Numbered from the stretch's first letter, positions 1 through 64,000 are shown. The stretch: 64,000 bases of DNA from Myxococcales bacterium (GCA_045863395.1 BTVJ01000014.1:32001-96000), one strand, 5' to 3'. Numbers and translations are program-made. The notes: generated from the letters alone by a model not told the origin.

Positions 1-52
1 GCGGACCAGACAGCCCCCTGAGCCGGACAACCCTGACACCCGAGAGGACACC

Positions 53-1048
53 ATGGCCTACCGTCCCCCGACCGAGCGCCGCTCCCAGAGCCCGTATGTG
101 CCCTTCGGCGACCGCCGTGACGCCGCCTTCTACGGCAAGGACATCCTCTCGGTGCGCCAGTTTGGCCGCCCGGACCTCGAGTATGTCTTCGGCGTGGCCC
201 ACGAGATGCGCGAGATGGTCGCGCGGGTCGGCTCCTTCGACCTGCTCAAGGGCAAGGTCCTCGCCAACCTCTTCTACGAGCCCTCCACCCGCACGTCGTC
301 GTCCTTCACGGCGGCCATGGAGCGCCTCGGCGGCAGCGTCATCCCCATCAACGAGGTGCGGTACTCCTCGGTGTCGAAGGGGGAATCCCTGCCGGACACG
401 GTGCGCACCCTGGAGTGCTACGCGGACGTCATCGTGCTCCGCCACCCCGAGACGGGCGCGGCGGCCCTGGCCGCGCAGTACGCGAAGAAGCCGATCATCA
501 ACGCGGGGGACGGGACGGGGGAGCACCCGACCCAGGCGCTGCTGGATCTGTTCACCATCCGGGAGGAGCTGGGCCGGGTCGACGGCCTGACCATCACGAT
601 GCTCGGCGACCTGAAGTACGGGCGCACGGTGCACTCGCTGGCGCGGCTCCTGTCCCAGTTCGACGTGCGGCTCCGCTACGTGGCGCCGGACCTCCTGGCC
701 ATGCCTCGCGAGGTCGTGGAGGAGGTCGCTGCCCGGGAGGTGATCCAGTCCGAGCACCGGGACCTGGACGGCGTGCTCGCCGACACGGACGTGCTGTACG
801 TCACCCGCGTCCAGAAGGAGCGCTTCGCCGACCAGGGCGAGTACGAGAGCGTGCGCGACGCCTACGTCATCGGGGCGGACACCCTGCGCGCGGCCAAGGA
901 TGAGATGATCGTCATGCACCCCTTCCCGCGGGTCAACGAGATCTCCATGGACGTGGACGACGACCCGCGCGCGGCCTACTTCCGGCAGATGGAGTACGGC
1001 CTCTACGTGCGCATGGCGCTCCTCGCGATGGTGCTGGGGAAGGCGTGA
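53..1048 (+). CDS. pyrB: Aspartate carbamoyltransferase catalytic subunit
   Basis: Motifs [41 protein letters not shown] and HPFPR; GAGG RBS upstream. Confidence 0.96.
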
Positions 1049-2436
1049 TGGGCTTCTTCGACCGTCTGGAGGCGCGCGTCCGGCAGGTGGGGCTCCTATG
1101 CGTCGGCATCGACCCGCACCCGGGGGACGTGCTCGCGGTGGCCGGGCTCCGCGCCTGGTGCATGAGGCTCGTGGAGGCGACCGCGCCCGTCGCCGCGGCC
1201 TTCAAGCCCAACGCCGCCTTCTTCGAGGCCTATGGTGCCGACGGGGTCGCGGTGCTCCGCGAGGTCATCCGGGCGGTCCCGGACCAGATCCCGGTGATCC
1301 TGGACGTCAAGCGCGGCGACATCGCCTCCACGGCGGAGGCCTACGCCCAGGCAGCCTACGAGGCGCTCGGCGCGGACGCCGTCACCGTGAGCCCGTACCT
1401 GGGGCCCGACGCCGTGGAGCCCTTCGTGCGGGACCCTGAGCACGCCGCCTTCGTGCTGTGCCGCACCTCGAACCGCGGGGCCGCACCGGTCCAGGAGGCG
1501 ACCCTGGCTGGTGGGGAGCTGCTCTACGAGCACGTCGCCCGCTCGGCCGCGTCCTGGAGCCGCCACCCCAACGTGGGGTTGGTCGTTGGGGCGACGGAGG
1601 TCGACGCGCTGAGGCGGGTGCGGCAGGTGGCGCCCGGGGCGTGGATCCTGGCGCCGGGGGTCGGTGCGCAGGGCGGCGACCTCGGGAGGGCCCTGGACGC
1701 GGGGCTGCGGGACGACGGCCTTGGGATGCTGATCCCCGTGTCCCGGGCGCTGGGGCGCGCGGCGAACCCGCGGGCAGCCGCAGAGGCGCTGCGCGACGCC
1801 ATCGCCACGCACCGGGCCGTGCGCCCCGCGGAGCCGGCGGTGCCCGAGGCGCTGGCGCGGGGGCTCATCGACGCGGGGTGCGTGCGCTTCGGCGCCTTCA
1901 CCCTCAAGTCTGGCCTCGTCTCTCCCATGTACATCGATCTGCGGCGGCTGGCGGGCTTCCCAAGCCTCATGCGGCTGGTCGCCGACGCGTATGTCTCGCT
2001 GATGAGGCGGCTCTCGTTCGACTGCGTCGCAGCGCTCCCCTACGCGGCGCTCCCCATCGGCACGGCGGTGTGCCTCCATGGGGGGTGGCCCCTGATCTAC
2101 CCCCGACGGGAGGCCAAGGGCTACGGCACCGGCGCCGACGTGGAGGGGGTCTTCGAGGCGGGCCAGACGGCGGTGGTGCTCGACGACCTGGCGACGACCG
2201 GCCTGAGCAAGCTCCAGGCGGTCTCGCGGCTGGAGGAGGCGGGCCTGCGGGTGAGCGACATGGTGGTCCTCATCGATCGCGAATCTGGGGCGCGGGAGGC
2301 CTTGGCGAAGAGCGGCTTCACCATGCACGCGGTCCTGCGCTTCTCGGACCTGCTCACGTTCTGGGAGCAGCGGGGCCTCGTCGCCCCCGAGCAGGTGACG
2401 GCGGCGCGGGAGTTCATCGCGCGGACCAGCCTGTGA
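1045..2436 (+). CDS. pyrF: Bifunctional OMP decarboxylase (N-terminal) / orotate phosphoribosyltransferase (C-terminal)
   Basis: [27 protein letters not shown] and APGVGAQGG (ODCase) followed in frame by [19 protein letters not shown] and VLDDLATTG (OPRT). Start (GTG 1045 or ATG 1048) overlaps the pyrB stop. Confidence 0.93.
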
Positions 2437-3452
2437 GCACGCTCGCCTGGCGCGCCGCGCGGGCCGCCCTGTTCCGCCTCGACCCCGAGCGCGCCCACGG
2501 GCTGACGCTGCGGGCCCTGCGCCTCGCCGGCGCTCTGGGGTCAGGCCGCGCCGTGCTGGGTGCGCTCTTCAGCGGACCTGGCCGGCCCGTCAGCGCCTTT
2601 GGGCTCACCTTCCCCAACGCGGTCGGCGTCGCCGCAGGCTACGACAAGGACGCCCTCGCGCTGCACGGCCTCGCCGCCATGGGCTTCGGCCACGTGGAGG
2701 TGGGGACGGTCACTCCCCGAGCGCAGCCGGGCAACCCGCGCCCCCGGCTCTTCCGCCTGCCAGAGGACCGCGCGGTCGTGAACCGCCTGGGCTTCCCGGG
2801 GGAGGGCGCTGGCGTCGTGGCGGCGCGCCTGCGCCACCCGCCCGCAGGGGTGGTCGTCGGCGTGAACATCGGCAAGCAGAAGGACACGCCCCTGGAGGCC
2901 GCAGCCGAGGACTATGCGGGGCTCGTGACGGCGCTCGGCCCCCTCGCCGGCTACCTGGCCGTCAACGTCAGCTCCCCGAACACGGTGGGCCTGCGGCGCC
3001 TCCAGGCCCGCGACGCCCTCGAGGAGCTGCTGCGCGCCGTAGGGGGCGCGCGGGATGCCCTGCCGCGGCGGGTGCCCGTGCTCGTCAAGCTGGCGCCGGA
3101 CCTGACGGACGCGGAGCTGGACGACGCGCTCGGCGCAGTGGAAGGGGCCGGCATGGACGGGGTGATCGCCACCAACACGACGCTGTCCCGCGAGGGGCTA
3201 CGTGGGGCGGCCCGGGGTGAGGCGGGCGGCCTCTCGGGGGCGCCGCTCCGGGCCAGGTCCGCGGCGGTGCTCGCTGCCATCGTTCGCCGCACCTCGCTGC
3301 CCGTCATCTCTGCCGGGGGCATCGACTCTCCAGACGAGGCGTGTCGCCGCCTCGACGCCGGCGCCCGCCTGGTCCAGCTCTACACCGGCCTCATCTACGA
3401 GGGTCCGGGCCTGCTCCGCCGCACGTTGAGGGCCATCGCCTCACGCCGCTGA
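2433..3452 (+). CDS. pyrD: Quinone-dependent (class 2) dihydroorotate dehydrogenase
   Basis: DPERAH, GVAAGYDK, EVGTVTP, NRLGF, NVSSPNT, KLAPD, ATNTT, GGLSG and QLYTG; GTG start overlaps the upstream TGA (GTGA). Confidence 0.95.
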   Translation: MSTLAWRAARAALFRLDPERAHGLTLRALRLAGALGSGRAVLGALFSGPGRPVSAFGLTFPNAVGVAAGYDKDALALHGLAAMGFGHVEVGTVTPRAQPGNPRPRLFRLPEDRAVVNRLGFPGEGAGVVAARLRHPPAGVVVGVNIGKQKDTPLEAAAEDYAGLVTALGPLAGYLAVNVSSPNTVGLRRLQARDALEELLRAVGGARDALPRRVPVLVKLAPDLTDAELDDALGAVEGAGMDGVIATNTTLSREGLRGAARGEAGGLSGAPLRARSAAVLAAIVRRTSLPVISAGGIDSPDEACRRLDAGARLVQLYTGLIYEGPGLLRRTLRAIASRR

Positions 3453-3496
3453 GCGGCGCCCGCAGGATCACGCGCTGAGAGTGTGGCCGCTCCCCG

Positions 3497-6400
3497 TTGT
3501 TGCGTTGCACGCCCGGCGCCGGTCCCCGTTGCATCGGAGATGTCAGCGTAGCGGAGCTCCACGGTTGGCTGCTCGAGTGCGTAGTGCCACCGGAGGCCGG
3601 ATCATGGCACCGCGACTTTACCGGGGTGGCTGCAGGCGATGCCCTGATCCCGCCTCCGTTGACTGTGGAGGGCGACGGCTCCATCACGACGGTCGACGAG
3701 CTCGTGGCGCGGGTTCGGAATGACGAGCAGTCCAAACGCATAGCGGTGCAAGGGTCCGCGAAGTCCGGCCGCACGACCCTGGTGTCTTGCTTGGTGGCTG
3801 TCGGCTTTCTGGAGTCCACCTGGGGCGGCTCACTGAGCCCCGGGGACGAGGACATGGCGCGGCTCTGGGCGGCCATCGGGACAGCGAGTGCGGGGCTCCC
3901 GCGGCACCGGCTGGGGAGCCCTGAGGCCATCGCCGTGGCGCGGTGGTGGCCAGCGCTCGGTGTTACGGTCGAGCGCCTCGCCTCGTGGCTGGCGGCGCTT
4001 CCGCCGATGCAGGCAGTCGATGGTGGGCGCGTTCTTGTCGCGTTCATGGCCGCCACGTCTCGCGAGTCCGCAATCGACCAGACCACCACGATGCTCGCAC
4101 CGAGTCGCGATGGGGCACGCGCCGAGCTCACGGGGTTGTGGGCCGCTGCGGTGTGTGGGGTGGCATCGACGCCCATGAACCACCTGGGTGTCCAGCTCAG
4201 TCGCGAGCTGGTGAGCTCCTTTCCGGTGGCATCCGGGCGCCTTGCGGCCCTGTTGCCTCCGCTCGACGCTGTCGAGCCGTATCAGGATCTGCGTGGCCAC
4301 CTGCCACCAGGGGTCGCGACGGTGCTCGACGCTTGGGAGCCGATCCTGGAAGCTGACCTCGGTGGCGAGAGCATGTCGTTCTACTACAGGACCCTGGGCT
4401 GCTGGACCCCAGGTGCAACGAAGGACACGCTTGTGGGGGTGCTGTGTCCGGTCCAAGTGTTCCCGCGAGAGATGGAGCGCTGGGTGGTTGGTGGGCGACG
4501 CCCTCAGCACAGTCCCCAGTGGGGACCTGAGGACTTCGAGGCGCTTGAGGACGCGGCCTGTGCCGGGGACTCCGCCTTGGCGGCGCTGCTCGCGGGGCAC
4601 GACGTTCCAGCCGTCGCAAGGGCTGAGCCCCTGTACACACTCGATCCTGAGGATGACGACGAACCGGCCGCCATCGAGGGAGGGCATGTCAGGCCGAGCG
4701 TCTCTGATCATCCGTGGTCGTCTCTCCCGGCGGGGCTCAGACTTCGGTGGCTCGGGAGAGGACTCGCCCGCGGAACGTCGGCGCCGTGGGGTCTCCTCAA
4801 GGCCGTCTCTCTCACCCTGCGCGGTCCCATCGACATGGACGCCCTCAAGAGGGCGTGTGAGGCCGTTGGACCGCAATCAGTCGAGGAGCGGTTCATCCGC
4901 GCGCTGGACACCAGGCGACTTGGCTCAGGTGGCTGGCCGTTTGAGCCGCAGGTCGTCGTCGAGCTGGCGCGCCGCATCGAGCTGCGGGCGCTCCTCCGCC
5001 ATCTGGAGGCCTACGCCGTCGAGGTGCTCGCAAGCTACCCTGTGCGGCGAGTGCCGGGCGGGTACGAGCGGATCCCGTGCTGGGTCCTTGGCGCGGAGTG
5101 GAGGGCGAAGCCCGCCGATGTGCCGGTGGGTCTCTGGGATCTGCTCGTGGCCCTCGACGGGCTCGGCCAGCGCGCGGCCGAGCTGCTGCACGCGATGGGC
5201 GACGAGGAGCCCCTGCGGGCCCGGGCCGCCACGACAGGCCGCTTGGTGGCAACCGCGGAGCTCGAGGACCGCGTGAAGCTGGCGGATGACCTGTGGTTCG
5301 GGGAGACTTGGGACCCGGCGGAGCTGTTGCGGGTACCGCTGTCCGACGAAGCGGCCCTCGCTCAGTTTGCCCGCTGGCGTACGTCCATCCACGCCTACGA
5401 GGGGCCCCATGAGTGGTCGTCGCTCGTCGATGACGCCGGCAAGCGTGCGGCCTGGCTTCGCGAAGTGCTCCGATACAGCCAGGGCTCCGCGCGGCGGCAA
5501 GGGTTGCCCCTCCACCTGCCCGCAGATGCCGCCGCGCTCGACTGCTCCGAGGGCCTGACGCGCCGCGCGCTCCTGCTCTGGGTGGCGCTCCACGAGGTCG
5601 GGGCCCGGGACCTGACGCCCGAGGTCCGCGCATGGATCCACGAGCTGCCACACGGGCGGTCGGTGTGGAGGGCCTCTCGGGCCCTCGATGAGGTCTCCGC
5701 GGAGCGTGCCGACGAAGCGCTCCGTGCGCTCGCCATGCGCCGGGACAGGCCAGGTGTGGTCACTGCCATCGAGTCTCGGCTCGTCGCCCACGCGGCGGAC
5801 GGGGAGGGGATTCGGACCGCGCAGCGATGGGTCGCGGACCTCGACCGAGTCTGGCGCGAGGAGCCGGCAGTGGCTGGCGCGGCGCAAGGAGGTGGGGGCT
5901 GCGGAGCGCGTCGCTGCGGTCTGGCTCTCGGTGGACGACCCGTTCCTGGGCCCAGCGGAGTTCGGCTATCGTGACGGCCTCGTGTACGGCGGCAGGGCGA
6001 CGCGGCTCCGCCTCCTGTCGGAGCACCCTGCCACGGGCGGTGCCACCGTCGCCGAGGCCAGGTTGGAGCGGTGGTGGGCCACGGCGCCCGCCGAGTGGAG
6101 TGACGAAGGGCTGGAGCGGCCCACGTGGCTCTCCCATATCAGACCGTTCGAGCAGGATCGCGCGAGCCTGATGGGAGTATCGCCCCGCGACTGGATCGTA
6201 CAGACGGCCCTCCGCATGGGCGCCCGCTCACTGGTGCTCGAGTGGGGGCGCGTCGCCGCTGCGCGACCCGACGGCCATGAGGCGTGGCCACGATCCTTGC
6301 GTGACGCGTGGGTGGCGGAGGCGCCCATCACCGAGGTAGCGGAGGTCGCTGCCCGCGCCGAGAAGGGCCTCGCCTGGCTCGGGGCAATGGAGCGACTTCA

Positions 6401-6683
6401 CCGCGATGCACCGGCGACGTTGGTCCGGCTCGTCGAGATGGGCTTCCGCGAAGATCCCCACCTCCTCGAATGGGCGCTGGATCTGGAGCCCGAGTCGGTC
6501 GTGTCGCACTTTATGGAGCTCATCGAGGAGCAGCCCCAACGGCGGGTAGCGCTCCTTCGGATGATGACGCGCCTGGCAAGACCGCTCCGATTCTACGGCT
6601 CAGACGTCTCGGTCCTGATCCTCGATCTGGTCGCGCGTGCCATGACCCGCGCCTCGGGGGACGCGCCGCCCGCCGACCCTTGA
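3497..6683 (+). pseudogene. Large hypothetical protein with a divergent NACHT/STAND-like P-loop, split by an apparent frameshift near 5860-5875
   Basis: ORF 3497-5974 has RIAVQGSAKSGRTTL near its N-terminus. Protein-like sequence continues in the overlapping frame 5688-6683 from RQWLARRKE. More T/A-ending codons than the pyr genes. Confidence 0.45.
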
Positions 6684-6829
6684 GCAAGGTTTGGCGATGC
6701 CTGTCTCGCGGCTCTTGGAGAGGCGCCTGAATCGATTCCTCGCACGGAGTCCCCCGGGTCGGGCTCCGCACCGGCGGTCGACTCTCCGCCACACTCCCTG
6801 CCGCCGTCCCGGCGTGGCGCCGACGCTCA

Positions 6830-7107
6830 TACGGTGCGCCCTCCGCGCGTGAGGCTCCGGCGGGTTGCAGGTCCACGATACTCCCGGCGACGCGCTTCTC
6901 CAGGCGAACGTCTCCATGTACCAGCGTGGGAGCGGTGCCATCCCGCTAGCCCGAGAGGCTCCACTCGGGGGCGGGATGCAGGGCGTCGAGGACGGTCGAC
7001 TTGCCCGCGCCGTTCGTCCCTGCGAGCGCCGTCGCCGCCGGGTGCGGCTCGAAGGTGTAGTCCTCGAAGCATCTGAGGATCGGTGGATGGATCTGCCCGA
7101 ACCTCAT
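6830..7107 (-). pseudogene. Relic 5' end of an AAA_21/AAA_15 (PtuA/OLD-like) ATPase
   Basis: MRFGQIHPPILRCFEDYTFEPHPAATALAGTNGAGKSTVLDAL (Walker A), in-frame TAG at 6946-6948, then RDGTAPTLVHGDVRLEKRVAGSIVDLQP; the rest of the gene is missing. Confidence 0.6.
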
Positions 7108-7212
7108 CCCGCACGCTCCTCCGCCGCCTGTCCACTGCTCGCCACCGACACGTCGCGGCAGAGGCACTCTGACCGCGCACCATCGGGGCGACCTTGGCGA
7201 AGGTGGCGACTT

Positions 7213-7599
7213 CTACCAGATGCGGCGGACTCCGAAGCCGTCGAGGGCCGGGTCGCAGCTCACGATGGGGAGGACCTCCGCCTGGGCCTGCGCCGCGAGC
7301 ATCCGATCAAAGGGGTCGCGGTGCGCGCCGGGGAGCAGCCCGGCGCGGCGACCGTGCTCCACCGTGATCTCCAGCTCGCGAAAGCCCTGGTCGCGCAGGA
7401 TGTCTCCGAGTCTCTCGGCCACGTCCACGGCACCGGGCAGCTTCCCGAGTCGGACCTTCGTGCTGATCTCCCATGCGGATGCGGCGCTCACCAGGACCTC
7501 GTTGTGTTCGTCGTCGATCAGCGCGCGGGCGTGGATCGAGAGGCGCTCGTCGCCAGCGAGCCACCACAGGAGGGCGTGGGTGTCGAGGAGGAAGCGCAT
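7213..7599 (-). CDS. vapC: VapC PIN-domain toxin
   Basis: MRFLLDTHALLWW...SAASAWEI...HRDPFDRMLAAQA; ATG overlaps the antitoxin stop (TGATG). Confidence 0.93.
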   Translation of the reverse strand: MRFLLDTHALLWWLAGDERLSIHARALIDDEHNEVLVSAASAWEISTKVRLGKLPGAVDVAERLGDILRDQGFRELEITVEHGRRAGLLPGAHRDPFDRMLAAQAQAEVLPIVSCDPALDGFGVRRIW

Positions 7600-7832
7600 C
7601 AGGACTCCCACGCGGCCAGCTCCTCGTCGGGGAGTGGCTCGAAGAACACGTCGTCGACCACGATCATCCCCTTCAGGGCGCCGAACCGCCTGCCCGTCGG
7701 GAGCGGGTCGATGGGGACGAGGCGGGCTACGGGCGTGCCATCCCGGGCTATGACGACCTCCTCCCCGGCACGGGCCCGCTCGATGAGGCGCGAGAGGTGG
7801 GTCTTGGCTGCGTGGATGTTCACGGGCTTCAT
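7599..7832 (-). CDS. Phd/YefM-family antitoxin
   Basis: MKPVNIHAAKTHLSRLIERARAGEEVVIARDGTPVARLVP; AGGAGG RBS; coupled to the PIN toxin. Confidence 0.92.
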   Translation of the reverse strand: MKPVNIHAAKTHLSRLIERARAGEEVVIARDGTPVARLVPIDPLPTGRRFGALKGMIVVDDVFFEPLPDEELAAWES

Positions 7833-8025
7833 GGCGGTCCTCCTGACCAACCCAAGTTAGCTAATGGGGTTCAGGCGCGTCAAGGGAACGCCCCCATGGT
7901 TCGGCAATGCCCCGGCGGCCCCATCGGTGCGCGCCCAGCCCCCCCCAACGATGTCGGGGCGCCGAGAGATTCTTGACCCGCTGTCGGCGGCGGTTTACTC
8001 GGAAGGGGCAGACCAGGAGGGTCCC

Positions 8026-9339
8026 ATGGGAACGCCGCGCAATATCCTGATCCTTGGCGCCGCCGGGCGCGACTTCCACAACTTCAACGTCGTCTTCCGG
8101 GGTGACCCGGGCGCCCGTGTCGTCGCCTTCACTGCGACGCAGATCCCCGACATCTCGGGACGGCGGTACCCAGCGGCGCTTGCAGGCCCCCTGTACCCGG
8201 ACGGAGTGCCCGTCGCCGCCGAGGAGCGCATGGAGGCGATCATCGCCGAGGAGGCGGTCGACGAGGTGGTCTTCGCCTACTCCGATGTGACGCACGAGCA
8301 CGTCATGCACCTGGCGTCCCGTGTGGTGGCGGCGGGGGCCTCCTTCCGGCTGCTCGGCGCCCGTGAGACCATGCTGCGGGCGTCCGTGCCGGTGGTGTCC
8401 GTGTGCGCCGTGCGCACGGGCGCCGGCAAGAGCCAGACGACGCGGAGGGTCGTCGAGGCGCTGCGGGCCAGGGGCAAGCGCGTGGTGGTCGTCCGTCACC
8501 CCATGCCCTACGGCGATCTGGCGGCTCAGCGGGTGCAGCGCTTCGCGGCCCTGGAGGACCTGGACACCCACCGCTGCACCATCGAGGAGCGCGAGGAGTA
8601 CGAGCCGCACATCGCCGCGGGCACCACGGTCTTTGCGGGCGTCGACTACGGCGCCATCCTGCGGGAGGCGGAAGCGGAGGCCGACGTCATCCTCTGGGAC
8701 GGCGGCAACAACGACCTGCCGTTCTTCCGGCCGGACGTGGAGGTGGTCGTCGTCGACCCGCACCGGCCGGGGCACGAGCTGCGCTACTTCCCCGGGGAGG
8801 CGAACCTGCGCCGCGCCGGCGTCGTCGTGATCAACAAGGTGGACACCGCGGAGCCCGACGCGCTCGAGATCGTCCGGCGCAACGTGGCCGCGGCTGCCCC
8901 CGGGGCCGTCGTCATCGAGGCGGACTCGCCGATCACGGTCAGCGATCCCGCGGCGCTGGACGGCAAGCGCGCCCTGGTCATCGAGGACGGCCCGACCCTC
9001 ACCCACGGGGAGATGACCTACGGCGCCGGCTTCCTCGCGGCACAGGCCCACGGGGCGACGGTGGTGGACCCGCGTCCCTACGCCGTCGCGCGCATCGCCG
9101 ACACGTACCGTGCGTACCCGAGGACCGGCCCGGTGCTGCCCGCCATGGGCTACGGCGAGCAGCAGGTGCGGGACCTGGAGGCCACGGTCCAGGCGACTCC
9201 CTGCGACGTCGTCGTGGTGGGCACGCCCATCGACCTCCGGCGCCTGGTCGACTTCGGCAAGCCCGCAGTGCGCGTCACCTACGAGCTCGCCGAGCGGGGG
9301 CTCACCCTGGCGGACGTGCTGCGGGAGCGGCTGCCGTGA
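8026..9339 (+). CDS. COG2403-family P-loop NTPase (cyclic 2,3-diphosphoglycerate synthetase-like / arginine synthetase ArcE-like)
   Basis: ILGAAGRDFHNFN, VRTGAGKSQ, RHPMPYG, TIEEREEYEPH, WDGGNND, EDGPTLTHG and PAMGY; GGAGG RBS. Confidence 0.85.
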   Translation: MGTPRNILILGAAGRDFHNFNVVFRGDPGARVVAFTATQIPDISGRRYPAALAGPLYPDGVPVAAEERMEAIIAEEAVDEVVFAYSDVTHEHVMHLASRVVAAGASFRLLGARETMLRASVPVVSVCAVRTGAGKSQTTRRVVEALRARGKRVVVVRHPMPYGDLAAQRVQRFAALEDLDTHRCTIEEREEYEPHIAAGTTVFAGVDYGAILREAEAEADVILWDGGNNDLPFFRPDVEVVVVDPHRPGHELRYFPGEANLRRAGVVVINKVDTAEPDALEIVRRNVAAAAPGAVVIEADSPITVSDPAALDGKRALVIEDGPTLTHGEMTYGAGFLAAQAHGATVVDPRPYAVARIADTYRAYPRTGPVLPAMGYGEQQVRDLEATVQATPCDVVVVGTPIDLRRLVDFGKPAVRVTYELAERGLTLADVLRERLP

Positions 9340-9499
9340 CGGCCCGCGGGGTCGGGACCTGGTCCTGGGGTGGCTCTTGAGTTACCCGCCGCGGCAGACC
9401 CCGCAACACGCGGGGCCGGCCGTCTGTCATCGGGCGTCCCGATTCGTTATGTTGAGCCAAGCACGCCGTCGCTCCCCCGCAAGCGCTCGAGGTGTCCGC

Positions 9500-11815
9500 A
9501 TGTCCCGTGCCCCCGTCCTGGCGACCATCGCCGCCCTGTGGGCCCTGTCGCCCCTGCCGGCCTCCGGCGAGCCGGTCCCTGAGCCGCTGGCTCTCGTCCC
9601 CTCCGGCCCCGTCACGGTGATCGTCGGCCAGACTCTGGAGCTCCAGGCGTCCGGTGGGACCCCGCCGTACACCTGGATCTCCCTGGACCCGGGGGTGGGC
9701 GTGGTGGACGACGCCGGCGTGTTCCTGGCCGTCGGCGCCGGATCGTCCTCCACCACGCAGGTCCTCGTGCTGGATGCCGTCTCCTGCACTGCGGTGAGTG
9801 GAGAGATCACGGTCCCCAAGGACAGCGATGGCGACGGGCTCCCCGACACGTGGGAGCTCGCTCACGGCCTGCTGATCGGCGAGGACGACGCGGCGGCAGA
9901 CGCCGACGGCGACGGCGCGACCAACGCGGCGGAGTGGGGCGCCGGCAGCACACCGACCAAGGCGGACACGGACGGCGACGGCATGCCCGACGGGTGGGAG
10001 ATCATCAACGGGCTGTCTCCGGTGATGCCGGACGGCAGCGCTGACCCTGACGGCGACGGCCTGGACAACCTGCGCGAGTACCTGAGTGGCCACGACCCAC
10101 ACATGAGCGATGCCGGCATCGACACGGACGGCGACGGCATGGACGACGTGTGGGAGATCAACCACGGCCTCGACCCGGCCAGCCCGGCCGACGCGGCGGC
10201 GGACCCCGACGGCGACGGCCTCGTCAACGGCATCGAGCGGCTCGCGGGGACCAGCCCACACGAGGCCAACGAGCACCTCCCCGACGCGGACGGCGACTGG
10301 ATGCCCGATCCGTGGGAGATCGCCTGGGGGACCGACCCCCTGGTTGCCGACCACTTCGTCGACGCGGACGGCGACGGCTTCCCCCACTACCTCGAGTACC
10401 TGCTCGGGACCGACCCCTTTGGCCACAACGGCGCCCTCACGGACACGGACGGCGATGGCATGCCCGACCAGTGGGAGCGGACGTTTGCCCTCGACCCGGC
10501 GGTGGACGACGGCGACCTGGACGCCGACGCGGACGGACGCCCCAACCGGGTGGAGTACCGGGGGGCGACCAACCCCGCCGGCAAGGACGCGGACGTGGAC
10601 GGCGACGGCATGGCCGACCGGTGGGAGCACGGCTTCGCGGTGTCGGATCCGCTGGGCAACCCGGACAACGATCACCTGTCCAACGTGGAGGAGTTCAACA
10701 AGGGCAAGAACCCGCAGGTGCTGAACCCATACACGGTGGGGGTGGACCCATCGACGGCGGCGCTCGAGGTGGGGGAGCAGGTCACGCTGGCTTGTACCAA
10801 CGCCATCGGGCCGTGCACCTGGACCTCCGACGCGCCGGGGGTGGCGACCGTCGCCGGTGGGGTGGTGTCGGGGGTGGCCCCGGGGGTGGCGCTCGTGACC
10901 GCGCGTGACTCCAACGAGATCAAGGGGATCGGCGTGGTTGCGGTGCGGGAGTCGCCCGTCGCGGGGCAGCCGGAGCCGGTGGGGGTCCACCCCACGAGCG
11001 CAGCGCTGGTGGAGGGAGGGCGCCTCGCCTTCGCCGCCTTCGGTGGGGTCCGGCCGTATGGTGCGATCACGTCGTCGGACCCGGCGGTGGTCGCGGTGGA
11101 GGCAGACCTGGACACCGCGGGAGCTCCGGTAGGAACGGGGTGGCTCGCCGCCGGCCACGCGGGGCAGGCGACGGTGACCGTGAACGACGGCGGCGGCGCT
11201 ACCGCGACGATCACAGTGAGCGTGGCGGCCGGGGTGGTGACCGTGTCGCCGCCCTCCCTGTCGCTCGCGGTGGGTGAGAGCGCCGGCCTGTGGGCCACCG
11301 GCGCGGCTCCGCTCACGTTCCAGTCGGCGGACAGCGCCGTCGCGACGGTCGGTGCCTCCACCGGCAAGGTGACGGCCGTGGCGGCGGGCGTCACGCAGGT
11401 CGTCGTGACGGACGCCTTCCAGCGCCAGGCGGTGGTCGACGTCACGGTGGAGAACCCGGTGCTGATCCTGGCCCCCGAGGAGCTGACCCTCGCCGTCGGG
11501 GCCGGCGTCGCCCTGGTCGCCGTCGGGGGTGTGCCACCGTACTCGTGGGCGTCGAGCGACCCGGCGGTCTCCGTCGAGGCGGGGTACGCGCTGGCCGTGG
11601 CGTCCGGAGCAGCCGTCGTGACCGTGACCGACTCCGCCGGGCAGAAGGCGACCGCCACCGTGACGGTTGCGGCCGCGAGCGCGGCGGAGGGGTGCGGTGC
11701 AGCGCCCGCTGGACCCGCGGGGGTGCTGCCGGTGCTCGCCGCGCTCGCCGCGGTCCTCGTCGCGGTGCGGTTGACGTTCGGCCCTCGCAGGCGCAGAGTC
11801 GGGGCACCTGACTAG
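9500..11815 (+). CDS. Secreted surface protein: DxDGDG Ca-binding (TSP3-like) repeats, several Ig-like (Big_2-type) domains and a MYXO-CTERM-like tail
   Basis: Signal peptide; more than 10 DxDGDGxPDxWE / DPDGDGLxNxxE units; WxSxDPxVAxV...G.V.A...G.A.VTV Ig units; C-terminal GC motif + hydrophobic helix + RRRR. Confidence 0.85.
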   Translation: MSRAPVLATIAALWALSPLPASGEPVPEPLALVPSGPVTVIVGQTLELQASGGTPPYTWISLDPGVGVVDDAGVFLAVGAGSSSTTQVLVLDAVSCTAVSGEITVPKDSDGDGLPDTWELAHGLLIGEDDAAADADGDGATNAAEWGAGSTPTKADTDGDGMPDGWEIINGLSPVMPDGSADPDGDGLDNLREYLSGHDPHMSDAGIDTDGDGMDDVWEINHGLDPASPADAAADPDGDGLVNGIERLAGTSPHEANEHLPDADGDWMPDPWEIAWGTDPLVADHFVDADGDGFPHYLEYLLGTDPFGHNGALTDTDGDGMPDQWERTFALDPAVDDGDLDADADGRPNRVEYRGATNPAGKDADVDGDGMADRWEHGFAVSDPLGNPDNDHLSNVEEFNKGKNPQVLNPYTVGVDPSTAALEVGEQVTLACTNAIGPCTWTSDAPGVATVAGGVVSGVAPGVALVTARDSNEIKGIGVVAVRESPVAGQPEPVGVHPTSAALVEGGRLAFAAFGGVRPYGAITSSDPAVVAVEADLDTAGAPVGTGWLAAGHAGQATVTVNDGGGATATITVSVAAGVVTVSPPSLSLAVGESAGLWATGAAPLTFQSADSAVATVGASTGKVTAVAAGVTQVVVTDAFQRQAVVDVTVENPVLILAPEELTLAVGAGVALVAVGGVPPYSWASSDPAVSVEAGYALAVASGAAVVTVTDSAGQKATATVTVAAASAAEGCGAAPAGPAGVLPVLAALAAVLVAVRLTFGPRRRRVGAPD

Positions 11816-11841
11816 GGGGACCCGACCCGAGGAGGACGAGC

Positions 11842-12399
11842 ATGAAGCGTGTAGCGACGGCGGTGTTGGTTGTGCTGATGCTGGCGACCCTGGCGCACGC
11901 CCGCACCAAGGAGGGGGTGACCATGCCCGACGAGGTCGTCCTCGAGGGCAAGAAGGTGGTCCTGAACGGCATGGGCCTGCGCGAGGCCACGGCGCTCAAC
12001 GTCGATGTCTACGTGGCGGGCCTCTACCTGGAGAACAAGTCCTCGGACGGCCGCGCCATCGCGGAGTCCAATGAGACCAAGCGGCTGGTGCTGCGCTTCG
12101 TCCGGGATGTCGACGGCGACGACATCTCCAGCGCGTGGACCGAGGGCTTCAAGAAGAACTCGGCGGCGGCGGTGCCGGCCCTGCAGGCACGCATCAACAA
12201 GCTCAACGGCTGGATGCAGGACGTGGAGGACGGTCAGTCCCTCGTCTTCAACTACATTCCAGGAAAGGGGCTCCAAGTCATCGTCGACGGCGCCAAGAAG
12301 GGGTTCATCGAGGGGGAGGACTTCCAGAAGGCGTTCTTCCTGATCTTCCTCGGTGATCCGCCCAACGCCGGCCTCAAGTCGGGGCTGCTGGGCAAGTAG
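11842..12399 (+). CDS. Chalcone isomerase-like periplasmic protein
   Basis: Signal peptide; LNGMGLR...VDVYVAGLYL, F...FFLIFLG.PP...LKSGLLG; strong GAGGAGG RBS. Confidence 0.85.
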   Translation: MKRVATAVLVVLMLATLAHARTKEGVTMPDEVVLEGKKVVLNGMGLREATALNVDVYVAGLYLENKSSDGRAIAESNETKRLVLRFVRDVDGDDISSAWTEGFKKNSAAAVPALQARINKLNGWMQDVEDGQSLVFNYIPGKGLQVIVDGAKKGFIEGEDFQKAFFLIFLGDPPNAGLKSGLLGK

Positions 12400-13048
12400 C
12401 CGCGTCGAGGCGCCCTGTCCACCGGCCCTTCGCCCCAAAGCGCGACAGCAGCTCCCGGCGCTCCTCTCGCGGCACCTCGCACCACGCCTTGTGGGGGCCC
12501 GGGGCGCCCCGGAGCTGCAGCTCTCCCATCTCCTCCAGATAGGCGCCCAGGGAGGCGTGGACCTCGCGGCGCTCCTCCTCCCAGCCCGGCTCCATGAGGG
12601 CGCGGGCCTCGCGGGGGTCTTGCAGCGAGTCCCAGGGCAGCGGCGCGTGGAGGCGCGACGGTGGCACCCACACGGTGGAGCCGCAGCGCTCGGTGGGGCG
12701 GTTCAGCGCCAGGAGCAGGGTGGCGGTCGTGTGAACGGGGGTGTCCTCGGTGGCCCGGCACGGGTGGAGCCGGAGCGGCTCGAGCAGCGCCAGGGTGCCG
12801 AAGTGGGCGGCGCCGAGCACCCCCTCGTGCAGCGGAGCCTCCGCGACCCAGAGCCCTTGGACGGTGGCCGGGCCGAGCTGCGGGAGCCCCATGCCCCACA
12901 GCTCCCGGAGACCGCAGGGGCCCGGGTAGCGGAACAGGGTGGGGCAGGCGTCATCGGGCGCGAAGGGGCGGGCCACGGCGCGGAGCCACGCCGGGGGGCG
13001 GTAGCGCTGGCCGGAGCGCGACTCGAACTGGGCAACGGTCTCGCGCAT
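12374..13048 (-). CDS. Hypothetical protein
   Basis: Protein-like ORF with AGGAG RBS before ATG 13048 and a TATGCT -10-like hexamer upstream; no family recognised. Confidence 0.55.
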   Translation of the reverse strand: MRETVAQFESRSGQRYRPPAWLRAVARPFAPDDACPTLFRYPGPCGLRELWGMGLPQLGPATVQGLWVAEAPLHEGVLGAAHFGTLALLEPLRLHPCRATEDTPVHTTATLLLALNRPTERCGSTVWVPPSRLHAPLPWDSLQDPREARALMEPGWEEERREVHASLGAYLEEMGELQLRGAPGPHKAWCEVPREERRELLSRFGAKGRWTGRLDAATCPAAPT

Positions 13049-13140
13049 GGTGTGCTCCTGGTGGGTGAGCATAGCGGCGAAGGAACCGCAGGGAAAGGTG
13101 CCTCGACAGGGACGGGGCGCTCCCGCTACCCTCGGGCCCC

Positions 13141-14133
13141 ATGACGGTTGGCATGGTCCTCGGCAAGTTCCTCCCTCCCCACGCGGGGCACGTCCACTTG
13201 GTGGAGACGGCGGCGGCCCAGGTGGATCGGCTGATCGTACTGGTGGGGACCCTGGAGCGGGAGCCGATCCCCGGCGCTGTGCGCGCTGGGTGGATGCGCC
13301 AGCTCTGCCCGCCCAACGCGACGGTGGTGCACGTCACGGACGAGAACCCTCAGGAGCCGCACGAGCACCCGGACTTCTGGGACATCTGGGTGGGGACCAT
13401 CCGCCGCGCGTGCCCGGAGCCGCCCGACGTGGTGTTCTCCAGCGAGGCGTACGGCGACGAGCTGGCGCGGCGCCTGGGGGTCCGACACATCGCCGTGGAT
13501 CCGGCGCGGGCGACGGTGCCCGTGTCAGGGACGGCCATCCGGGCCTGTCCGGCCGCCTGTTGGGAGCACATTCCACGGGTGGTGCGGCCGTGGTTCGCGC
13601 GGCGGGTGGTGCTCACCGGCGCCGAGTCCACGGGCAAGACCACCATGGCGGCTCGCCTGGCCGCACACTATGGGGTCCGGTGGGTGCCGGAGTTCGCGCG
13701 GGAGTACATCGGGGGCCGGGGGGACGTGTTCGGCGTCGACGACATGGAGCCCATCGCCGAGGGACACGCGGCGTCCGAGAGCGCGGCCCTCGGGGAGCAC
13801 CCGGTGCTCTTCTGCGACACGGACGCCATCGTCACCAGCGTCTACAGCGCGTGGTACTTCGGGCAGGTGCCACCCCGCGTGGCGGCCCTCGCCGACGCGA
13901 GCCGCCCGGACCTGAGCCTGCTCTTCCACCCCGACGTGCCGTGGGTCGCGGACCCACAGCGAGACCTGCCCCACGTGCGGCTCGCCATGCACGAGAGGTT
14001 CCGCTCCGCGCTCCAGGTTCGCGGGCTCCGGTGGGCGGACGTCACGGGCGGGTGGGACGAGCGCTTCGCCCGGTGCGTGGCGGCCGTGGACGCGCTGTTG
14101 CGGGAGCCCATGCAGCCCAGCGCTGCCCGGTGA
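13141..14133 (+). CDS. NadR-like NMN adenylyltransferase / ribosylnicotinamide kinase (no HTH domain)
   Basis: GKFLPPHAGH (HxGH nucleotidyltransferase), VSGTAIR, then GAESTGKTT P-loop, EFAREY, FCDTD, and DVPWVADPQR. Confidence 0.88.
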   Translation: MTVGMVLGKFLPPHAGHVHLVETAAAQVDRLIVLVGTLEREPIPGAVRAGWMRQLCPPNATVVHVTDENPQEPHEHPDFWDIWVGTIRRACPEPPDVVFSSEAYGDELARRLGVRHIAVDPARATVPVSGTAIRACPAACWEHIPRVVRPWFARRVVLTGAESTGKTTMAARLAAHYGVRWVPEFAREYIGGRGDVFGVDDMEPIAEGHAASESAALGEHPVLFCDTDAIVTSVYSAWYFGQVPPRVAALADASRPDLSLLFHPDVPWVADPQRDLPHVRLAMHERFRSALQVRGLRWADVTGGWDERFARCVAAVDALLREPMQPSAAR

Positions 14134-14205
14134 CCCGCCAGAGGGGCTCTCGCCAGCGCGCCGCCGACTGTGCTAGTGGTGGGCCCTCTCCCGGAGGTGC
14201 TGTCC

Positions 14206-15495
14206 ATGCTCCAGCGCGTCGTCGTACTTGGCCTTGGCCTCGTTTTCGCGGGGAGCGCCGCCGCGGGTCCGCCCGATGCGCTGCTGGAGCGCGCCCGTGG
14301 CATCCTGGCCACGACGCCGCTCATCGACGGCCACAACGACCTCCCATGGCAGGTGCGGGACCGTGCCGGGGGGAGCCTCGATGACCTGGATCTGGCCTCT
14401 GACACGGGCCGCCTCGACCCGCCCATGCACACGGACATCTCACGCCTTCGAGCGGGCGCCGTGGGCGGAGTCTTCTGGTCCGTGTACGTGCCCGTGGACC
14501 TGAAGGCGGCCGTGCAGGCCACCTTCGAGCAGATTGACGTCGTCCATCGCATGGCGGCCCGGTGGCCAGAGACCTTCACGGTGGCGCGCACGGCCGACGA
14601 GGTCATGGCAGCCTTCCGCGCCGGCCGCGTCGCGTCCTTGATAGGAATGGAGGGCGGGCACTCCATCGGCGGGTCCCTGGCGGTCCTCCGCCAGGCCTAC
14701 GCCGCGGGCGCCCGTTACATGACGCTGACCCACTGGAAGAACACGGCCTGGGCGGACGCGGCAACGGACACCCCACGGCACAAGGGTCTGACGGCGTTCG
14801 GGCGGGAGGTCGTCCGCGAGATGAACCGCCTCGGCATGCTGGTGGACCTGAGCCACGTCTCCGTCGCCACCATGCACGCGGCCCTCGACGTGGCGGAGGC
14901 GCCGGTGATCTTCTCGCACTCCGGTGCGCGCGCAGTCTGCAACCACGTCCGAAACGTCCCCGACGACGTGCTCCTGCGGCTGCGCGACAACGGCGGCGTC
15001 GCCATGGTCAACTTCCTGCCGGCCTACGTCTCCGACAAGGTGCGTCTGCGGGGCACGGTGGAGGCTGCGGAGCGGGCCCGCCTGGACGCCTTGCACGTGG
15101 GCGACCCGGACGGCGCGGCGACGACCCTGGCGGCGTGGCGCAAGGCGAACCCCGCGCCCCGGGCGACCCTCTCCCAGGTGGCCGACCACATCGACCACGT
15201 CCGCAAGGTGGCCGGCATCGACCACGTGGGCCTGGGCTCGGACTTCGACGGCTTCGACCGGGGCCCGAGGGGCCTGGAGGACGTCTCCCGCTTCCCCGAC
15301 CTCATCGCGGAGCTCCTGCGCCGCGGCTACACGGACGAGGAGGCGGCGAAGGTGGCTGGCGGCAACGTGCTGCGGGTGCTGCGGCAAGCGGAGGCCGTGG
15401 CCGCTCGGCTGCAGAGCCAGCGCCCCCCGTCGGAGGCCCGCATCGAAGAGCTGGACCGGCCCACGGGGGGAGCCAAGGAGCGCTCGTCGCGGTGA
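14206..15495 (+). CDS. Membrane dipeptidase (peptidase M19), secreted
   Basis: [36 protein letters not shown] and GLGSDFDG; signal peptide. Confidence 0.93.
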
Positions 15496-15510
15496 GCCCC
15501 CCCTTGCGCG

Positions 15511-18500
15511 CTATGGCGACGTCTGAATCACCAGGAAGGTGGTGCCCACGGTCAAGCCGGCGGAGGTCTTGTCCGCCGCCGCGACGCCCGTGACCCAGAC
15601 CTCCGCGGGGGCGCCCGGCGGGATGCTCTGGTCGATGGTGAAGTGCAGCGTCATGAGCACCGGGTCGCCCATGACGACCCCTTGCTGGATCCAGGCGTCG
15701 GTCAGGGGGACCGTCGGGTCCGAGGCGTTGGCGAGGATCATGGTCCCGACGCCCACCCAGTTGGAGAGCTGGTTCGGCTGCATGCTCAGGGAGTGGCCGC
15801 TCTGGAGTGAGCTGAACGGCGACGGGATGGTCCACGGGAACCCGAAGATCGGGTGGACCCCGTCGCTGATCTGGTTGAAGACGAGGCGCGTGTCGTAGTG
15901 CAGGGTGAGCTGGAGGGCGGCCGCGGGGAGGTCTCCCTGGGCAGTGCGCGCGAGCTGGACCTGGCACTCCACCGTCTCACCCACCTCGCCCGTCAGCACG
16001 CAGAGGAGGCCGTAGCCCGGGTCCTCGCAGGCCGCGTAGGGGGTGCCGCCGCAGACCTGCGCCACGCACACGTCGGCCGTCGTGCAGGCGTCCCCGTCGT
16101 CGCAGGGGGTGCTGTCTGCCGCCGGGATGCCGCAGGCGCCCGTCGCCGGGTTGCAGACGTCCAGGGTGCAGGGGTCGCCGGTCGGCGGGCAGGTGATGGT
16201 GATCCCTGCGCAGCCGGCGGCGGAGCAGGTGTCGTCGACCGTGCAGGGGTTGCCGTCGTTGCAAGACGCGCCCACCGAGGGCGAATGGACGCAGCCCTCC
16301 TCGGCGGTGCAGGAGTCCGTCGTGCACGGATCGCCGTCGTCGCAGTCCAACGTGGCGCACTGAGCCTGCGGCACGTCGAAGGTGACCAGGGGCACGAACA
16401 CGCCCGCCGCCGGGTCCGTCACGCGGCTGCCGAGGAAGGCCACGCTCTCCACGATACCGCCGACCGGGTCGAGCACGTCGAGGATGATCACCACGCCCAC
16501 GCCAACCTCTGGCGTCGTCAGGCCCGACACGGTCGTGGCCCAGGTGCCGCCGCCCATCGGGGCGCCCGCCCCCATGCGCCCGTCGAGGGTCGCGACCGAC
16601 GCGCTGGAGAAGGCCAGGGCCCCGGCGTTGGCCAGGGTGCGGACCTCGAAGCTCACGGCGAGCTGCGTGTCGACCGGAGCCTGCTCCCGGTCGCGGATGG
16701 TCGCGACCAGGTCCCACTGCCCGGGTCCTGACGGCGTCGCCTCGGCGGAGACGAAGTGGGTGAGGCGCGCCAGCACGCGGCTCAGGAAGTAGGCGTCGTT
16801 GACGTTGACCGCGCCGTCGGGGAAGGCGTCCGCCTTCGAGAGCTGCCCCGGCGTCATGGTCACGAGCCCTGCGAGGGCCTGCTGCACGAAGAGGCCGTCG
16901 TTGGCGGCCAGCGAGCAGTCGTCGTTGGCGTCGCCGAGCACCGGGTCGTTGGGGCAGGCCGGGTCCAGGTCACCCGCGCCAGCGATGAGGTTGCGCGGCG
17001 TGGGGGGGCCGATGGCGGTGGTGCCGTCAATGGCGACCACCTGCTTGATCACGCCCTCGACCGGGGTGATGGCGGGGCCGGCCGACTTGATGGCCCGGAA
17101 CTGGATCTTGGCGATCTCGACGGCGGACCCGCTCGGCGGAGACCCCGTCGGTGACGAGAAGCCATTGATGAAGACCGTGCCAGGCGTCGTGCTCGCGTTG
17201 CCGCTGAAGGTCGTGCCAGCGCCGAGCCCGGCCCCGGGGGTCACGCCCATCGCCTCGATGACCGCCGGGTCGAAGTGGATCTCCAGGTCGAAGGCGCCCA
17301 GCCCCGCGCCGCCCGTGTTGATGCGCACCGGCATGGTGAACAGCTCGTTGGGCAGCCGGTCCTTGTGGGCGAGCCCGGACGTGTCGCCCAGGTCCACGTC
17401 GCCGGTCGCCGGGGTCAGGTTGCAGGCGATGGGCACGGCGACGGGCGGTCCGAAGGCGGCCCCCGCGTCATTGGCCACGTCCACGGTCAACGAGGTCGGG
17501 CCGTTGCCCCGGATGGTCGCGAGCCCCGTCGCGCTGATCGTCGCGAACTGGGTGGCCGTCGACGCGAAGTCCAAGAGCCCCGCGACGAGGTTGGCGCCGG
17601 TGAGCTGGCGCCGCGTCCCGTCGGAGAAGGTGCCCCACACGGTCATCTGCGTGGTGCCCGCGTCCTTGACCCCCGAGAACGTCGCCCCGCTTGCGACGGT
17701 CGCGGTCAGGGCCACGAGGTCCACGTGGCCGCCGTCCACGTCCATGGGCACCGCGTTGGAGGCGTGACCCACGCTGGTCCCGACGATCTCCGCGGTGCCC
17801 GTCGCGACCGCGCTGACGACCCCGCCGCTGATGGACAGCACGCCGGCCTTGGGCGCCTTGGTCACCGGGTCGCGCACCACCCACACCGTGTCGGGCCGGG
17901 TCGTGATGTTCACGCTCGCGCCGTTGCTGAAGGTCTCGACGAGCTCCAAGAGCGCGGTCTGGCGCGTGGTGGTCCCCTCGATGTACGAGAGCAGTGACTC
18001 CGGCGCCTTGGGCCCGCTCGGGGTGTACGGCTCCCAGGCGCTGAGCTGGAGTGCGCCGTGGGTGACCACCTCGACGGTGGCCTCGGCGAAGACCTCCGCA
18101 GGGAAGGTGTCGAAGGTGACCCGGACCTTCGCCGTGCCCACCCCGTTGCCCGTGGAGGTGACGAGGCCCGAGCCCGACACCGTGATCAGGTCGTCCGGGT
18201 CCAGCGTGGTCGCGTCCCACTGGGTGCGGGGGTCGTTGGTGAAGTCGGTGCTCGACCCGTCGACGTAGTGGACGGTGACGGTGAGCTGCTTCGTGACGGG
18301 CAGGTTCAGGTGCGTGGCCGCCGTGTCCGTCGGGCTCAGGGCCAGGTCGAAGGTCGCGGGGCTCAAGCTGGCGCTCGACGCCGCGGGGAGCACCACGTTG
18401 ATGGGGCCCTCGCCGACGGCGAGGGTGCCCGCGGCGCCGTCCCCGAGGACCGCCTGCACGTCCGTCAGGCCGGAGCCGATGGCGGTGACCAGGCCGTCCT

Positions 18501-21500
18501 CATCCACCGTCACGATGCCCGGCGCCTCCGCCCCGAAGCTCAGCCACGGGTGCCCGGTGACGTCCATGACGCTCCCGCCGTTGGTGTCTCCGTCGTCTGA
18601 GAAGCGCAGGAAGGTGTGGGCCTGCACGGTCGCGTACTCCGCGTCCAGGAAGGCCGTCGCGCGGAGGCGGCCGTGGACCTCGCCGACCTGTGCCGCGATG
18701 GGCGTGCCCGGCGAGACGGGCAGGGTCTCCACCTTCGCGGGCAGGACCACGTCGAGGGACACGGGCGTGACGGGGGTCGCCGACACCGTCACCGTGGCCG
18801 ACCCGAGGGGCTGGCCGGCTACGGAGGCGGCGATGGTCGCGGCGCCGGGCGTGGCCGCCGTCACGGCACCCGTCGGGCTCACGGTGGCCGCGGTGCCCTG
18901 CACCGACCACGAGACGAGGGACCCGAGATCGACGGTGAACGACACCGGCCCGCCGCGGAACGTCGCCAGGGCGCGCGCGCGGGTCGACTGCCAGCCGCCG
19001 AGGCCCGTGATCGGCTGGAGCACCGGGTCGCCGAGCACCACGTCCACGGGCAGCTCCAGGGCCGCGACCCGGAGGGGGACCGTGGCGGTGTGGCCCGCGG
19101 CGGTCACGACGATGGAGGCGAGCCCGCCGTAGGAGCCGGCGACGGCCACGCAGCCCGCCTGGACACCGAGCACCGCCGGGTTGGTGGAGATGCAGGAGGT
19201 CCCCCCGCTGGCGGCGATGTCCGTCGTCGTCGCGTCGGACCGCAGCCCGAGCACGTGGATCTGCGACGTGCGAGCGAGCCCCGGGATGCCGGCAAGCCCC
19301 ACGAGCTGGTGCTCGGTGGCCCACACCTGCAGGCCCGTCACGGAGATTGTGGCGACGGTGACCTGCCCCGTCGTCGATGAGCCTGAGCCATCCCGCAGGA
19401 CCATCGGCGCGTTGGTGGCGAGCTTCGTCAAGGAAGTAGAGTACAAATCGACCAAGAGGCCCGTGATCTGGGTCACAGCACCCGGGGTCGCCCCAGGCTT
19501 GATCTGGAACGTGACGGTCGCCACGTGGACGGTGTCGCCGGAGGCGCCCGGGCTGCCCACGCTCTCGTTGATGGCGTTGAAGGCGAGGGTGCCCGTGGTG
19601 TTGGCGTCGCCGCCCGCGTTGTGTACGGGCAGCCCCATCGGGGCGGCGGCCCCCTTGGCCACGGCGGTCACCGCGAGCACGGCGGGATCGAAGAAGAGGC
19701 GCGCGTCGTAGCTGCCGATGGACTGGCCCGCCGAGTGGATGAGCACCGGCACCTGGAAGGTCGTGCCCGCATAGCGCGGCCCGAGCGGGAGGCGGGCGCC
19801 GGCGGTGGCTGGTGCGAGGGCCAAGGGGGCGGGCGACGCGACCGCGGTGACGGCCACGGGCGCGGACGCGACGGGCCCCGACGTCGCGACGACGGAGAGG
19901 GAGCCCCCGCCGCTCAAGGCCGCGCCCGGGATGTTCAGGTTGGTCTCGCAGCGGCCGTCCGCCCCGAGGGAGCAGGAGAAGGACCCCGACCAGGCACCGG
20001 TGACCGTCAGGGTCACGCCGGTGCCCGTGGCGGCCTGGCGCCCCTCCGTGTCGCGACCCGTGACCCACGCGCGGGTCAGGGAGTCGTCCTCGCGGAGCGT
20101 CAGCGCCGACAGCGAGAGGTCCAGCGACCCGATGGGGCCGGCGCTCACCGCCAGGGGCGCAGCGCCGCCCGGCACGCCCAGCGCCTCGCCGGAGACCGCG
20201 CCCGAGCGGTTCGGGCGCGCGAGGCCCACGATGGCGGACGCATACTTGCCCTCGCCGATGGTCTCCACGATGCCCGAGGCCGCGCCGACGCTGGACGAGA
20301 AGACGACGGGGAGCCACGGAACGCCGGGCTCGATGGGGTCGCAGGGCTCCTCGTCCGTCGAGCCGTCGCAGTCGTCGTCGGCGCCGTTGGCGCACAGCTC
20401 CAGGCCCGTGGAGCCAGCACAGACACCGGCGCCGCACTCGTCGAGCGCCGTGCACGGGTCGCCGTCGTCGCAGTCCGTGCCGTCGATGCCGGCAACCCCG
20501 CACGAGCCGGTCAGCGGGTCACACACATCGAGGGTGCAGACGTTTCCGTCGGCCGTGCACGTCGTTGGCGCGCCCGGCAGGCAGGCGCCAGCGAGGCAGG
20601 CGTCGCCGGTGGTGCAGAGATCGCCGTCCTCGCACGGCGTCCCATTGTCGGGGACCTGGCTGCACGCGCCGGTCTGCGGGTCGCACACGCCGGCCGTGCA
20701 GGGGTTGCCGTCCTCGCTGCACGACAGCGGGGTGCCCGGCTCGCACGCGCCGGCGGCGCAGGCGTCGTTGAGGGTGCAGGCGTTGCCGTCGTCGCAGGGG
20801 CCCGGGGCGGCCACGCCGCAGAGCCCCGTGGCGGGGGTGCAGACGTCTGCGGTGCAGGGGTTGCCGTCGTCGGGGCAGGTGACGGGGGCGCCCGGGGCGC
20901 AGGCGCCTGCGGAGCAGGTGTCGCCGAGCGTGCAGGCGTCGCCATCGTCGCAGGGCGCGCCGTTGACGAAGGGCAGGCCGCAGAGGCCCGTGGCCGGGGC
21001 GCACACGTCCACGGTGCACACGTCGCCGTCGTCGGGGCAGGTGACCTCCGCGCCGGCGCAGCCGCCCGCGCCGCACACGTCCCCGGTCGTGCACAGGTCG
21101 CCGTCGTCGCACGGCAGCCCCGGGGCGGCCGTCCAGCCGACGGGGTCTGTCGCGAGCGCGCACACGAGGCACGGGTCGTCCGCCTTGGTGGCGCCGTCGG
21201 CGACGCAGAGCCCGCCGATGTCGCACTTGTCGGGGCAGGTGCAGGCGTTGATTGCGGTGGGGACGCTCGCCGGGTTCAGTGGATCGGTGCCGTTGAGCGC
21301 CTCGCAGGTGTCGGGGAACCCGTCGTCGTCGTCGTCCGGGTCGCAGCCGTTGTGCAGGCCGTCGAGATCCGGGTCGTTCTGGGCGAGCAGCGCCGTCACC
21401 CCCTCGTCACCGCTCAGCTTCACGAGGCGTATCAAGATGATCTGCTGTACGTCGAGCACGTTGATCTTGCCGTCGCACTGGAGGTCCACGTCCGCGTCGG

Positions 21501-21690
21501 GCAGCGACTGGCAGGGCGGGTCCGCCTCGCCCTGCGCGTTGGCCAGGGTCGCCAGGATGTAGCAGTTGACGTCGCTGACGTTGACCAGCTCGTCGCCGTT
21601 GATGTCCCCGGTGTGCAGGGGCAGGGCGAGAGCGGGGGCGGTCATCGCTGCAATGGCCGCGAGGACGTACAGAGGGGTGCGCAGGGACAT
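15511..21690 (-). CDS. 2059-aa secreted multidomain adhesin/scaffold: 2 dockerin-like, 3 cohesin-like and multiple Ig-like domains, Cys-rich repeats; TMEM132-like core
   Basis: Signal peptide and GGAGG RBS. Dockerins: GDINGD..VNVSD / DLQCDGKINVLD and GDANDD / ADAFPDGAVNVND. Cohesin starts: FQVPV..IGSYDARLFFDP and FTMPVRI..LGAFDLEIHFDP. More than 10 CDDG(N/D)xCTxxDxC repeats. Confidence 0.85.
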   Translation of the reverse strand: MSLRTPLYVLAAIAAMTAPALALPLHTGDINGDELVNVSDVNCYILATLANAQGEADPPCQSLPDADVDLQCDGKINVLDVQQIILIRLVKLSGDEGVTALLAQNDPDLDGLHNGCDPDDDDDGFPDTCEALNGTDPLNPASVPTAINACTCPDKCDIGGLCVADGATKADDPCLVCALATDPVGWTAAPGLPCDDGDLCTTGDVCGAGGCAGAEVTCPDDGDVCTVDVCAPATGLCGLPFVNGAPCDDGDACTLGDTCSAGACAPGAPVTCPDDGNPCTADVCTPATGLCGVAAPGPCDDGNACTLNDACAAGACEPGTPLSCSEDGNPCTAGVCDPQTGACSQVPDNGTPCEDGDLCTTGDACLAGACLPGAPTTCTADGNVCTLDVCDPLTGSCGVAGIDGTDCDDGDPCTALDECGAGVCAGSTGLELCANGADDDCDGSTDEEPCDPIEPGVPWLPVVFSSSVGAASGIVETIGEGKYASAIVGLARPNRSGAVSGEALGVPGGAAPLAVSAGPIGSLDLSLSALTLREDDSLTRAWVTGRDTEGRQAATGTGVTLTVTGAWSGSFSCSLGADGRCETNLNIPGAALSGGGSLSVVATSGPVASAPVAVTAVASPAPLALAPATAGARLPLGPRYAGTTFQVPVLIHSAGQSIGSYDARLFFDPAVLAVTAVAKGAAAPMGLPVHNAGGDANTTGTLAFNAINESVGSPGASGDTVHVATVTFQIKPGATPGAVTQITGLLVDLYSTSLTKLATNAPMVLRDGSGSSTTGQVTVATISVTGLQVWATEHQLVGLAGIPGLARTSQIHVLGLRSDATTTDIAASGGTSCISTNPAVLGVQAGCVAVAGSYGGLASIVVTAAGHTATVPLRVAALELPVDVVLGDPVLQPITGLGGWQSTRARALATFRGGPVSFTVDLGSLVSWSVQGTAATVSPTGAVTAATPGAATIAASVAGQPLGSATVTVSATPVTPVSLDVVLPAKVETLPVSPGTPIAAQVGEVHGRLRATAFLDAEYATVQAHTFLRFSDDGDTNGGSVMDVTGHPWLSFGAEAPGIVTVDEDGLVTAIGSGLTDVQAVLGDGAAGTLAVGEGPINVVLPAASSASLSPATFDLALSPTDTAATHLNLPVTKQLTVTVHYVDGSSTDFTNDPRTQWDATTLDPDDLITVSGSGLVTSTGNGVGTAKVRVTFDTFPAEVFAEATVEVVTHGALQLSAWEPYTPSGPKAPESLLSYIEGTTTRQTALLELVETFSNGASVNITTRPDTVWVVRDPVTKAPKAGVLSISGGVVSAVATGTAEIVGTSVGHASNAVPMDVDGGHVDLVALTATVASGATFSGVKDAGTTQMTVWGTFSDGTRRQLTGANLVAGLLDFASTATQFATISATGLATIRGNGPTSLTVDVANDAGAAFGPPVAVPIACNLTPATGDVDLGDTSGLAHKDRLPNELFTMPVRINTGGAGLGAFDLEIHFDPAVIEAMGVTPGAGLGAGTTFSGNASTTPGTVFINGFSSPTGSPPSGSAVEIAKIQFRAIKSAGPAITPVEGVIKQVVAIDGTTAIGPPTPRNLIAGAGDLDPACPNDPVLGDANDDCSLAANDGLFVQQALAGLVTMTPGQLSKADAFPDGAVNVNDAYFLSRVLARLTHFVSAEATPSGPGQWDLVATIRDREQAPVDTQLAVSFEVRTLANAGALAFSSASVATLDGRMGAGAPMGGGTWATTVSGLTTPEVGVGVVIILDVLDPVGGIVESVAFLGSRVTDPAAGVFVPLVTFDVPQAQCATLDCDDGDPCTTDSCTAEEGCVHSPSVGASCNDGNPCTVDDTCSAAGCAGITITCPPTGDPCTLDVCNPATGACGIPAADSTPCDDGDACTTADVCVAQVCGGTPYAACEDPGYGLLCVLTGEVGETVECQVQLARTAQGDLPAAALQLTLHYDTRLVFNQISDGVHPIFGFPWTIPSPFSSLQSGHSLSMQPNQLSNWVGVGTMILANASDPTVPLTDAWIQQGVVMGDPVLMTLHFTIDQSIPPGAPAEVWVTGVAAADKTSAGLTVGTTFLVIQTSP

Positions 21691-21787
21691 GGGGTCCTCC
21701 CAAGGTGACGGGTGCGCCCAGCATAGACCGCGGGGGAGGAAGGGGACAAGGGATTGCTTGCGGTGCCGGGTGCGTTAGGATGCGCCG

Positions 21788-22477
21788 ATGGCACCACCGA
21801 GGAAACCGAAGCTGCGCACCGTGCTCCTGATCGGGGGCGCCCTGGGCCTCGCCGGCGCCGCGCTCGTCGCAGGGGCCAACGCGTGGGTGCTCACGAGCGG
21901 TGGGGAGATCTTCGAAGCCCCCCCGTCCGTGCCCCCCCGCACCGTCGCCATCGTGCCCGGCGCGCGCGTGCTGCGGGACGGGACCCCGATGCCGGCCCTG
22001 GAGGACCGCCTGCTCGCGGCCCTCGCTCTGTGGCGGGCGGGGACCGTGAAGCGCATCCTCGTGTCCGGCGACCACGGCACGACGGGCTACGACGAGGTCA
22101 ACGGCATGCAGCGCTGGCTCGTCGAGCGCGGCGTGCCCACCGAGGCAATCTTCCTCGACCACGCGGGGCTCCGCACCCTCGACACCATGGCCCGGGCCGC
22201 GAGCGTGTTCCAGGTCAGAGACGCGGTGGTGTGCACCCAGCGCTTCCACCTCCCAAGGGCGCTGTTCCTCGCGCGGCACCATGGCATCGACGCGGTGGGC
22301 CTCGTCGCCGACCGCCGCGAGTACGTGGACGCCCGCCGCGACGCGCTGCGCGAGGTGGTCGCCCGCACCCGCGCGGCGGCGGACGTCGTCCTCGGGGTGG
22401 GCCCCCGCCACCTGGGCGACCCCATCCCCATCGACGGGAGCGCGTCGGCTTCGCATGATCGGTGGAGCCAGCGGTGA
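21788..22477 (+). CDS. SanA/YdcF (DUF218) family protein
   Basis: N-terminal TM; AIVPGA, LEDRL, ILVSGD, YDEV, DHAGLRTLDT, TQRFHLPRA and LREVVAR. Confidence 0.9.
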   Translation: MAPPRKPKLRTVLLIGGALGLAGAALVAGANAWVLTSGGEIFEAPPSVPPRTVAIVPGARVLRDGTPMPALEDRLLAALALWRAGTVKRILVSGDHGTTGYDEVNGMQRWLVERGVPTEAIFLDHAGLRTLDTMARAASVFQVRDAVVCTQRFHLPRALFLARHHGIDAVGLVADRREYVDARRDALREVVARTRAAADVVLGVGPRHLGDPIPIDGSASASHDRWSQR

Positions 22478-22542
22478 GCCGAGAGGCTGCTCCAGGGCGC
22501 CCCTGGGGGCGGGCGGCCTTCACCCTGTCGGTCGGCTCCTGA

Positions 22543-22646
22543 TCAATCCCTCAGCCAGTCCTGGAGCTCGAGCCCCGGGATCCGCCGAGGACCTCCTCCC
22601 GGCCGCGCATGAGGGCGATTCACCCGTACGAGTCCAGCAGCCTCAC
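22543..22646 (-). pseudogene. Collapsed VapC (PIN) toxin relic
   Basis: GTG-RLLDSYG*IALMRGREEVL (PIN N-terminus) joined, in another frame, to RRIPGLELQDW (typical VapC C-terminus); the core is deleted; GTGA overlap with the upstream relic. Confidence 0.6.
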
Positions 22647-22850
22647 AGGTCGCCGTCCCGTCCCGGCGTGCGCGCCGCGTAGATGTCGGCCACCTCGTCC
22701 TCGAACGAGCGGTCTGACGACCAGCCCCCCGCCAGGGCCCGCCAGGCCTCGACGTGCGCACGGGCGCGCTCCTCCGCCGTCTCCATTGCCGCGAGCCCTC
22801 TCTCGATGAGGAGCAGGGCCTCCTGGTTGATGCTCCGGCGCTCCGATCCT
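22643..22850 (-). pseudogene. 5'-truncated ribbon-helix-helix (FitA/Arc-like) antitoxin
   Basis: SERRSINQEALLLIERGL...AWRALAGGWSSDRSFEDEVADIYAARTPGR; no plausible start codon or first strand/helix. Confidence 0.6.
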
Positions 22851-22878
22851 GGATGCCACGGCACGCCGGCGCCGCCGC

Positions 22879-23691
22879 TCAGGCCAGCGCGGGCTGCTCC
22901 GCTGGAGCGGGGGCCGGGGCGGGCTTCGGCGCCGTCTTGGGCTTTGCATCCACCGCGTGGAGCGCCGGGAAGCCGACCTGCGCCCACGGCTCGTGCCGGA
23001 GGAGCCAGAGGGCCGCGGACCGGACCTCGTCGTAGCTCAGTCGCAGCAGCGTGAACACGCGCTCGGGGAGGTCGGCGGGCGTGCCCGGCAGGCGGACGCC
23101 CGCGATGGTCGCGAGGATCTCGTCGCCGTCGCGTCGCGCGTCGCTGGCGTCCGTCGCTTGCCAGTACTTCGTGTCACCTTCGAGCATCGAGCGGTGCGCG
23201 TCGTACAAGACCGCGAGGCGCTGCAGGTCCATGGCCAGGTCCGTGTGTCCGCCGCCCGACCGGATGGACGCGATCTCCGCCCCGGTCTCTGCCAGGTCCC
23301 CGAGATAGTACGTGGCGGCGGCCAACATGCGCGACCGCCGGGAGACTGCCTCCTCCACCAGCTTCACCGGCAGCTTGGCGCTCGTCGCGACGGCGTCCGC
23401 CTGCAGCGCCTGCTGATACAGGTGAACGGCCGCCCACCCCAGATCTGCGAGGCGCGCCAGGTGAACCGGCGAGAGCTCGGCGGGCGGCAGCGCGGCAAAC
23501 CGCGCCGCCAGCGCATCGTCCTCGGTGACCCGCCGCGCCACCCCGATGGCGCGGAGCCCTGCGTTCAGGAGCCCCGCCGTGATCCGCTGCACCTCCCCCG
23601 GTGCCAGAGCCTCCGCCGCCTCCCGCACCGCTGCCAGCGCCGCCTCGCCCCGCGCGGGCGTGTACTCCAGCTCCACCGCGTCCGTCGTCAT
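22879..23691 (-). CDS. Hypothetical helical protein (type seen in myxobacterial accessory regions)
   Basis: 270-aa ORF with GGAGG RBS and high-GC codon usage; Pro/Ala/Lys tail. Confidence 0.7.
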   Translation of the reverse strand: MTTDAVELEYTPARGEAALAAVREAAEALAPGEVQRITAGLLNAGLRAIGVARRVTEDDALAARFAALPPAELSPVHLARLADLGWAAVHLYQQALQADAVATSAKLPVKLVEEAVSRRSRMLAAATYYLGDLAETGAEIASIRSGGGHTDLAMDLQRLAVLYDAHRSMLEGDTKYWQATDASDARRDGDEILATIAGVRLPGTPADLPERVFTLLRLSYDEVRSAALWLLRHEPWAQVGFPALHAVDAKPKTAPKPAPAPAPAEQPALA

Positions 23692-24040
23692 GGATCGCCT
23701 CCCGTGTCGAGCGGGCGCCCGTCCCCCAACCCTAGGGGACCCGCCCGCTCCGCCTTTGACTTCGGTCGCCGAGTGTGCGTCGGTACGGTTGAAAAGGCAA
23801 GCTCCCATTGGGCGTGCGGATGGGGGACGATCCGAGCATGGTTCCGAACGATCCCAACCCTTGCGCAGAGGGTCCAGCCACCCTTCGGTGCAGCGCGTGC
23901 TTCGCGGGGGAGCCACGGAGGGCCGCAGCGGACGATCCGCTGGCGCGCTTGACAGCGGTCGGCGCGGCGCCGACGATGATTCGAGGCCGCTGGCACTGTA
24001 CCTGCTGGAAGCTGACGCCGAGGGTCCAAGGAGAGCCGCC

Positions 24041-24268
24041 GTGCTGAAGTCCGTGCGCGCCATCGTAGACGAAGAGGGGACCGTCCGAGTCCTGGAGCCG
24101 ATGAAGCTCGACCGCCCGACGATGGCCATCCTCACACTCCTCGACGACGGAGACGCTGCTGAGTCGGTCTCTCATCCAGAGACCGCCATCCTGAGCGAGA
24201 TAGCCCTCGATGACTGGAACAGGCCGGAGGAGGACGAGGCATGGGCGCACCTGCAGCCGGATCGGTAG
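24041..24268 (+). CDS. Putative antitoxin partner of the MazF toxin
   Basis: GTG start with AAGGAG RBS; ends in LSEIALDDWNRPEEDEAWAHL, a tail typical of small proteins upstream of PemK/MazF; overlaps the toxin start. Confidence 0.7.
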   Translation: MLKSVRAIVDEEGTVRVLEPMKLDRPTMAILTLLDDGDAAESVSHPETAILSEIALDDWNRPEEDEAWAHLQPDR

Positions 24269-24576
24269 TCCTGCTCCCGTTTCCCTTCTCCGACCTGTCA
24301 CACTCCAAGCGGCGTCCAGCGGTCGTTCTTGCGAGCGTCGGGCAGGGTGACTGCGTGCAGGTGACGAGCAACCCCTATGGAGCTCCCCATGCCATCTCCA
24401 ATGCCGACGGCGACCTCGCCGAGGGCGGCCTGCACCACGAGAGCTTCGCGCGCCCCGGCAAGCTCTTCACGGCGAGCGAGAGCCTCTTCGTTGCGACACC
24501 TGGCCGGCTCCGACCCGCGAAGCATGGGGAGGTGATCGACGCCGTGGTCGGCCTTCTGCGCTTCGGGGCGCACTGA
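24241..24576 (+). CDS. PemK/MazF-family toxin
   Basis: GSVVLLPFPFSDLSHSKRRPAVVL...QVTS...SFARPGKLFT; may have a small deletion before QVTS. Confidence 0.85.
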   Translation: MGAPAAGSVVLLPFPFSDLSHSKRRPAVVLASVGQGDCVQVTSNPYGAPHAISNADGDLAEGGLHHESFARPGKLFTASESLFVATPGRLRPAKHGEVIDAVVGLLRFGAH

Positions 24577-24609
24577 ACGTCCGTCGCGAGGGAGGGTCAA
24601 CCCGGCGCC

Positions 24610-24904
24610 CGGTGGGGGACCGCGCCTTCGGAACGGTAGGGACCGTTCCAGAGGATCGCGAGCGCTCTCCGCGCACGGTGGGGACCGTTCCGCAAGACCA
24701 CCAACGCCCTCCGCGAACGGTGGGGACCGTTCTGCAAGACCACCAACGCCCTCCGCGAAGGGTCCCCACCGTCCCTTGAACCGTTTCAAGCACCCTCCGC
24801 CACCCTCTGGAACGGTGGGGACCGTTCCCCGGACGTGCCCTGGGAACGGTGGGGACCGTTGTGTAGGGCAGGTTGACCACCTCCGCGAACGGTGGGGACC
24901 GTTC
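24610..24904. repeat. Array of palindromic units GAACGGT-GGGG-ACCGTTC, period about 42 bp
   Basis: Units start near 24631, 24673, 24715, 24757 (inverted and degenerate), 24810, 24844 and 24887, plus a degenerate copy at 24610. Confidence 0.9.
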
Positions 24905-24986
24905 GCCGGTCCTTCCGGTCAGCCCCCCGTCCAGGGCGCCCACGCCGCCATTGACCCGGCGGGCGGCCGCTTGCTACAACCGGGCG

Positions 24987-26265
24987 ATGAGCACCGCCTA
25001 CCATGCGCGCTACGGAGCGCTGGAGCTGCGGCGCCGGGGGGTCTCGGGGGAGGTCGAGGCCCTCGGCTCCGCCCTGTTCGACGCGCGCGTCGACCTGAAC
25101 CCGCACCAGATCGAGGCCGCCCTGTTCGGGCTCCGCGCCACGGCAGAGAGCGGCCGGCTCCTCGCCGACGAGGTGGGCCTCGGCAAGACCATCGAGGCGG
25201 CCCTCGTGCTGTGCCAGCGGTGGGCCGAGCGCCGGCGCCGGCTCCTCGTGGTCTGCCCCGCCGCCATCCGCAGGCAGTGGTGCGCCGAGCTGGAGTCGAA
25301 GTTCGGTCTGCCCGTCCGCTTGGTGGAAGGCCGCTCCGACGCCAACCCCTTCGACGTGCCCGCCGTGGCGGTCGCCTCGTACCCCTACGCGGCGCGCCGT
25401 GCCTCGGACCTCGCCGCCGTGCCGTGGGACCTCGTGGTCTTCGACGAGGCGCACCGCCTGCGCAACGCCTGGAAGAGCGACAGCCGCCAGTCGGCGACGC
25501 TGCTCTCCTCCCTTGCGGCGGCGCCCAAGCTGCTGCTGACGGCGACCCCGCTCCAGAGCTCGCTCCTCGAGCTCTACGGGCTCGTCAGCGTGCTCGACCC
25601 CCACGTCTTCGGCGACGTGGATGCCTTCAAGGCCCGCTTCGTGAAGGGCCGCCCCGACCTCGCCGCCCTGCGTGAGCGTTTGCGCGGCGTCTCCAGCCGC
25701 ACGCTGCGCCGCTCCGTGCTGCCCTACATCCAGTACACGAGCCGCCGCTCCCTCACTGAGCGCTTCCGGTCGTCTCCCGAGGAGCGCCGTCTCTATGGGG
25801 CCGTCTCCGAGCTCCTCGCCCGCGACGCCCTCCTCTGCCTGCCTCGCTCGCAGCGGGCGCTCGTGACCATGGTGCTCCGCAAGCTCCTGGCCTCCTCGTC
25901 GGCGGCGATCGCGTCGGCGCTCGGCACCCTGCGGGACCGACTGCATGCGCAGCAGGCCCCCGACCCGGCCGCCTTCGACGACGAGGGCCTCGACCCCGAG
26001 TGGGCCGACGTGGTCGAGGAGCCCGACGCGCCGCAGGAGGCCACTGCCGAGCGCGTCGCCCGCGAGATCGAGGAGCTGGATGGCCTCGTGGCGCTGGCCC
26101 GCTCCATCGGCACCGACCAGCGCATGCGGGCCTTGCTGCGGGGGCTTCGCCGTCGAGGACGAGGTCCGCGCCCGCCGCCGCGAGCTCCTCGACCGCATTG
26201 AGAAGCAGCTCGCTAAGGCCAGCGAGCGGATGCCCGTGGTCACCGTCGCGTTCACCGTCGTCTGA
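24987..26265 (+). pseudogene. SNF2-family helicase with an internal deletion (HelicC domain lost)
   Basis: LNPHQIEAA, LADEVGLGKT, QWCAEL, FDEAHRLRN, LLTATPLQ and LASSSAAI. After MRALLRG (about 26143) the sequence jumps frame to a C-terminal-like FAVEDEVRARRRELLDRIEKQL...FTVV*. Confidence 0.8.
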
Positions 26266-26333
26266 CCCCGTGTGCGGGGCGAGGGGATGTGCTCCCCGGG
26301 GGACGGGCCGCGTCTGACCCCGCGTGCGGGGGG
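26260..26333. repeat. Two copies of the GTCTGACCCCG(T/C)GTGCGGGG REP-like motif
   Basis: Copies at 26260 and 26312, each with a CCCCG...CGGGG hairpin. Confidence 0.7.
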
Positions 26334-26421
26334 AGGAGAGCCCAAGCCAGGGGAGAACGCGGTTGCGCCAATACCCACCGCTGGGCTATGAATGGGCGGG
26401 GCCGTTGCCAAAGAACCACCG

Positions 26422-26936
26422 GATCGGGCAGGGGGCAGACCGTGGAAGAACCCGTCAGCTCGGTTGGAGTCGACGCGGAGGGGCCGGCGACCCCTCTGCG
26501 TGTGAAGGCAGTCCTCGATGCCTTCCAGGGGATCGAGCGACTCGCGACCGAACAGATATCGGTCATCGGGAGCACTGTCGTACACAGCCCCGTGCTGCGG
26601 GTCGGTCGGTCGTCAGACAAGCGGCGAGCGCACTGGGCCGCACGCATCAAGGTCTACGGCGAGCTGCTGGACGTGCCGGCAGTCGAGTCCACCAGACCGA
26701 AGCTCATCCAGGCTCTGGACCAGGGGCGCACCGTCGCAGCGCGCATACACGCACGCTGGGTGCGGGCCGACGACGAGTCCTGGGCCATCGACCTGGCACA
26801 CTCGCGGATCACCGAAGTGACCGACTCCGAGCGCGTCCAGGCCGAGCCAGGCACCTGGAGCACATTGCCCGGCGTCATCTCGCAGTCGCGGGTAGCGCAG
26901 CTCCTGGCGGAGGAGGCAGCCGAGTGGGACGGGTAG
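26422..26936 (+). CDS. Hypothetical protein (start uncertain, possibly a fragment)
   Basis: Protein-like segment of ORF 26289-26936; lower GC than the flanks; its stop overlaps a PIN-like stub. Confidence 0.4.
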
Positions 26937-27020
26937 CCATCGACAGCAATGTCCTCATTCGGGCGCTGGCCGCGATGCCCATGGATGTCGCGGCCGTTGA
27001 TCACGTTACGTCTGCCTGCG
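26924..27020 (+). pseudogene. PIN-domain N-terminal stub
   Basis: GGAGGAGG RBS, then GTG-GRVAIDSNVLIRAL (PIN D-S/T-N motif); it runs into the convergent endonuclease gene. Confidence 0.4.
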
Positions 27021-27022
27021 TG

Positions 27023-27823
27023 CTACGTGGAGACCCTTCGATAGGTGTCAAGGTCGACGCTCGATATCTCGCCCCGTGGAACGAGTTTGTAGTGACGCTC
27101 GTCCACCATTCGAACATCCTCTCCATCAATGGTGAGTTCGAACAAGGCGAGCAACTGGTCCTCGATGAACTGTGCTCCAACCGGACGACAGATCAGTGAC
27201 GGAAACTTCTCCAAGCAGCAGCGGACATCCTGCTTCGTTTGAACAGCACCGAGCTGGTCCGAGCCTCCCTTGGCTTGAATGGGAATGACGAACTGTCTGC
27301 CGTGCTTGTCCACGCCCACATAGACTTCGTCAATCTCAATCTGTCCAATCCCTTTGACGGTCGTGCGAAGATGATTCTGGAGAGAGTACGTGGCAAGACC
27401 AAGAAACAGGTCAATCAACCGATTGTATCGAACCACGGCCAGCAGCGCCTGCTCATCCGAAAGGGAGTATTGAGAGATGATTTCGGGAGTGGCATTGGGA
27501 ATCTAGATCGGTTGAAGCAATGGATTCGGTCGGATTCGGTTGATCGGGACGAGACGGAACGTGTAGGTAGAACGGCCAGTGCCCTCGATGACCCACACCT
27601 TCCCTGCGGGTTGCGTTGCAGTGATCGTAGCGGGCATCGCCGCTCGATATCGAATAGAGTACAGGACGTCACCCAGGTTCTTCGGAAGCTCGATCCCAAG
27701 CGTGACGGCGGCAGCAACGAGGTCTTGCCGGTGAAATGGGACATCCTCGCAGCCGGGCGTGTAGGAGTCCCGGAATACCTTCTCGACCAGCGCCACATAC
27801 CGATTCCGAGTGCTGCTACCCAT
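27023..27823 (-). pseudogene. Putative type II restriction endonuclease with an in-frame TAG at 27503-27505
   Basis: ORFs 27503-28078 and 27023-27436 share a frame: LLQPI*IPNATPEII...RYNRLIDLF...QIEIDEVYVG...IPIQAKGG (PD-(D/E)xK-like). ATG 27823 overlaps the methylase stop. Confidence 0.75.
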
Positions 27824-29153
27824 GGGCTGCGTTGCCTGTCCTTGTTGCCACTTCGATGTCAATCTGTCTGCGCTTCGTTGCGCCGCTCTTGCGGTCCCTG
27901 CGGGCAATGGGACTCTGGACACCCCAATATGCGGCAGCATCCGACACGGACATGGCCAGGAGCCCTGGTGAACCCAAGGGCAGGTGCGCCACGTCTTCGG
28001 GAAGTCGTGACCCGCCGCACAGGTCAACCAATTGAAGGGCGATGGCCCTCGCAAGAGGGGGAGGTACTGAGTTCCCAACCTGGCGTCCGCCGTGCCACTT
28101 GGTCACGTGAAACCGGAACCAGTCTGGATAGCCATGGAGGCGGGCCATCTCGCGTACAGTGATGCACCGCGGATGAGAATAGTGAATCGGGCGGGGGCTG
28201 GTGAACGCGCCTCGCGCTGAATCGGTACCCGCACGAAGCGTGTTGGAGACGCCGTCAGCGGTGAGCTTGTAGAATCGAGAAATCGGCTCAATGGTGCCAG
28301 GGGCCGTTGAAGCAAAGCGTCTGCGAGATATCTCCGAGTGCACGGTGCGCATGCTGGAAGTCATGGTTGTGCAGTCCCAGGAGCGTATGTGGCCGTTGTG
28401 CCAGGAGGAGTCGGAGAGACATCGAAGCTCTCGCGAGTAGAGAGATGCCGGATGAGCAAGGTCGACTCTGACTGTGTCGGAGTCGACCAGGTCGGGAAAC
28501 AGATCGGCGTCGGGCAGGTCCGAAAGGGCATCGCCACACGATGGTCCCAGAACCAAGTCCAGGAAAGAGGATCTGCGTCGTGGCGGCGGTGACGAGACAG
28601 GGGGTGGGTAGCTGGGCACCGGACAGCCCCTTCGTGCGCCCAACAGAATCAGCCGCTCTCGATCTTGCGGTACGCCATAAGCACAGGCGTTCAGTACCTG
28701 CCACGGCGTTCGCACCGTGTACCCATTTCGCTCAAAGGCCAGAACCAGCTCATGCAAGAAAGCACGGTGCTTGCCGACGGTCAGTCCCTTGACGTTCTCA
28801 AATACGAAGTACGATGGCTCCAACTCGAGCACAATCCGCAGAAATTCACGGACGAGTTGGTTTCTTGGATCGTCCAGGGCTCGCTGGCCCATCAAGGAGA
28901 ACCCTTGACACGGGGGACCACCAAAGACAACCGCGACGCCGCGCTTCGCCGCGGACGTTCCCGCCACGATGTCTGCACCTGTAAGTCCGACAATGGAACG
29001 AGGGACAGTCTTGACGTAAGGAAAGTTGTAGTGGTGAACGGCTGCGTGCACGGGGTCCATCTCGACGGCGGCGACGACGTCGAAACCGGCTTGCTCGAAC
29101 CCAAGGGACATGCCCCCAGCGCCTGCAAACAGGTCAATCGCTGTGGGGCGCAT
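27816..29153 (-). CDS. DNA cytosine-5 methyltransferase
   Basis: IDLFAGAGG, GGPPCQGFS, FENVKG, VPQDRER, TVREMARL and QVGNSVPP; clearly lower GC. Confidence 0.95.
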   Translation of the reverse strand: MRPTAIDLFAGAGGMSLGFEQAGFDVVAAVEMDPVHAAVHHYNFPYVKTVPRSIVGLTGADIVAGTSAAKRGVAVVFGGPPCQGFSLMGQRALDDPRNQLVREFLRIVLELEPSYFVFENVKGLTVGKHRAFLHELVLAFERNGYTVRTPWQVLNACAYGVPQDRERLILLGARRGCPVPSYPPPVSSPPPRRRSSFLDLVLGPSCGDALSDLPDADLFPDLVDSDTVRVDLAHPASLYSRELRCLSDSSWHNGHIRSWDCTTMTSSMRTVHSEISRRRFASTAPGTIEPISRFYKLTADGVSNTLRAGTDSARGAFTSPRPIHYSHPRCITVREMARLHGYPDWFRFHVTKWHGGRQVGNSVPPPLARAIALQLVDLCGGSRLPEDVAHLPLGSPGLLAMSVSDAAAYWGVQSPIARRDRKSGATKRRQIDIEVATRTGNAAHG

Positions 29154-29378
29154 CGTACCTCCCGCCACGACTGTGATGCCGTGGTGCTCACTCAGGGGCC
29201 TCTCCCATAGCATGGCTGGAGCTGCTCGTCAAACGTTCAGTACGGCGCGGGCAGCGACACCGGGGGGATGCTCCCGTCCGTACCCACGTCGGGGCGTCGT
29301 GCCGCGGGAAGATCGCGGAGATTCGGGCAGATGCGAACGCGGATCCGTTCGGGCAGCGGTCCGGCAGCCGGCTGTGCG

Positions 29379-31967
29379 GGGCTGTCGGCGCAGCACGCGC
29401 GGGAGCTCGCTGCGTCGGGGCTGCGGGGGCAGATCTTCCGGGCCCAGGAGCTGCCGGACCGCTCCGCCGACGTGGTGATCCTGGAGGTGACGAAGCTCGC
29501 GGACCGCCCCGGCGTGGAGACGGTCGCGACCAGCCAGTTCGAGGGGAGCAACCTGGTCTTCGTCGACGAGGGCCACCGGGGCAGCTCCAAGGAGGACGGC
29601 GAGTGGAGGCGGCGGCGGCAGCAGCTCGCGGCGGGCGGGTTCTGCTTCGAGTACTCCGCGACGTTCAAGCAGGCGGCGGAGAGGTCGGACGTGCTGCGCG
29701 AGGAGTACGCCCGCGCCATCCTCATGGACTACTCCTACCGGCGCTTCCACGGGGACGGCTACGGCAAGCACTGGCGCATCCTGAACCTGGAGAAGGACGA
29801 CGCCAAGGCCCGCCGCGAGTACTTCACGACGGCGCTGCTCACGCTGTTCCAGCAGACCTGGCTCCACGAGCAGCACCCGGCGCTGGTCGCGCGGCACGCC
29901 ATCGCGCGGCCGCTGTGCGTCTTCGTGGGCGGCAGCGTGGTGGGCGGCGACGAGGCGAAGGAGCAGACCGACGTGGTCAAGGTCCTCGCCTTCCTGTCGG
30001 ACTTCGTGCGGGACGCGGCGGGCTCGAGGCGCGTGCTCCGGGACCTCCTCGACGGCAAGGCGGGTTTCGTCACGAAGCAGCGCGAGGACGTCTTCAAAGG
30101 GGAGTTCCCGGCGCTCGCGGGCTGGGACGAGCAGCGGCTGTACCAGGAGATGCTGCGCCTCCTGTTCAGCGCGGCCGGCCCGGGCCCGCTGCACATCGAG
30201 GAGCTGAAGGACGCGGCCGGCGAGATCGCCCTGTCCGTGGGGGCGGCCCCGCCCTTCGGCGTGGTCAACGTGGGCGACGCGCCGGGCCTTCGCAAGAAGT
30301 GCACCGAAGACAAGGAGCACGGCCCCCACTTCGTCGTGGACGAGAAGCGCTTCAAGGGCGGCCTGTTCTACCGCATCGAAGAGCCGGGGTCCCGCCTGAC
30401 GATGCTCGTCGGCTCCCGCAAGTTCTCGGAGGGCTGGAGCAGTTGGCGCGTGAGCCTCATGGGCCTCTTGAACCTGGGCAAGAGCCCGGGCACGCAGATC
30501 GTGCAGCTCTTCGGGCGGGGGGTGCGCCTGAAGGGGCGCGGCATGTCGCTGAAGCGGGGAGATGCCAAGGGGGAGCCGGTCCTGAAGGGCGACGACGCGT
30601 GGCAGGTCCCGCGCATGGAGACCTTCTCCGTGTTCGGGGTCGAGTCGTCGTACATGAAGCTCTTCCGCGAGGAGCTGGAGAAGGCGGGCATCGAGCAGGA
30701 CCGCGACGAGCCGGACGACACCACCCGCGCGCTCCCGGTGCTCCGCACGCGCCCCCTGCCCAAGCTCTGGGTGATGCGGCCGCCGGGCCGCGAGGCGTAC
30801 CGGCAGTCCGGCGAGACGGTGACCCTGGCGGTGGACCCCTACCTGCCGGCCGTGGAGGTGGACGGCTGGGCGAGCGTCGAGGTGCACCACGACGGGCGTG
30901 GCGCCCTGGCCGTCGCCGACCCGAACCGCATCACCCACGCCGTGCCCGCCTTCGCCTTCGTCGACCACGGCGCGCTCTACGCAGACCTCGTGCGGCTCAA
31001 GAACGAGCAGGGCGCCTGGAACCTGGAGCTGCCGCGGACGGCGCACCACCCGGAGCTGGGGACGGTGCCCCTGACCCGCGCGCTGCTCGCGACGCCCGGC
31101 TGGTACGTGCTCTCCGTCGAGGAGCGGGACGTGGAGCCCACGTCGCTGCGAAACCGGGCGCTCTGGCAGCGCTACGCGAGCGAGCTGGTGCGGGGCCTGG
31201 CGCGGACCCTCTACCGGGCGCGCCTCGGCGACTGGCAGCTCCGCAACACGTCGTTCGTGGAGCTGGACGGCATGCACGACGACGAGATCGCCGCCCTGAT
31301 CCCGGACGCCTGGATCGTGACCGTGGAGCCCGGGACCGACTGGACGGCGAAGATCCTGGCGCTCCTCGACACCATCGGGCAGCGCCTGGGGCGGGGCGAG
31401 CGCGTGGAGCAGGGCCAGCCGGGCGTCTTCGAGGTCACGTCGCCGGACATGCACCTCTACCACCCGCTGGTGGGCGCGACGGACCCGAAGAAGGCGATCA
31501 TCCAGGTCAGGACCGAGCCGGTGGCGCTCAACGAGGGCGAGCTGGGCTTCGTCCGGGACCTGGCGAAGTACCTCGCCACCCGTCCGCGCCTGCTGGAGGG
31601 CGCGCGGGTCCACCTTCTCCGCAACCCGGCGAAGAAGGGCATCGGCTTCGAGGGCTTCTACCCGGACTTCATCGTCTGGGTGGTCCGCGGCGCCGAGCAG
31701 TGGGTGATCCTCGTGGACCCGAAGGGCCTGTCGAGGCTGGGCGCCGCGGACTCGAAGCTCCACGCCTGGAAGAAGCTGAAGGAGCTGGAGGCGCGCCACC
31801 CGGGCATCCACCTGGACTCGTGGATCGTCTCAGTCACCCCCCAGGGAGCCTTGAGCTGGGGCGTCACGGACTACACGGAGATGCACGTCCTCTTCCGGGC
31901 GGACCCGGGCTACGTGGCGACCCTGTTCGAGCGGGCCCTGGCGGGGGAGACGGTCGCTGGCCCCTGA
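29379..31967 (+). pseudogene. Type III restriction Res-like DEAD/DEAH helicase-nuclease, 5'-truncated
   Basis: VFVDEGHRG, EYSATF, GSRKFSEGW, QLFGRGVRL and FYPDFIVW...VDPKG. No Walker A motif; homology appears to begin abruptly at GLSAQH (29379). Confidence 0.78.
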
Positions 31968-31988
31968 GGCGCTCACGTGACCCATGGC

Positions 31989-32396
31989 TCACCCCCCGAC
32001 GCCCGCCCTCCGCCGCAGCTCCTGCATGAACCCGTCGCGGTCCTGCGGCGACACGAGCACGAAGGTCCCCTTGCCGTTCGGCTTGTCGTAGTCGATGCGG
32101 ACGCGCCGCAGCGAGAGGGCGGGGGAGCTGAGCGGGTTGCTCGACGGCTCCACCGCGCGGATGCGGTCGTAGGGGACCCGGACCCGCGCGGGGCCGAAGC
32201 GGATGACGAGGGCATCGTGGGTCAGGGTGAGGAAGGCGGCGATGGCGGTCTGCCCCTCGTGCCAGCCGAAGAAGGGGTCGAAGTGCCGGGCGTCCTCGGC
32301 GAACAGCGCCCCGAGCCCCTCCCTGTCGCAGGCCTCGTGGAGCTGGCGGTGGCGGGCGCAGGCAGCCGCGGTGGAGTCTCGGTCGAGGCGGTTCAC
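31989..32396 (-). pseudogene. Chimeric ORF: SnoaL/NTF2-like N-terminus fused to a bacterial PH (bPH_5-like) C-terminus
   Basis: DREGLGALFAEDARHFDPFFGWHEGQTAIAAF (SnoaL-like) followed by LVIRFGPARVRVPYDRIRAVEPSSNPLSSPALSLRRVRIDY...VLVSP (bPH). Confidence 0.55.
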
Positions 32397-32512
32397 GGCT
32401 GGCGTCCCATGGACTTGATGGCGCCGACGCTACGAGAGCCCCGCCGGGAAGTCGACCGCCCTGGAGACCGACCCAAGCCAATCGAGCCGCCCTGTTCGGG
32501 CTCCGCGCCCGG

Positions 32513-34327
32513 TCAGCAGTCCGCGGGGCAGTTGGTCTTGGTCTCCGGGCCGCCGCAGAAGCCGTCGCCGCAGCAGGGGAGGCCCACCGGGACCTGGCCG
32601 CACATCGCGATGCCGCTCGGGCCCCCGGCTCCGCCGCACTGGTTGGCGCCGGGCCCGGGGATGTAGGTGGCCGGCGTGACGGCGCCGGCGGTCACCCCTC
32701 CGCGGACGGGCCGGACCAGGTTGTAGATGCGGATCACGTCGCCCTGCGGGCCCTCGCCGTAGGGGTAGCTCGCCGGATCTCCCGCCTTCGGGTCGCTCCG
32801 CTGGGCGCCCGCGCCGTGTACGTCGACGAGCTGCACCTTGCCGAAGGGGTCCTGCATGAAGCCCTTGGCCTCCCCGAACGCCACGTACACCGCCTTGGAG
32901 CCGCCGCCGGCCGCGTCCACGTGGGTCGTGCCGGTCCAGTAGTAGCCCCACGTGGACGCGCCGCCCTCGTCGAGGATCGGGGTCGCCTGGAAGACCGGGT
33001 CGAGGGCCGGCGAGCTGCTCGACGCGGGGGAGCGGCCGTAGTCGACGATGCTCTGGAGCTCCTTCGCCGTGGGAAGCCGCCAGTCGTCGTGTCCGGCAAA
33101 CTCGAGGGACTCCGCCCACTGCAAGGCCTCCTTCCAGTCCAGCCCCGCTGCGCCGAAGGCCCCGCTGTCCTCCTGGAGCCACGTGAGCCCCGTTGCCTGG
33201 TCCGTGACGGTGCCGTCCCCGTTGTCGACGAAGGCGTTGTCCCCGTAGGCCGCCCCCCGCACGTACCGGGCGAAGAGGGTCATGGTCTTGCCGCCGACCA
33301 TGCCGGTCGGATAGCCCTTGATGCGGCCGTCGGCGAAGTTGACCCCGAACGCGAGGGTGCCGAGCTCCGACGAGCCTACATACACCGTGCTGCTCGCATA
33401 CTGTGCGTCGATGACGCGGTCTCCCGTGGTCGTGTCCCCGTAGGCGAAGTCCAGCACCGTGTTGTCGAGGAACGGCTGGATGTTGGGGCACATGGCCAGC
33501 GTCTCGCAGCAGGACGGCTCGATGCCGTCGAAGCGGATGAGCGAGTACAGCTCCTTGATGGTGGGCAGCCGCCAGTCGGAGTGTCCCGCGAGGGTCAGGG
33601 ACGCGGCCCCCGCCTGCGCCTGGGCGTAGGTCACCTTCGGTCCCGGGCTCTTCTGCCACATCAGGCCCGTGACGCCGTCCGTGACGGTGCCGTCGCCGTT
33701 GTCGGTGAGGCTCGGCTGGGCGCCCTGGTACCAGGCGTCCTGGCCGCCCCAGGCGCTGCCCGGCGTCGCGCAGGGGATCTCCGCGCTGGCGTCGAAGCAG
33801 CGGTCCTGCGCCGTGTCGACCACCGGCGAGCTGGGTCCAGCCCCACCCCCCTCGCAGGCCGCCATGGGGAGCCGGTCGCTCGGCAGGCAGCCGTCGAGGC
33901 TGGTCAGTCCCGCCCCGGCAGGGGTCCCGCAGCACACGGTGGAGGCGCACCGGCTGGCGGCGTAGGCGCTCCCCGCGCACGCGTCTGCGTCCGTCACGGA
34001 GAACCCGGCCGCCGTCTGGCAGCACACCAGCGACGTCGCCACGCAGCACAGCGCCGCCGCCTTGGCGAAGCGGCCGTTCGAGCACCGGGCGGCGACCGTG
34101 ACGGACGTCACGTCGCCCGACCCGCAGGCGTGGGCCGCGACCGCCGCCCAGGAGGCCTTGGAGCGGCAGAGCCCGTCCTCCAGCGCCAGGGTGGTGCAGT
34201 CCTGGATGGCGCGGGCCGGAGACTGCATGGACAACACCCCCGCGGCGACCAGCGCTGCTGGGGCCACGGATCGAGAGCGGCGCGCAGGGGGCGCGGCGCG
34301 TTGGACATCGAGGGATCGCGTCGTCAT
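32513..34327 (-). CDS. Secreted Lcl/DUF1566 two-domain protein with Cys-rich termini
   Basis: Two DNGDGTVTD..TGL.W...DWRLPT.KEL.S domains; signal-like N-terminus; GAGG RBS. Confidence 0.85.
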   Translation of the reverse strand: MTTRSLDVQRAAPPARRSRSVAPAALVAAGVLSMQSPARAIQDCTTLALEDGLCRSKASWAAVAAHACGSGDVTSVTVAARCSNGRFAKAAALCCVATSLVCCQTAAGFSVTDADACAGSAYAASRCASTVCCGTPAGAGLTSLDGCLPSDRLPMAACEGGGAGPSSPVVDTAQDRCFDASAEIPCATPGSAWGGQDAWYQGAQPSLTDNGDGTVTDGVTGLMWQKSPGPKVTYAQAQAGAASLTLAGHSDWRLPTIKELYSLIRFDGIEPSCCETLAMCPNIQPFLDNTVLDFAYGDTTTGDRVIDAQYASSTVYVGSSELGTLAFGVNFADGRIKGYPTGMVGGKTMTLFARYVRGAAYGDNAFVDNGDGTVTDQATGLTWLQEDSGAFGAAGLDWKEALQWAESLEFAGHDDWRLPTAKELQSIVDYGRSPASSSSPALDPVFQATPILDEGGASTWGYYWTGTTHVDAAGGGSKAVYVAFGEAKGFMQDPFGKVQLVDVHGAGAQRSDPKAGDPASYPYGEGPQGDVIRIYNLVRPVRGGVTAGAVTPATYIPGPGANQCGGAGGPSGIAMCGQVPVGLPCCGDGFCGGPETKTNCPADC

Positions 34328-34381
34328 GGTGCAACCTCGCGTGAGTTCACGGGGGCGGCGTTGCCCCGGGCTGCGCCAATC

Positions 34382-34396
34382 GCAATGGCCGTGCCA
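34382..34396 (-). promoter_or_regulatory. Sigma54 (-24/-12) promoter for the Lcl gene
   Basis: Minus strand reads TGGCACG-GCCA-TTGC, a consensus match, 55 nt upstream of ATG 34327. Confidence 0.75.
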
Positions 34397-34549
34397 TGTG
34401 CGCAACTTCATGGAACCACGACGACCTGCCCCCGGGTCGCCCGTCCGGCCTCGGGCCCCGCCTGCACGACTCGCGGACGAGGCTGCGAGATGTGCAGGTC
34501 GATTACCGGCCGCCGCTGTGGGTGACACCACCGCTCCTGCGGTGCTACC

Positions 34550-34754
34550 GAGCAGGGGGTCAGGAGCAGGGGGTCAAACCTACTCAGTTCTCATATTCTC
34601 GGCGAGGGCAGGGGGAGGGGAGGGGGTCGGGCAGTAGCAGAGCAGGGGGTCAAACCTACTCAGTTCTCATATTCTTGGCGAGGGCAGGGGGAGGGGAGGG
34701 GGCGGGCAGAGGGCAGGGGGGCAGGCACGGGGCCAGACCTGCTCAGTTCTCATA
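34550..34754. repeat. About 70-bp G-rich direct repeats with a GGGGTCAAACCTACTCAGTTCTCATA core
   Basis: Near-identical copies at about 34564-34633 and 34640-34708; partial copies at 34550 and 34729-34754. Confidence 0.9.
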
Positions 34755-34782
34755 GTGGTCCCGCAGGGGCGCTCGGGAGCGC

Positions 34783-35664
34783 CTACTGCGCCGGCACCGG
34801 CCCGTCGGCGGTCCAGCGGTAGAAGCCCTCGCCGGTCTTGCGGCCGAGCTTCCCTGCGCGGACGAGCCTGCGGAGGATCTGCGGCGGGCGGAACTGCTCG
34901 CCGAGCTCCCGGTGGAGGTGCTCGGCGATGGCGAGGCGGACGTCGAGGCCCACCAGGTCCGTGAGCTTGAGGGGGCCCATGGGGTGGCGGTAGCCGAGCT
35001 CCATGGCGCGGTCGATGTCCGCGGCGTTGGCGACGCCCTCCTGGAGCATGCGCATGGCCTCGAGCCCGATGACGAGGCCGAGGCGGCTGGTCGCGAAGCC
35101 CGGCGAGTCGCTGACCACGATGAGCTCGCGCCCCATGCGCTCGCCCACGCCGCGGACCGCCTCCACCACCTCGGGGGTCGTCTGCTGCGCGCGGACGATC
35201 TCGAGGAGCTTGAGCACATGGGGCGGGTTGAAGAAGTGCATGCCGACGACCCGCTCGGGGCGCGACGCCGACGAGGCGATCTCCGTCACGCTGAGCGACG
35301 ACGTGTTGGTGGCGAGGATGGCCCCGTCCGGCGCCCTCTGACCCAGCTCCTGGAAGAGCCGGATCTTCAGATCGATACGCTCGGGTACGGCCTCGATGAC
35401 CAGGTCCGCCTCGGCGACGGCCTCCAGCAGATCCGTCGTGCTGCGCAGTCGCGCCATGGCCTCGGTCCGTGCCTCGTGGCTGAGCTTGCCCTTGTCGACG
35501 CTCGTCGCCGTCGTCTCCCGGATGTGCCCGACGCCCCGGTCCAGCGCGGCCCGGTCGAGGTCCTGGAGGGTCACCTCGTAGCCGGACAGCGCCGCCACCT
35601 GCGCGATACCGTGGCCCATGGTCCCTGCGCCGAGGACCGCCACCTTCTGGATCGTGTACGTCAT
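34783..35664 (-). CDS. 3-hydroxyacyl(butyryl)-CoA dehydrogenase
   Basis: GAGTMGHGIA, IEAVPE, ATNTSS, GMHFFNP, HPMGP and GRKTGEGFY. Confidence 0.94.
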   Translation of the reverse strand: MTYTIQKVAVLGAGTMGHGIAQVAALSGYEVTLQDLDRAALDRGVGHIRETTATSVDKGKLSHEARTEAMARLRSTTDLLEAVAEADLVIEAVPERIDLKIRLFQELGQRAPDGAILATNTSSLSVTEIASSASRPERVVGMHFFNPPHVLKLLEIVRAQQTTPEVVEAVRGVGERMGRELIVVSDSPGFATSRLGLVIGLEAMRMLQEGVANAADIDRAMELGYRHPMGPLKLTDLVGLDVRLAIAEHLHRELGEQFRPPQILRRLVRAGKLGRKTGEGFYRWTADGPVPAQ

Positions 35665-36452
35665 TCGCTCGTCTCCGGGCCGGCCTTGCGGGCGCGGCGC
35701 TCCAGGAAGGCCGTCATGCGGCGTTGCTTGTCGTCGTCCTCGAACAGGACCGCCTGGGAGGCGACCTCGAGGGCCATGCCGGCGTCCGAGCCGACCTCGG
35801 GCGTCACGTTCATCACGAGCTTGGCGAAGCGCACCGCCATGGCGCTGTTTCGCCCGATCTCGCGCGCGATCTCGTGGGCGACGTCGAGGACCACCTCGTC
35901 GTCCACCACACGGTTGACGAGCCCCATCGACAGGGCCTCGTCAGCGCCGATGATGCGGCCCGTGAAGATCAGCTCCTTGGCGCGGCCGGGCCCTATCAGA
36001 CGCGGCAGCCGGTACATGGCACCCGCGCCGGGCACGATGCCCAGGCCCACCTCGGGCTGACCGAGCCGCGCCGAGCGGCCAGCGACGCGCAGATCGCAGG
36101 CGAGGGCGAGCTCGCAGCCGCCGCCGAGGGCGAAGCCGCGGATGGCGGCGATGGTCGGCACGGGGAGCTGCTCCACCTCGCGGAAGAGGCCCGTGTTGAT
36201 GCGCCGCAGGGCGTCGAGCTTCGTGCGGTCGCGCAGCTCTGCGATGTCCGCCCCGCCGAGGAAGGCCCGGTCGCCCGCCCCCGTCAGGACGACTGCGCGC
36301 AGATCGTCCCGCTCCGCCAGGACGCGCACCGCCGCCCGCGCCTCCTCCACCATCTGGCGGTTCAGGGCGTTGCGCACCTCGGGGCGGTGGAACGTGAGCT
36401 CCGCGATGCCGAGGTCGTCGATGCTCAGGCGAATGGTCTGCCACGTCTCCAC
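35661..36452 (-). CDS. Enoyl-CoA hydratase/crotonase
   Basis: RPEVRNALN, AFLGGADI, GFALGGGCELALACD and GQPEVGLGIVPGAG; GTG start overlaps the upstream TAG. Confidence 0.93.
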   Translation of the reverse strand: METWQTIRLSIDDLGIAELTFHRPEVRNALNRQMVEEARAAVRVLAERDDLRAVVLTGAGDRAFLGGADIAELRDRTKLDALRRINTGLFREVEQLPVPTIAAIRGFALGGGCELALACDLRVAGRSARLGQPEVGLGIVPGAGAMYRLPRLIGPGRAKELIFTGRIIGADEALSMGLVNRVVDDEVVLDVAHEIAREIGRNSAMAVRFAKLVMNVTPEVGSDAGMALEVASQAVLFEDDDKQRRMTAFLERRARKAGPETSE

Positions 36453-37489
36453 TATGCACCCTCCGTCACGAGGACCACCTTGCCGAACACCTCCCGCGCC
36501 TCCAGCAGGCGGTGGGCCTCTGCGGCATCGGCCAGCGGCAGGACCCGGTCGATGATCGGCCGGAGCCGACCCGCCGCGAGGTGCCCCAAGACCTCGACGA
36601 GCTCCCCCTTGCTGCCCATGGTGGAGCCCAGGATGCTCAAGGACTTGAAGAACACCTGCCGCAGGTTGAGGCCGACGTCGGCCCCCGTGGTCGCGCCGCA
36701 GGTGACCAGGCGGCCGTGCCACGCCAGGGAGCGCACGCTCCCCGCCCAGGTGGCGGCGCCCACGTGCTCGACCACCACGTCCACGCCCCGCCTGCCCGTC
36801 AGGTCGCGGACGGCGGCAGCGAAGTCCTGGCGCCCCGTGTCGAGCACGTGATCGGCCCCCAGCTCGGCGGCCCGCTGGCACTTCGCGGCGCTGCTCGCGG
36901 TGGTGATCACGGTGGCCCCCCACAGCTTCGCGATCTGGATGGCCGCGCTCCCGACCCCGCTGCCCGCCGCGTGGACCAGGACGGTCTCCCCGGGGCGGAT
37001 GGCCGCGCGCGAGACGAGCATGTGCCACGCCGTCAGGAAGGTGATGGGGACGGCGGCGGCCTGCTCGAACGTCAGCGCCGCCGGGAGAGCCAGGACGTTC
37101 TGGCGCGGCACCACGATGAAGTCGGCGGCGCCCCCGTCCCGGTGCTCTCCGAGGAGGCCGTAGGTCCGGCACTGGTTGTCGCGCCCCGAGAGGCAGGCGG
37201 CGCACGAGCCGCAGCTCACGCCCGGGGCCAGGACGACCCGGTCACCGGCGGAGAGGCCCGCCGCCCCAGCCCCGACGGCGTCCACGATCCCGGCCACGTC
37301 GCTCCCCAGGATCAGCGGCAGCGGAAAGGTGTGGCCGGGCACGCCGCGGCGCACCCAGGTGTCCAGGTGGTTCGCGCCGACCGCGCGGACGGCGACGCGC
37401 ACCTCGCCGGGACCTGGCTCCGGCGTCGGGATGTCTTCGCAGCTCAGGGCGTCGAGCCCACCGTGCGCTCGCACGAGCACTGCCTTCAT
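36452..37489 (-). CDS. Zinc-binding dehydrogenase / quinone oxidoreductase (MDR family)
   Basis: NHLD, LGSDVAG, CGSCAACLSGRDNQC, AAGSGVG and GSTMG; AAGGAGG RBS; TACAAT upstream. Confidence 0.92.
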   Translation of the reverse strand: MKAVLVRAHGGLDALSCEDIPTPEPGPGEVRVAVRAVGANHLDTWVRRGVPGHTFPLPLILGSDVAGIVDAVGAGAAGLSAGDRVVLAPGVSCGSCAACLSGRDNQCRTYGLLGEHRDGGAADFIVVPRQNVLALPAALTFEQAAAVPITFLTAWHMLVSRAAIRPGETVLVHAAGSGVGSAAIQIAKLWGATVITTASSAAKCQRAAELGADHVLDTGRQDFAAAVRDLTGRRGVDVVVEHVGAATWAGSVRSLAWHGRLVTCGATTGADVGLNLRQVFFKSLSILGSTMGSKGELVEVLGHLAAGRLRPIIDRVLPLADAAEAHRLLEAREVFGKVVLVTEGA

Positions 37490-37611
37490 GGGCGTCCTCC
37501 TTGGCGGAGCCGGGGCCGGATTGTAGCGAGGCGGGCGCCAGCGCGCCACCGTCGCGGACTTGTGTCGATGCCCCCCTTCCGGTGGAAGGCGACAGGTGCT
37601 ATGGTGAGATC

Positions 37612-37808
37612 ACATGCGGCACCCTGCAGGGTGCGAGAAGGGCGCAAAAAGCTTGAGTCCCTGACAATTAGAACGGAGTCTGTCCCTGGCCGTGGTGTGC
37701 ATGCCCGCCTTCGTAGCGGGAAGCCTGAAGCGGCCGACGCAATGGGCCCCACCTACACAGGTGTTGGGGTTCAGCGGAGCGCCTGGACCGGCCCACGTGG
37801 GACCGCAT
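37612..37808 (+). ncRNA. ssrS: Probable 6S RNA
   Basis: Intergenic; CCCTGC...CTTGA...GTGCATGCCCGC-CTTCGTA-GCGGGAAGCCTGAA...CCCACCT...GGTTCA matches remembered 6S conserved blocks. TGcTATGGT extended -10 at about 37597-37605 and a terminator downstream. Confidence 0.7.
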
Positions 37809-37809
37809 G

Positions 37810-37843
37810 GCCGCTGCGTCACCGACGCAGCGGCTTTTTTTTT
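37810..37843 (+). terminator. Intrinsic terminator
   Basis: GCCGCTGCGTC-ACC-GACGCAGCGGC perfect 11-bp stem followed by T9. Confidence 0.92.
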
Positions 37844-38211
37844 CAGTTGAGCACCCGCCCGACGATCTTCACCAGCTCGCGGGGGGCGGTGAAGGTGCGC
37901 AGCAGCGTCTCGGTGCGGGCCCTCTGCTCCATGACCTTCGGGCCCCACTTCTCGGCGTGCCGGGTCTTCTCCTCCTGCGACAGGCCGGCGAGCACCTCGT
38001 TGCCCTTGCGACGGAAGGTGTCGATCTGCTCCCTGTTGCGGATCTCGTAGTCGGTCAGGGCTTTGAGGGCGGCCTCGTCGTTGCCCTTGTTCTGGTCGAG
38101 GAGGGCGTTGACCTCCATGATCCGGTCGAGGCCGGCCTCGGCGACCCGGTCGGCCTCGGTGCTGCATGCGACCAGGAGGATCATCAGGGCGAGGAGTGTG
38201 CGTCGGGTCAT
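37843..38211 (-). CDS. Hypothetical lipoprotein
   Basis: MTRRTLLALMILLVAC lipobox; GGAG RBS. Confidence 0.75.
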   Translation of the reverse strand: MTRRTLLALMILLVACSTEADRVAEAGLDRIMEVNALLDQNKGNDEAALKALTDYEIRNREQIDTFRRKGNEVLAGLSQEEKTRHAEKWGPKVMEQRARTETLLRTFTAPRELVKIVGRVLN

Positions 38212-38222
38212 CTCATGCTCCA

Positions 38223-38262
38223 GAAACAGAAAACGCCGCCCACGGGTGCGGGCGGCGTCTTC
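38223..38262 (-). terminator. Hairpin / terminator downstream of the tRNA
   Basis: GAAGACGCCGCCC...GGGCGGCGTTTTC followed by TGTTTCT on the minus strand. Confidence 0.65.
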
Positions 38263-38276
38263 GGTGTCCGGCGTCG

Positions 38277-38362
<86 letters not shown>

Positions 38363-38399
38363 ATCGGCCAACGGCACGCCGCTCGACCGAACGGCGCAG

Positions 38400-38510
38400 T
38401 TTGTATGCCACGCCGCGCGGGATGTCAACAGCAAATGCGCTCGCGCCGGCGCCTCTGCGGACATCGTCGGCACCCGCGCTTTGACAGCCCGCGCGCTGGC
38501 GCCGTAGGAT
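38400..38510. promoter_or_regulatory. Back-to-back sigma70-type promoters (tRNA and glycosyltransferase operon)
   Basis: Minus strand: TTGACA (38428-38423)-17 bp-TACAAA. Plus strand: TTGACA (38481)-18 bp-TAGGAT (38505). Confidence 0.7.
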
Positions 38511-38547
38511 GCGCAGCCCCTGGACGTTCCATGCGGAGGCTCAGCAG

Positions 38548-39312
38548 ATGTACCGCGGCATGCGGGTGGCGGTGGTAGTGCCCGCCTACAACGAGGAGCG
38601 GCACGTCGAGCGGACGGTGATGACCGTGCCGCCGTGGGTCGACCTCGTCGTCGTGGTGGACGACGCCAGCACCGATGGGACCGCGGCGCGCGTCGAGGGC
38701 CTCCGGGACGAGCGCGTGCGACTTCACCGCCGCGCCGTCAACGGGGGGGTCGGCGCGGCGATCCTCGCGGGGTACGGTCGCGCCGCCGAGCTTGGCGCGG
38801 AGGCAGTCGCGGTCATGGCGGGGGACGCCCAGATGGACCCGGCCGAGCTGCCCGCGCTGCTCGACCCGCTGGCGGACGGCCGCGCCGACTACGTCAAGGG
38901 CAACCGCCTCGACCACCCGGAGCTGTGGACCCGCATGCCCAGGGCGCGGGTCATCGGGAACCTGGCGCTGAGCTGGATCACGCGCTTCGTCGCAGGATAC
39001 CCGGGGATTTGGGACAGCCAGTGCGGCTACACCGCGATCTCGCGCAGCTTCATCGTGCAGATCGACGCAGATCGGCTGTATCCGCGGTACGGCTTCCCCA
39101 ACGACCTGCTGGCGCACCTGCGGGAGCTGGACGCGCGGGTGGTCGACGTCCCCGTGACCCCCATCTACGGGGACGAGGCGAGCGGGATCCGCCTCCCCCT
39201 CGCCGTGTTCAGCCTGTCGTGGGTCCTCGCCCGCGCCTTCGCCCTGCGCCAGTGGCGCACGCACGTGCGGCGAGGCGTGCGGGAGCTGCCGGCCCGCGGA
39301 GCGACACGGTAG
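38548..39312 (+). CDS. Glycosyltransferase family 2
   Basis: VVVPAYNE, VVDDASTD, NGGVG, MAGDAQMDP, KGNR and DSQCGY. Confidence 0.92.
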   Translation: MYRGMRVAVVVPAYNEERHVERTVMTVPPWVDLVVVVDDASTDGTAARVEGLRDERVRLHRRAVNGGVGAAILAGYGRAAELGAEAVAVMAGDAQMDPAELPALLDPLADGRADYVKGNRLDHPELWTRMPRARVIGNLALSWITRFVAGYPGIWDSQCGYTAISRSFIVQIDADRLYPRYGFPNDLLAHLRELDARVVDVPVTPIYGDEASGIRLPLAVFSLSWVLARAFALRQWRTHVRRGVRELPARGATR

Positions 39313-39317
39313 GGGCC

Positions 39318-40463
39318 GTGGGCGCCACCGGGGCGGCCCGCCCGCGTCCACTTCGCATCCTCTTGCTCACCACGTCGTGGCCGCGGACGCCGGAGGACCC
39401 GGCGGGGGTGTTCGTCGCCGAGCAGGTCGCAGTCCTGCGCGCGCGCGGTCACGAGGTGCAGGTCCTCCACCCGGAGGGGCCCACTCCGGGAGCGCCGCAG
39501 CGCGGGGTGCGCGCGGTCCCGTGGCTCCGTCCCCGGCGGCTGCAGCAGCTCGTCGGCGGTCCCGGCGCGCCGGAGCTGCTGGAGGGCACCCGGCGCGCGT
39601 GGGCGATGGCCCCGGCGCTCACAGCGGCGCTCGCCCTCGCGGCGGCCCGCGCGGGACGCCCCGACGCGGTGATCTCCCATTGGCTCCTGCCCTGCGGCGC
39701 CATCGGGGCGGGGCTCGCTCGGGCTCACGGGGTGCCTCACGTCGCGTTCTGCCACTCGGGTGACCTGTCCCTGCTGGAGCGTCTCCCCGCCCGGCGGCCG
39801 CTGGCCCGCTTCATCGGGGGCCCCGGGACGACGCTCGCCTTCGTCGCCTCCCACCTCCAGCGGCGGTTTGCGGACCTGGCCCCGGCACGCTCGGTGCTGC
39901 TGCCCATGGGTGTCGACGGGAGCCCGGACCCTCGATCGGAGGGTCCGGGAGGGCCCGCCCGCCGCGCCCTGGTCGTGGCGCGGCTCGTGCCCGTCAAGGG
40001 CGTCGATCTCGCGGTCCAGGCGGTGGCGAGGTGCCCCACCCTGAGCCTGACCATCGCCGGCGACGGCCCCGAGCGGGCCCGCCTGGAGGCGCTCGCGCAG
40101 ACCGTGGCCCCAGGCCGGGTGCGGTTCCTTGGGACCGTGGCCCCGTCCGTGGTCCGCACCCTCCTCGCGGAGCATGACGTCCTCCTGGCGCCGTCCCGGG
40201 TGCTGCCCGGGGGGCGCACGGAGGGGATGCCGCGCGTGATCCTGGAGGCCCTGGCGGCCGGTCGGCCCGTGATCGCCAGCGCCGTTGGCGGTGCGCTTGA
40301 CCTGGAGGGAGCGCGCGGCCTGACCCTGGTGCCCACGGGCGATCCGGTGCCGTTGGCCGCTGCGCTGGGGGGGGCGTGCCCACCAGCCGTGCTGCCTGAC
40401 CACCTCCGCTGGGGGCACCACGGCGACGCGCTGGAGGCCCTGCTCCATGGCGCCGCGCTTTGA
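39318..40463 (+). CDS. Glycosyltransferase family 4
   Basis: LLTTSWPR..DPAGVFV, HWLLP, HSGD, RLVPVKG and EGMPRVILEALAAG. Confidence 0.88.
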   Translation: MGATGAARPRPLRILLLTTSWPRTPEDPAGVFVAEQVAVLRARGHEVQVLHPEGPTPGAPQRGVRAVPWLRPRRLQQLVGGPGAPELLEGTRRAWAMAPALTAALALAAARAGRPDAVISHWLLPCGAIGAGLARAHGVPHVAFCHSGDLSLLERLPARRPLARFIGGPGTTLAFVASHLQRRFADLAPARSVLLPMGVDGSPDPRSEGPGGPARRALVVARLVPVKGVDLAVQAVARCPTLSLTIAGDGPERARLEALAQTVAPGRVRFLGTVAPSVVRTLLAEHDVLLAPSRVLPGGRTEGMPRVILEALAAGRPVIASAVGGALDLEGARGLTLVPTGDPVPLAAALGGACPPAVLPDHLRWGHHGDALEALLHGAAL

Positions 40464-40596
40464 ATCGCCGGACCCGCCCACCCCGGAGCGGGACCTGCGC
40501 CACGATTTCGCAGCGTTCTCGCTGGCAAATCGCGGCGTCTTTTGGAATACTCGCGGGCCGCTCGGGCAACAACCCCTGAAACGACGGTGAGGACAC

Positions 40597-40704
40597 ATGG
40601 GCAAGGGATCGATGACGACGAAGATGAGGCAGCGGATCTCACAGGCCAAGAAGAAGGCGCGCATCAAGAAGCGCATCACGGTGGCGAAGCCCGGCAGGCG
40701 CTGA
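40597..40704 (+). CDS. 35-aa highly basic small protein
   Basis: MGKGSMTTKMRQRISQAKKKARIKKRITVAKPGRR; GAGG RBS, G/C-ending codons and a downstream hairpin; too short for the ORF track. Confidence 0.65.
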   Translation: MGKGSMTTKMRQRISQAKKKARIKKRITVAKPGRR

Positions 40705-40899
40705 GCGCCTCTCCCGGGGTGGCACACCTTCGGGGGCTGACTGGCGGCCGACGTTCGCAGACGCGGGGTGGGCCTCTGGTTGTGCCTGGCGCGGACCCTG
40801 TGGTAGACGGCAGCCTGTACGAGTTTGTGGGGCGCGCCTGGGGGGAGGCCCCTGACGAGGGAGCTCGACGTGCCCCTGGCGGTCCCGTGCGGAGCAGCG

Positions 40900-41898
40900 A
40901 TGAGCGGCGCTGAGAGAAGAGTCTTCCACCGGTATTCGCGGGCGCTGGCCTTCGAGGTGGAGTACCGAGGGCAGCTCCTGCGCGCCACCACTGTGAACAC
41001 GAGCACGGGGGGCGCGTTCTTGCGGGCGCCCATGCACCCCGAGGCGGGTGAGCGCCTCACCCTGGTCATCCGCACCGAGCCGGGCGGCCCCGTGCGCCTG
41101 GGCCTCGTGGCGGAGGTGATCCACGTGATGCGCGGGGTGGGGCCGGTGGGCCTGGGCGTCAGGTGGATCGAGGCCCACAGCGAGGTGGGGTCCGACCAGA
41201 TCCAGACCTTCCTGGAGCGGGTGCTGGGGATCGCCAAGTGCCAGATCCGCCGAGGGTCGGGGCAGACAGGGGCCCCCCTATGGGTCTTCACGTTCCCTGA
41301 CCTGATGACGCGGTCCATGGAGGACGACGCCACGGGCCTCGCCGACCTGCTGGAGCCCGCGCGGCCCGACGACGCGGCGGAGGAGGCCGCGGCGGCCCTC
41401 GAGATGGAGCAGCAGGAGAAGGCGGCGCGGGACCCGGCGGCGCGCCCCGGCCTCGTCAAGCGGCTGTCCCAGATCATGCGGCGCGTCACGTCGACGGGCA
41501 TCCCCGTGCCGCAGGGAGGAGGCTCCGAGAGATCGGACCCCGAGAGACCGGACCCCGAGAGGGCGGATCCGCCGGGCAAGGTGCTGCCCCTGCCGCTGCT
41601 CGTCCGCACGGCGTCGCGCAAGCTCAAGGGCAAGCTGTTCAAGCTGTCGCGCACCACCATGGGCATCGCTGGGGTCGCCGCGCCGCCGAAGGTCTACGAG
41701 CGGGTCACGGTCGCGATGCCCATCCCCGAGAAGCGCAAGTCCGTCGACGTGGTGATCACCGGGTCCGTGACGCGGGTCAAGGAGGACGGCACCTTCACGG
41801 TGCGGTTCCTGAAGATCGACGAGCAGGGCCACAAGGGCATCTTCCAGGACTACCTGGACCACGTGCTCGGCAAGGGCGTGCACGGGGACGACGACTGA
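40900..41898 (+). CDS. PilZ-domain protein (canonical N-terminal PilZ plus a degenerate C-terminal PilZ-like domain)
   Basis: ERRVFHR (RxxxR) and NTSTGG (D/NxSxxG); second barrel KLSRTTMGI...GSVTRV...FTVRF. Confidence 0.78.
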   Translation: MSGAERRVFHRYSRALAFEVEYRGQLLRATTVNTSTGGAFLRAPMHPEAGERLTLVIRTEPGGPVRLGLVAEVIHVMRGVGPVGLGVRWIEAHSEVGSDQIQTFLERVLGIAKCQIRRGSGQTGAPLWVFTFPDLMTRSMEDDATGLADLLEPARPDDAAEEAAAALEMEQQEKAARDPAARPGLVKRLSQIMRRVTSTGIPVPQGGGSERSDPERPDPERADPPGKVLPLPLLVRTASRKLKGKLFKLSRTTMGIAGVAAPPKVYERVTVAMPIPEKRKSVDVVITGSVTRVKEDGTFTVRFLKIDEQGHKGIFQDYLDHVLGKGVHGDDD

Positions 41899-42016
41899 CG
41901 ATCTTGCCGCCGGAGCTCCATGGGCTGCTGTGCCATCGTCCGCTCAGCCGCCGCGGTCCCCTGGTGCTCGATGAGGCCCCCCGCCATGTGGCCACCCCCA
42001 CACGAGAGAGCAGATC

Positions 42017-44983
42017 ATGAAGGAAGCCAAGGAGGCTGAGCGCATCCTGTCGGGTCGCTACCGCGCCCCTGCTGCGCGCTCCCTGGGTATCGTGCGGAGG
42101 CTCCAGCAGGCTGCCACCGCGGGCGACCTCGACGCCGCCGACCTGCGGGTGCGCCTCGTCAATCACCTGGTGCGGGAGGACGCCGAGGGGCTGGAGGTCG
42201 CGGCGACCGCCGAGGGCATCGAGCTCCACGTGGGCGAGCGGGGGACGCCGTGCCCCGTGCGCCGCGAGGAGCTGGAGCCGGCCGCGGCGCAGGCGCTGCG
42301 CGAGCGCTACGGCATCGACGTGGGCCCGGTCGGGGAGCCGATCCCCGAGGGGCTCTGCGTGCGTCAGCCGTCGGCGGCGGTGCTCGTCATGGCGGCGGGC
42401 CTGGACGGCAGCGCGTGCCTGGCCCGAGCCCGCGAGGCCGGGGACGCCTACGACCTGGAGGCGGCGCTCGGCTACCTGCGCCTGGCCGTCGCGCGGACCC
42501 GCGGCGCGAGGGACGCGGTGGCCGCCCTGTCGCGGCTCCTGGTCGAGACCTATGCCTACTACGACGAGGCCGTGGAGCTGCTGACCTCGCCGCGGGTGCA
42601 CCTGGCGGGCGCCCCGGCGCTCACGCGCACGCTGGCCGACGCGCGCTTCCACCTCGGCGACTGGGCAGGGGCGCGCCCTCTCTACGAGGGCCTCGTCAAG
42701 GGGGCGGAGGATCCCGCCGAGGTCCGGCGGCGCGCGGCGGCCTGCGCCATCGGGCTGGGCGACGTCGCTGGCGCCCTCGCCCACCTCGCCGAGGCGGAGC
42801 GGGCGGCCCCGGGCGACCAGCGGACGGCGGAGCTGCGGGCGCGCGCGCAGAGGGGCGCCGAGGGGGCCCTGGCGGAGGCGCTGGCCGGGGCGCGGGAGGC
42901 GCTCCAGGCGGGGGACCTGGCCGCAGCGCAGGCCCAGGCCGACGCGGTGCGGGCGCGGGGGATCGACGGACCTGACCTGGTGCGCCTGCTGCGCGACCTC
43001 GATGCGGCGCGGCGCGCGGCGCAGGCGGCGGAGCTTCGGGCCCGAGCGAAGGGGAGGGACCGGGAGGCCGCGGCCCTGCTGCGCCAGGCGCTGGAGCTCC
43101 TGCCCCAGGACGGCGATCTGGCCCGCGAGGTAGCGGAGCTGGAGGCGGTCCTCTTGCGCGGGGAGGTCGCCGAGCTGCTCACGCGGGGCGCCGAGCTGAG
43201 CCGCGATGGCGACGCCATGGGCGCCCTGCGAGCGTGGCACCGCGCCGCCAGCCTCGATCCGGGGCTCTCGCTGGGGGGCGACGCGGACCCGCTCCTGGCC
43301 CGCCTCGTCGACTACCTCAGGCACGAGCGGCCCCGGAACCCGGAGCGCGCCTTCGAGGGGCTCCTGGCGCTCGGACGATCCGAGGCGGCCCTCGCCCGCG
43401 GTGAGGGGCGAGCGGCGCTGTCTGCCGGCGAGGACGCAGCGCGGCTTCTGCGCGCCTACCCTGCCGCCGAGGAGGCCGCGGTGCGAGCGCGGGAGTACGT
43501 CCAGGCCCAGGAGCAGGCGCAGGCCCGGGCGCTCCTGGAGGCCGCCGATGACGCCGAGGCCCGGGGGGACCTGGAGGAGGCTCTCACGAGGATCGAAGCG
43601 GTCATCGCGCTCAAGGGGGCGGAGCTCACGGGCGCTGGCGAGCGGCGCAAGGCCCTGCGTGAGAAGCTGGAACGCGACCGTCGTGCCCGGGAGCTGCTCG
43701 CCCGGGTGCGCAAGCTGGTCGACGACCGGGACGGCTTCCGCGCGCTGCAAGTGCTGGAGCAGGCCCGCGGCGACCTGGCCGGGCGCCCGGACGCGGCCGC
43801 GCTCTTGGAGGCGGCCCACGGGGCCATCGCCGAGCGCTACCCCGTGACGCCCCGCGCGGCGAGCGGTCCGCCCCCGCTGCCGGGCACCGTGGCGTTCGAC
43901 GCGGCGCGCCTCGGGGTCGGACCGGTGAGCCCGAAGGACGTGCGCGTGGTCTCCGACGAGGACGGCGACCGCCTGCTGTTCCTGACGGGCTCGCTCCTGG
44001 TGGTGCTCGCCGGAGAGGATCTGAGAGTGCTGGCGGCGGTGGATCTGCCCACCGCCATCCCCTTCGGAGAGGAGGGGGACGCCATGTTCACGGCGGACAT
44101 CGACGGTGACCTCCACATCCTCTTCGTCAGCAACGGAGAGCGGGCGCTGACCCGGGTGGTGGTGTCGGCAGGCGGGGCGCGGGTCACCGCGCGGGTCGAC
44201 CTGGGGAGCTCCCTCGGATCCAGCGCGGGGACGGTCCGCAGCTACGCCTACGACGCGCCGTCGGGGAACCTCCTGGTGCTCGAGCTCTCGCGGAGGGCGG
44301 CCCGGCAGGAGTCCCGCTTCGTGGCCCTGGACGCGGGCGACGGTCGCCTGCGGTTCCGCGAGACCTACAACCAGCCGGTGTTCAACCTGCAGCCGCTGCG
44401 CGGCGGCCAGAGGTACACGGCGAGCCGGGTCTACGACCCCCACGCGAGGATGTCGGGGAGCTGGTACCACCTCGCGGTGCTCGACGCGCGCGGGAAGGCC
44501 CAGGAGCGGGTCGCCCTCGCGGGCATCGACGAGGACCCGTACGCCATGCGCCAGACCATGCGGGGCCCGGCCAGCGAGCGCGTGTTCTGCGAGTACTGGG
44601 GCTTCGATCGGTTCACGGGCCAGGTCCGCAGCAGCGGGAGCTCGCTGCTCGTGCTCAAGAAGGACTGGTCCGTGTTCTTCCAGTCCGCGGACCCGAACCT
44701 GCTGCTGGGTGGGAACCGCATCGCATTCGGCTCGATGGGGCTGACCACCGTGGGGGGACAGGAGCGCCTCCTCGTGCCGTGGCGAGAGCAGGAGGGGAGG
44801 ACGGGCGTCGGGGTCCTCGACGCCGCCCACATGCGGTGCGTCGGGCATGTGACCATGGAGGCGGGCGTTCACATCGGGGCAGTCCGCGCGGATCCGGCCC
44901 GGGGGCGGGCGCGGATCGTGACGTTCCGCTCCGGGCAGCCCGGCTTCAAGGTGGAGCCCCTGGACGTGGAGTCCGCGCGCTGA
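42017..44983 (+). CDS. TPR-repeat protein with a C-terminal beta-rich (propeller-like) domain
   Basis: Repeated LG..xxA...Y/L..AL...P helical units, then about 350 aa of beta-strand pattern. Confidence 0.7.
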   Translation: MKEAKEAERILSGRYRAPAARSLGIVRRLQQAATAGDLDAADLRVRLVNHLVREDAEGLEVAATAEGIELHVGERGTPCPVRREELEPAAAQALRERYGIDVGPVGEPIPEGLCVRQPSAAVLVMAAGLDGSACLARAREAGDAYDLEAALGYLRLAVARTRGARDAVAALSRLLVETYAYYDEAVELLTSPRVHLAGAPALTRTLADARFHLGDWAGARPLYEGLVKGAEDPAEVRRRAAACAIGLGDVAGALAHLAEAERAAPGDQRTAELRARAQRGAEGALAEALAGAREALQAGDLAAAQAQADAVRARGIDGPDLVRLLRDLDAARRAAQAAELRARAKGRDREAAALLRQALELLPQDGDLAREVAELEAVLLRGEVAELLTRGAELSRDGDAMGALRAWHRAASLDPGLSLGGDADPLLARLVDYLRHERPRNPERAFEGLLALGRSEAALARGEGRAALSAGEDAARLLRAYPAAEEAAVRAREYVQAQEQAQARALLEAADDAEARGDLEEALTRIEAVIALKGAELTGAGERRKALREKLERDRRARELLARVRKLVDDRDGFRALQVLEQARGDLAGRPDAAALLEAAHGAIAERYPVTPRAASGPPPLPGTVAFDAARLGVGPVSPKDVRVVSDEDGDRLLFLTGSLLVVLAGEDLRVLAAVDLPTAIPFGEEGDAMFTADIDGDLHILFVSNGERALTRVVVSAGGARVTARVDLGSSLGSSAGTVRSYAYDAPSGNLLVLELSRRAARQESRFVALDAGDGRLRFRETYNQPVFNLQPLRGGQRYTASRVYDPHARMSGSWYHLAVLDARGKAQERVALAGIDEDPYAMRQTMRGPASERVFCEYWGFDRFTGQVRSSGSSLLVLKKDWSVFFQSADPNLLLGGNRIAFGSMGLTTVGGQERLLVPWREQEGRTGVGVLDAAHMRCVGHVTMEAGVHIGAVRADPARGRARIVTFRSGQPGFKVEPLDVESAR

Positions 44984-47164
44984 GTGAGCCACATGCACCT
45001 TCGCGCCTGCGCCTTGGTCCTCTTCGCCAGCGCTGCGTGGGCGGACCCGGAGCCCGCAGGCACGCTGGTGCGGGCGGCCGCCCTCCGAGACGCCAGCGGA
45101 GAGGACGTCCGCGCCGCGCAGGACGCGGTGGTCGCCATGGGGCAGACCGCGACGGGGGCCCTGGCGGCGCTGCTCGACGATCCTGGCGCGGGGCTCGACG
45201 CGCGGCTCGTCGCGCTGCGCCTGCTGGGCCGCATCGGGGGAGCCGAGGCCCTGGACGCCATCGGGGGCGTGGCCACCCGGTCCGATGAGCCCGCCCTCCG
45301 GTGGGCCGCGGCCGAGACCCTCGCCACCTTCGACGGGGACGAGCCGGTGCGCTGGCTCGTGCCCCTGCTCTGGGACCCCACGACGGCCTCGACCTCCCTG
45401 TGGCTGCTCTCCGAGCGTGCCACCCCCGACTTGATCCCCGTCTTCGCTGCCGGCCTCGCGGATCCCGCCCTCGCCGCCCAGGCGCTCATGGCGCTGGCCG
45501 CCGTGTGTACGCCCGAGGCGGAGCAGCTCATCGCGACGGTGGCGGAGCGAGGAGATCCCGCCACGTATCTCGACGCGGTGGCGGGCCTGCTCCGTTGCGG
45601 AGGGCCGGTGTCCGTAGCACAGGGCGTCGAGCGTGCGCAGGCGCTCGCCGAGGAGGACCGCGCCCGCGTGGCGGACCGCCTGCTGGCGAGCAGGCCGGAC
45701 CCGGTCGCCCTCCGAAGCGTGCTCGACACGAGCGTCCCCCGCGCGGTGCTCGGGGATGGAGAGGTGGCGCTGGCGGCGCGCCTCGCCCTGGTGGACGCCC
45801 CCGGCGCGGCGCAGGTGCTGGCGGCGGCGCCCTGGCGGGACGCCGTCATCGACGCCGCGCTGCGAGGCACGCGCCGCGACGCCTCCTCCCTGGTGCGGCT
45901 GACCCGCGACCCCCGGGCCCGAGCCGCGGCCCGCTCCGTCCTGCGAGGAGAGCGTCAGGGCGCGTGGGGGGCCGCCCTGGACGTGCTCGGCGAGGCGCGG
46001 GACGCAGACGACGTGGCCGTGCTCGCCGCGTGCCTGGCGGAGCCCCTGGACCGCTCCCAGCCGTGCCTTCGCCTTCTCGCCCTGGCATCACGCGGGGCCC
46101 CCGAGGCGGTTGGCGCCCTGGAGGACGCTCTGGATGGCCGCCTGCCCGTGACCGAGGGGCTCGACCTGGTCGCGGCCGCGTGGCTGAGCGGTGCCCCGTC
46201 GCTGGTGGACCGGGTGCGCGGGCGCCGCCCTCGGGAGCTGACCGCCGGGCTCGTGGAGGCGCTGGCGCGGCGCCCGGTGGGCCCGCAGGAGCGCGCCGCC
46301 CTGCTCGGCGCCCTGGGCGGCCCGGACGCTCGGGCCGCCCTGGACACCCTCGGCTCCAGCGGCGACGGGGACGCCGTGGGGGCCATCGCCGCGTGGACGA
46401 GCCGGGCCTCGGCCGAGGACCGGGGAGCCGGGCTGCGCGCCCTGGGCCTCGTCGGGACGGATCGAGCCGTCGCGGCTCTGGCTCCCATCGCCCGAAAGCC
46501 GGGGCACCCGGACCGACTGGCGGCGGTCCAGGCCATCGCGCTCGTCAGGACGGCTGCTTCCTCCACGTTGCTCGCTCAGATGCTGGATCCCGTGCGCCCG
46601 GACCTCTTCGTGGCGGCCGCCGAGGGGCTCGCGGAGCGCCCGGCGGACGTGCTTCCCCCCGTGCTCCTCTCAGCCGCGTGGGACGCCGACGAGCGGGTCG
46701 CCCTCGCCGCCATCCGGGCGTTGGTGGCGGCCGGGGAGCTGGATCGGGCGCGCGACGCCCTGAACGCGAGAGCGGGGCTGCTGTCGCGGGAGGGGCTGGT
46801 GACCGCCGATGGCCTGCTCGCCGCGCGCCCTCTGCCCTCCATGAGCGGCGCGGCCCCGGGGCTCGCCGGCGTACCGGACCTCCCGGCGCTCATCGCGGGG
46901 GCAGCCTCCCGGGCCCCCGTCGCCGCGCTCGTGCGGTCCGTGGTGGACGGCGCGTCGCGGGGGGATCCGTCGCAGGCCGTCATCGTCGGCCTCGCGTCCT
47001 GGGACCCGGAGGTGCGCGAGCTGGCCCTCACGGTCGCACGGTCTCTCTGCGGCGAGGAGCGCGCCGCCCTCGAGGCCGCGCTCCGGGACGCTCCCCCTCC
47101 CGTCCCGCGCCAGGAGGTCCGCGCGGCTCTGGACGGGGCCCCGTGCCCGCCCGAGCGCTGGTAG
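44984..47164 (+). CDS. Secreted HEAT/PBS-lyase repeat protein
   Basis: Signal peptide ending ASAAWA; R..A..ALG.IG repeats. Confidence 0.7.
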   Translation: MSHMHLRACALVLFASAAWADPEPAGTLVRAAALRDASGEDVRAAQDAVVAMGQTATGALAALLDDPGAGLDARLVALRLLGRIGGAEALDAIGGVATRSDEPALRWAAAETLATFDGDEPVRWLVPLLWDPTTASTSLWLLSERATPDLIPVFAAGLADPALAAQALMALAAVCTPEAEQLIATVAERGDPATYLDAVAGLLRCGGPVSVAQGVERAQALAEEDRARVADRLLASRPDPVALRSVLDTSVPRAVLGDGEVALAARLALVDAPGAAQVLAAAPWRDAVIDAALRGTRRDASSLVRLTRDPRARAAARSVLRGERQGAWGAALDVLGEARDADDVAVLAACLAEPLDRSQPCLRLLALASRGAPEAVGALEDALDGRLPVTEGLDLVAAAWLSGAPSLVDRVRGRRPRELTAGLVEALARRPVGPQERAALLGALGGPDARAALDTLGSSGDGDAVGAIAAWTSRASAEDRGAGLRALGLVGTDRAVAALAPIARKPGHPDRLAAVQAIALVRTAASSTLLAQMLDPVRPDLFVAAAEGLAERPADVLPPVLLSAAWDADERVALAAIRALVAAGELDRARDALNARAGLLSREGLVTADGLLAARPLPSMSGAAPGLAGVPDLPALIAGAASRAPVAALVRSVVDGASRGDPSQAVIVGLASWDPEVRELALTVARSLCGEERAALEAALRDAPPPVPRQEVRAALDGAPCPPERW

Positions 47165-47198
47165 GTCCCTCTGCCCTGACAGGGCCGGGAAGTCGCGG

Positions 47199-48596
47199 CT
47201 ACTCCCAGATCATGCAGTGTCCCCAGAGGGAGGCAGGGTCCTTGCGGTAGCAGAAGTCGTAGCCCTTCGCCTTGCAGGGCGCGTCGGCGATGCAGGCGGG
47301 CCAACAGCGGTCGATGGCGCCGCACACGAGGCCGGGTGCACACAGGTCGGTGACCGGGTCACAGGCGTCTCCAACGGCCAGGTCTCCCGCAGATCCACAC
47401 TGCGTCCAGGGCTCCTCCCCGCACTGCCAGAGACCCGTGGCGCACAGCGCCCAGCCGATGAGGCCGTCGCAGGACGAGTACCAGCCCTCGGACTTGCTGC
47501 CGATGGCGCCGCAGGTCGCCTCGCAGCCGGCGCACGTGACCGCCTTCAGGAGCTTGCCGGTGCAGGGGTCGGTCCACCCCTCGTCCTTCGTGCCGGTGCC
47601 CGTGCAGACGGGAGCGCAGCCCGCGTCCGGCACCTCGCAGGCGCACAGGGGCACGACGTCGCCGCTCGCGCATGCGTAGCTCGCCTCACTGCCGACGCTA
47701 CAGGAGGAGCCCTGACAGAGCGCCTGCGGGGAGCCAGTACAGGCAAACTCGGGGGCGCACTGTGCCCACTGGATGAGCTCGCCCGTGCAGCCGTCGACCC
47801 ACCCCTCCGACTTGCTGCCGATGGCTGCGCAGGCCGCCGTGCACCCGGTGCAGTCCGCCTCGCCCATGAGCGCGCCCGTGCAGGAGTCCACCCAGCCGCC
47901 GGCGCCTGGCTGACACACGGGCTCACACGGGGCCACCTCACACTGGCACCAGGGGACGGGTGCTCCCTGCGGGCATGGCCACTCCACGGTCTGGCCAGCG
48001 TGGCACAGAGTGGGGCAGGTGCCCTCCGGGTGCTCCACGCAGTCCCAGCCGCCGGCCGTGCAGGCGCAGAAGGGTACGTCGGTCCCGTCGGGGCACGCGT
48101 ACGTCACAGGGGAGACGCCGGCGCAGTCGCATGTGCACTCACCACCCGCGCCGCACACGGGCTTCGGACACGGCAGCGCGCAGTCCGAGTCCTCGGCACA
48201 GCCTGCGCAGGCGCATACGGGGCAGCCGTCCGGTCCGGTGGCAAAGCCGTGCTCGCAGAACAGGGTGCAGTCGACGGGTGGACAGCCGGCGTCCGGGGGC
48301 AGGGTCGTGTCTGGGGGGCCCGAGTCCAGGGATGCGTCGGCAGTGGCCGCGCCGTCCGTGTCTGCGGTGGTGGGTGCATCGCTGAGGACATCCGGGGCAG
48401 CGATGTCGGCTGCAGCCCCCGTGTCGGGTGCGGCGTCCAGGAGCACGTCAGGCCCGGCGTCCGAGGGCGACACGTCTCCGTGGGTGTCGGCGATGCCGGC
48501 ATCGGCGCCGCCGTTGCTCTGGCTGCCCCCGGCGGAGGGGCACCCGGCGAGCAGGGTGAGAGAGTACGCGAGAGCCGCGAGCATCACGCAGCGCAT
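47199..48596 (-). CDS. Cys-rich lipoprotein with an antistasin-like motif and repeated CxAIGSKSEGW modules
   Basis: GGAGGAGG RBS; LLAGC lipobox; Asp/Ala linker; CTLFCEHGFATGPDGCPVCAC; CAAIGSKSEGWVD, CTGTGTKDEGWTD and CGAIGSKSEGWYS. Confidence 0.8.
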   Translation of the reverse strand: MRCVMLAALAYSLTLLAGCPSAGGSQSNGGADAGIADTHGDVSPSDAGPDVLLDAAPDTGAAADIAAPDVLSDAPTTADTDGAATADASLDSGPPDTTLPPDAGCPPVDCTLFCEHGFATGPDGCPVCACAGCAEDSDCALPCPKPVCGAGGECTCDCAGVSPVTYACPDGTDVPFCACTAGGWDCVEHPEGTCPTLCHAGQTVEWPCPQGAPVPWCQCEVAPCEPVCQPGAGGWVDSCTGALMGEADCTGCTAACAAIGSKSEGWVDGCTGELIQWAQCAPEFACTGSPQALCQGSSCSVGSEASYACASGDVVPLCACEVPDAGCAPVCTGTGTKDEGWTDPCTGKLLKAVTCAGCEATCGAIGSKSEGWYSSCDGLIGWALCATGLWQCGEEPWTQCGSAGDLAVGDACDPVTDLCAPGLVCGAIDRCWPACIADAPCKAKGYDFCYRKDPASLWGHCMIWE

Positions 48597-48822
48597 CAAG
48601 CACCTCCTCCGCCCATCCCGTGGGTACGATACGCCTCGCCTCCGCCCGCCGACAAGCACGCGCCCGGTTCGGACCGCGGAGGGTCCACGACTCGTCGGGG
48701 TGGGAAGGTCCGCGTAGTTCGCTATAGTCACCCACCTGCGGCGTCCCACCTGGGGATGCCTGGAACCCGACGCGTTGGGAGCCCTCGACTCGCAGGGCAG
48801 GCGCCTGACAGGGAGGAGTGCC

Positions 48823-49932
48823 GTGAAGGGATGGATGGCGGCGGTGACGGTCGTGGCAGTTGTCGGGGCGTGCGCGGACGACGGCCCAGGGGGTTCGCCG
48901 GCAGAGGGCGCGGACGCGGAACAGCAGGTCGGCGCGGACACGATGGACACCGGAGCGACCACGGACGCCAGCGCCGACACAGGGGAGGGCGCCGATGGGG
49001 GGGACTCCGCGAGCCCTGCCGACGCTGGCGACGCGGGCCCGGGGGCCCAGGACACCGAGGCCGACTCGGGGGCACCGGACGCCTCGGCGCACGACGCGGC
49101 GGAGACGAGGGCAGACGCAGCGGACGCGCGTGCGCCCGCATGCACACCAGGCGCCACCCGTTGCGCTGCGGGCGCCTCCACGGTGGAGCGCTGCGATGCG
49201 GCCGGCGCCGGGTGGGTCGTATCCGAGGCGTGCGCCGAGGCCTGCGCGGCCGGCGAGTGTGTCGCGCTGGTGTGCACCCCGAACCAGAAGCTCTGCGATG
49301 GGGACACCCTTCGCGTGTGCAATCCCGGGGGGACGGCCACCACCACGGTGATGACGTGCGCGGCCGGCTGTGAGGAGAGCGCGACGGGGGCGGCGTGCCT
49401 TCTGTGCGAGGCGGGCGCGAAGGGCTGCAAGGACGCGGTGACGGCCTGGTCGTGCGTTCACCCGACGGAGCCGCCCGAGGAGACGCCGTGTGCTCCGGGC
49501 CTCGAGGCGTGCGTCGCCGGAGGCTGCACGGGCCTCCTCGCCTGGACGCCAGGCGACACCGCGGTCGACGCCATGCTGTGGCTGGCCATCCATACCGGCG
49601 CCTGCGCGCTGGACGGCGCCTCGGGCGGCGCGGACCTGCTGTGTTGGGCGCTGGACACGACGAAGCTGAAGGCGCCGATCACCGCTGCCGGCTTTTCGGA
49701 GTGGCTGTGCGACGGGGCGGCGGCAGGGACCCTGACCGCGGGGGACTTCCTACCGGTGGGTGCCCACGGCGAGGACCAGATCTTCGCTGCCGCTCTGGCG
49801 GCGGCGGGGTGTGCGGCACCGGCGACGCTCGGCCTCCCGCCGGCTGGCCTTCAGCCAGGCCACCCGGTGGGCGACCTCTGCGAGTCATGGCACAAGGCGA
49901 CCGGCAAGGTGATCGTGGGCGCCTGCCCGTGA
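48823..49932 (+). CDS. Cys-rich lipoprotein
   Basis: GGAGGAG RBS, GTG start, VVGAC lipobox, Asp/Ala linker and C.PG..RC repeats. Confidence 0.75.
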   Translation: MKGWMAAVTVVAVVGACADDGPGGSPAEGADAEQQVGADTMDTGATTDASADTGEGADGGDSASPADAGDAGPGAQDTEADSGAPDASAHDAAETRADAADARAPACTPGATRCAAGASTVERCDAAGAGWVVSEACAEACAAGECVALVCTPNQKLCDGDTLRVCNPGGTATTTVMTCAAGCEESATGAACLLCEAGAKGCKDAVTAWSCVHPTEPPEETPCAPGLEACVAGGCTGLLAWTPGDTAVDAMLWLAIHTGACALDGASGGADLLCWALDTTKLKAPITAAGFSEWLCDGAAAGTLTAGDFLPVGAHGEDQIFAAALAAAGCAAPATLGLPPAGLQPGHPVGDLCESWHKATGKVIVGACP

Positions 49933-49937
49933 CGCTC

Positions 49938-51791
49938 TCAGGGGCACGCGACCTGGGCGCCCGACGGGACGCTCAGGCCCTGGCACGACTCCACGTCGGC
50001 GGCGGGCGTGTAAGGGACGCTGGCGGTGACGCTGGTGACGGTCAGCGTGAAGGTGCCCGTGACCTGGGTCTTGAGCGAGAACACAGGCGTCAGGCCACTC
50101 GATCCCGTCGTGCCGCTCAGCGGGTAGGACGTGCCGCTCGGTGACCGGAGGTCGACCGTGACGCTCGCGCCGGCGATGGGTGCTCCCTGCGAGTTGACCA
50201 CGAGCACCTGCCCGTTGACCTGGTAGGGGTACTTGCCCTTGATGGACGTCTGCCACATCGCCACGTCCTGCACGTGGGCGCTGGAGCACTCGGTGCCCCA
50301 CACCTGCTCGCATGCCGCGGCGCAGGTGCCACCGCTCGCGCAGACGGTGGCCGGACACGTGAAGCCCACGGCCCCGCAGTCGGCGTCCGTCGTGCACGCC
50401 GGGGCCCGGCACTGCCCGCCGCAGCAGATGCCGTCGCAGGGGAGCCCGTCGTCGGGAGCGCTCGTGCACAGGCCCGTCTGGCTGTTGCACACGTCGGCGG
50501 TGCAGGGGTTGCCGTCGTCGCAGGCCGCGTCCGAGGTGCACGGGTCGACCGGGGAACCCACCCGCAGGAGGGGCTCCTGAACGCCGTCCGGGTCGTCGCC
50601 GCACTTGCCGAGGGGCCCGGCGCACGGGGCTGTCTCGGCGGCCGCAAGCAGCGCGGCGCGGACGTCGGCGGGGGTCCAGGACGGGTTCTGCGCCATCAGG
50701 CGTGCGGCTGCCCCCGCGACGTGGGGAGCCGCCATGCTCGTGCCGCTCTTGCTGCCGTACCCGCCGCCCGGCACCGTGGAGAGGATGCCCACGCCTGGGG
50801 CCATGATGTCCACGTCGTGGCCGAAGTTGCTGAAGCACGCGAAGGAGTCGTCCACGCTCTCGGTGCACGAGCTGAACGAGAACACGCCGGAGCCCAGCCC
50901 GCCCGGCGCGCCGTCGAAGTCGGCGAGGGCGGACACGGTGATCACCTCGTCGTAGGCGGCGGGGACGCTGATGGCCGCGTTGGTCGACTCGTTGCCCGCC
51001 GCCACGACGAACGTGACGCCGGCAGCCACCGCACGGCAGATGGCGATGTGCTCGGCGTCCGTGGACAGCGAGCAGTCGGTGCCGTCGGTGTCGTCGGTGC
51101 CGCCGCCGCCCAGGCTCATGTTCGCGACGTCGATGACGCCCGCGTTGGCCGTCACCCAGTCGATGCCCGCGATCACGCCGGAGCGCGTCCCGCTGCCGCT
51201 GGCGCTGAGCACCTTGACGGCGTACAGGCGCGCCCCTGGGGCCACCCCGACCACGCCGATGCCGTTGTCACGGGCAGCGATGGTACCAGCCACGTGGGTC
51301 CCGTGGCCGTTGTCGTCGTTGCCGCCCGCCTTGCAGGCGCCCGTCTTGGGGCTGGGCTTCACGCAGTCGATGCCCCCCACCACGTTGAGGTCGGGGTGGG
51401 TCAGGTCGATGCCGGTGTCGATGACCGCCACGTCCACGTCGAGGGACGAGCCGTCGAGGAGCGGCGCCGCCCCGATGCGCACGATCCCCGTGGGGATCGA
51501 CTGGGCGTAGGCCTCGACCACCGAGTCCTGCTCGATCCACGCGACGTTGGGGTTGTTCTCGAGGGCCTTGAGCGCCGCCGGGGGCAGGGAGGCGGCGAAG
51601 CCGCGCAGCGCATGGGAGTACGTCACGTGTGGCGTGACCCCATGGGCGCCGGCGAAGGCGTGGGGGTTCTTGACGCTGTCATTCAGCACGACGATGTACT
51701 GGCCGGGGATCACTTGTGCGGAGGCGGCGCTGCCCGCGGCAATCACGGACATGGTGGCCAGCGCGAGGCTGACGCGGCGAAGCGACTTCAT
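49938..51791 (-). CDS. Secreted S8 subtilisin-like protease (I9 propeptide, Cys-rich linker, C-terminal Ig-like domain)
   Basis: Catalytic triad in VIDTGID, HGTHVAG and GTSMAAPHVAG; AAGNE; YIVVL propeptide. Confidence 0.94.
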   Translation of the reverse strand: MKSLRRVSLALATMSVIAAGSAASAQVIPGQYIVVLNDSVKNPHAFAGAHGVTPHVTYSHALRGFAASLPPAALKALENNPNVAWIEQDSVVEAYAQSIPTGIVRIGAAPLLDGSSLDVDVAVIDTGIDLTHPDLNVVGGIDCVKPSPKTGACKAGGNDDNGHGTHVAGTIAARDNGIGVVGVAPGARLYAVKVLSASGSGTRSGVIAGIDWVTANAGVIDVANMSLGGGGTDDTDGTDCSLSTDAEHIAICRAVAAGVTFVVAAGNESTNAAISVPAAYDEVITVSALADFDGAPGGLGSGVFSFSSCTESVDDSFACFSNFGHDVDIMAPGVGILSTVPGGGYGSKSGTSMAAPHVAGAAARLMAQNPSWTPADVRAALLAAAETAPCAGPLGKCGDDPDGVQEPLLRVGSPVDPCTSDAACDDGNPCTADVCNSQTGLCTSAPDDGLPCDGICCGGQCRAPACTTDADCGAVGFTCPATVCASGGTCAAACEQVWGTECSSAHVQDVAMWQTSIKGKYPYQVNGQVLVVNSQGAPIAGASVTVDLRSPSGTSYPLSGTTGSSGLTPVFSLKTQVTGTFTLTVTSVTASVPYTPAADVESCQGLSVPSGAQVACP

Positions 51792-51987
51792 GAGGGGTCC
51801 TCCAGGACGGTTCTCGGCGGAGGCCGAGAGCTGGTTCGGGCGGGGTGCGGCGCTCACATATGCGCCTCGGCCTCCTGAGGTCAAGAGAATTCGGCGTGTG
51901 GTCGCAGGCGCCGGCTTGGCAGGCTCTGGCGGTCGCGGTGCTCGGGGAGCAGACGCCGCGGCCAGTCACGTCCGGTGGCGGCGCTGG

Positions 51988-54792
51988 TCAAGCCGGCGGC
52001 GGCCCGTCGATGGGCTCGACCCACAGGAAGGAGAACGCCGGGTCCAGGCGGTAGGCCGTCGATGACGCGCGCCGGGTGCCCGGCCCCCTCACGGTCTTGA
52101 TGTGTCGCCCGTCCTCGCCGAGCATGTCGCGGAGCCGCGAGATCGCCACCTTGAGCCGCGTGCGCGCTTTTTGATCGTAGGGTCCGGCCCCCCACACGGC
52201 CTCGGTGAGGTTCGCCGCGGGCAGGTTCTTGCCCGGGTGGGTGATCAGGGCGCGGAGCAGGGGCAGCGCCACGCGCTTCAGCTCGGCGAGCTGCACGGCG
52301 CCGCGGTGGCGGATCTCGCAGCGGCCGTCCACCTGCAGCACGGTCAGCACCGCGCCGTCTGGCTTGTGGAGCACCCGTCCGAGCTCCGACGAGTCCACGA
52401 TGCGCTCGCCCTGCGGCCCGAAGAGGCGGAAGCGGGGGCGGTTGTCCGTGTCCAGGGCCGGCGTCGGTGAGGAGAGGGGCAGCGTCACCGGCTCGGCGCC
52501 GCGCTTGAAGTAGGCCGCGCTCTCGGCCCCGCCGTCGAAGATCGCCAGCTCCAGGACGGGACGGAACCGCCGCCGCTGGCCGAAGTGGTACCCGAAGCGG
52601 TTGGCCACCGAGCACGCCTGCTCGCAGAGCAGCGTGATGCTCGCACGCACGTTGTCGCGCCCTGCCTCGTGCTGCTTGTAGTAGACCTCGGCAGTCAGCA
52701 GATCCGCGCGGGCAACGTGGTAGTGGGCGGACAGCCGGACGAGCCGATCCCGGGCCTTCTGGAGGATCCCCGGTGCCTCGTCCACGTGCCCCTCCGCCAC
52801 GGCGATGGCGGCCCGCGCCTCGTCGTGGAGGGCCGACAGGGTCGGCTCCACCCGCGCCAGGTCGCCGACCAGGCCCTGGACCCGGTCGGCCATCTCCCGC
52901 GCCTCCTCCACCTGCCCGTGCTCCGCCAGGAACGCCGCGTACGCCGTGAGGATCTCGGCGCGCAGCTTCATGTCGGCGAACCGCTCCATCACGGTGACGG
53001 CCTGCCGGAAGTGCACTCCCGCCTCGGCGGGCTGCTCCTCCGCGATGTTCAGCTCCGCGAAGACCGCCAGCGTGGTCGCGATGCCCGAGAGGCTCCCGGC
53101 GCGGCGGCGCACGCTCAGGCCCTCGCGCAGGCGGTCGCGGGCCTCGTCCCACCGGCCCTGCATGAGGTGGCACCGGGCGATGCGGGAGCTGAGGAGGCCA
53201 TAGAGGTCGGGGTCCGCCTGGCGATCGATGAGCTGCAGCGCCTGCTCGTAGTGGCGGATGGCGGTGGTGACGTCCCCCTCCCGCGCCGTGAGGAGGCCGA
53301 GCTCCTTGCGGGCGTGGGCCTCGGCGCGCGTGCGCAGCGACACGGAAGCCCCTTGGACGATGCGGTCGAGGGCCTCCCGCGCCTGCTCGTGGTGGCCCGC
53401 CTCGAGGAGCAGCCGCGCCCGGAGCTGGAACAGGTCGAAGCGCATGGCCTCCGCCGCCTCCAGGTCGTCGGCGGCCAGCTCGGGCGGCGCCTCGTCGAGG
53501 GAGCGCAGGGCCCGCTGGCAGAAGGTATCGGCCTCCCGTGAGAGCCCGCGCAGCCACGCGGTGTGCGCCTGGACGGCCGCTACCCGGGCGCGGGCGACCG
53601 CGAGCTGGCCCGTCCCTTGGGCCGCCATCTCACGCATGCTGCGCTCGCACCGGAGCAGCGCCTGCCGCGACCCGGACCAGTCCCCCGCCTCCGCCCGGAC
53701 GCGGGCCAGCATGGCGGTGGTCCGGAAGGGCAGCGGCCCGATCTCTCGCTCCAGGAGGTCCAGCCACCCGCGGAGGCGCTCGGCGGCGACCACCTCCAGC
53801 AGACGATCCGCGTGGAGCTGCATGTGGCCGAGGGCGGCTCGCAGGTCCCCGGCGGCCAGGAAGTGGGCGACCACGTCGGCGGCGGCGCCCTCGGGATCGC
53901 GCTGGGCCAGGTGCTCGGCGGCGCGGCGGTGCGCCTGGAGCACGGCGGCCTGGTCCTTGCGCCAGATCATGGCGCGCAGGGACTCGCGGAGCAGTGGCGC
54001 GCGGAATGTCACCACGCCCTGCCGGTTGACCACGAGCTGGTGCGCCGTCATGACGTCCGCAACGTGCCGCGCCCGGTCCGCGTCTCCCAGCACGGCGCGC
54101 AGCGCGGCGGGATCGGGCCGCCGGAGGACCGCGGCGCACCCCATGGCGTCCATGTCCTGGGAGGCCACGCCGCGCAGGATGTCGGTGCGGACGTAGCGCA
54201 CGAGGTGCTCCGGGGGATCCTCCAGGCGCAGCAGCTCACGCAGGCGCTCCACGGAGCCATCCAGGGGCACGATGCCGCCCAGCAGCGCCGGCCAGCCCGC
54301 CGTCACCTCGTGGGTCTCGTCGACGAGGTCCTCCGGCACCGGCTCGACGAGCCCCTGGTCGAGGACGCGGCGCGTCTCGTCGCGCTCGAAGGCGAGGCGG
54401 TCCGGGCCGAGGCGGTGCAGGTCCACGCTGGCCAGCAGGTCGAGCAGCGCGGGCTGGACGGGAGAGCCGCTGATCAGCACGACCACGCGGTTCGGATCGG
54501 CCAGGACGACGTCGGCCAGGCGGCGGGTGCCCGCGGGGTCGAGGGCCGACACGCCCCGGACGACGAGCGGGCCCGCCGGCGCAGGCCCGCGCACCAGGTC
54601 ACTGGCTTCCACGTCGGCGGCCCCGGGGATCGCCGCAGCGAGACCCGACGCCAGGAAGGACTTGCCGAACCCCGCGGGTGCCGCGATCAGGCACGCGGGT
54701 GGTCCCTGGATGACCCGCTGCAGGAGCCCGGGTCTGTCTATGCGTGGCTGGATGTCCTTTTCACTCTCCAGGCCATCCCATGCAGCGTTCAT
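51988..54792 (-). CDS. MalT-like STAND ATPase-TPR transcriptional regulator with a C-terminal winged helix
   Basis: IDRPGLL, APAGFGKS, LAFERDET, TAGWPA, TPR region, and L.EAVWG...RLKVAISRLR...YRL (OmpR-type wHTH). Confidence 0.85.
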   Translation of the reverse strand: MNAAWDGLESEKDIQPRIDRPGLLQRVIQGPPACLIAAPAGFGKSFLASGLAAAIPGAADVEASDLVRGPAPAGPLVVRGVSALDPAGTRRLADVVLADPNRVVVLISGSPVQPALLDLLASVDLHRLGPDRLAFERDETRRVLDQGLVEPVPEDLVDETHEVTAGWPALLGGIVPLDGSVERLRELLRLEDPPEHLVRYVRTDILRGVASQDMDAMGCAAVLRRPDPAALRAVLGDADRARHVADVMTAHQLVVNRQGVVTFRAPLLRESLRAMIWRKDQAAVLQAHRRAAEHLAQRDPEGAAADVVAHFLAAGDLRAALGHMQLHADRLLEVVAAERLRGWLDLLEREIGPLPFRTTAMLARVRAEAGDWSGSRQALLRCERSMREMAAQGTGQLAVARARVAAVQAHTAWLRGLSREADTFCQRALRSLDEAPPELAADDLEAAEAMRFDLFQLRARLLLEAGHHEQAREALDRIVQGASVSLRTRAEAHARKELGLLTAREGDVTTAIRHYEQALQLIDRQADPDLYGLLSSRIARCHLMQGRWDEARDRLREGLSVRRRAGSLSGIATTLAVFAELNIAEEQPAEAGVHFRQAVTVMERFADMKLRAEILTAYAAFLAEHGQVEEAREMADRVQGLVGDLARVEPTLSALHDEARAAIAVAEGHVDEAPGILQKARDRLVRLSAHYHVARADLLTAEVYYKQHEAGRDNVRASITLLCEQACSVANRFGYHFGQRRRFRPVLELAIFDGGAESAAYFKRGAEPVTLPLSSPTPALDTDNRPRFRLFGPQGERIVDSSELGRVLHKPDGAVLTVLQVDGRCEIRHRGAVQLAELKRVALPLLRALITHPGKNLPAANLTEAVWGAGPYDQKARTRLKVAISRLRDMLGEDGRHIKTVRGPGTRRASSTAYRLDPAFSFLWVEPIDGPPPA

Positions 54793-54851
54793 GCGGTCCT
54801 CCATGCTCCTCAGACCTCGGTCCCCACCCACGGGGGGCATGACGGTTGCAT

Positions 54852-54880
54852 TGTAACCAGCCTGTAACCGCTTGGCAACA
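54852..54880. promoter_or_regulatory. Tandem direct-repeat operator candidate (TGTAACC, 11-bp period)
   Basis: TGTAACC at 54852 and 54863, GGCAACA at 54874, in an AT-richer patch upstream of the regulator. Confidence 0.55.
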
Positions 54881-54935
54881 TCTTGACGCTTGATTGTGTG
54901 CGGTGCGGGTGCTCAGCGCGGGGGAGCCGGGCGCG

Positions 54936-55691
54936 TCAGGGGGCGCCGGGGAGCGTGCCCAGGGACGCGAGGCGGCTCGCGATGTCAGGGTCCGCAAGGA
55001 AGGACCAGACGCGACCGTCGGAGAGGACGGTGCCCCAGGCCCCCTCCAGGATGGCGCGGACGACCAGGGGATCCTCGAGGAAGGACGCCTTCGGGTGGCG
55101 CGCCAGCGCGGCATAGGCGGCGATGCGCTCTGCGTCCTCGGGGCTCGCGGAGCCGTCCCCCATGGCGAGGGTCCGGGCGGATGTCACCACCGCCTGTAGC
55201 GCCTCGACGTCGGGGATCTGGATGAACTGGAAGAAGCTGTGACGTGCTGCGATCCGCGCGGCGACCGAGCTGCTCAGGTCCAGGGCGGGGACCTCGGAGC
55301 CGAAGCGCGCGCCGGCGATGGCGAGGCCGCTGACGCCGATCCAGGCGAAGAGCCCCGCGGTGGCCACTCCGACGGTCGCACCCAGGAGGCGGTCGAAGCC
55401 CCCCACGATGCTGTCGCCCGGCGCCAGGAGCCGCGCGATGAGGCGGGCAGCCAGGCGCAGCCCTACCAAGGCCGCGACGAAGATGACGGTGAAGGCGGTC
55501 GCGAGCCCCCCGAGCCCTGACAGGCCGAGGGCTCCCGCGACCAGGGGACCCAGAGGATCGCTGGCCTTCACGGCGACGACCGCCGCCAAGACGAGGGCGA
55601 CGAGGCGAAGCGCCATGAGCAGCGCCCCGCTCCGCCACCCGATGACACCGAAGGCCGCGACGAGGGCGACGACGAGCAGGTCCAGCCACAT
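54936..55691 (-). CDS. cvpA: CvpA-family membrane protein
   Basis: MWLDLLVV...GWRSG...multiple TM helices...FDRLLGATVG. Confidence 0.8.
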   Translation of the reverse strand: MWLDLLVVALVAAFGVIGWRSGALLMALRLVALVLAAVVAVKASDPLGPLVAGALGLSGLGGLATAFTVIFVAALVGLRLAARLIARLLAPGDSIVGGFDRLLGATVGVATAGLFAWIGVSGLAIAGARFGSEVPALDLSSSVAARIAARHSFFQFIQIPDVEALQAVVTSARTLAMGDGSASPEDAERIAAYAALARHPKASFLEDPLVVRAILEGAWGTVLSDGRVWSFLADPDIASRLASLGTLPGAP

Positions 55692-56103
55692 CGCGCGGAT
55701 GGTACGCTCCCGCCCTTTGCAGCGCAATTTCACAGCGTTCTCTCGGCCTCGGGGTGGCCTGCCCGCCGAAGCGTCTGCCAGCGGCCCCGGTTGCAGCGTC
55801 GGCCGTCGAGAGGAGCGAAGATCGCTGTTGCGTCCCCTCGGTGAGGGCTCCTATACTCGCGCGACGACACGGCTGAGGTGGATGACCTCCACGGTTTTCG
55901 GGGGGTTGGCTGCTCGTGAGCGGCGGGCCGTGCCGTCGTGCTCGCCCTTCGCCCTCCGGGACCCGCGACCCCGATGCGGGTGAAGGCATGGCGCGAGGGG
56001 AGCGCCATGGGGTGCGGGGGCCTCGCGGAGGAGTGCTGCTGGCGGGGTGAGCGATCACCCCGGGCGCAGCGCGTGGAGCGTCGACAGGCCCAGGTAGAGA
56101 GGA

Positions 56104-58524
56104 ATGGACACAGAGATCCAGAGGGCAGTCCGGGTGGCGCGTGTCGACCTGGAGCGTGCGCTCCGCATGGCGCTCCAGGGCATGGGCCCGGCGGCCGTGC
56201 TCGCGGCCGCGTCGGATGCCGCAGACGGAGGCAGCGAGGCGGACGCCCTCGCCGTCCTGAGTGAGGCGGCGCGCCTCGCCATGCACTCGCCCGAGCGCAG
56301 CGTAGACGACCTGCTCGCCGAGTGCCTGACCACCGAGTGGATGACCGCAGCGGGTGCCCGGCTCTATCGGGTGTCGCTGAAGCCCGGCCAGGCCGTGACC
56401 GACGCCCACCGTCGGCTGCTGGGCGGGGCCCTGGTGGTCGAGCTGGACAGCGTCGGTCCTGATCGGGTGTGGGCGGGGTGGGTCGACGTGGTCCGCGGGA
56501 TACACGTGGCCTTCTCGCGAGTGGAGGGCGCCCCTCGCGTGCGGCGGGTCGGTCCTGAGGAGGGGCGGCTGGTCGCCACGGTCGCCCGCGCCATCGAGGC
56601 CCGCGCGTCGCGGGGGCTCAGCGTGACCGGCCTGTGGGACCGCCTGGAGGCCCTCGGGGATGCACCCAACACGGACTTCCTGGCTGCCGCGGAGGACGTG
56701 GCCCGCCTGTCGCCAGACGAGGCGGCGGTGCTGTACGACCTCTGCGTGGCCCACCTGGACGCCGAGCGCAGCAGCCCGGACGCCCAGGCGGCCCGAGCGG
56801 CCCTCGATGAGCTGATCGCAGGCTCCGGGGTGTCGCTGGCCTGCGAGTCCGTCGACGCGCTGCTGCAGCTCCTGCGGGGAGGTCCGGTCCGCTGCGACCT
56901 GGTCGGGGCGCTGGCAGGCGCCGAGGAGCAGGGGCACGGCCTGTCGGGGGTCCTCGGGCACCTGGAGACGCTCCATCAGAAGGTGACGGGGGCGCCGCTG
57001 CGCACCTCGCTCAGGGAGCGACGGGAGCGCTGCGCGGCGCTCTGCGAGCGCGTCGGGACGCTCCAGAGTGAGGTCGAGGAGGTCCCCGAGCTCCCGTTCG
57101 ACCATGATCGCGACACGTCCTCCGGGCTCCCCCCGGTGCTCCTCTCCGTGGAGGAGGCGCCGCTGGGCGGCCCCGAGAGCGAGGACGCGCCGTCCGCCTT
57201 CTGGGAGCCGGAGATCCCGTCCGCGGTCGCCCAGGCGCCCCTCGAGCCCTCGGTGGCTGCCCTCCTGCCGCGGCGGGAGCCGCAGGACCTCGCCGCGCTG
57301 GATCCCGTCGACATCTCCGTGGTGCGCGAGCGGGAGCTGGAGGCGCAGCTCATCGCCAGCGACGAGGCCCGCGAGCACGTCAGGAGCGACGCGGCGGCGC
57401 TGGACCTGGAGCTCGAGCGGGTGCGGAGGGAGCTGCGCCAGGCGCGCCGTGAGGCCGAGGCCCTGCGGCGGGAGAGGGCGGTGCTCATGGGCCGCGTGGA
57501 CGGCGCGATGCGCATGTTGACCGGCACTCAGGGCTCCGTCGTGCAGCTCCTGGCCGCGATCGACGGGTCACCCGGCACCCCGGGCGCTCTCCTGGAGCCG
57601 GCCGGCACGTCGCCGGGCCTCACCCGCTTTGCCATCGGCACCGCGGTCGCCTTGCTCGTCGCCGCGGTCCTGATCGTCGCCTACCTGCCGTCTCGCCAGA
57701 CCACCGCCACGGGCCCCGTGATGCGACCTGCCGCCTCGGCGCCCCGCTCCAAGGCCGGGCTGGCCTTCGCCGCGGCCCGCCCGCAGGCGCCCGCGCCCGT
57801 CACCGAGGCCGCCCCTGCCGCGCCGGAGTCCCCGGCTGCAAGCGACGAGGAGCTCCCTCCCGAGGAGCCGCAGGCCGCTGCAGAGCCGGCCGAGCTGCCG
57901 CCTGGCTTCGAGGCGTCGCTGATGCTCACGCGGCGCTCCAAGGCCTTCGTCCATGGCGACCGCCGCACACGGGTCGTGATGGAGCTGCCCGAGGGGCCTC
58001 GGCTGGTCGGAGCGTGCGTGGCGGCGCGCTCCACGCCGGAGGCCGTGGGCTCGCCGGTGTACCCTGGCTACGAGCCCATCGTCATCCCATGCACGGGGTC
58101 CTACCGGGACGTGTGCGATGCCCTGGGCTGTGACGACGCCGCGGATCGGTGCGACGTGGCGGTGTCCGTCGTGGCGCCCTGCGGCGCCGATCCTCCACCC
58201 GTCGGCGGCGGGCCGGCCTCCGCGGCGGCACCTCGCTTCGAGCCCACCCTTGCGCTGGGCGCCCGGTCCAAGATCTACTCCCGCCAGTCGCGGGACGCGG
58301 TGGAGCTCGCCAGTCTGCAGGGAGGCTCCGCGGTCCTGGGCCGCTGCCTCTTCGCGACGGCGTCGCCCGACGCCGCCGGCGCCAAGGCGTGGCCCGGCTA
58401 TGAGCCCATGTCCGTCCGGTGCGACGCCGACACCGCGGGGCTCTGCGAGGCCCTGGGCTGCATCAACCCGGACGGGGTCTGCCACGTGCTCGCGTCGGGC
58501 GCGAGGGCGTGCAGCCCCCGGTGA
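56104..58524 (+). CDS. Hypothetical bitopic membrane protein (coiled coil, TM helix, duplicated Cys-containing C-terminal domain)
   Basis: Coiled coil LERVRRELRQARREAEALRRE; TM helix; two repeats RSK...G...G.C...PGYEP...C...C.ALGC...C.V. Confidence 0.7.
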   Translation: MDTEIQRAVRVARVDLERALRMALQGMGPAAVLAAASDAADGGSEADALAVLSEAARLAMHSPERSVDDLLAECLTTEWMTAAGARLYRVSLKPGQAVTDAHRRLLGGALVVELDSVGPDRVWAGWVDVVRGIHVAFSRVEGAPRVRRVGPEEGRLVATVARAIEARASRGLSVTGLWDRLEALGDAPNTDFLAAAEDVARLSPDEAAVLYDLCVAHLDAERSSPDAQAARAALDELIAGSGVSLACESVDALLQLLRGGPVRCDLVGALAGAEEQGHGLSGVLGHLETLHQKVTGAPLRTSLRERRERCAALCERVGTLQSEVEEVPELPFDHDRDTSSGLPPVLLSVEEAPLGGPESEDAPSAFWEPEIPSAVAQAPLEPSVAALLPRREPQDLAALDPVDISVVRERELEAQLIASDEAREHVRSDAAALDLELERVRRELRQARREAEALRRERAVLMGRVDGAMRMLTGTQGSVVQLLAAIDGSPGTPGALLEPAGTSPGLTRFAIGTAVALLVAAVLIVAYLPSRQTTATGPVMRPAASAPRSKAGLAFAAARPQAPAPVTEAAPAAPESPAASDEELPPEEPQAAAEPAELPPGFEASLMLTRRSKAFVHGDRRTRVVMELPEGPRLVGACVAARSTPEAVGSPVYPGYEPIVIPCTGSYRDVCDALGCDDAADRCDVAVSVVAPCGADPPPVGGGPASAAAPRFEPTLALGARSKIYSRQSRDAVELASLQGGSAVLGRCLFATASPDAAGAKAWPGYEPMSVRCDADTAGLCEALGCINPDGVCHVLASGARACSPR

Positions 58525-58637
58525 GGGGCCACGGGCGTCGTCCGCTCCGGACGGTGCGCCGCGGCCGATTTCTCGTTTACATGGGTCCCGTTCTCTTCTA
58601 GAGTCCGGCCCGCACCGACCCCCCACACGGAGGCACC

Positions 58638-59588
58638 ATGCCCCTGTTCAGTCGCAAGGACGCCACGCTGGTCAAGACGACCTCCCGCGTGCGCCGGATG
58701 ATCCCCTACCTGATGAAGGGACGGAACGAGAGCATCGTGTACCACGAGCAGCTCGTCGACCTGACCGAGACCCTGCCGTTCATCGAGGAGTGGAACCGGA
58801 CCCACGACAAGCCCATCACGGTCTTCCATGTGGCCATGGCGGGCATCGCCAAGGGCCTCATCGCGCGGCCGGGGCTCAACCGGTTCATCTCGGGCGGCAA
58901 CACCTGGCAGCGCAACAAGGTCGAGCTCTCCTTCGCCGCGAAGAAGCAGGTCAGCAAGGACTACTCGCCGCTCGTGACGGTGAAGCTCGACGGCATCCCG
59001 GACGAGCCCTTCTCCGAGACCGTGCGGCGCCTCCACGAGTCGGTCGGCGAGGCGCGGGACACGAAGCTCAAGCCCGTGGACAAGGAGGTGAAGCTCCTGC
59101 TGAAGCTCCCCGGGTTCGTGCTCCGGCTCATCATGTGGCTGGCGCGCTCGCTGGACGACTGGAACCTGTTCCCCTACGCCATGATCAAGAACGACCCGCT
59201 GTTCGCGAGCATCTTCGTCGCGAACCTGGGCTCGGTGGGCATCGACCGGACCTGGCACCACCTCTACGAGTACGGCAACATCGGGCTGTTCTGCGTGCTC
59301 AACGCCGTGTGCAAGGAGGTCGTGGCCGACGAGAACGACCAGCCCGTCGTGAAGAACATGGTGCGCATGCGGTTCGCCTTCGACGAGCGCATCAACGACG
59401 GCCACTACTGCGCAGCCTCCCTCGCCATCATGCGGGACTATGTGGAGCACCCGCGCCGGTTCCTGGAGGAGGAGACCGCCAGGACCGACGTGGCGGCGAG
59501 CATCGCGGAGGACGCCAGGCGGGCAGCGGAGGCGTTCGAGTACGAGCGAGCGGCGGACGAGGCGGACGCGAAGCGGAAGGCGGGCTGA
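58638..59588 (+). CDS. Stand-alone 2-oxo-acid dehydrogenase E2-like acyltransferase catalytic domain
   Basis: RPGLNRF, FVANLGSVG and FAFDERINDG; no lipoyl domain; GGAGG RBS. Confidence 0.82.
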   Translation: MPLFSRKDATLVKTTSRVRRMIPYLMKGRNESIVYHEQLVDLTETLPFIEEWNRTHDKPITVFHVAMAGIAKGLIARPGLNRFISGGNTWQRNKVELSFAAKKQVSKDYSPLVTVKLDGIPDEPFSETVRRLHESVGEARDTKLKPVDKEVKLLLKLPGFVLRLIMWLARSLDDWNLFPYAMIKNDPLFASIFVANLGSVGIDRTWHHLYEYGNIGLFCVLNAVCKEVVADENDQPVVKNMVRMRFAFDERINDGHYCAASLAIMRDYVEHPRRFLEEETARTDVAASIAEDARRAAEAFEYERAADEADAKRKAG

Positions 59589-59637
59589 TACGGGGGGCAC
59601 CTTGCACTCCATTCCCAGGTAGAGCAGGGACGACCTG

Positions 59638-60621
59638 ATGAACCCACTCGACTTTCTCGACGAGGAGGAGCGCGACCTCGTCGAACGCGCCATGGTGGTC
59701 ATCGACTCCATGCCCGGGTCCCACGACGTGGTGCACCAGGGCCTGGGGCGCCTCGGCTGGCTGGCGCAGATCACGCGCTCCTACCCGTCGCTGCTCGGCT
59801 ACGAGGTCCTCGGCCGCCGCGTGCGCACCGCCGAGACGCTGGTCTCCTCGCTGATCACCCTCGACCGGGCCGCGAGCGAGCTGGAGCTCCCGGTCAAGGC
59901 GGCCGTCGGGCGCGCCTTCCTCATCGCCAAGATCCAGTTCTTCCGCTCCGTGATGATGGCGCTTCAGCAGTGGCCGCGGCTCGTGCCCGCGGGGATGCTG
60001 GAGGACCTCGCCTTCGAGCTCGACCAGGCGGTCTACACGAAGCTGGGCGAGGAGGTGCTGCTCGGGCTCATCTACGCGCCGGACCTCAAGCAGGAGGTCA
60101 AGCACCTGGCCGCGCAGGTGCTGCTCGGGCTGTGGGAGAAGCCGATCCTCACGGAGGTCACGGACTTCTCGCCCGCCCTGGAGTCCACCTGGCACGCGCG
60201 CAACGAGCTGGTGCCCGCCCTGGGCGTCCTGACCGGCGTCGCCGAGCTGTTTCGCCTGGCCCAGAGCCAGGTGGCGCCGGAGTTCCTGGACTTCTTCGCG
60301 CGGGACGGCCTCTCCGACGACGAGCACAGCGCTTTCCGGGAGTTCCTGTTCGGGCTGCTCACCGAGGAGCTCGAGCGAATCGCCGTGGTCATGGACCAGG
60401 AGGGCCTCTCCGTGTGCGACCGGGCGCTCGTCGAGCGGGTGCTCGGGCCCAACGCCACGCGCTTCCTCGTCGTCGGCGACTCGGTCTCCATGTACCGCGC
60501 CTACCGCCGGCGCTCTCTGGCAACCGAGTACCGGCGGGTCAGCAACACACCGGGCCCGAGCCAGACCGCCGAGGGCTACATCATGGGGTGGATCCTGGGG
60601 CGACGGCTCCGGGAGAGCTGA
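59638..60621 (+). CDS. Hypothetical protein
   Basis: 327-aa ORF with strong host-like codon usage. Confidence 0.75.
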   Translation: MNPLDFLDEEERDLVERAMVVIDSMPGSHDVVHQGLGRLGWLAQITRSYPSLLGYEVLGRRVRTAETLVSSLITLDRAASELELPVKAAVGRAFLIAKIQFFRSVMMALQQWPRLVPAGMLEDLAFELDQAVYTKLGEEVLLGLIYAPDLKQEVKHLAAQVLLGLWEKPILTEVTDFSPALESTWHARNELVPALGVLTGVAELFRLAQSQVAPEFLDFFARDGLSDDEHSAFREFLFGLLTEELERIAVVMDQEGLSVCDRALVERVLGPNATRFLVVGDSVSMYRAYRRRSLATEYRRVSNTPGPSQTAEGYIMGWILGRRLRES

Positions 60622-61080
60622 GTGCGCTCCGACCCCCGCATCTCCATCCTGCGCGACCCCCGCGAGGACCCGCGGAAGTGCTCTCTCAGGGGCCTGCACG
60701 GGCGGCCGGACGTCGCGTTCCACCGCTGGCGCGCCGACCGCACGTGGGACGCAATCGGGCGTGTCCTGCTCGCGGTCGGGGCGCCCGTGCTGGCGCCCGA
60801 GGACGCTGCGGCGGGACTCCTGCTCCTGGACTGCTCCTGGCGGCGAGTCCCCTCCCTGCGGCGGTGCCTGCTCGGGGACCCGGTCGAGCGATCACTGCCC
60901 CCGCTTCGTACTGCCTACCCTCGCACTGCCCGGGCGGGTACGGACCCGGACGCCGGTCTCGCCAGCATCGAGGCACTCTACGCGGCGGTGGCCCTGCTCT
61001 GGGGGCCGGACCCGACCCTGCTGGACGGTTACCCGTCTGCGGCGGCCTTCCTGGCGCAGAACCCGCACCTGGGGACATAA
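60622..61080 (+). CDS. Tsr3/DUF367-like (TDD superfamily) aminocarboxypropyltransferase-like protein
   Basis: EDPRKCS, LLLDCSW, RSLPPL.TAYP and LASIEAL motifs. Confidence 0.75.
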   Translation: MRSDPRISILRDPREDPRKCSLRGLHGRPDVAFHRWRADRTWDAIGRVLLAVGAPVLAPEDAAAGLLLLDCSWRRVPSLRRCLLGDPVERSLPPLRTAYPRTARAGTDPDAGLASIEALYAAVALLWGPDPTLLDGYPSAAAFLAQNPHLGT

Positions 61081-61183
61081 TTGGACGTCGATATCCGTTG
61101 ACTGCCGGGCTCCCGTGATGCATCCTGCGCCCAACCAATGCGCATGTTTGTTGAAATATCGAAGTCGTCACAAAGGGTTATCT

Positions 61184-61208
61184 AAGTACGACTGATTTGG
61201 TCCTGTTT
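61184..61208 (+). promoter_or_regulatory. Putative Rrf2/IscR-SufR-type operator upstream of sufB
   Basis: Imperfect inverted repeat AAGTACGACTGATTTGGTCCTGTTT in the AT-rich suf promoter region. Confidence 0.5.
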
Positions 61209-61266
61209 TTTCCATAGGCGCTGTGCTAAGGAAGCGCCAGCATCGGGGGAGGAAGCGGAGGACACG

Positions 61267-62709
<1,443 letters not shown>

Positions 62710-62731
62710 CACGAACCACACAGAGATCACC

Positions 62732-63487
62732 ATGCTGAAGATCGAGAGTCTGGAGGCCCGGGTAGAGGGCAAGGAGATCCTGCGGGGCATCGACCTGGAG
62801 GTGAAGGCCGGGGAGGTGCACGCCATCATGGGGCCCAACGGCTCCGGCAAGAGCACCCTCGCCAATGTGCTCGCCGGGCGCGGCGGCTACGAGGTCACTG
62901 GCGGCTCCGTCTCCCTGTGGGGCAAGGACCTGCTCGCCATGGCCGCCGAGGAGCGCGCCCGCGAGGGGGTGTTCCTGGCCTTTCAGTACCCGGTGGAGAT
63001 CCCGGGCGTCGGCAACACCTACTTCATGCGGACGGCGCTCAACGCCATCCGCAAGCATCGAGGGGAGGAGGAGCTCGACGCCATGGACTTCCTGGCGCTG
63101 ATCAAACAGAAGATGAAGATCGTGGACATGCCCCAGACGCTCATGAGCCGGGCGGTCAACGAGGGGTTCTCTGGAGGGGAGAAGAAGCGCAACGAGATCC
63201 TGCAGATGCTGGTGCTGGATCCGCGGCTCGCCATCCTCGACGAGACGGACTCGGGGCTCGACATCGACGCGCTGAAGCTGGTGTCCCAAGGGGTCAACCA
63301 CCTGCGGGAGCGCGGGGACCGGGGCATCCTCATGATCACGCACTACCAGCGGCTCCTCGACCACATCGTGCCCGACCGGGTGCACGTGCTCGCCGAGGGG
63401 CGGATCCTGCGCTCCGGCGACAAGGAGCTGGCGCTGGAGCTGGAGCGGACCGGGTACGCCGGCATCGTGGACGCGGCACGCGCCTGA
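62732..63487 (+). CDS. sufC: Fe-S cluster assembly ATPase SufC
   Basis: MGPNGSGKST, FLAFQYPVEIPGV, NEGFSGGEKKRNE, LDETDSGLDID and ITHYQRLL. Confidence 0.97.
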   Translation: MLKIESLEARVEGKEILRGIDLEVKAGEVHAIMGPNGSGKSTLANVLAGRGGYEVTGGSVSLWGKDLLAMAAEERAREGVFLAFQYPVEIPGVGNTYFMRTALNAIRKHRGEEELDAMDFLALIKQKMKIVDMPQTLMSRAVNEGFSGGEKKRNEILQMLVLDPRLAILDETDSGLDIDALKLVSQGVNHLRERGDRGILMITHYQRLLDHIVPDRVHVLAEGRILRSGDKELALELERTGYAGIVDAARA

Positions 63488-63497
63488 GGAGGGTCGG

Positions 63498-64000
63498 ATG
63501 GACGACAGGCTGCCGACCGGTCCCTGGGTCGACGACGCGCCCGTGGTGAGCGACTGGACCGCCGGGCTGCGCCGCGCGGGGCTGGAGCGCTTCCAGGCGC
63601 TCGGGTTTCCGACCACCCGGGACGAGGCGTGGAAGTACACGAACCTGGCGCCGCTGGCGCGAGGTGGATTTCGCGTGGGGCGCGAGGCGCAGGCGGCCCC
63701 CGCTGGCATCGCGGAGCGGTGGGGCCTTGGGGGCGCCCGCGTCGTGATCGTGGACGGGCACTTCGACCGGGGGGCGAGCCGGTTGGGGGTTGGAGCGGGC
63801 GCCCGGCTCGTGCCCCTTGGGCTGGCTCTCGCGGAGCATCGTGAGCTGGTGGAGCCGCTCCTCGGCGCCTGTGCACCGGAGGGTGACGCCATGGCGTCGC
63901 TCAACCAGGCTCACCTCGGGGACGGGCTCGTGCTCCACGTGCAGGCGGGCGTCGACCTCGAGGAGCCCATCGTCGTGCTCCACGTGGGGCTCGGCGCCGG
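63498..64000 (+). CDS. sufD: SufD (partial, runs off the window)
   Basis: GAGGAGG RBS; RRAGLERFQALGFPTTRDEAWKYTNL; follows sufC. Confidence 0.88.
   Translation, partial: MDDRLPTGPWVDDAPVVSDWTAGLRRAGLERFQALGFPTTRDEAWKYTNLAPLARGGFRVGREAQAAPAGIAERWGLGGARVVIVDGHFDRGASRLGVGAGARLVPLGLALAEHRELVEPLLGACAPEGDAMASLNQAHLGDGLVLHVQAGVDLEEPIVVLHVGLGA

Follow-up and report, generated by a model that had tools for sequence, protein, structure and literature searches.

A very probable homologue of the TMEM132 ectodomain core within a predicted secreted protein of a myxobacterium

The window, a stretch of 64,000 nucleotides from an uncultured Myxococcales bacterium, encodes on its minus strand a predicted secreted multidomain protein of 2059 amino acids (P0001; 15511–21690). 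Residues 521–1102 of this protein form one conserved unit, or cassette, which consists of an Ig-like domain with a cysteine pair, a cohesin and three Ig domains. On the sequence comparisons set out below, we consider it very likely that the cassette is genuinely homologous to the core of five domains in the TMEM132 ectodomain; the kinship appears settled at the level of the family, with P0001 alone giving weak matches. The best joint explanation, in which this homology is combined with a role of the protein as a surface scaffold or adhesin, is in our judgement probable. Animal TMEM132 adhesion proteins have a five-domain block of this kind as their outer part, and its presence in a myxobacterium suggests that it did not first arise in animals or their nearest kin.

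The 2059-aa reading frame described in an earlier note on this DNA can be taken as a real gene because it has full-length homologues of 2071–2073 aa at 61–79% identity. All of its features lie on the minus strand. The translation begins with a putative Sec signal peptide (21625–21690; aa 1–22, ending in ALA ahead of LP), at which the same reading of the translation found no lipobox cysteine. It is followed by Dockerin 1 (21436–21609; aa 28–85), a weak match to a bacterial TSP3-type calcium-binding repeat (21271–21336; aa 119–140; PF18884, 14.8–17 bits against a cut-off of 25), and a first Cys-rich block of Dicty_CTDC-type repeats (20311–21243; about aa 150–460), where PF00526 gives 35.9 bits in 4 stretches, compared with 56.1 bits in 7 stretches over the entire protein. 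Beyond the cassette lies a beta-rich stretch of about 260 aa (17605–18384), made up of additional domains that are probably Ig-like; it is colinear with the eukaryote-like protein P0143 discussed below and shows only a faint Big-like match. Next comes a second copy of an Ig domain plus cohesin (16978–17604; aa 1363–1571), which matches cassette positions 34–248 internally (E 3e-8) and contains cohesin 2 (PF00963, 41.1–42.7 bits, over the gathering score); at least 10 relatives' ORFs likewise have a second cohesin 1–1.3 kb 3′ of the cassette. Dockerin 2 (16771–16938; aa 1585–1640) is directly 3′ of cohesin 2 and aligns with a dockerin-like segment of P0143. The dockerin model PF00404 scores 32 bits on the entire protein (cut-off 22.9), and singly 22.8–23.8 bits on Dockerin 1 and 19.7 bits (E 0.001) on Dockerin 2. 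The C-terminal part holds a second Cys-rich Dicty_CTDC-type block (15991–16368; about aa 1775–1900; best PF00526 stretch at aa 1782–1804) and a last domain (15514–15993) with a partial, sub-threshold cohesin match at aa 1900–1936 (PF00963, 22.1 bits against 24.1, model positions 9–43 only). P0001 thus has two dockerins, two or three cohesins, a TSP3 repeat and two Cys-rich blocks, and no catalytic domain.

The cassette itself is modelled by AlphaFold2 as five beta-sandwich domains (mean pLDDT 89.9, pTM 0.69). Domain 1 (19840–20130) is an all-beta, Ig-like sandwich with C573 and C581 (block pLDDT 87–96) and, as modelled, corresponds to the 'conserved region', or 2nd domain, of TMEM132. Domain 2 (19351–19809) is cohesin 1, matched by PF00963 at aa 640–743 with 38.4–41.1 bits against a cut-off of 24.1, so that the cohesin expected in this ORF is present (38.4–39.6 bits where that claim was checked); the same model matches at the cassette cohesin position in 14 of 19 copies (E≤1). 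The assignment of these two domains draws mostly on generic cohesin matches and on the predicted fold. Domain 3 (19057–19347) is an Ig domain of the TMEM132 4th-domain (BIG1) type, matched by PF16070 below its cut-off in P0001 and containing C833 and C847. Domain 4 (18781–19053) is placed where TMEM132 has its 5th domain (BIG2), with Big_2 matches of 15–18 bits in P0001 and PF23486 matches in a few homologous cassettes. Domain 5 (18385–18768) stands at the 6th-domain (BIG3) position, as judged from the Big-like model PF22359 (16–25.8 bits), from PF23487 scores just under the cut-off in homologous cassettes and from the AlphaFold2 fold, which has a low-confidence loop at aa 995–1006. The earlier note had placed a TMEM132-type ectodomain at 18385–20125, equal to aa 522–1102, and had quoted nine motifs in a stated order. 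All nine occur in that order between aa 570 and 1099 (at aa 570–588, 634–649, 831–847, 880–896, 900–911, 918–926, 962–983, 1027–1032 and 1089–1099).

The ectodomain of animal TMEM132A–E is represented in Pfam by PF23481, PF23039, PF16070, PF23486 and PF23487 (Sanchez-Pulido and Ponting 2017, PMC6030884). In P0001, PF16070 reaches 14.5–17.5 bits by hmmscan and 19.6 bits in the genome search (E 0.004–0.035; model positions 5–66 of 98), below its cut-off of 27, and this match, at 19138–19323, is the sole one in the genome. The same model matches 7 of 61 relatives' genomes at E≤0.01 and passes its cut-off in five of the 61, where single, near-full-length matches of 27.2–56.5 bits lie at the same cassette position; eight of the nine genome matches fall within cassettes, and none of 14 control genomes was matched. 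On individual relatives' cassettes it scores 34.5 (L017) and 39.1 bits (L019). Among 30 scanned representatives, nine pass the cut-off with 31.7–87.6 bits in one stretch covering nearly the full model, and single-stretch matches of this kind occur with no Big_2 match at that domain. The TMEM132-specific profile match that had been predicted is therefore found in the relatives' cassettes, while P0001 itself stays below threshold; at the level of the family, the matches go beyond generic Big_2 and cohesin models.

Matches to the other TMEM132 models are sparser. PF23486 is over its cut-off in two of the 30 representatives (P0126, 34.1 bits; P0128, 28.5 bits) and in one of the 61 genomes, adjoining a 4th-domain match (G059:C48); elsewhere it gives 13–24 bits, and of six weak matches one, in L016, falls on an Ig domain other than the expected one. 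PF23487 scores at best 23.7–25.8 bits against a cut-off of 27.8 (L019, P0126 and P0150), as single stretches of near-full model length at the expected cassette position, and none of the 61 genomes was matched at E≤0.01. In the representatives, the TMEM132-model matches run in the order 4th, 5th, 6th. PF23481, for the 2nd domain, matches one of 19 cassette copies, weakly (15.5 bits), and PF23039, for the 3rd, matched no cassette. The N-domain model PF15705 found nothing in P0001 (E≤10) or in the 19 cassette copies taken exclusive of upstream sequence (E≤1), nor did PF15706, for the transmembrane region and cytoplasmic tail, in P0001 (E≤10). P0001 as a TMEM132 family member in its own right was considered and rejected: its PF16070 match is sub-threshold, and it lacks a membrane anchor, a cytoplasmic tail and an N-domain.

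These modest scores could also be read as those of a generic bacterial array of a cohesin and Big_2-type Ig domains, with likeness to TMEM132 at the superfamily level and a coincidental domain order. In P0001, the Big_2 and Big-like scores are about as high as that of PF16070, and generic tandem Big_2 arrays do cross-match the TMEM132 Ig models, with summed scores of 37.2 bits on PF16070 and 28.7–46.5 bits on PF23486. Because of this cross-matching, the weak 5th- and 6th-domain matches are not specific on their own. PDB searches by sequence and by fold found no TMEM132 chain; Foldseek gave generic multi-Ig chains (S-layer proteins, Nup210, invasin), and the best sequence match, a teneurin-like protein, covers Big_2 repeats only. 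However, no single stretch of the generic arrays passes a TMEM132 model, and those proteins score 248–509 bits with Big_2, whereas the single-stretch, full-model PF16070 matches in bacterial genomes and in representatives come without Big_2 at that place and are absent from the control genomes. The five domains, moreover, are kept together as one unit: 18 copies of the full-length unit at 25–35% identity occur in 17 relatives' genomes.

Two further lines of evidence speak against coincidence. First, hhalign matches the myxobacterial alignment (A1) to the strongest PF16070 scorers with a probability of 100% and an E-value of 6e-53 over 562 colinear columns, from positions 11–586 of A1 and 90–684 of P0126. 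These scorers, P0126, P0143 and P0150, reach 77–88 bits on PF16070 compared with 14.5–19.6 in P0001, and the positions of the quoted motifs in P0001 align with them residue for residue. Second, the cysteine pairs agree with the TMEM132 disulphide predictions, which place one bond within BIG1 and another between BIG2 and BIG3 (PMC6030884, supplement legend). Among 177 cassette copies, the domain 1 pair (C573/C581 in P0001) co-occurs in 129; for the BIG1-internal pair (C833/C847), both cysteines are present in 131 copies, neither in 37 and one in nine; and for the pair linking the a-b loop of BIG2 with the f-g loop of BIG3, which P0001 lacks, both are present in 95, neither in 58 and the first only in 24. 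The BIG1-internal and BIG2–BIG3 pairs co-occur as would be expected of disulphides and, as far as sequence can indicate, fit those predicted for TMEM132. The reading as a generic array is already largely refuted, and we regard it as very improbable. The earlier proposal of a prokaryotic homologue of the TMEM132 architecture is supported by the relatives' PF16070 matches together with the colinear alignment.

The direction in which the cassette travelled is a separate matter. Cassettes are portable in bacteria, with one or several used per giant surface protein, and the bacterial family has many members, which have diverged deeply: when 1.84 billion representatives were searched with a profile, 663 proteins came up at E≤1e-30, and the 156 of them that were stored contain 159 full-length copies. 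P0126, P0143 and P0150 are rich in serine, threonine and asparagine and have 9–11 N-x-S/T sites per cassette, a composition and sequon density that suggest a eukaryotic, probably protist, origin. Their nearest ESM Atlas clusters are chordate TMEM132 clusters (0.93, 0.87 and 0.84), and that of the P0001 cassette itself is a eukaryotic cluster bearing PF16070 (0.93), neighbours that also speak for the homology. It could be that the cassette arose in eukaryotes, in holozoans or other protists, and moved into bacteria, the myxobacterial copies being secondary. In line with this, the strongest TMEM132-model matches are these eukaryote-like proteins with eukaryotic neighbours, and the distribution is patchy within the phylum sample, where the full-length cassette occurs in 14 of 301 genomes, all in the window's own class. 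On the other hand, cohesins, dockerins and Big_2 domains belong chiefly to prokaryotes (PMC6030884), the size and divergence of the bacterial family have to be accounted for, and the extended bacterial layout (the cassette, then more Ig domains, then a second cohesin with a dockerin) recurs in the eukaryote-like P0143. We therefore think that the extended layout was carried whole, whichever the direction. A eukaryotic source seems unlikely. Homology of the cassette with the TMEM132 core is the reading carried forward here.

As for function, the role we hold most likely for P0001, at about even odds, is that of a scaffold or adhesin at the cell surface that depends on calcium. The protein would be exported through the Sec pathway and would belong to an extracellular structure of this kind, in which the disulphide-stapled cassette could act as a stiff stalk that presents the cohesin. 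Cohesin–dockerin contacts might then join P0001 to itself and to six other dockerin-bearing, enzyme-free, Cys-rich proteins. Several cohesins in a single secreted protein, in a genome assembly (97% complete, 186 contigs) with seven Dockerin_1 places and three Cohesin places, might instead bring to mind a cellulosome-like scaffoldin that gathers dockerin-bearing enzymes. Yet at E≤0.001 no enzyme domain turned up in any of the other six ORFs with dockerins, which contain TSP_3 or Dicty_CTDC repeats, and the genes neighbouring P0001 encode no glycoside hydrolases. A cellulosome-like role is accordingly very improbable, the least likely of the alternatives considered, and a scaffold or adhesin free of enzymes is the reading we favour.

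Clostridial scaffoldins and non-cellulosomal cohesin–dockerin proteins have genuine cohesin and dockerin modules, as does P0001, and calcium-dependent plug-and-socket assembly would be the expected mechanism. P0001 differs from them in that dockerin-bearing enzymes were not found, in that cohesin and dockerin lie on one polypeptide, and in that the organism is Gram-negative. With the ectodomain of TMEM132A–E, the cassette very probably shares the order of five domains, in which the conserved region with its cysteine pair and a cohesin precede three Ig domains of BIG type, and both have a cysteine pair inside the first BIG domain; the BIG2–BIG3 pair of TMEM132 is found in many bacterial copies but not in P0001. 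P0001 has no N-domain (PF15705), transmembrane helix or tail with PP1 or WIRS motifs, its cohesin fits the generic cohesin model and not the TMEM132-specific one, and its cassette is about 24% identical to the nearest TMEM132-like proteins. Unlike in TMEM132A–E, the cassette is set within a predicted secreted protein of 2059 aa that also has dockerins, Cys-rich repeats and additional cohesins.

The eukaryote-like proteins P0126, P0143 and P0150 are colinear with the cassette over the 562 columns noted above and match the TMEM132 models far more strongly than P0001 does. P0143 aligns with aa 479–1648 of P0001, a span that takes in the additional Ig domains, cohesin 2 and the dockerin. Finally, the coherins, hedglings and lefftyrins of choanoflagellates and sponges (PMC6030884), compared here by description, are membrane-anchored and have cadherin repeats alongside their TMEM132-like module, where P0001 has dockerins and Cys-rich repeats; in these proteins, as in P0001, a TMEM132-like module is embedded in a much larger extracellular protein of adhesion type.

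The cassette of interest lies within a secreted 2059-aa ORF (P0001; window 15511-21690, minus strand; from the ORF list and translation), and the gene is real because it has three full-length homologues of 2071-2073 aa with 61-79% identity. All nine sequence strings quoted in the earlier note as TMEM132-like were found in the order given there, at aa 570-1099, and the cohesin said to lie among them is a Pfam match above cut-off at aa 640-743; the interval proposed for the ectodomain corresponds to aa 522-1102. The protein as a whole contains two clear cohesins (aa 640-743 and 1447-1544; 38-43 bits against a Pfam cut-off of 24.1), a third that is partial and sub-threshold (aa 1900-1936; 22.1 bits), two dockerins (aa 28-85 and 1585-1640; 32 bits summed over both), two blocks of Dicty_CTDC Cys-rich repeats and one weak TSP3 repeat. 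Its N-terminus reads, on inspection, as a putative Sec signal peptide without a lipobox; neither a catalytic domain nor a membrane anchor was found. Contamination by eukaryotic DNA is ruled out by the GC content of the gene (72-74%), the bacterial genes on both flanks and the homologues in 14 genomes of the class.

The surroundings hold several other features. A membrane dipeptidase gene (Peptidase_M19, 387 bits; window 14170-15495, plus strand) is convergent with the giant gene, facing its 3′ end, with no evident functional link. A 901-aa ORF (9110-11815, plus strand) scores 88 bits for bacterial TSP3 repeats and, weakly, 25.8 bits for the calcium-binding domain of binary-toxin B/PA-type proteins, and is probably another secreted calcium-binding protein. 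GC content across the window is 63-78%; at 26001-30000 it is 63-65%, compared with 70-74% on both sides, and this stretch includes an ORF for a C-5 cytosine DNA methylase (27816-29213, minus strand; 209 bits). Because of the GC drop and the methylase, the stretch may be a foreign island or a restriction-modification element.

The cassette, which consists of an Ig-like domain with a cysteine pair, a cohesin and three BIG-type Ig domains, is conserved as a unit. With aa 521-1110 as the query, matches were obtained in 23 of 61 genomes (the window's own and 60 relatives), most of them spanning all 590 residues at 24-35% identity. The ORFs of the relatives reach 14,117 aa and sometimes contain the cassette twice, and 18 copies from 17 genomes were aligned full-length with the window copy (alignment A1). 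A sample of 301 genomes of the phylum contains 14 with full-length cassettes, and every one of these belongs to the window's own class; elsewhere in the sample there were two matches, restricted to Ig domains. A search for related loci with a five-row alignment returned nine, annotated as uncultured Myxococcales or "Proteobacteria" MAGs, and the same kind of search with the single 2059-aa protein found no locus. When 1.84 billion representative proteins were searched with the profile, 20,385 reached E≤0.001, a set in which generic Ig proteins are probably numerous, and 663 reached E≤1e-30; 156 proteins from this search carry 159 full-length cassettes (≤5 per protein).

Does the cassette match TMEM132 specifically? 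In the window's own protein, the TMEM132-specific Pfam match that the earlier note proposed to look for stays under threshold: PF16070, the model of the fourth TMEM132 domain, is the only such model to match, at aa 790-850, and its 14.5-17.5 bits (E 0.004-0.035) fall short of the 27-bit cut-off. In relatives the cut-off is passed: two of the 19 aligned copies, L017 (34.5 bits) and L019 (39.1 bits), do so in a single stretch that covers the whole model and falls on the first Ig domain after the cohesin. At its third Ig domain, L019 also matches positions 2-112 of the 116-position model PF23487 (sixth domain) with 24.3 bits. When the 61 genomes were searched in six frames with PF16070, seven of them yielded a total of nine matches, and five of the seven passed the cut-off. 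All but one of the nine fall in cassette places, and the window's own genome contributes a single match, at window 19138-19323; the 14 control genomes gave none. In a scan of 30 representatives, the PF16070 cut-off is passed by nine (31.7-87.6 bits) and that of PF23486, the fifth-domain model, by two (34.1 and 28.5 bits); scores on PF23487 go up to 23.7-25.8 bits, and the order is always fourth, fifth, sixth.

The other TMEM132 models contribute little. PF23487 matched none of the 61 genomes at E≤0.01 and PF23486 matched one; PF23481 (second domain) matched one cassette copy, at 15.5 bits, and PF23039 (third, cohesin-like domain) and PF15705 (N-domain) matched in no scan of the cassette copies. 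In copy L016, a weak fifth-domain match (PF23486) sits on the wrong Ig domain. Specificity was controlled with ten generic Big_2-rich proteins, seven of them Ig-array proteins from the representative search and three others (P0005-P0007). The latter three had no TMEM132 match; among the seven, P0113 scored 37.2 bits summed on PF16070, and P0117 and P0153 scored 28.7 and 46.5 bits on PF23486. In P0113, P0117 and P0153 no single stretch passes, coverage of the model is partial, and Big_2 scores 248-509 bits. Because generic Big_2 arrays cross-match TMEM132 models in this way, the weak fifth- and sixth-domain matches are not specific on their own. The specific evidence is (i) the single-stretch, full-model PF16070 match without competing Big_2; (ii) the colinear unit; and (iii) the cysteine pattern.

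Two disulphides have been predicted for TMEM132 (PMC6030884). One would be internal to the first BIG domain, between its c and d strands, and the other would connect the third BIG domain, at its g-f loop, with the a-b loop of the second. Over 177 cassette copies, both cysteines of the first-BIG pair are present in 131, neither in 37 and one in nine; for the interdomain pair (BIG2-BIG3) both are present in 95, neither in 58 and the first cysteine only in 24; and for the pair in the pre-cohesin domain the counts are 129, 34 and 14 (both, neither, one). Of these three pairs the 2059-aa protein contains two, C573/C581 in the first domain and C833/C847 in the first BIG domain, and is without the interdomain pair. 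An AlphaFold2 model from alignment A1 shows five beta-sandwich domains (mean pLDDT 89.9, pTM 0.69), with low confidence confined to a single loop (cassette residues 475-486). Foldseek with this five-domain model retrieved generic multi-Ig chains from the PDB at query-normalised TM-scores of 0.12-0.27. By sequence, the PDB gave nothing with a single query, and no TMEM132 chain by sequence or profile search; a teneurin-like chain from the profile search (E 9e-21) was dismissed, as the match is confined to generic Big_2 repeats.

The strongest scorers, P0126, P0143 and P0150, look eukaryotic from their composition, being S/T/N-rich with 9-11 N-x-S/T sites per cassette. When A1 was compared by hhalign with an alignment of these proteins, the two aligned over 562 colinear columns (probability 100%, E 6e-53). 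In the ESM Atlas, whose scores are leads and not tests, the nearest clusters to P0126 are chordate TMEM132 (0.93, 0.87 for a "T132A protein", and 0.84) and haptophyte (0.90), and the nearest to the window cassette is a mostly eukaryotic cluster bearing PF16070 (0.93). A search for homologous proteins with P0126 returned nothing but P0126 itself, and so no animal TMEM132 sequence.

The interval of the earlier note covers only part of the conserved unit. In the 2059-aa protein, the cassette is followed by ~350 aa of Ig-like sequence, a second "Ig + cohesin" (aa 1363-1571; E 3e-8 against the first copy) and, directly after it, a dockerin (together window 16771-17604, aa 1363-1640); at least 10 of the relatives' ORFs likewise encode a second cohesin, 1-1.3 kb to the 3′ side of the cassette. 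P0143 matches this extended order, its alignment spanning aa 479-1648 (24% identity, E 2e-33) and taking in the Ig domains, cohesin and dockerin that follow the cassette. Because that alignment begins ~40 residues ahead of the cassette, with aa 12-71 of P0143 pairing with aa 479-530 (window 20101-20256), the unit may start further upstream than defined here. An upstream extension of the "conserved region" has likewise been suspected for TMEM132 (PMC6030884).

Three cohesin places are present in the genome: the giant gene accounts for two, and the third is in a stand-alone ORF of ~218-251 aa on contig C1 (L035:1260-1913), whose product is a candidate anchor for dockerin-bearing proteins. There are seven dockerin places. 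The six other dockerin ORFs, three of them close together on contig C6 (L033:1313-2065, 11023-12387 and 12559-14499) and the rest on C47 (L031), C125 (L032) and C22 (L034), contain repeats of the TSP_3 or Dicty_CTDC type; none of the six has an enzyme domain at E≤0.001. With three cohesin and seven dockerin places and enzyme-free dockerin ORFs, the inventory fits a structural, calcium-dependent network made up of Cys-rich surface proteins better than it does a cellulosome. In such a network, the surface proteins would be joined in plug-and-socket fashion through cohesin-dockerin pairs.

Finally, we consider the origin of the architecture, which the available text of two papers places in holozoans (PMC6030884; PMC13692072). 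The literature on TMEM132 with prokaryotes or dockerin, represented mostly by titles and abstract openings, yielded no report of a bacterial TMEM132-like cassette, and InterPro species lists may already show bacterial matches. Complete colinear cassettes, present both in myxobacteria and across many further giant proteins of microbes, widen the known range and make a bacterial origin plausible. A FastTree of the 177 copies gives no conclusion on the direction of transfer because it has neither an outgroup nor animal sequences. As a tentative reading, on balance somewhat doubtful, the animal TMEM132 ectodomain might derive from a myxobacterial-type surface cassette that was once paired with dockerins of the same protein and passed from bacteria to eukaryotes before animals arose; in that case, a dockerin-like segment with a calcium loop, or a degenerate remnant of one, would be the long-sought binding partner of the TMEM132 cohesin. 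Vertebrates themselves have no dockerins. The dockerins within the same protein in bacterial and protist relatives offer a practical handle on what the cohesin binds, because simple recombinant domains would suffice for a binding test. The 2059-aa protein is itself not a member of the TMEM132 family: the two share the five-domain core, but the bacterial protein lacks the N-domain, membrane helix and cytoplasmic tail of TMEM132, and has its core joined instead to dockerins and Cys-rich repeats.
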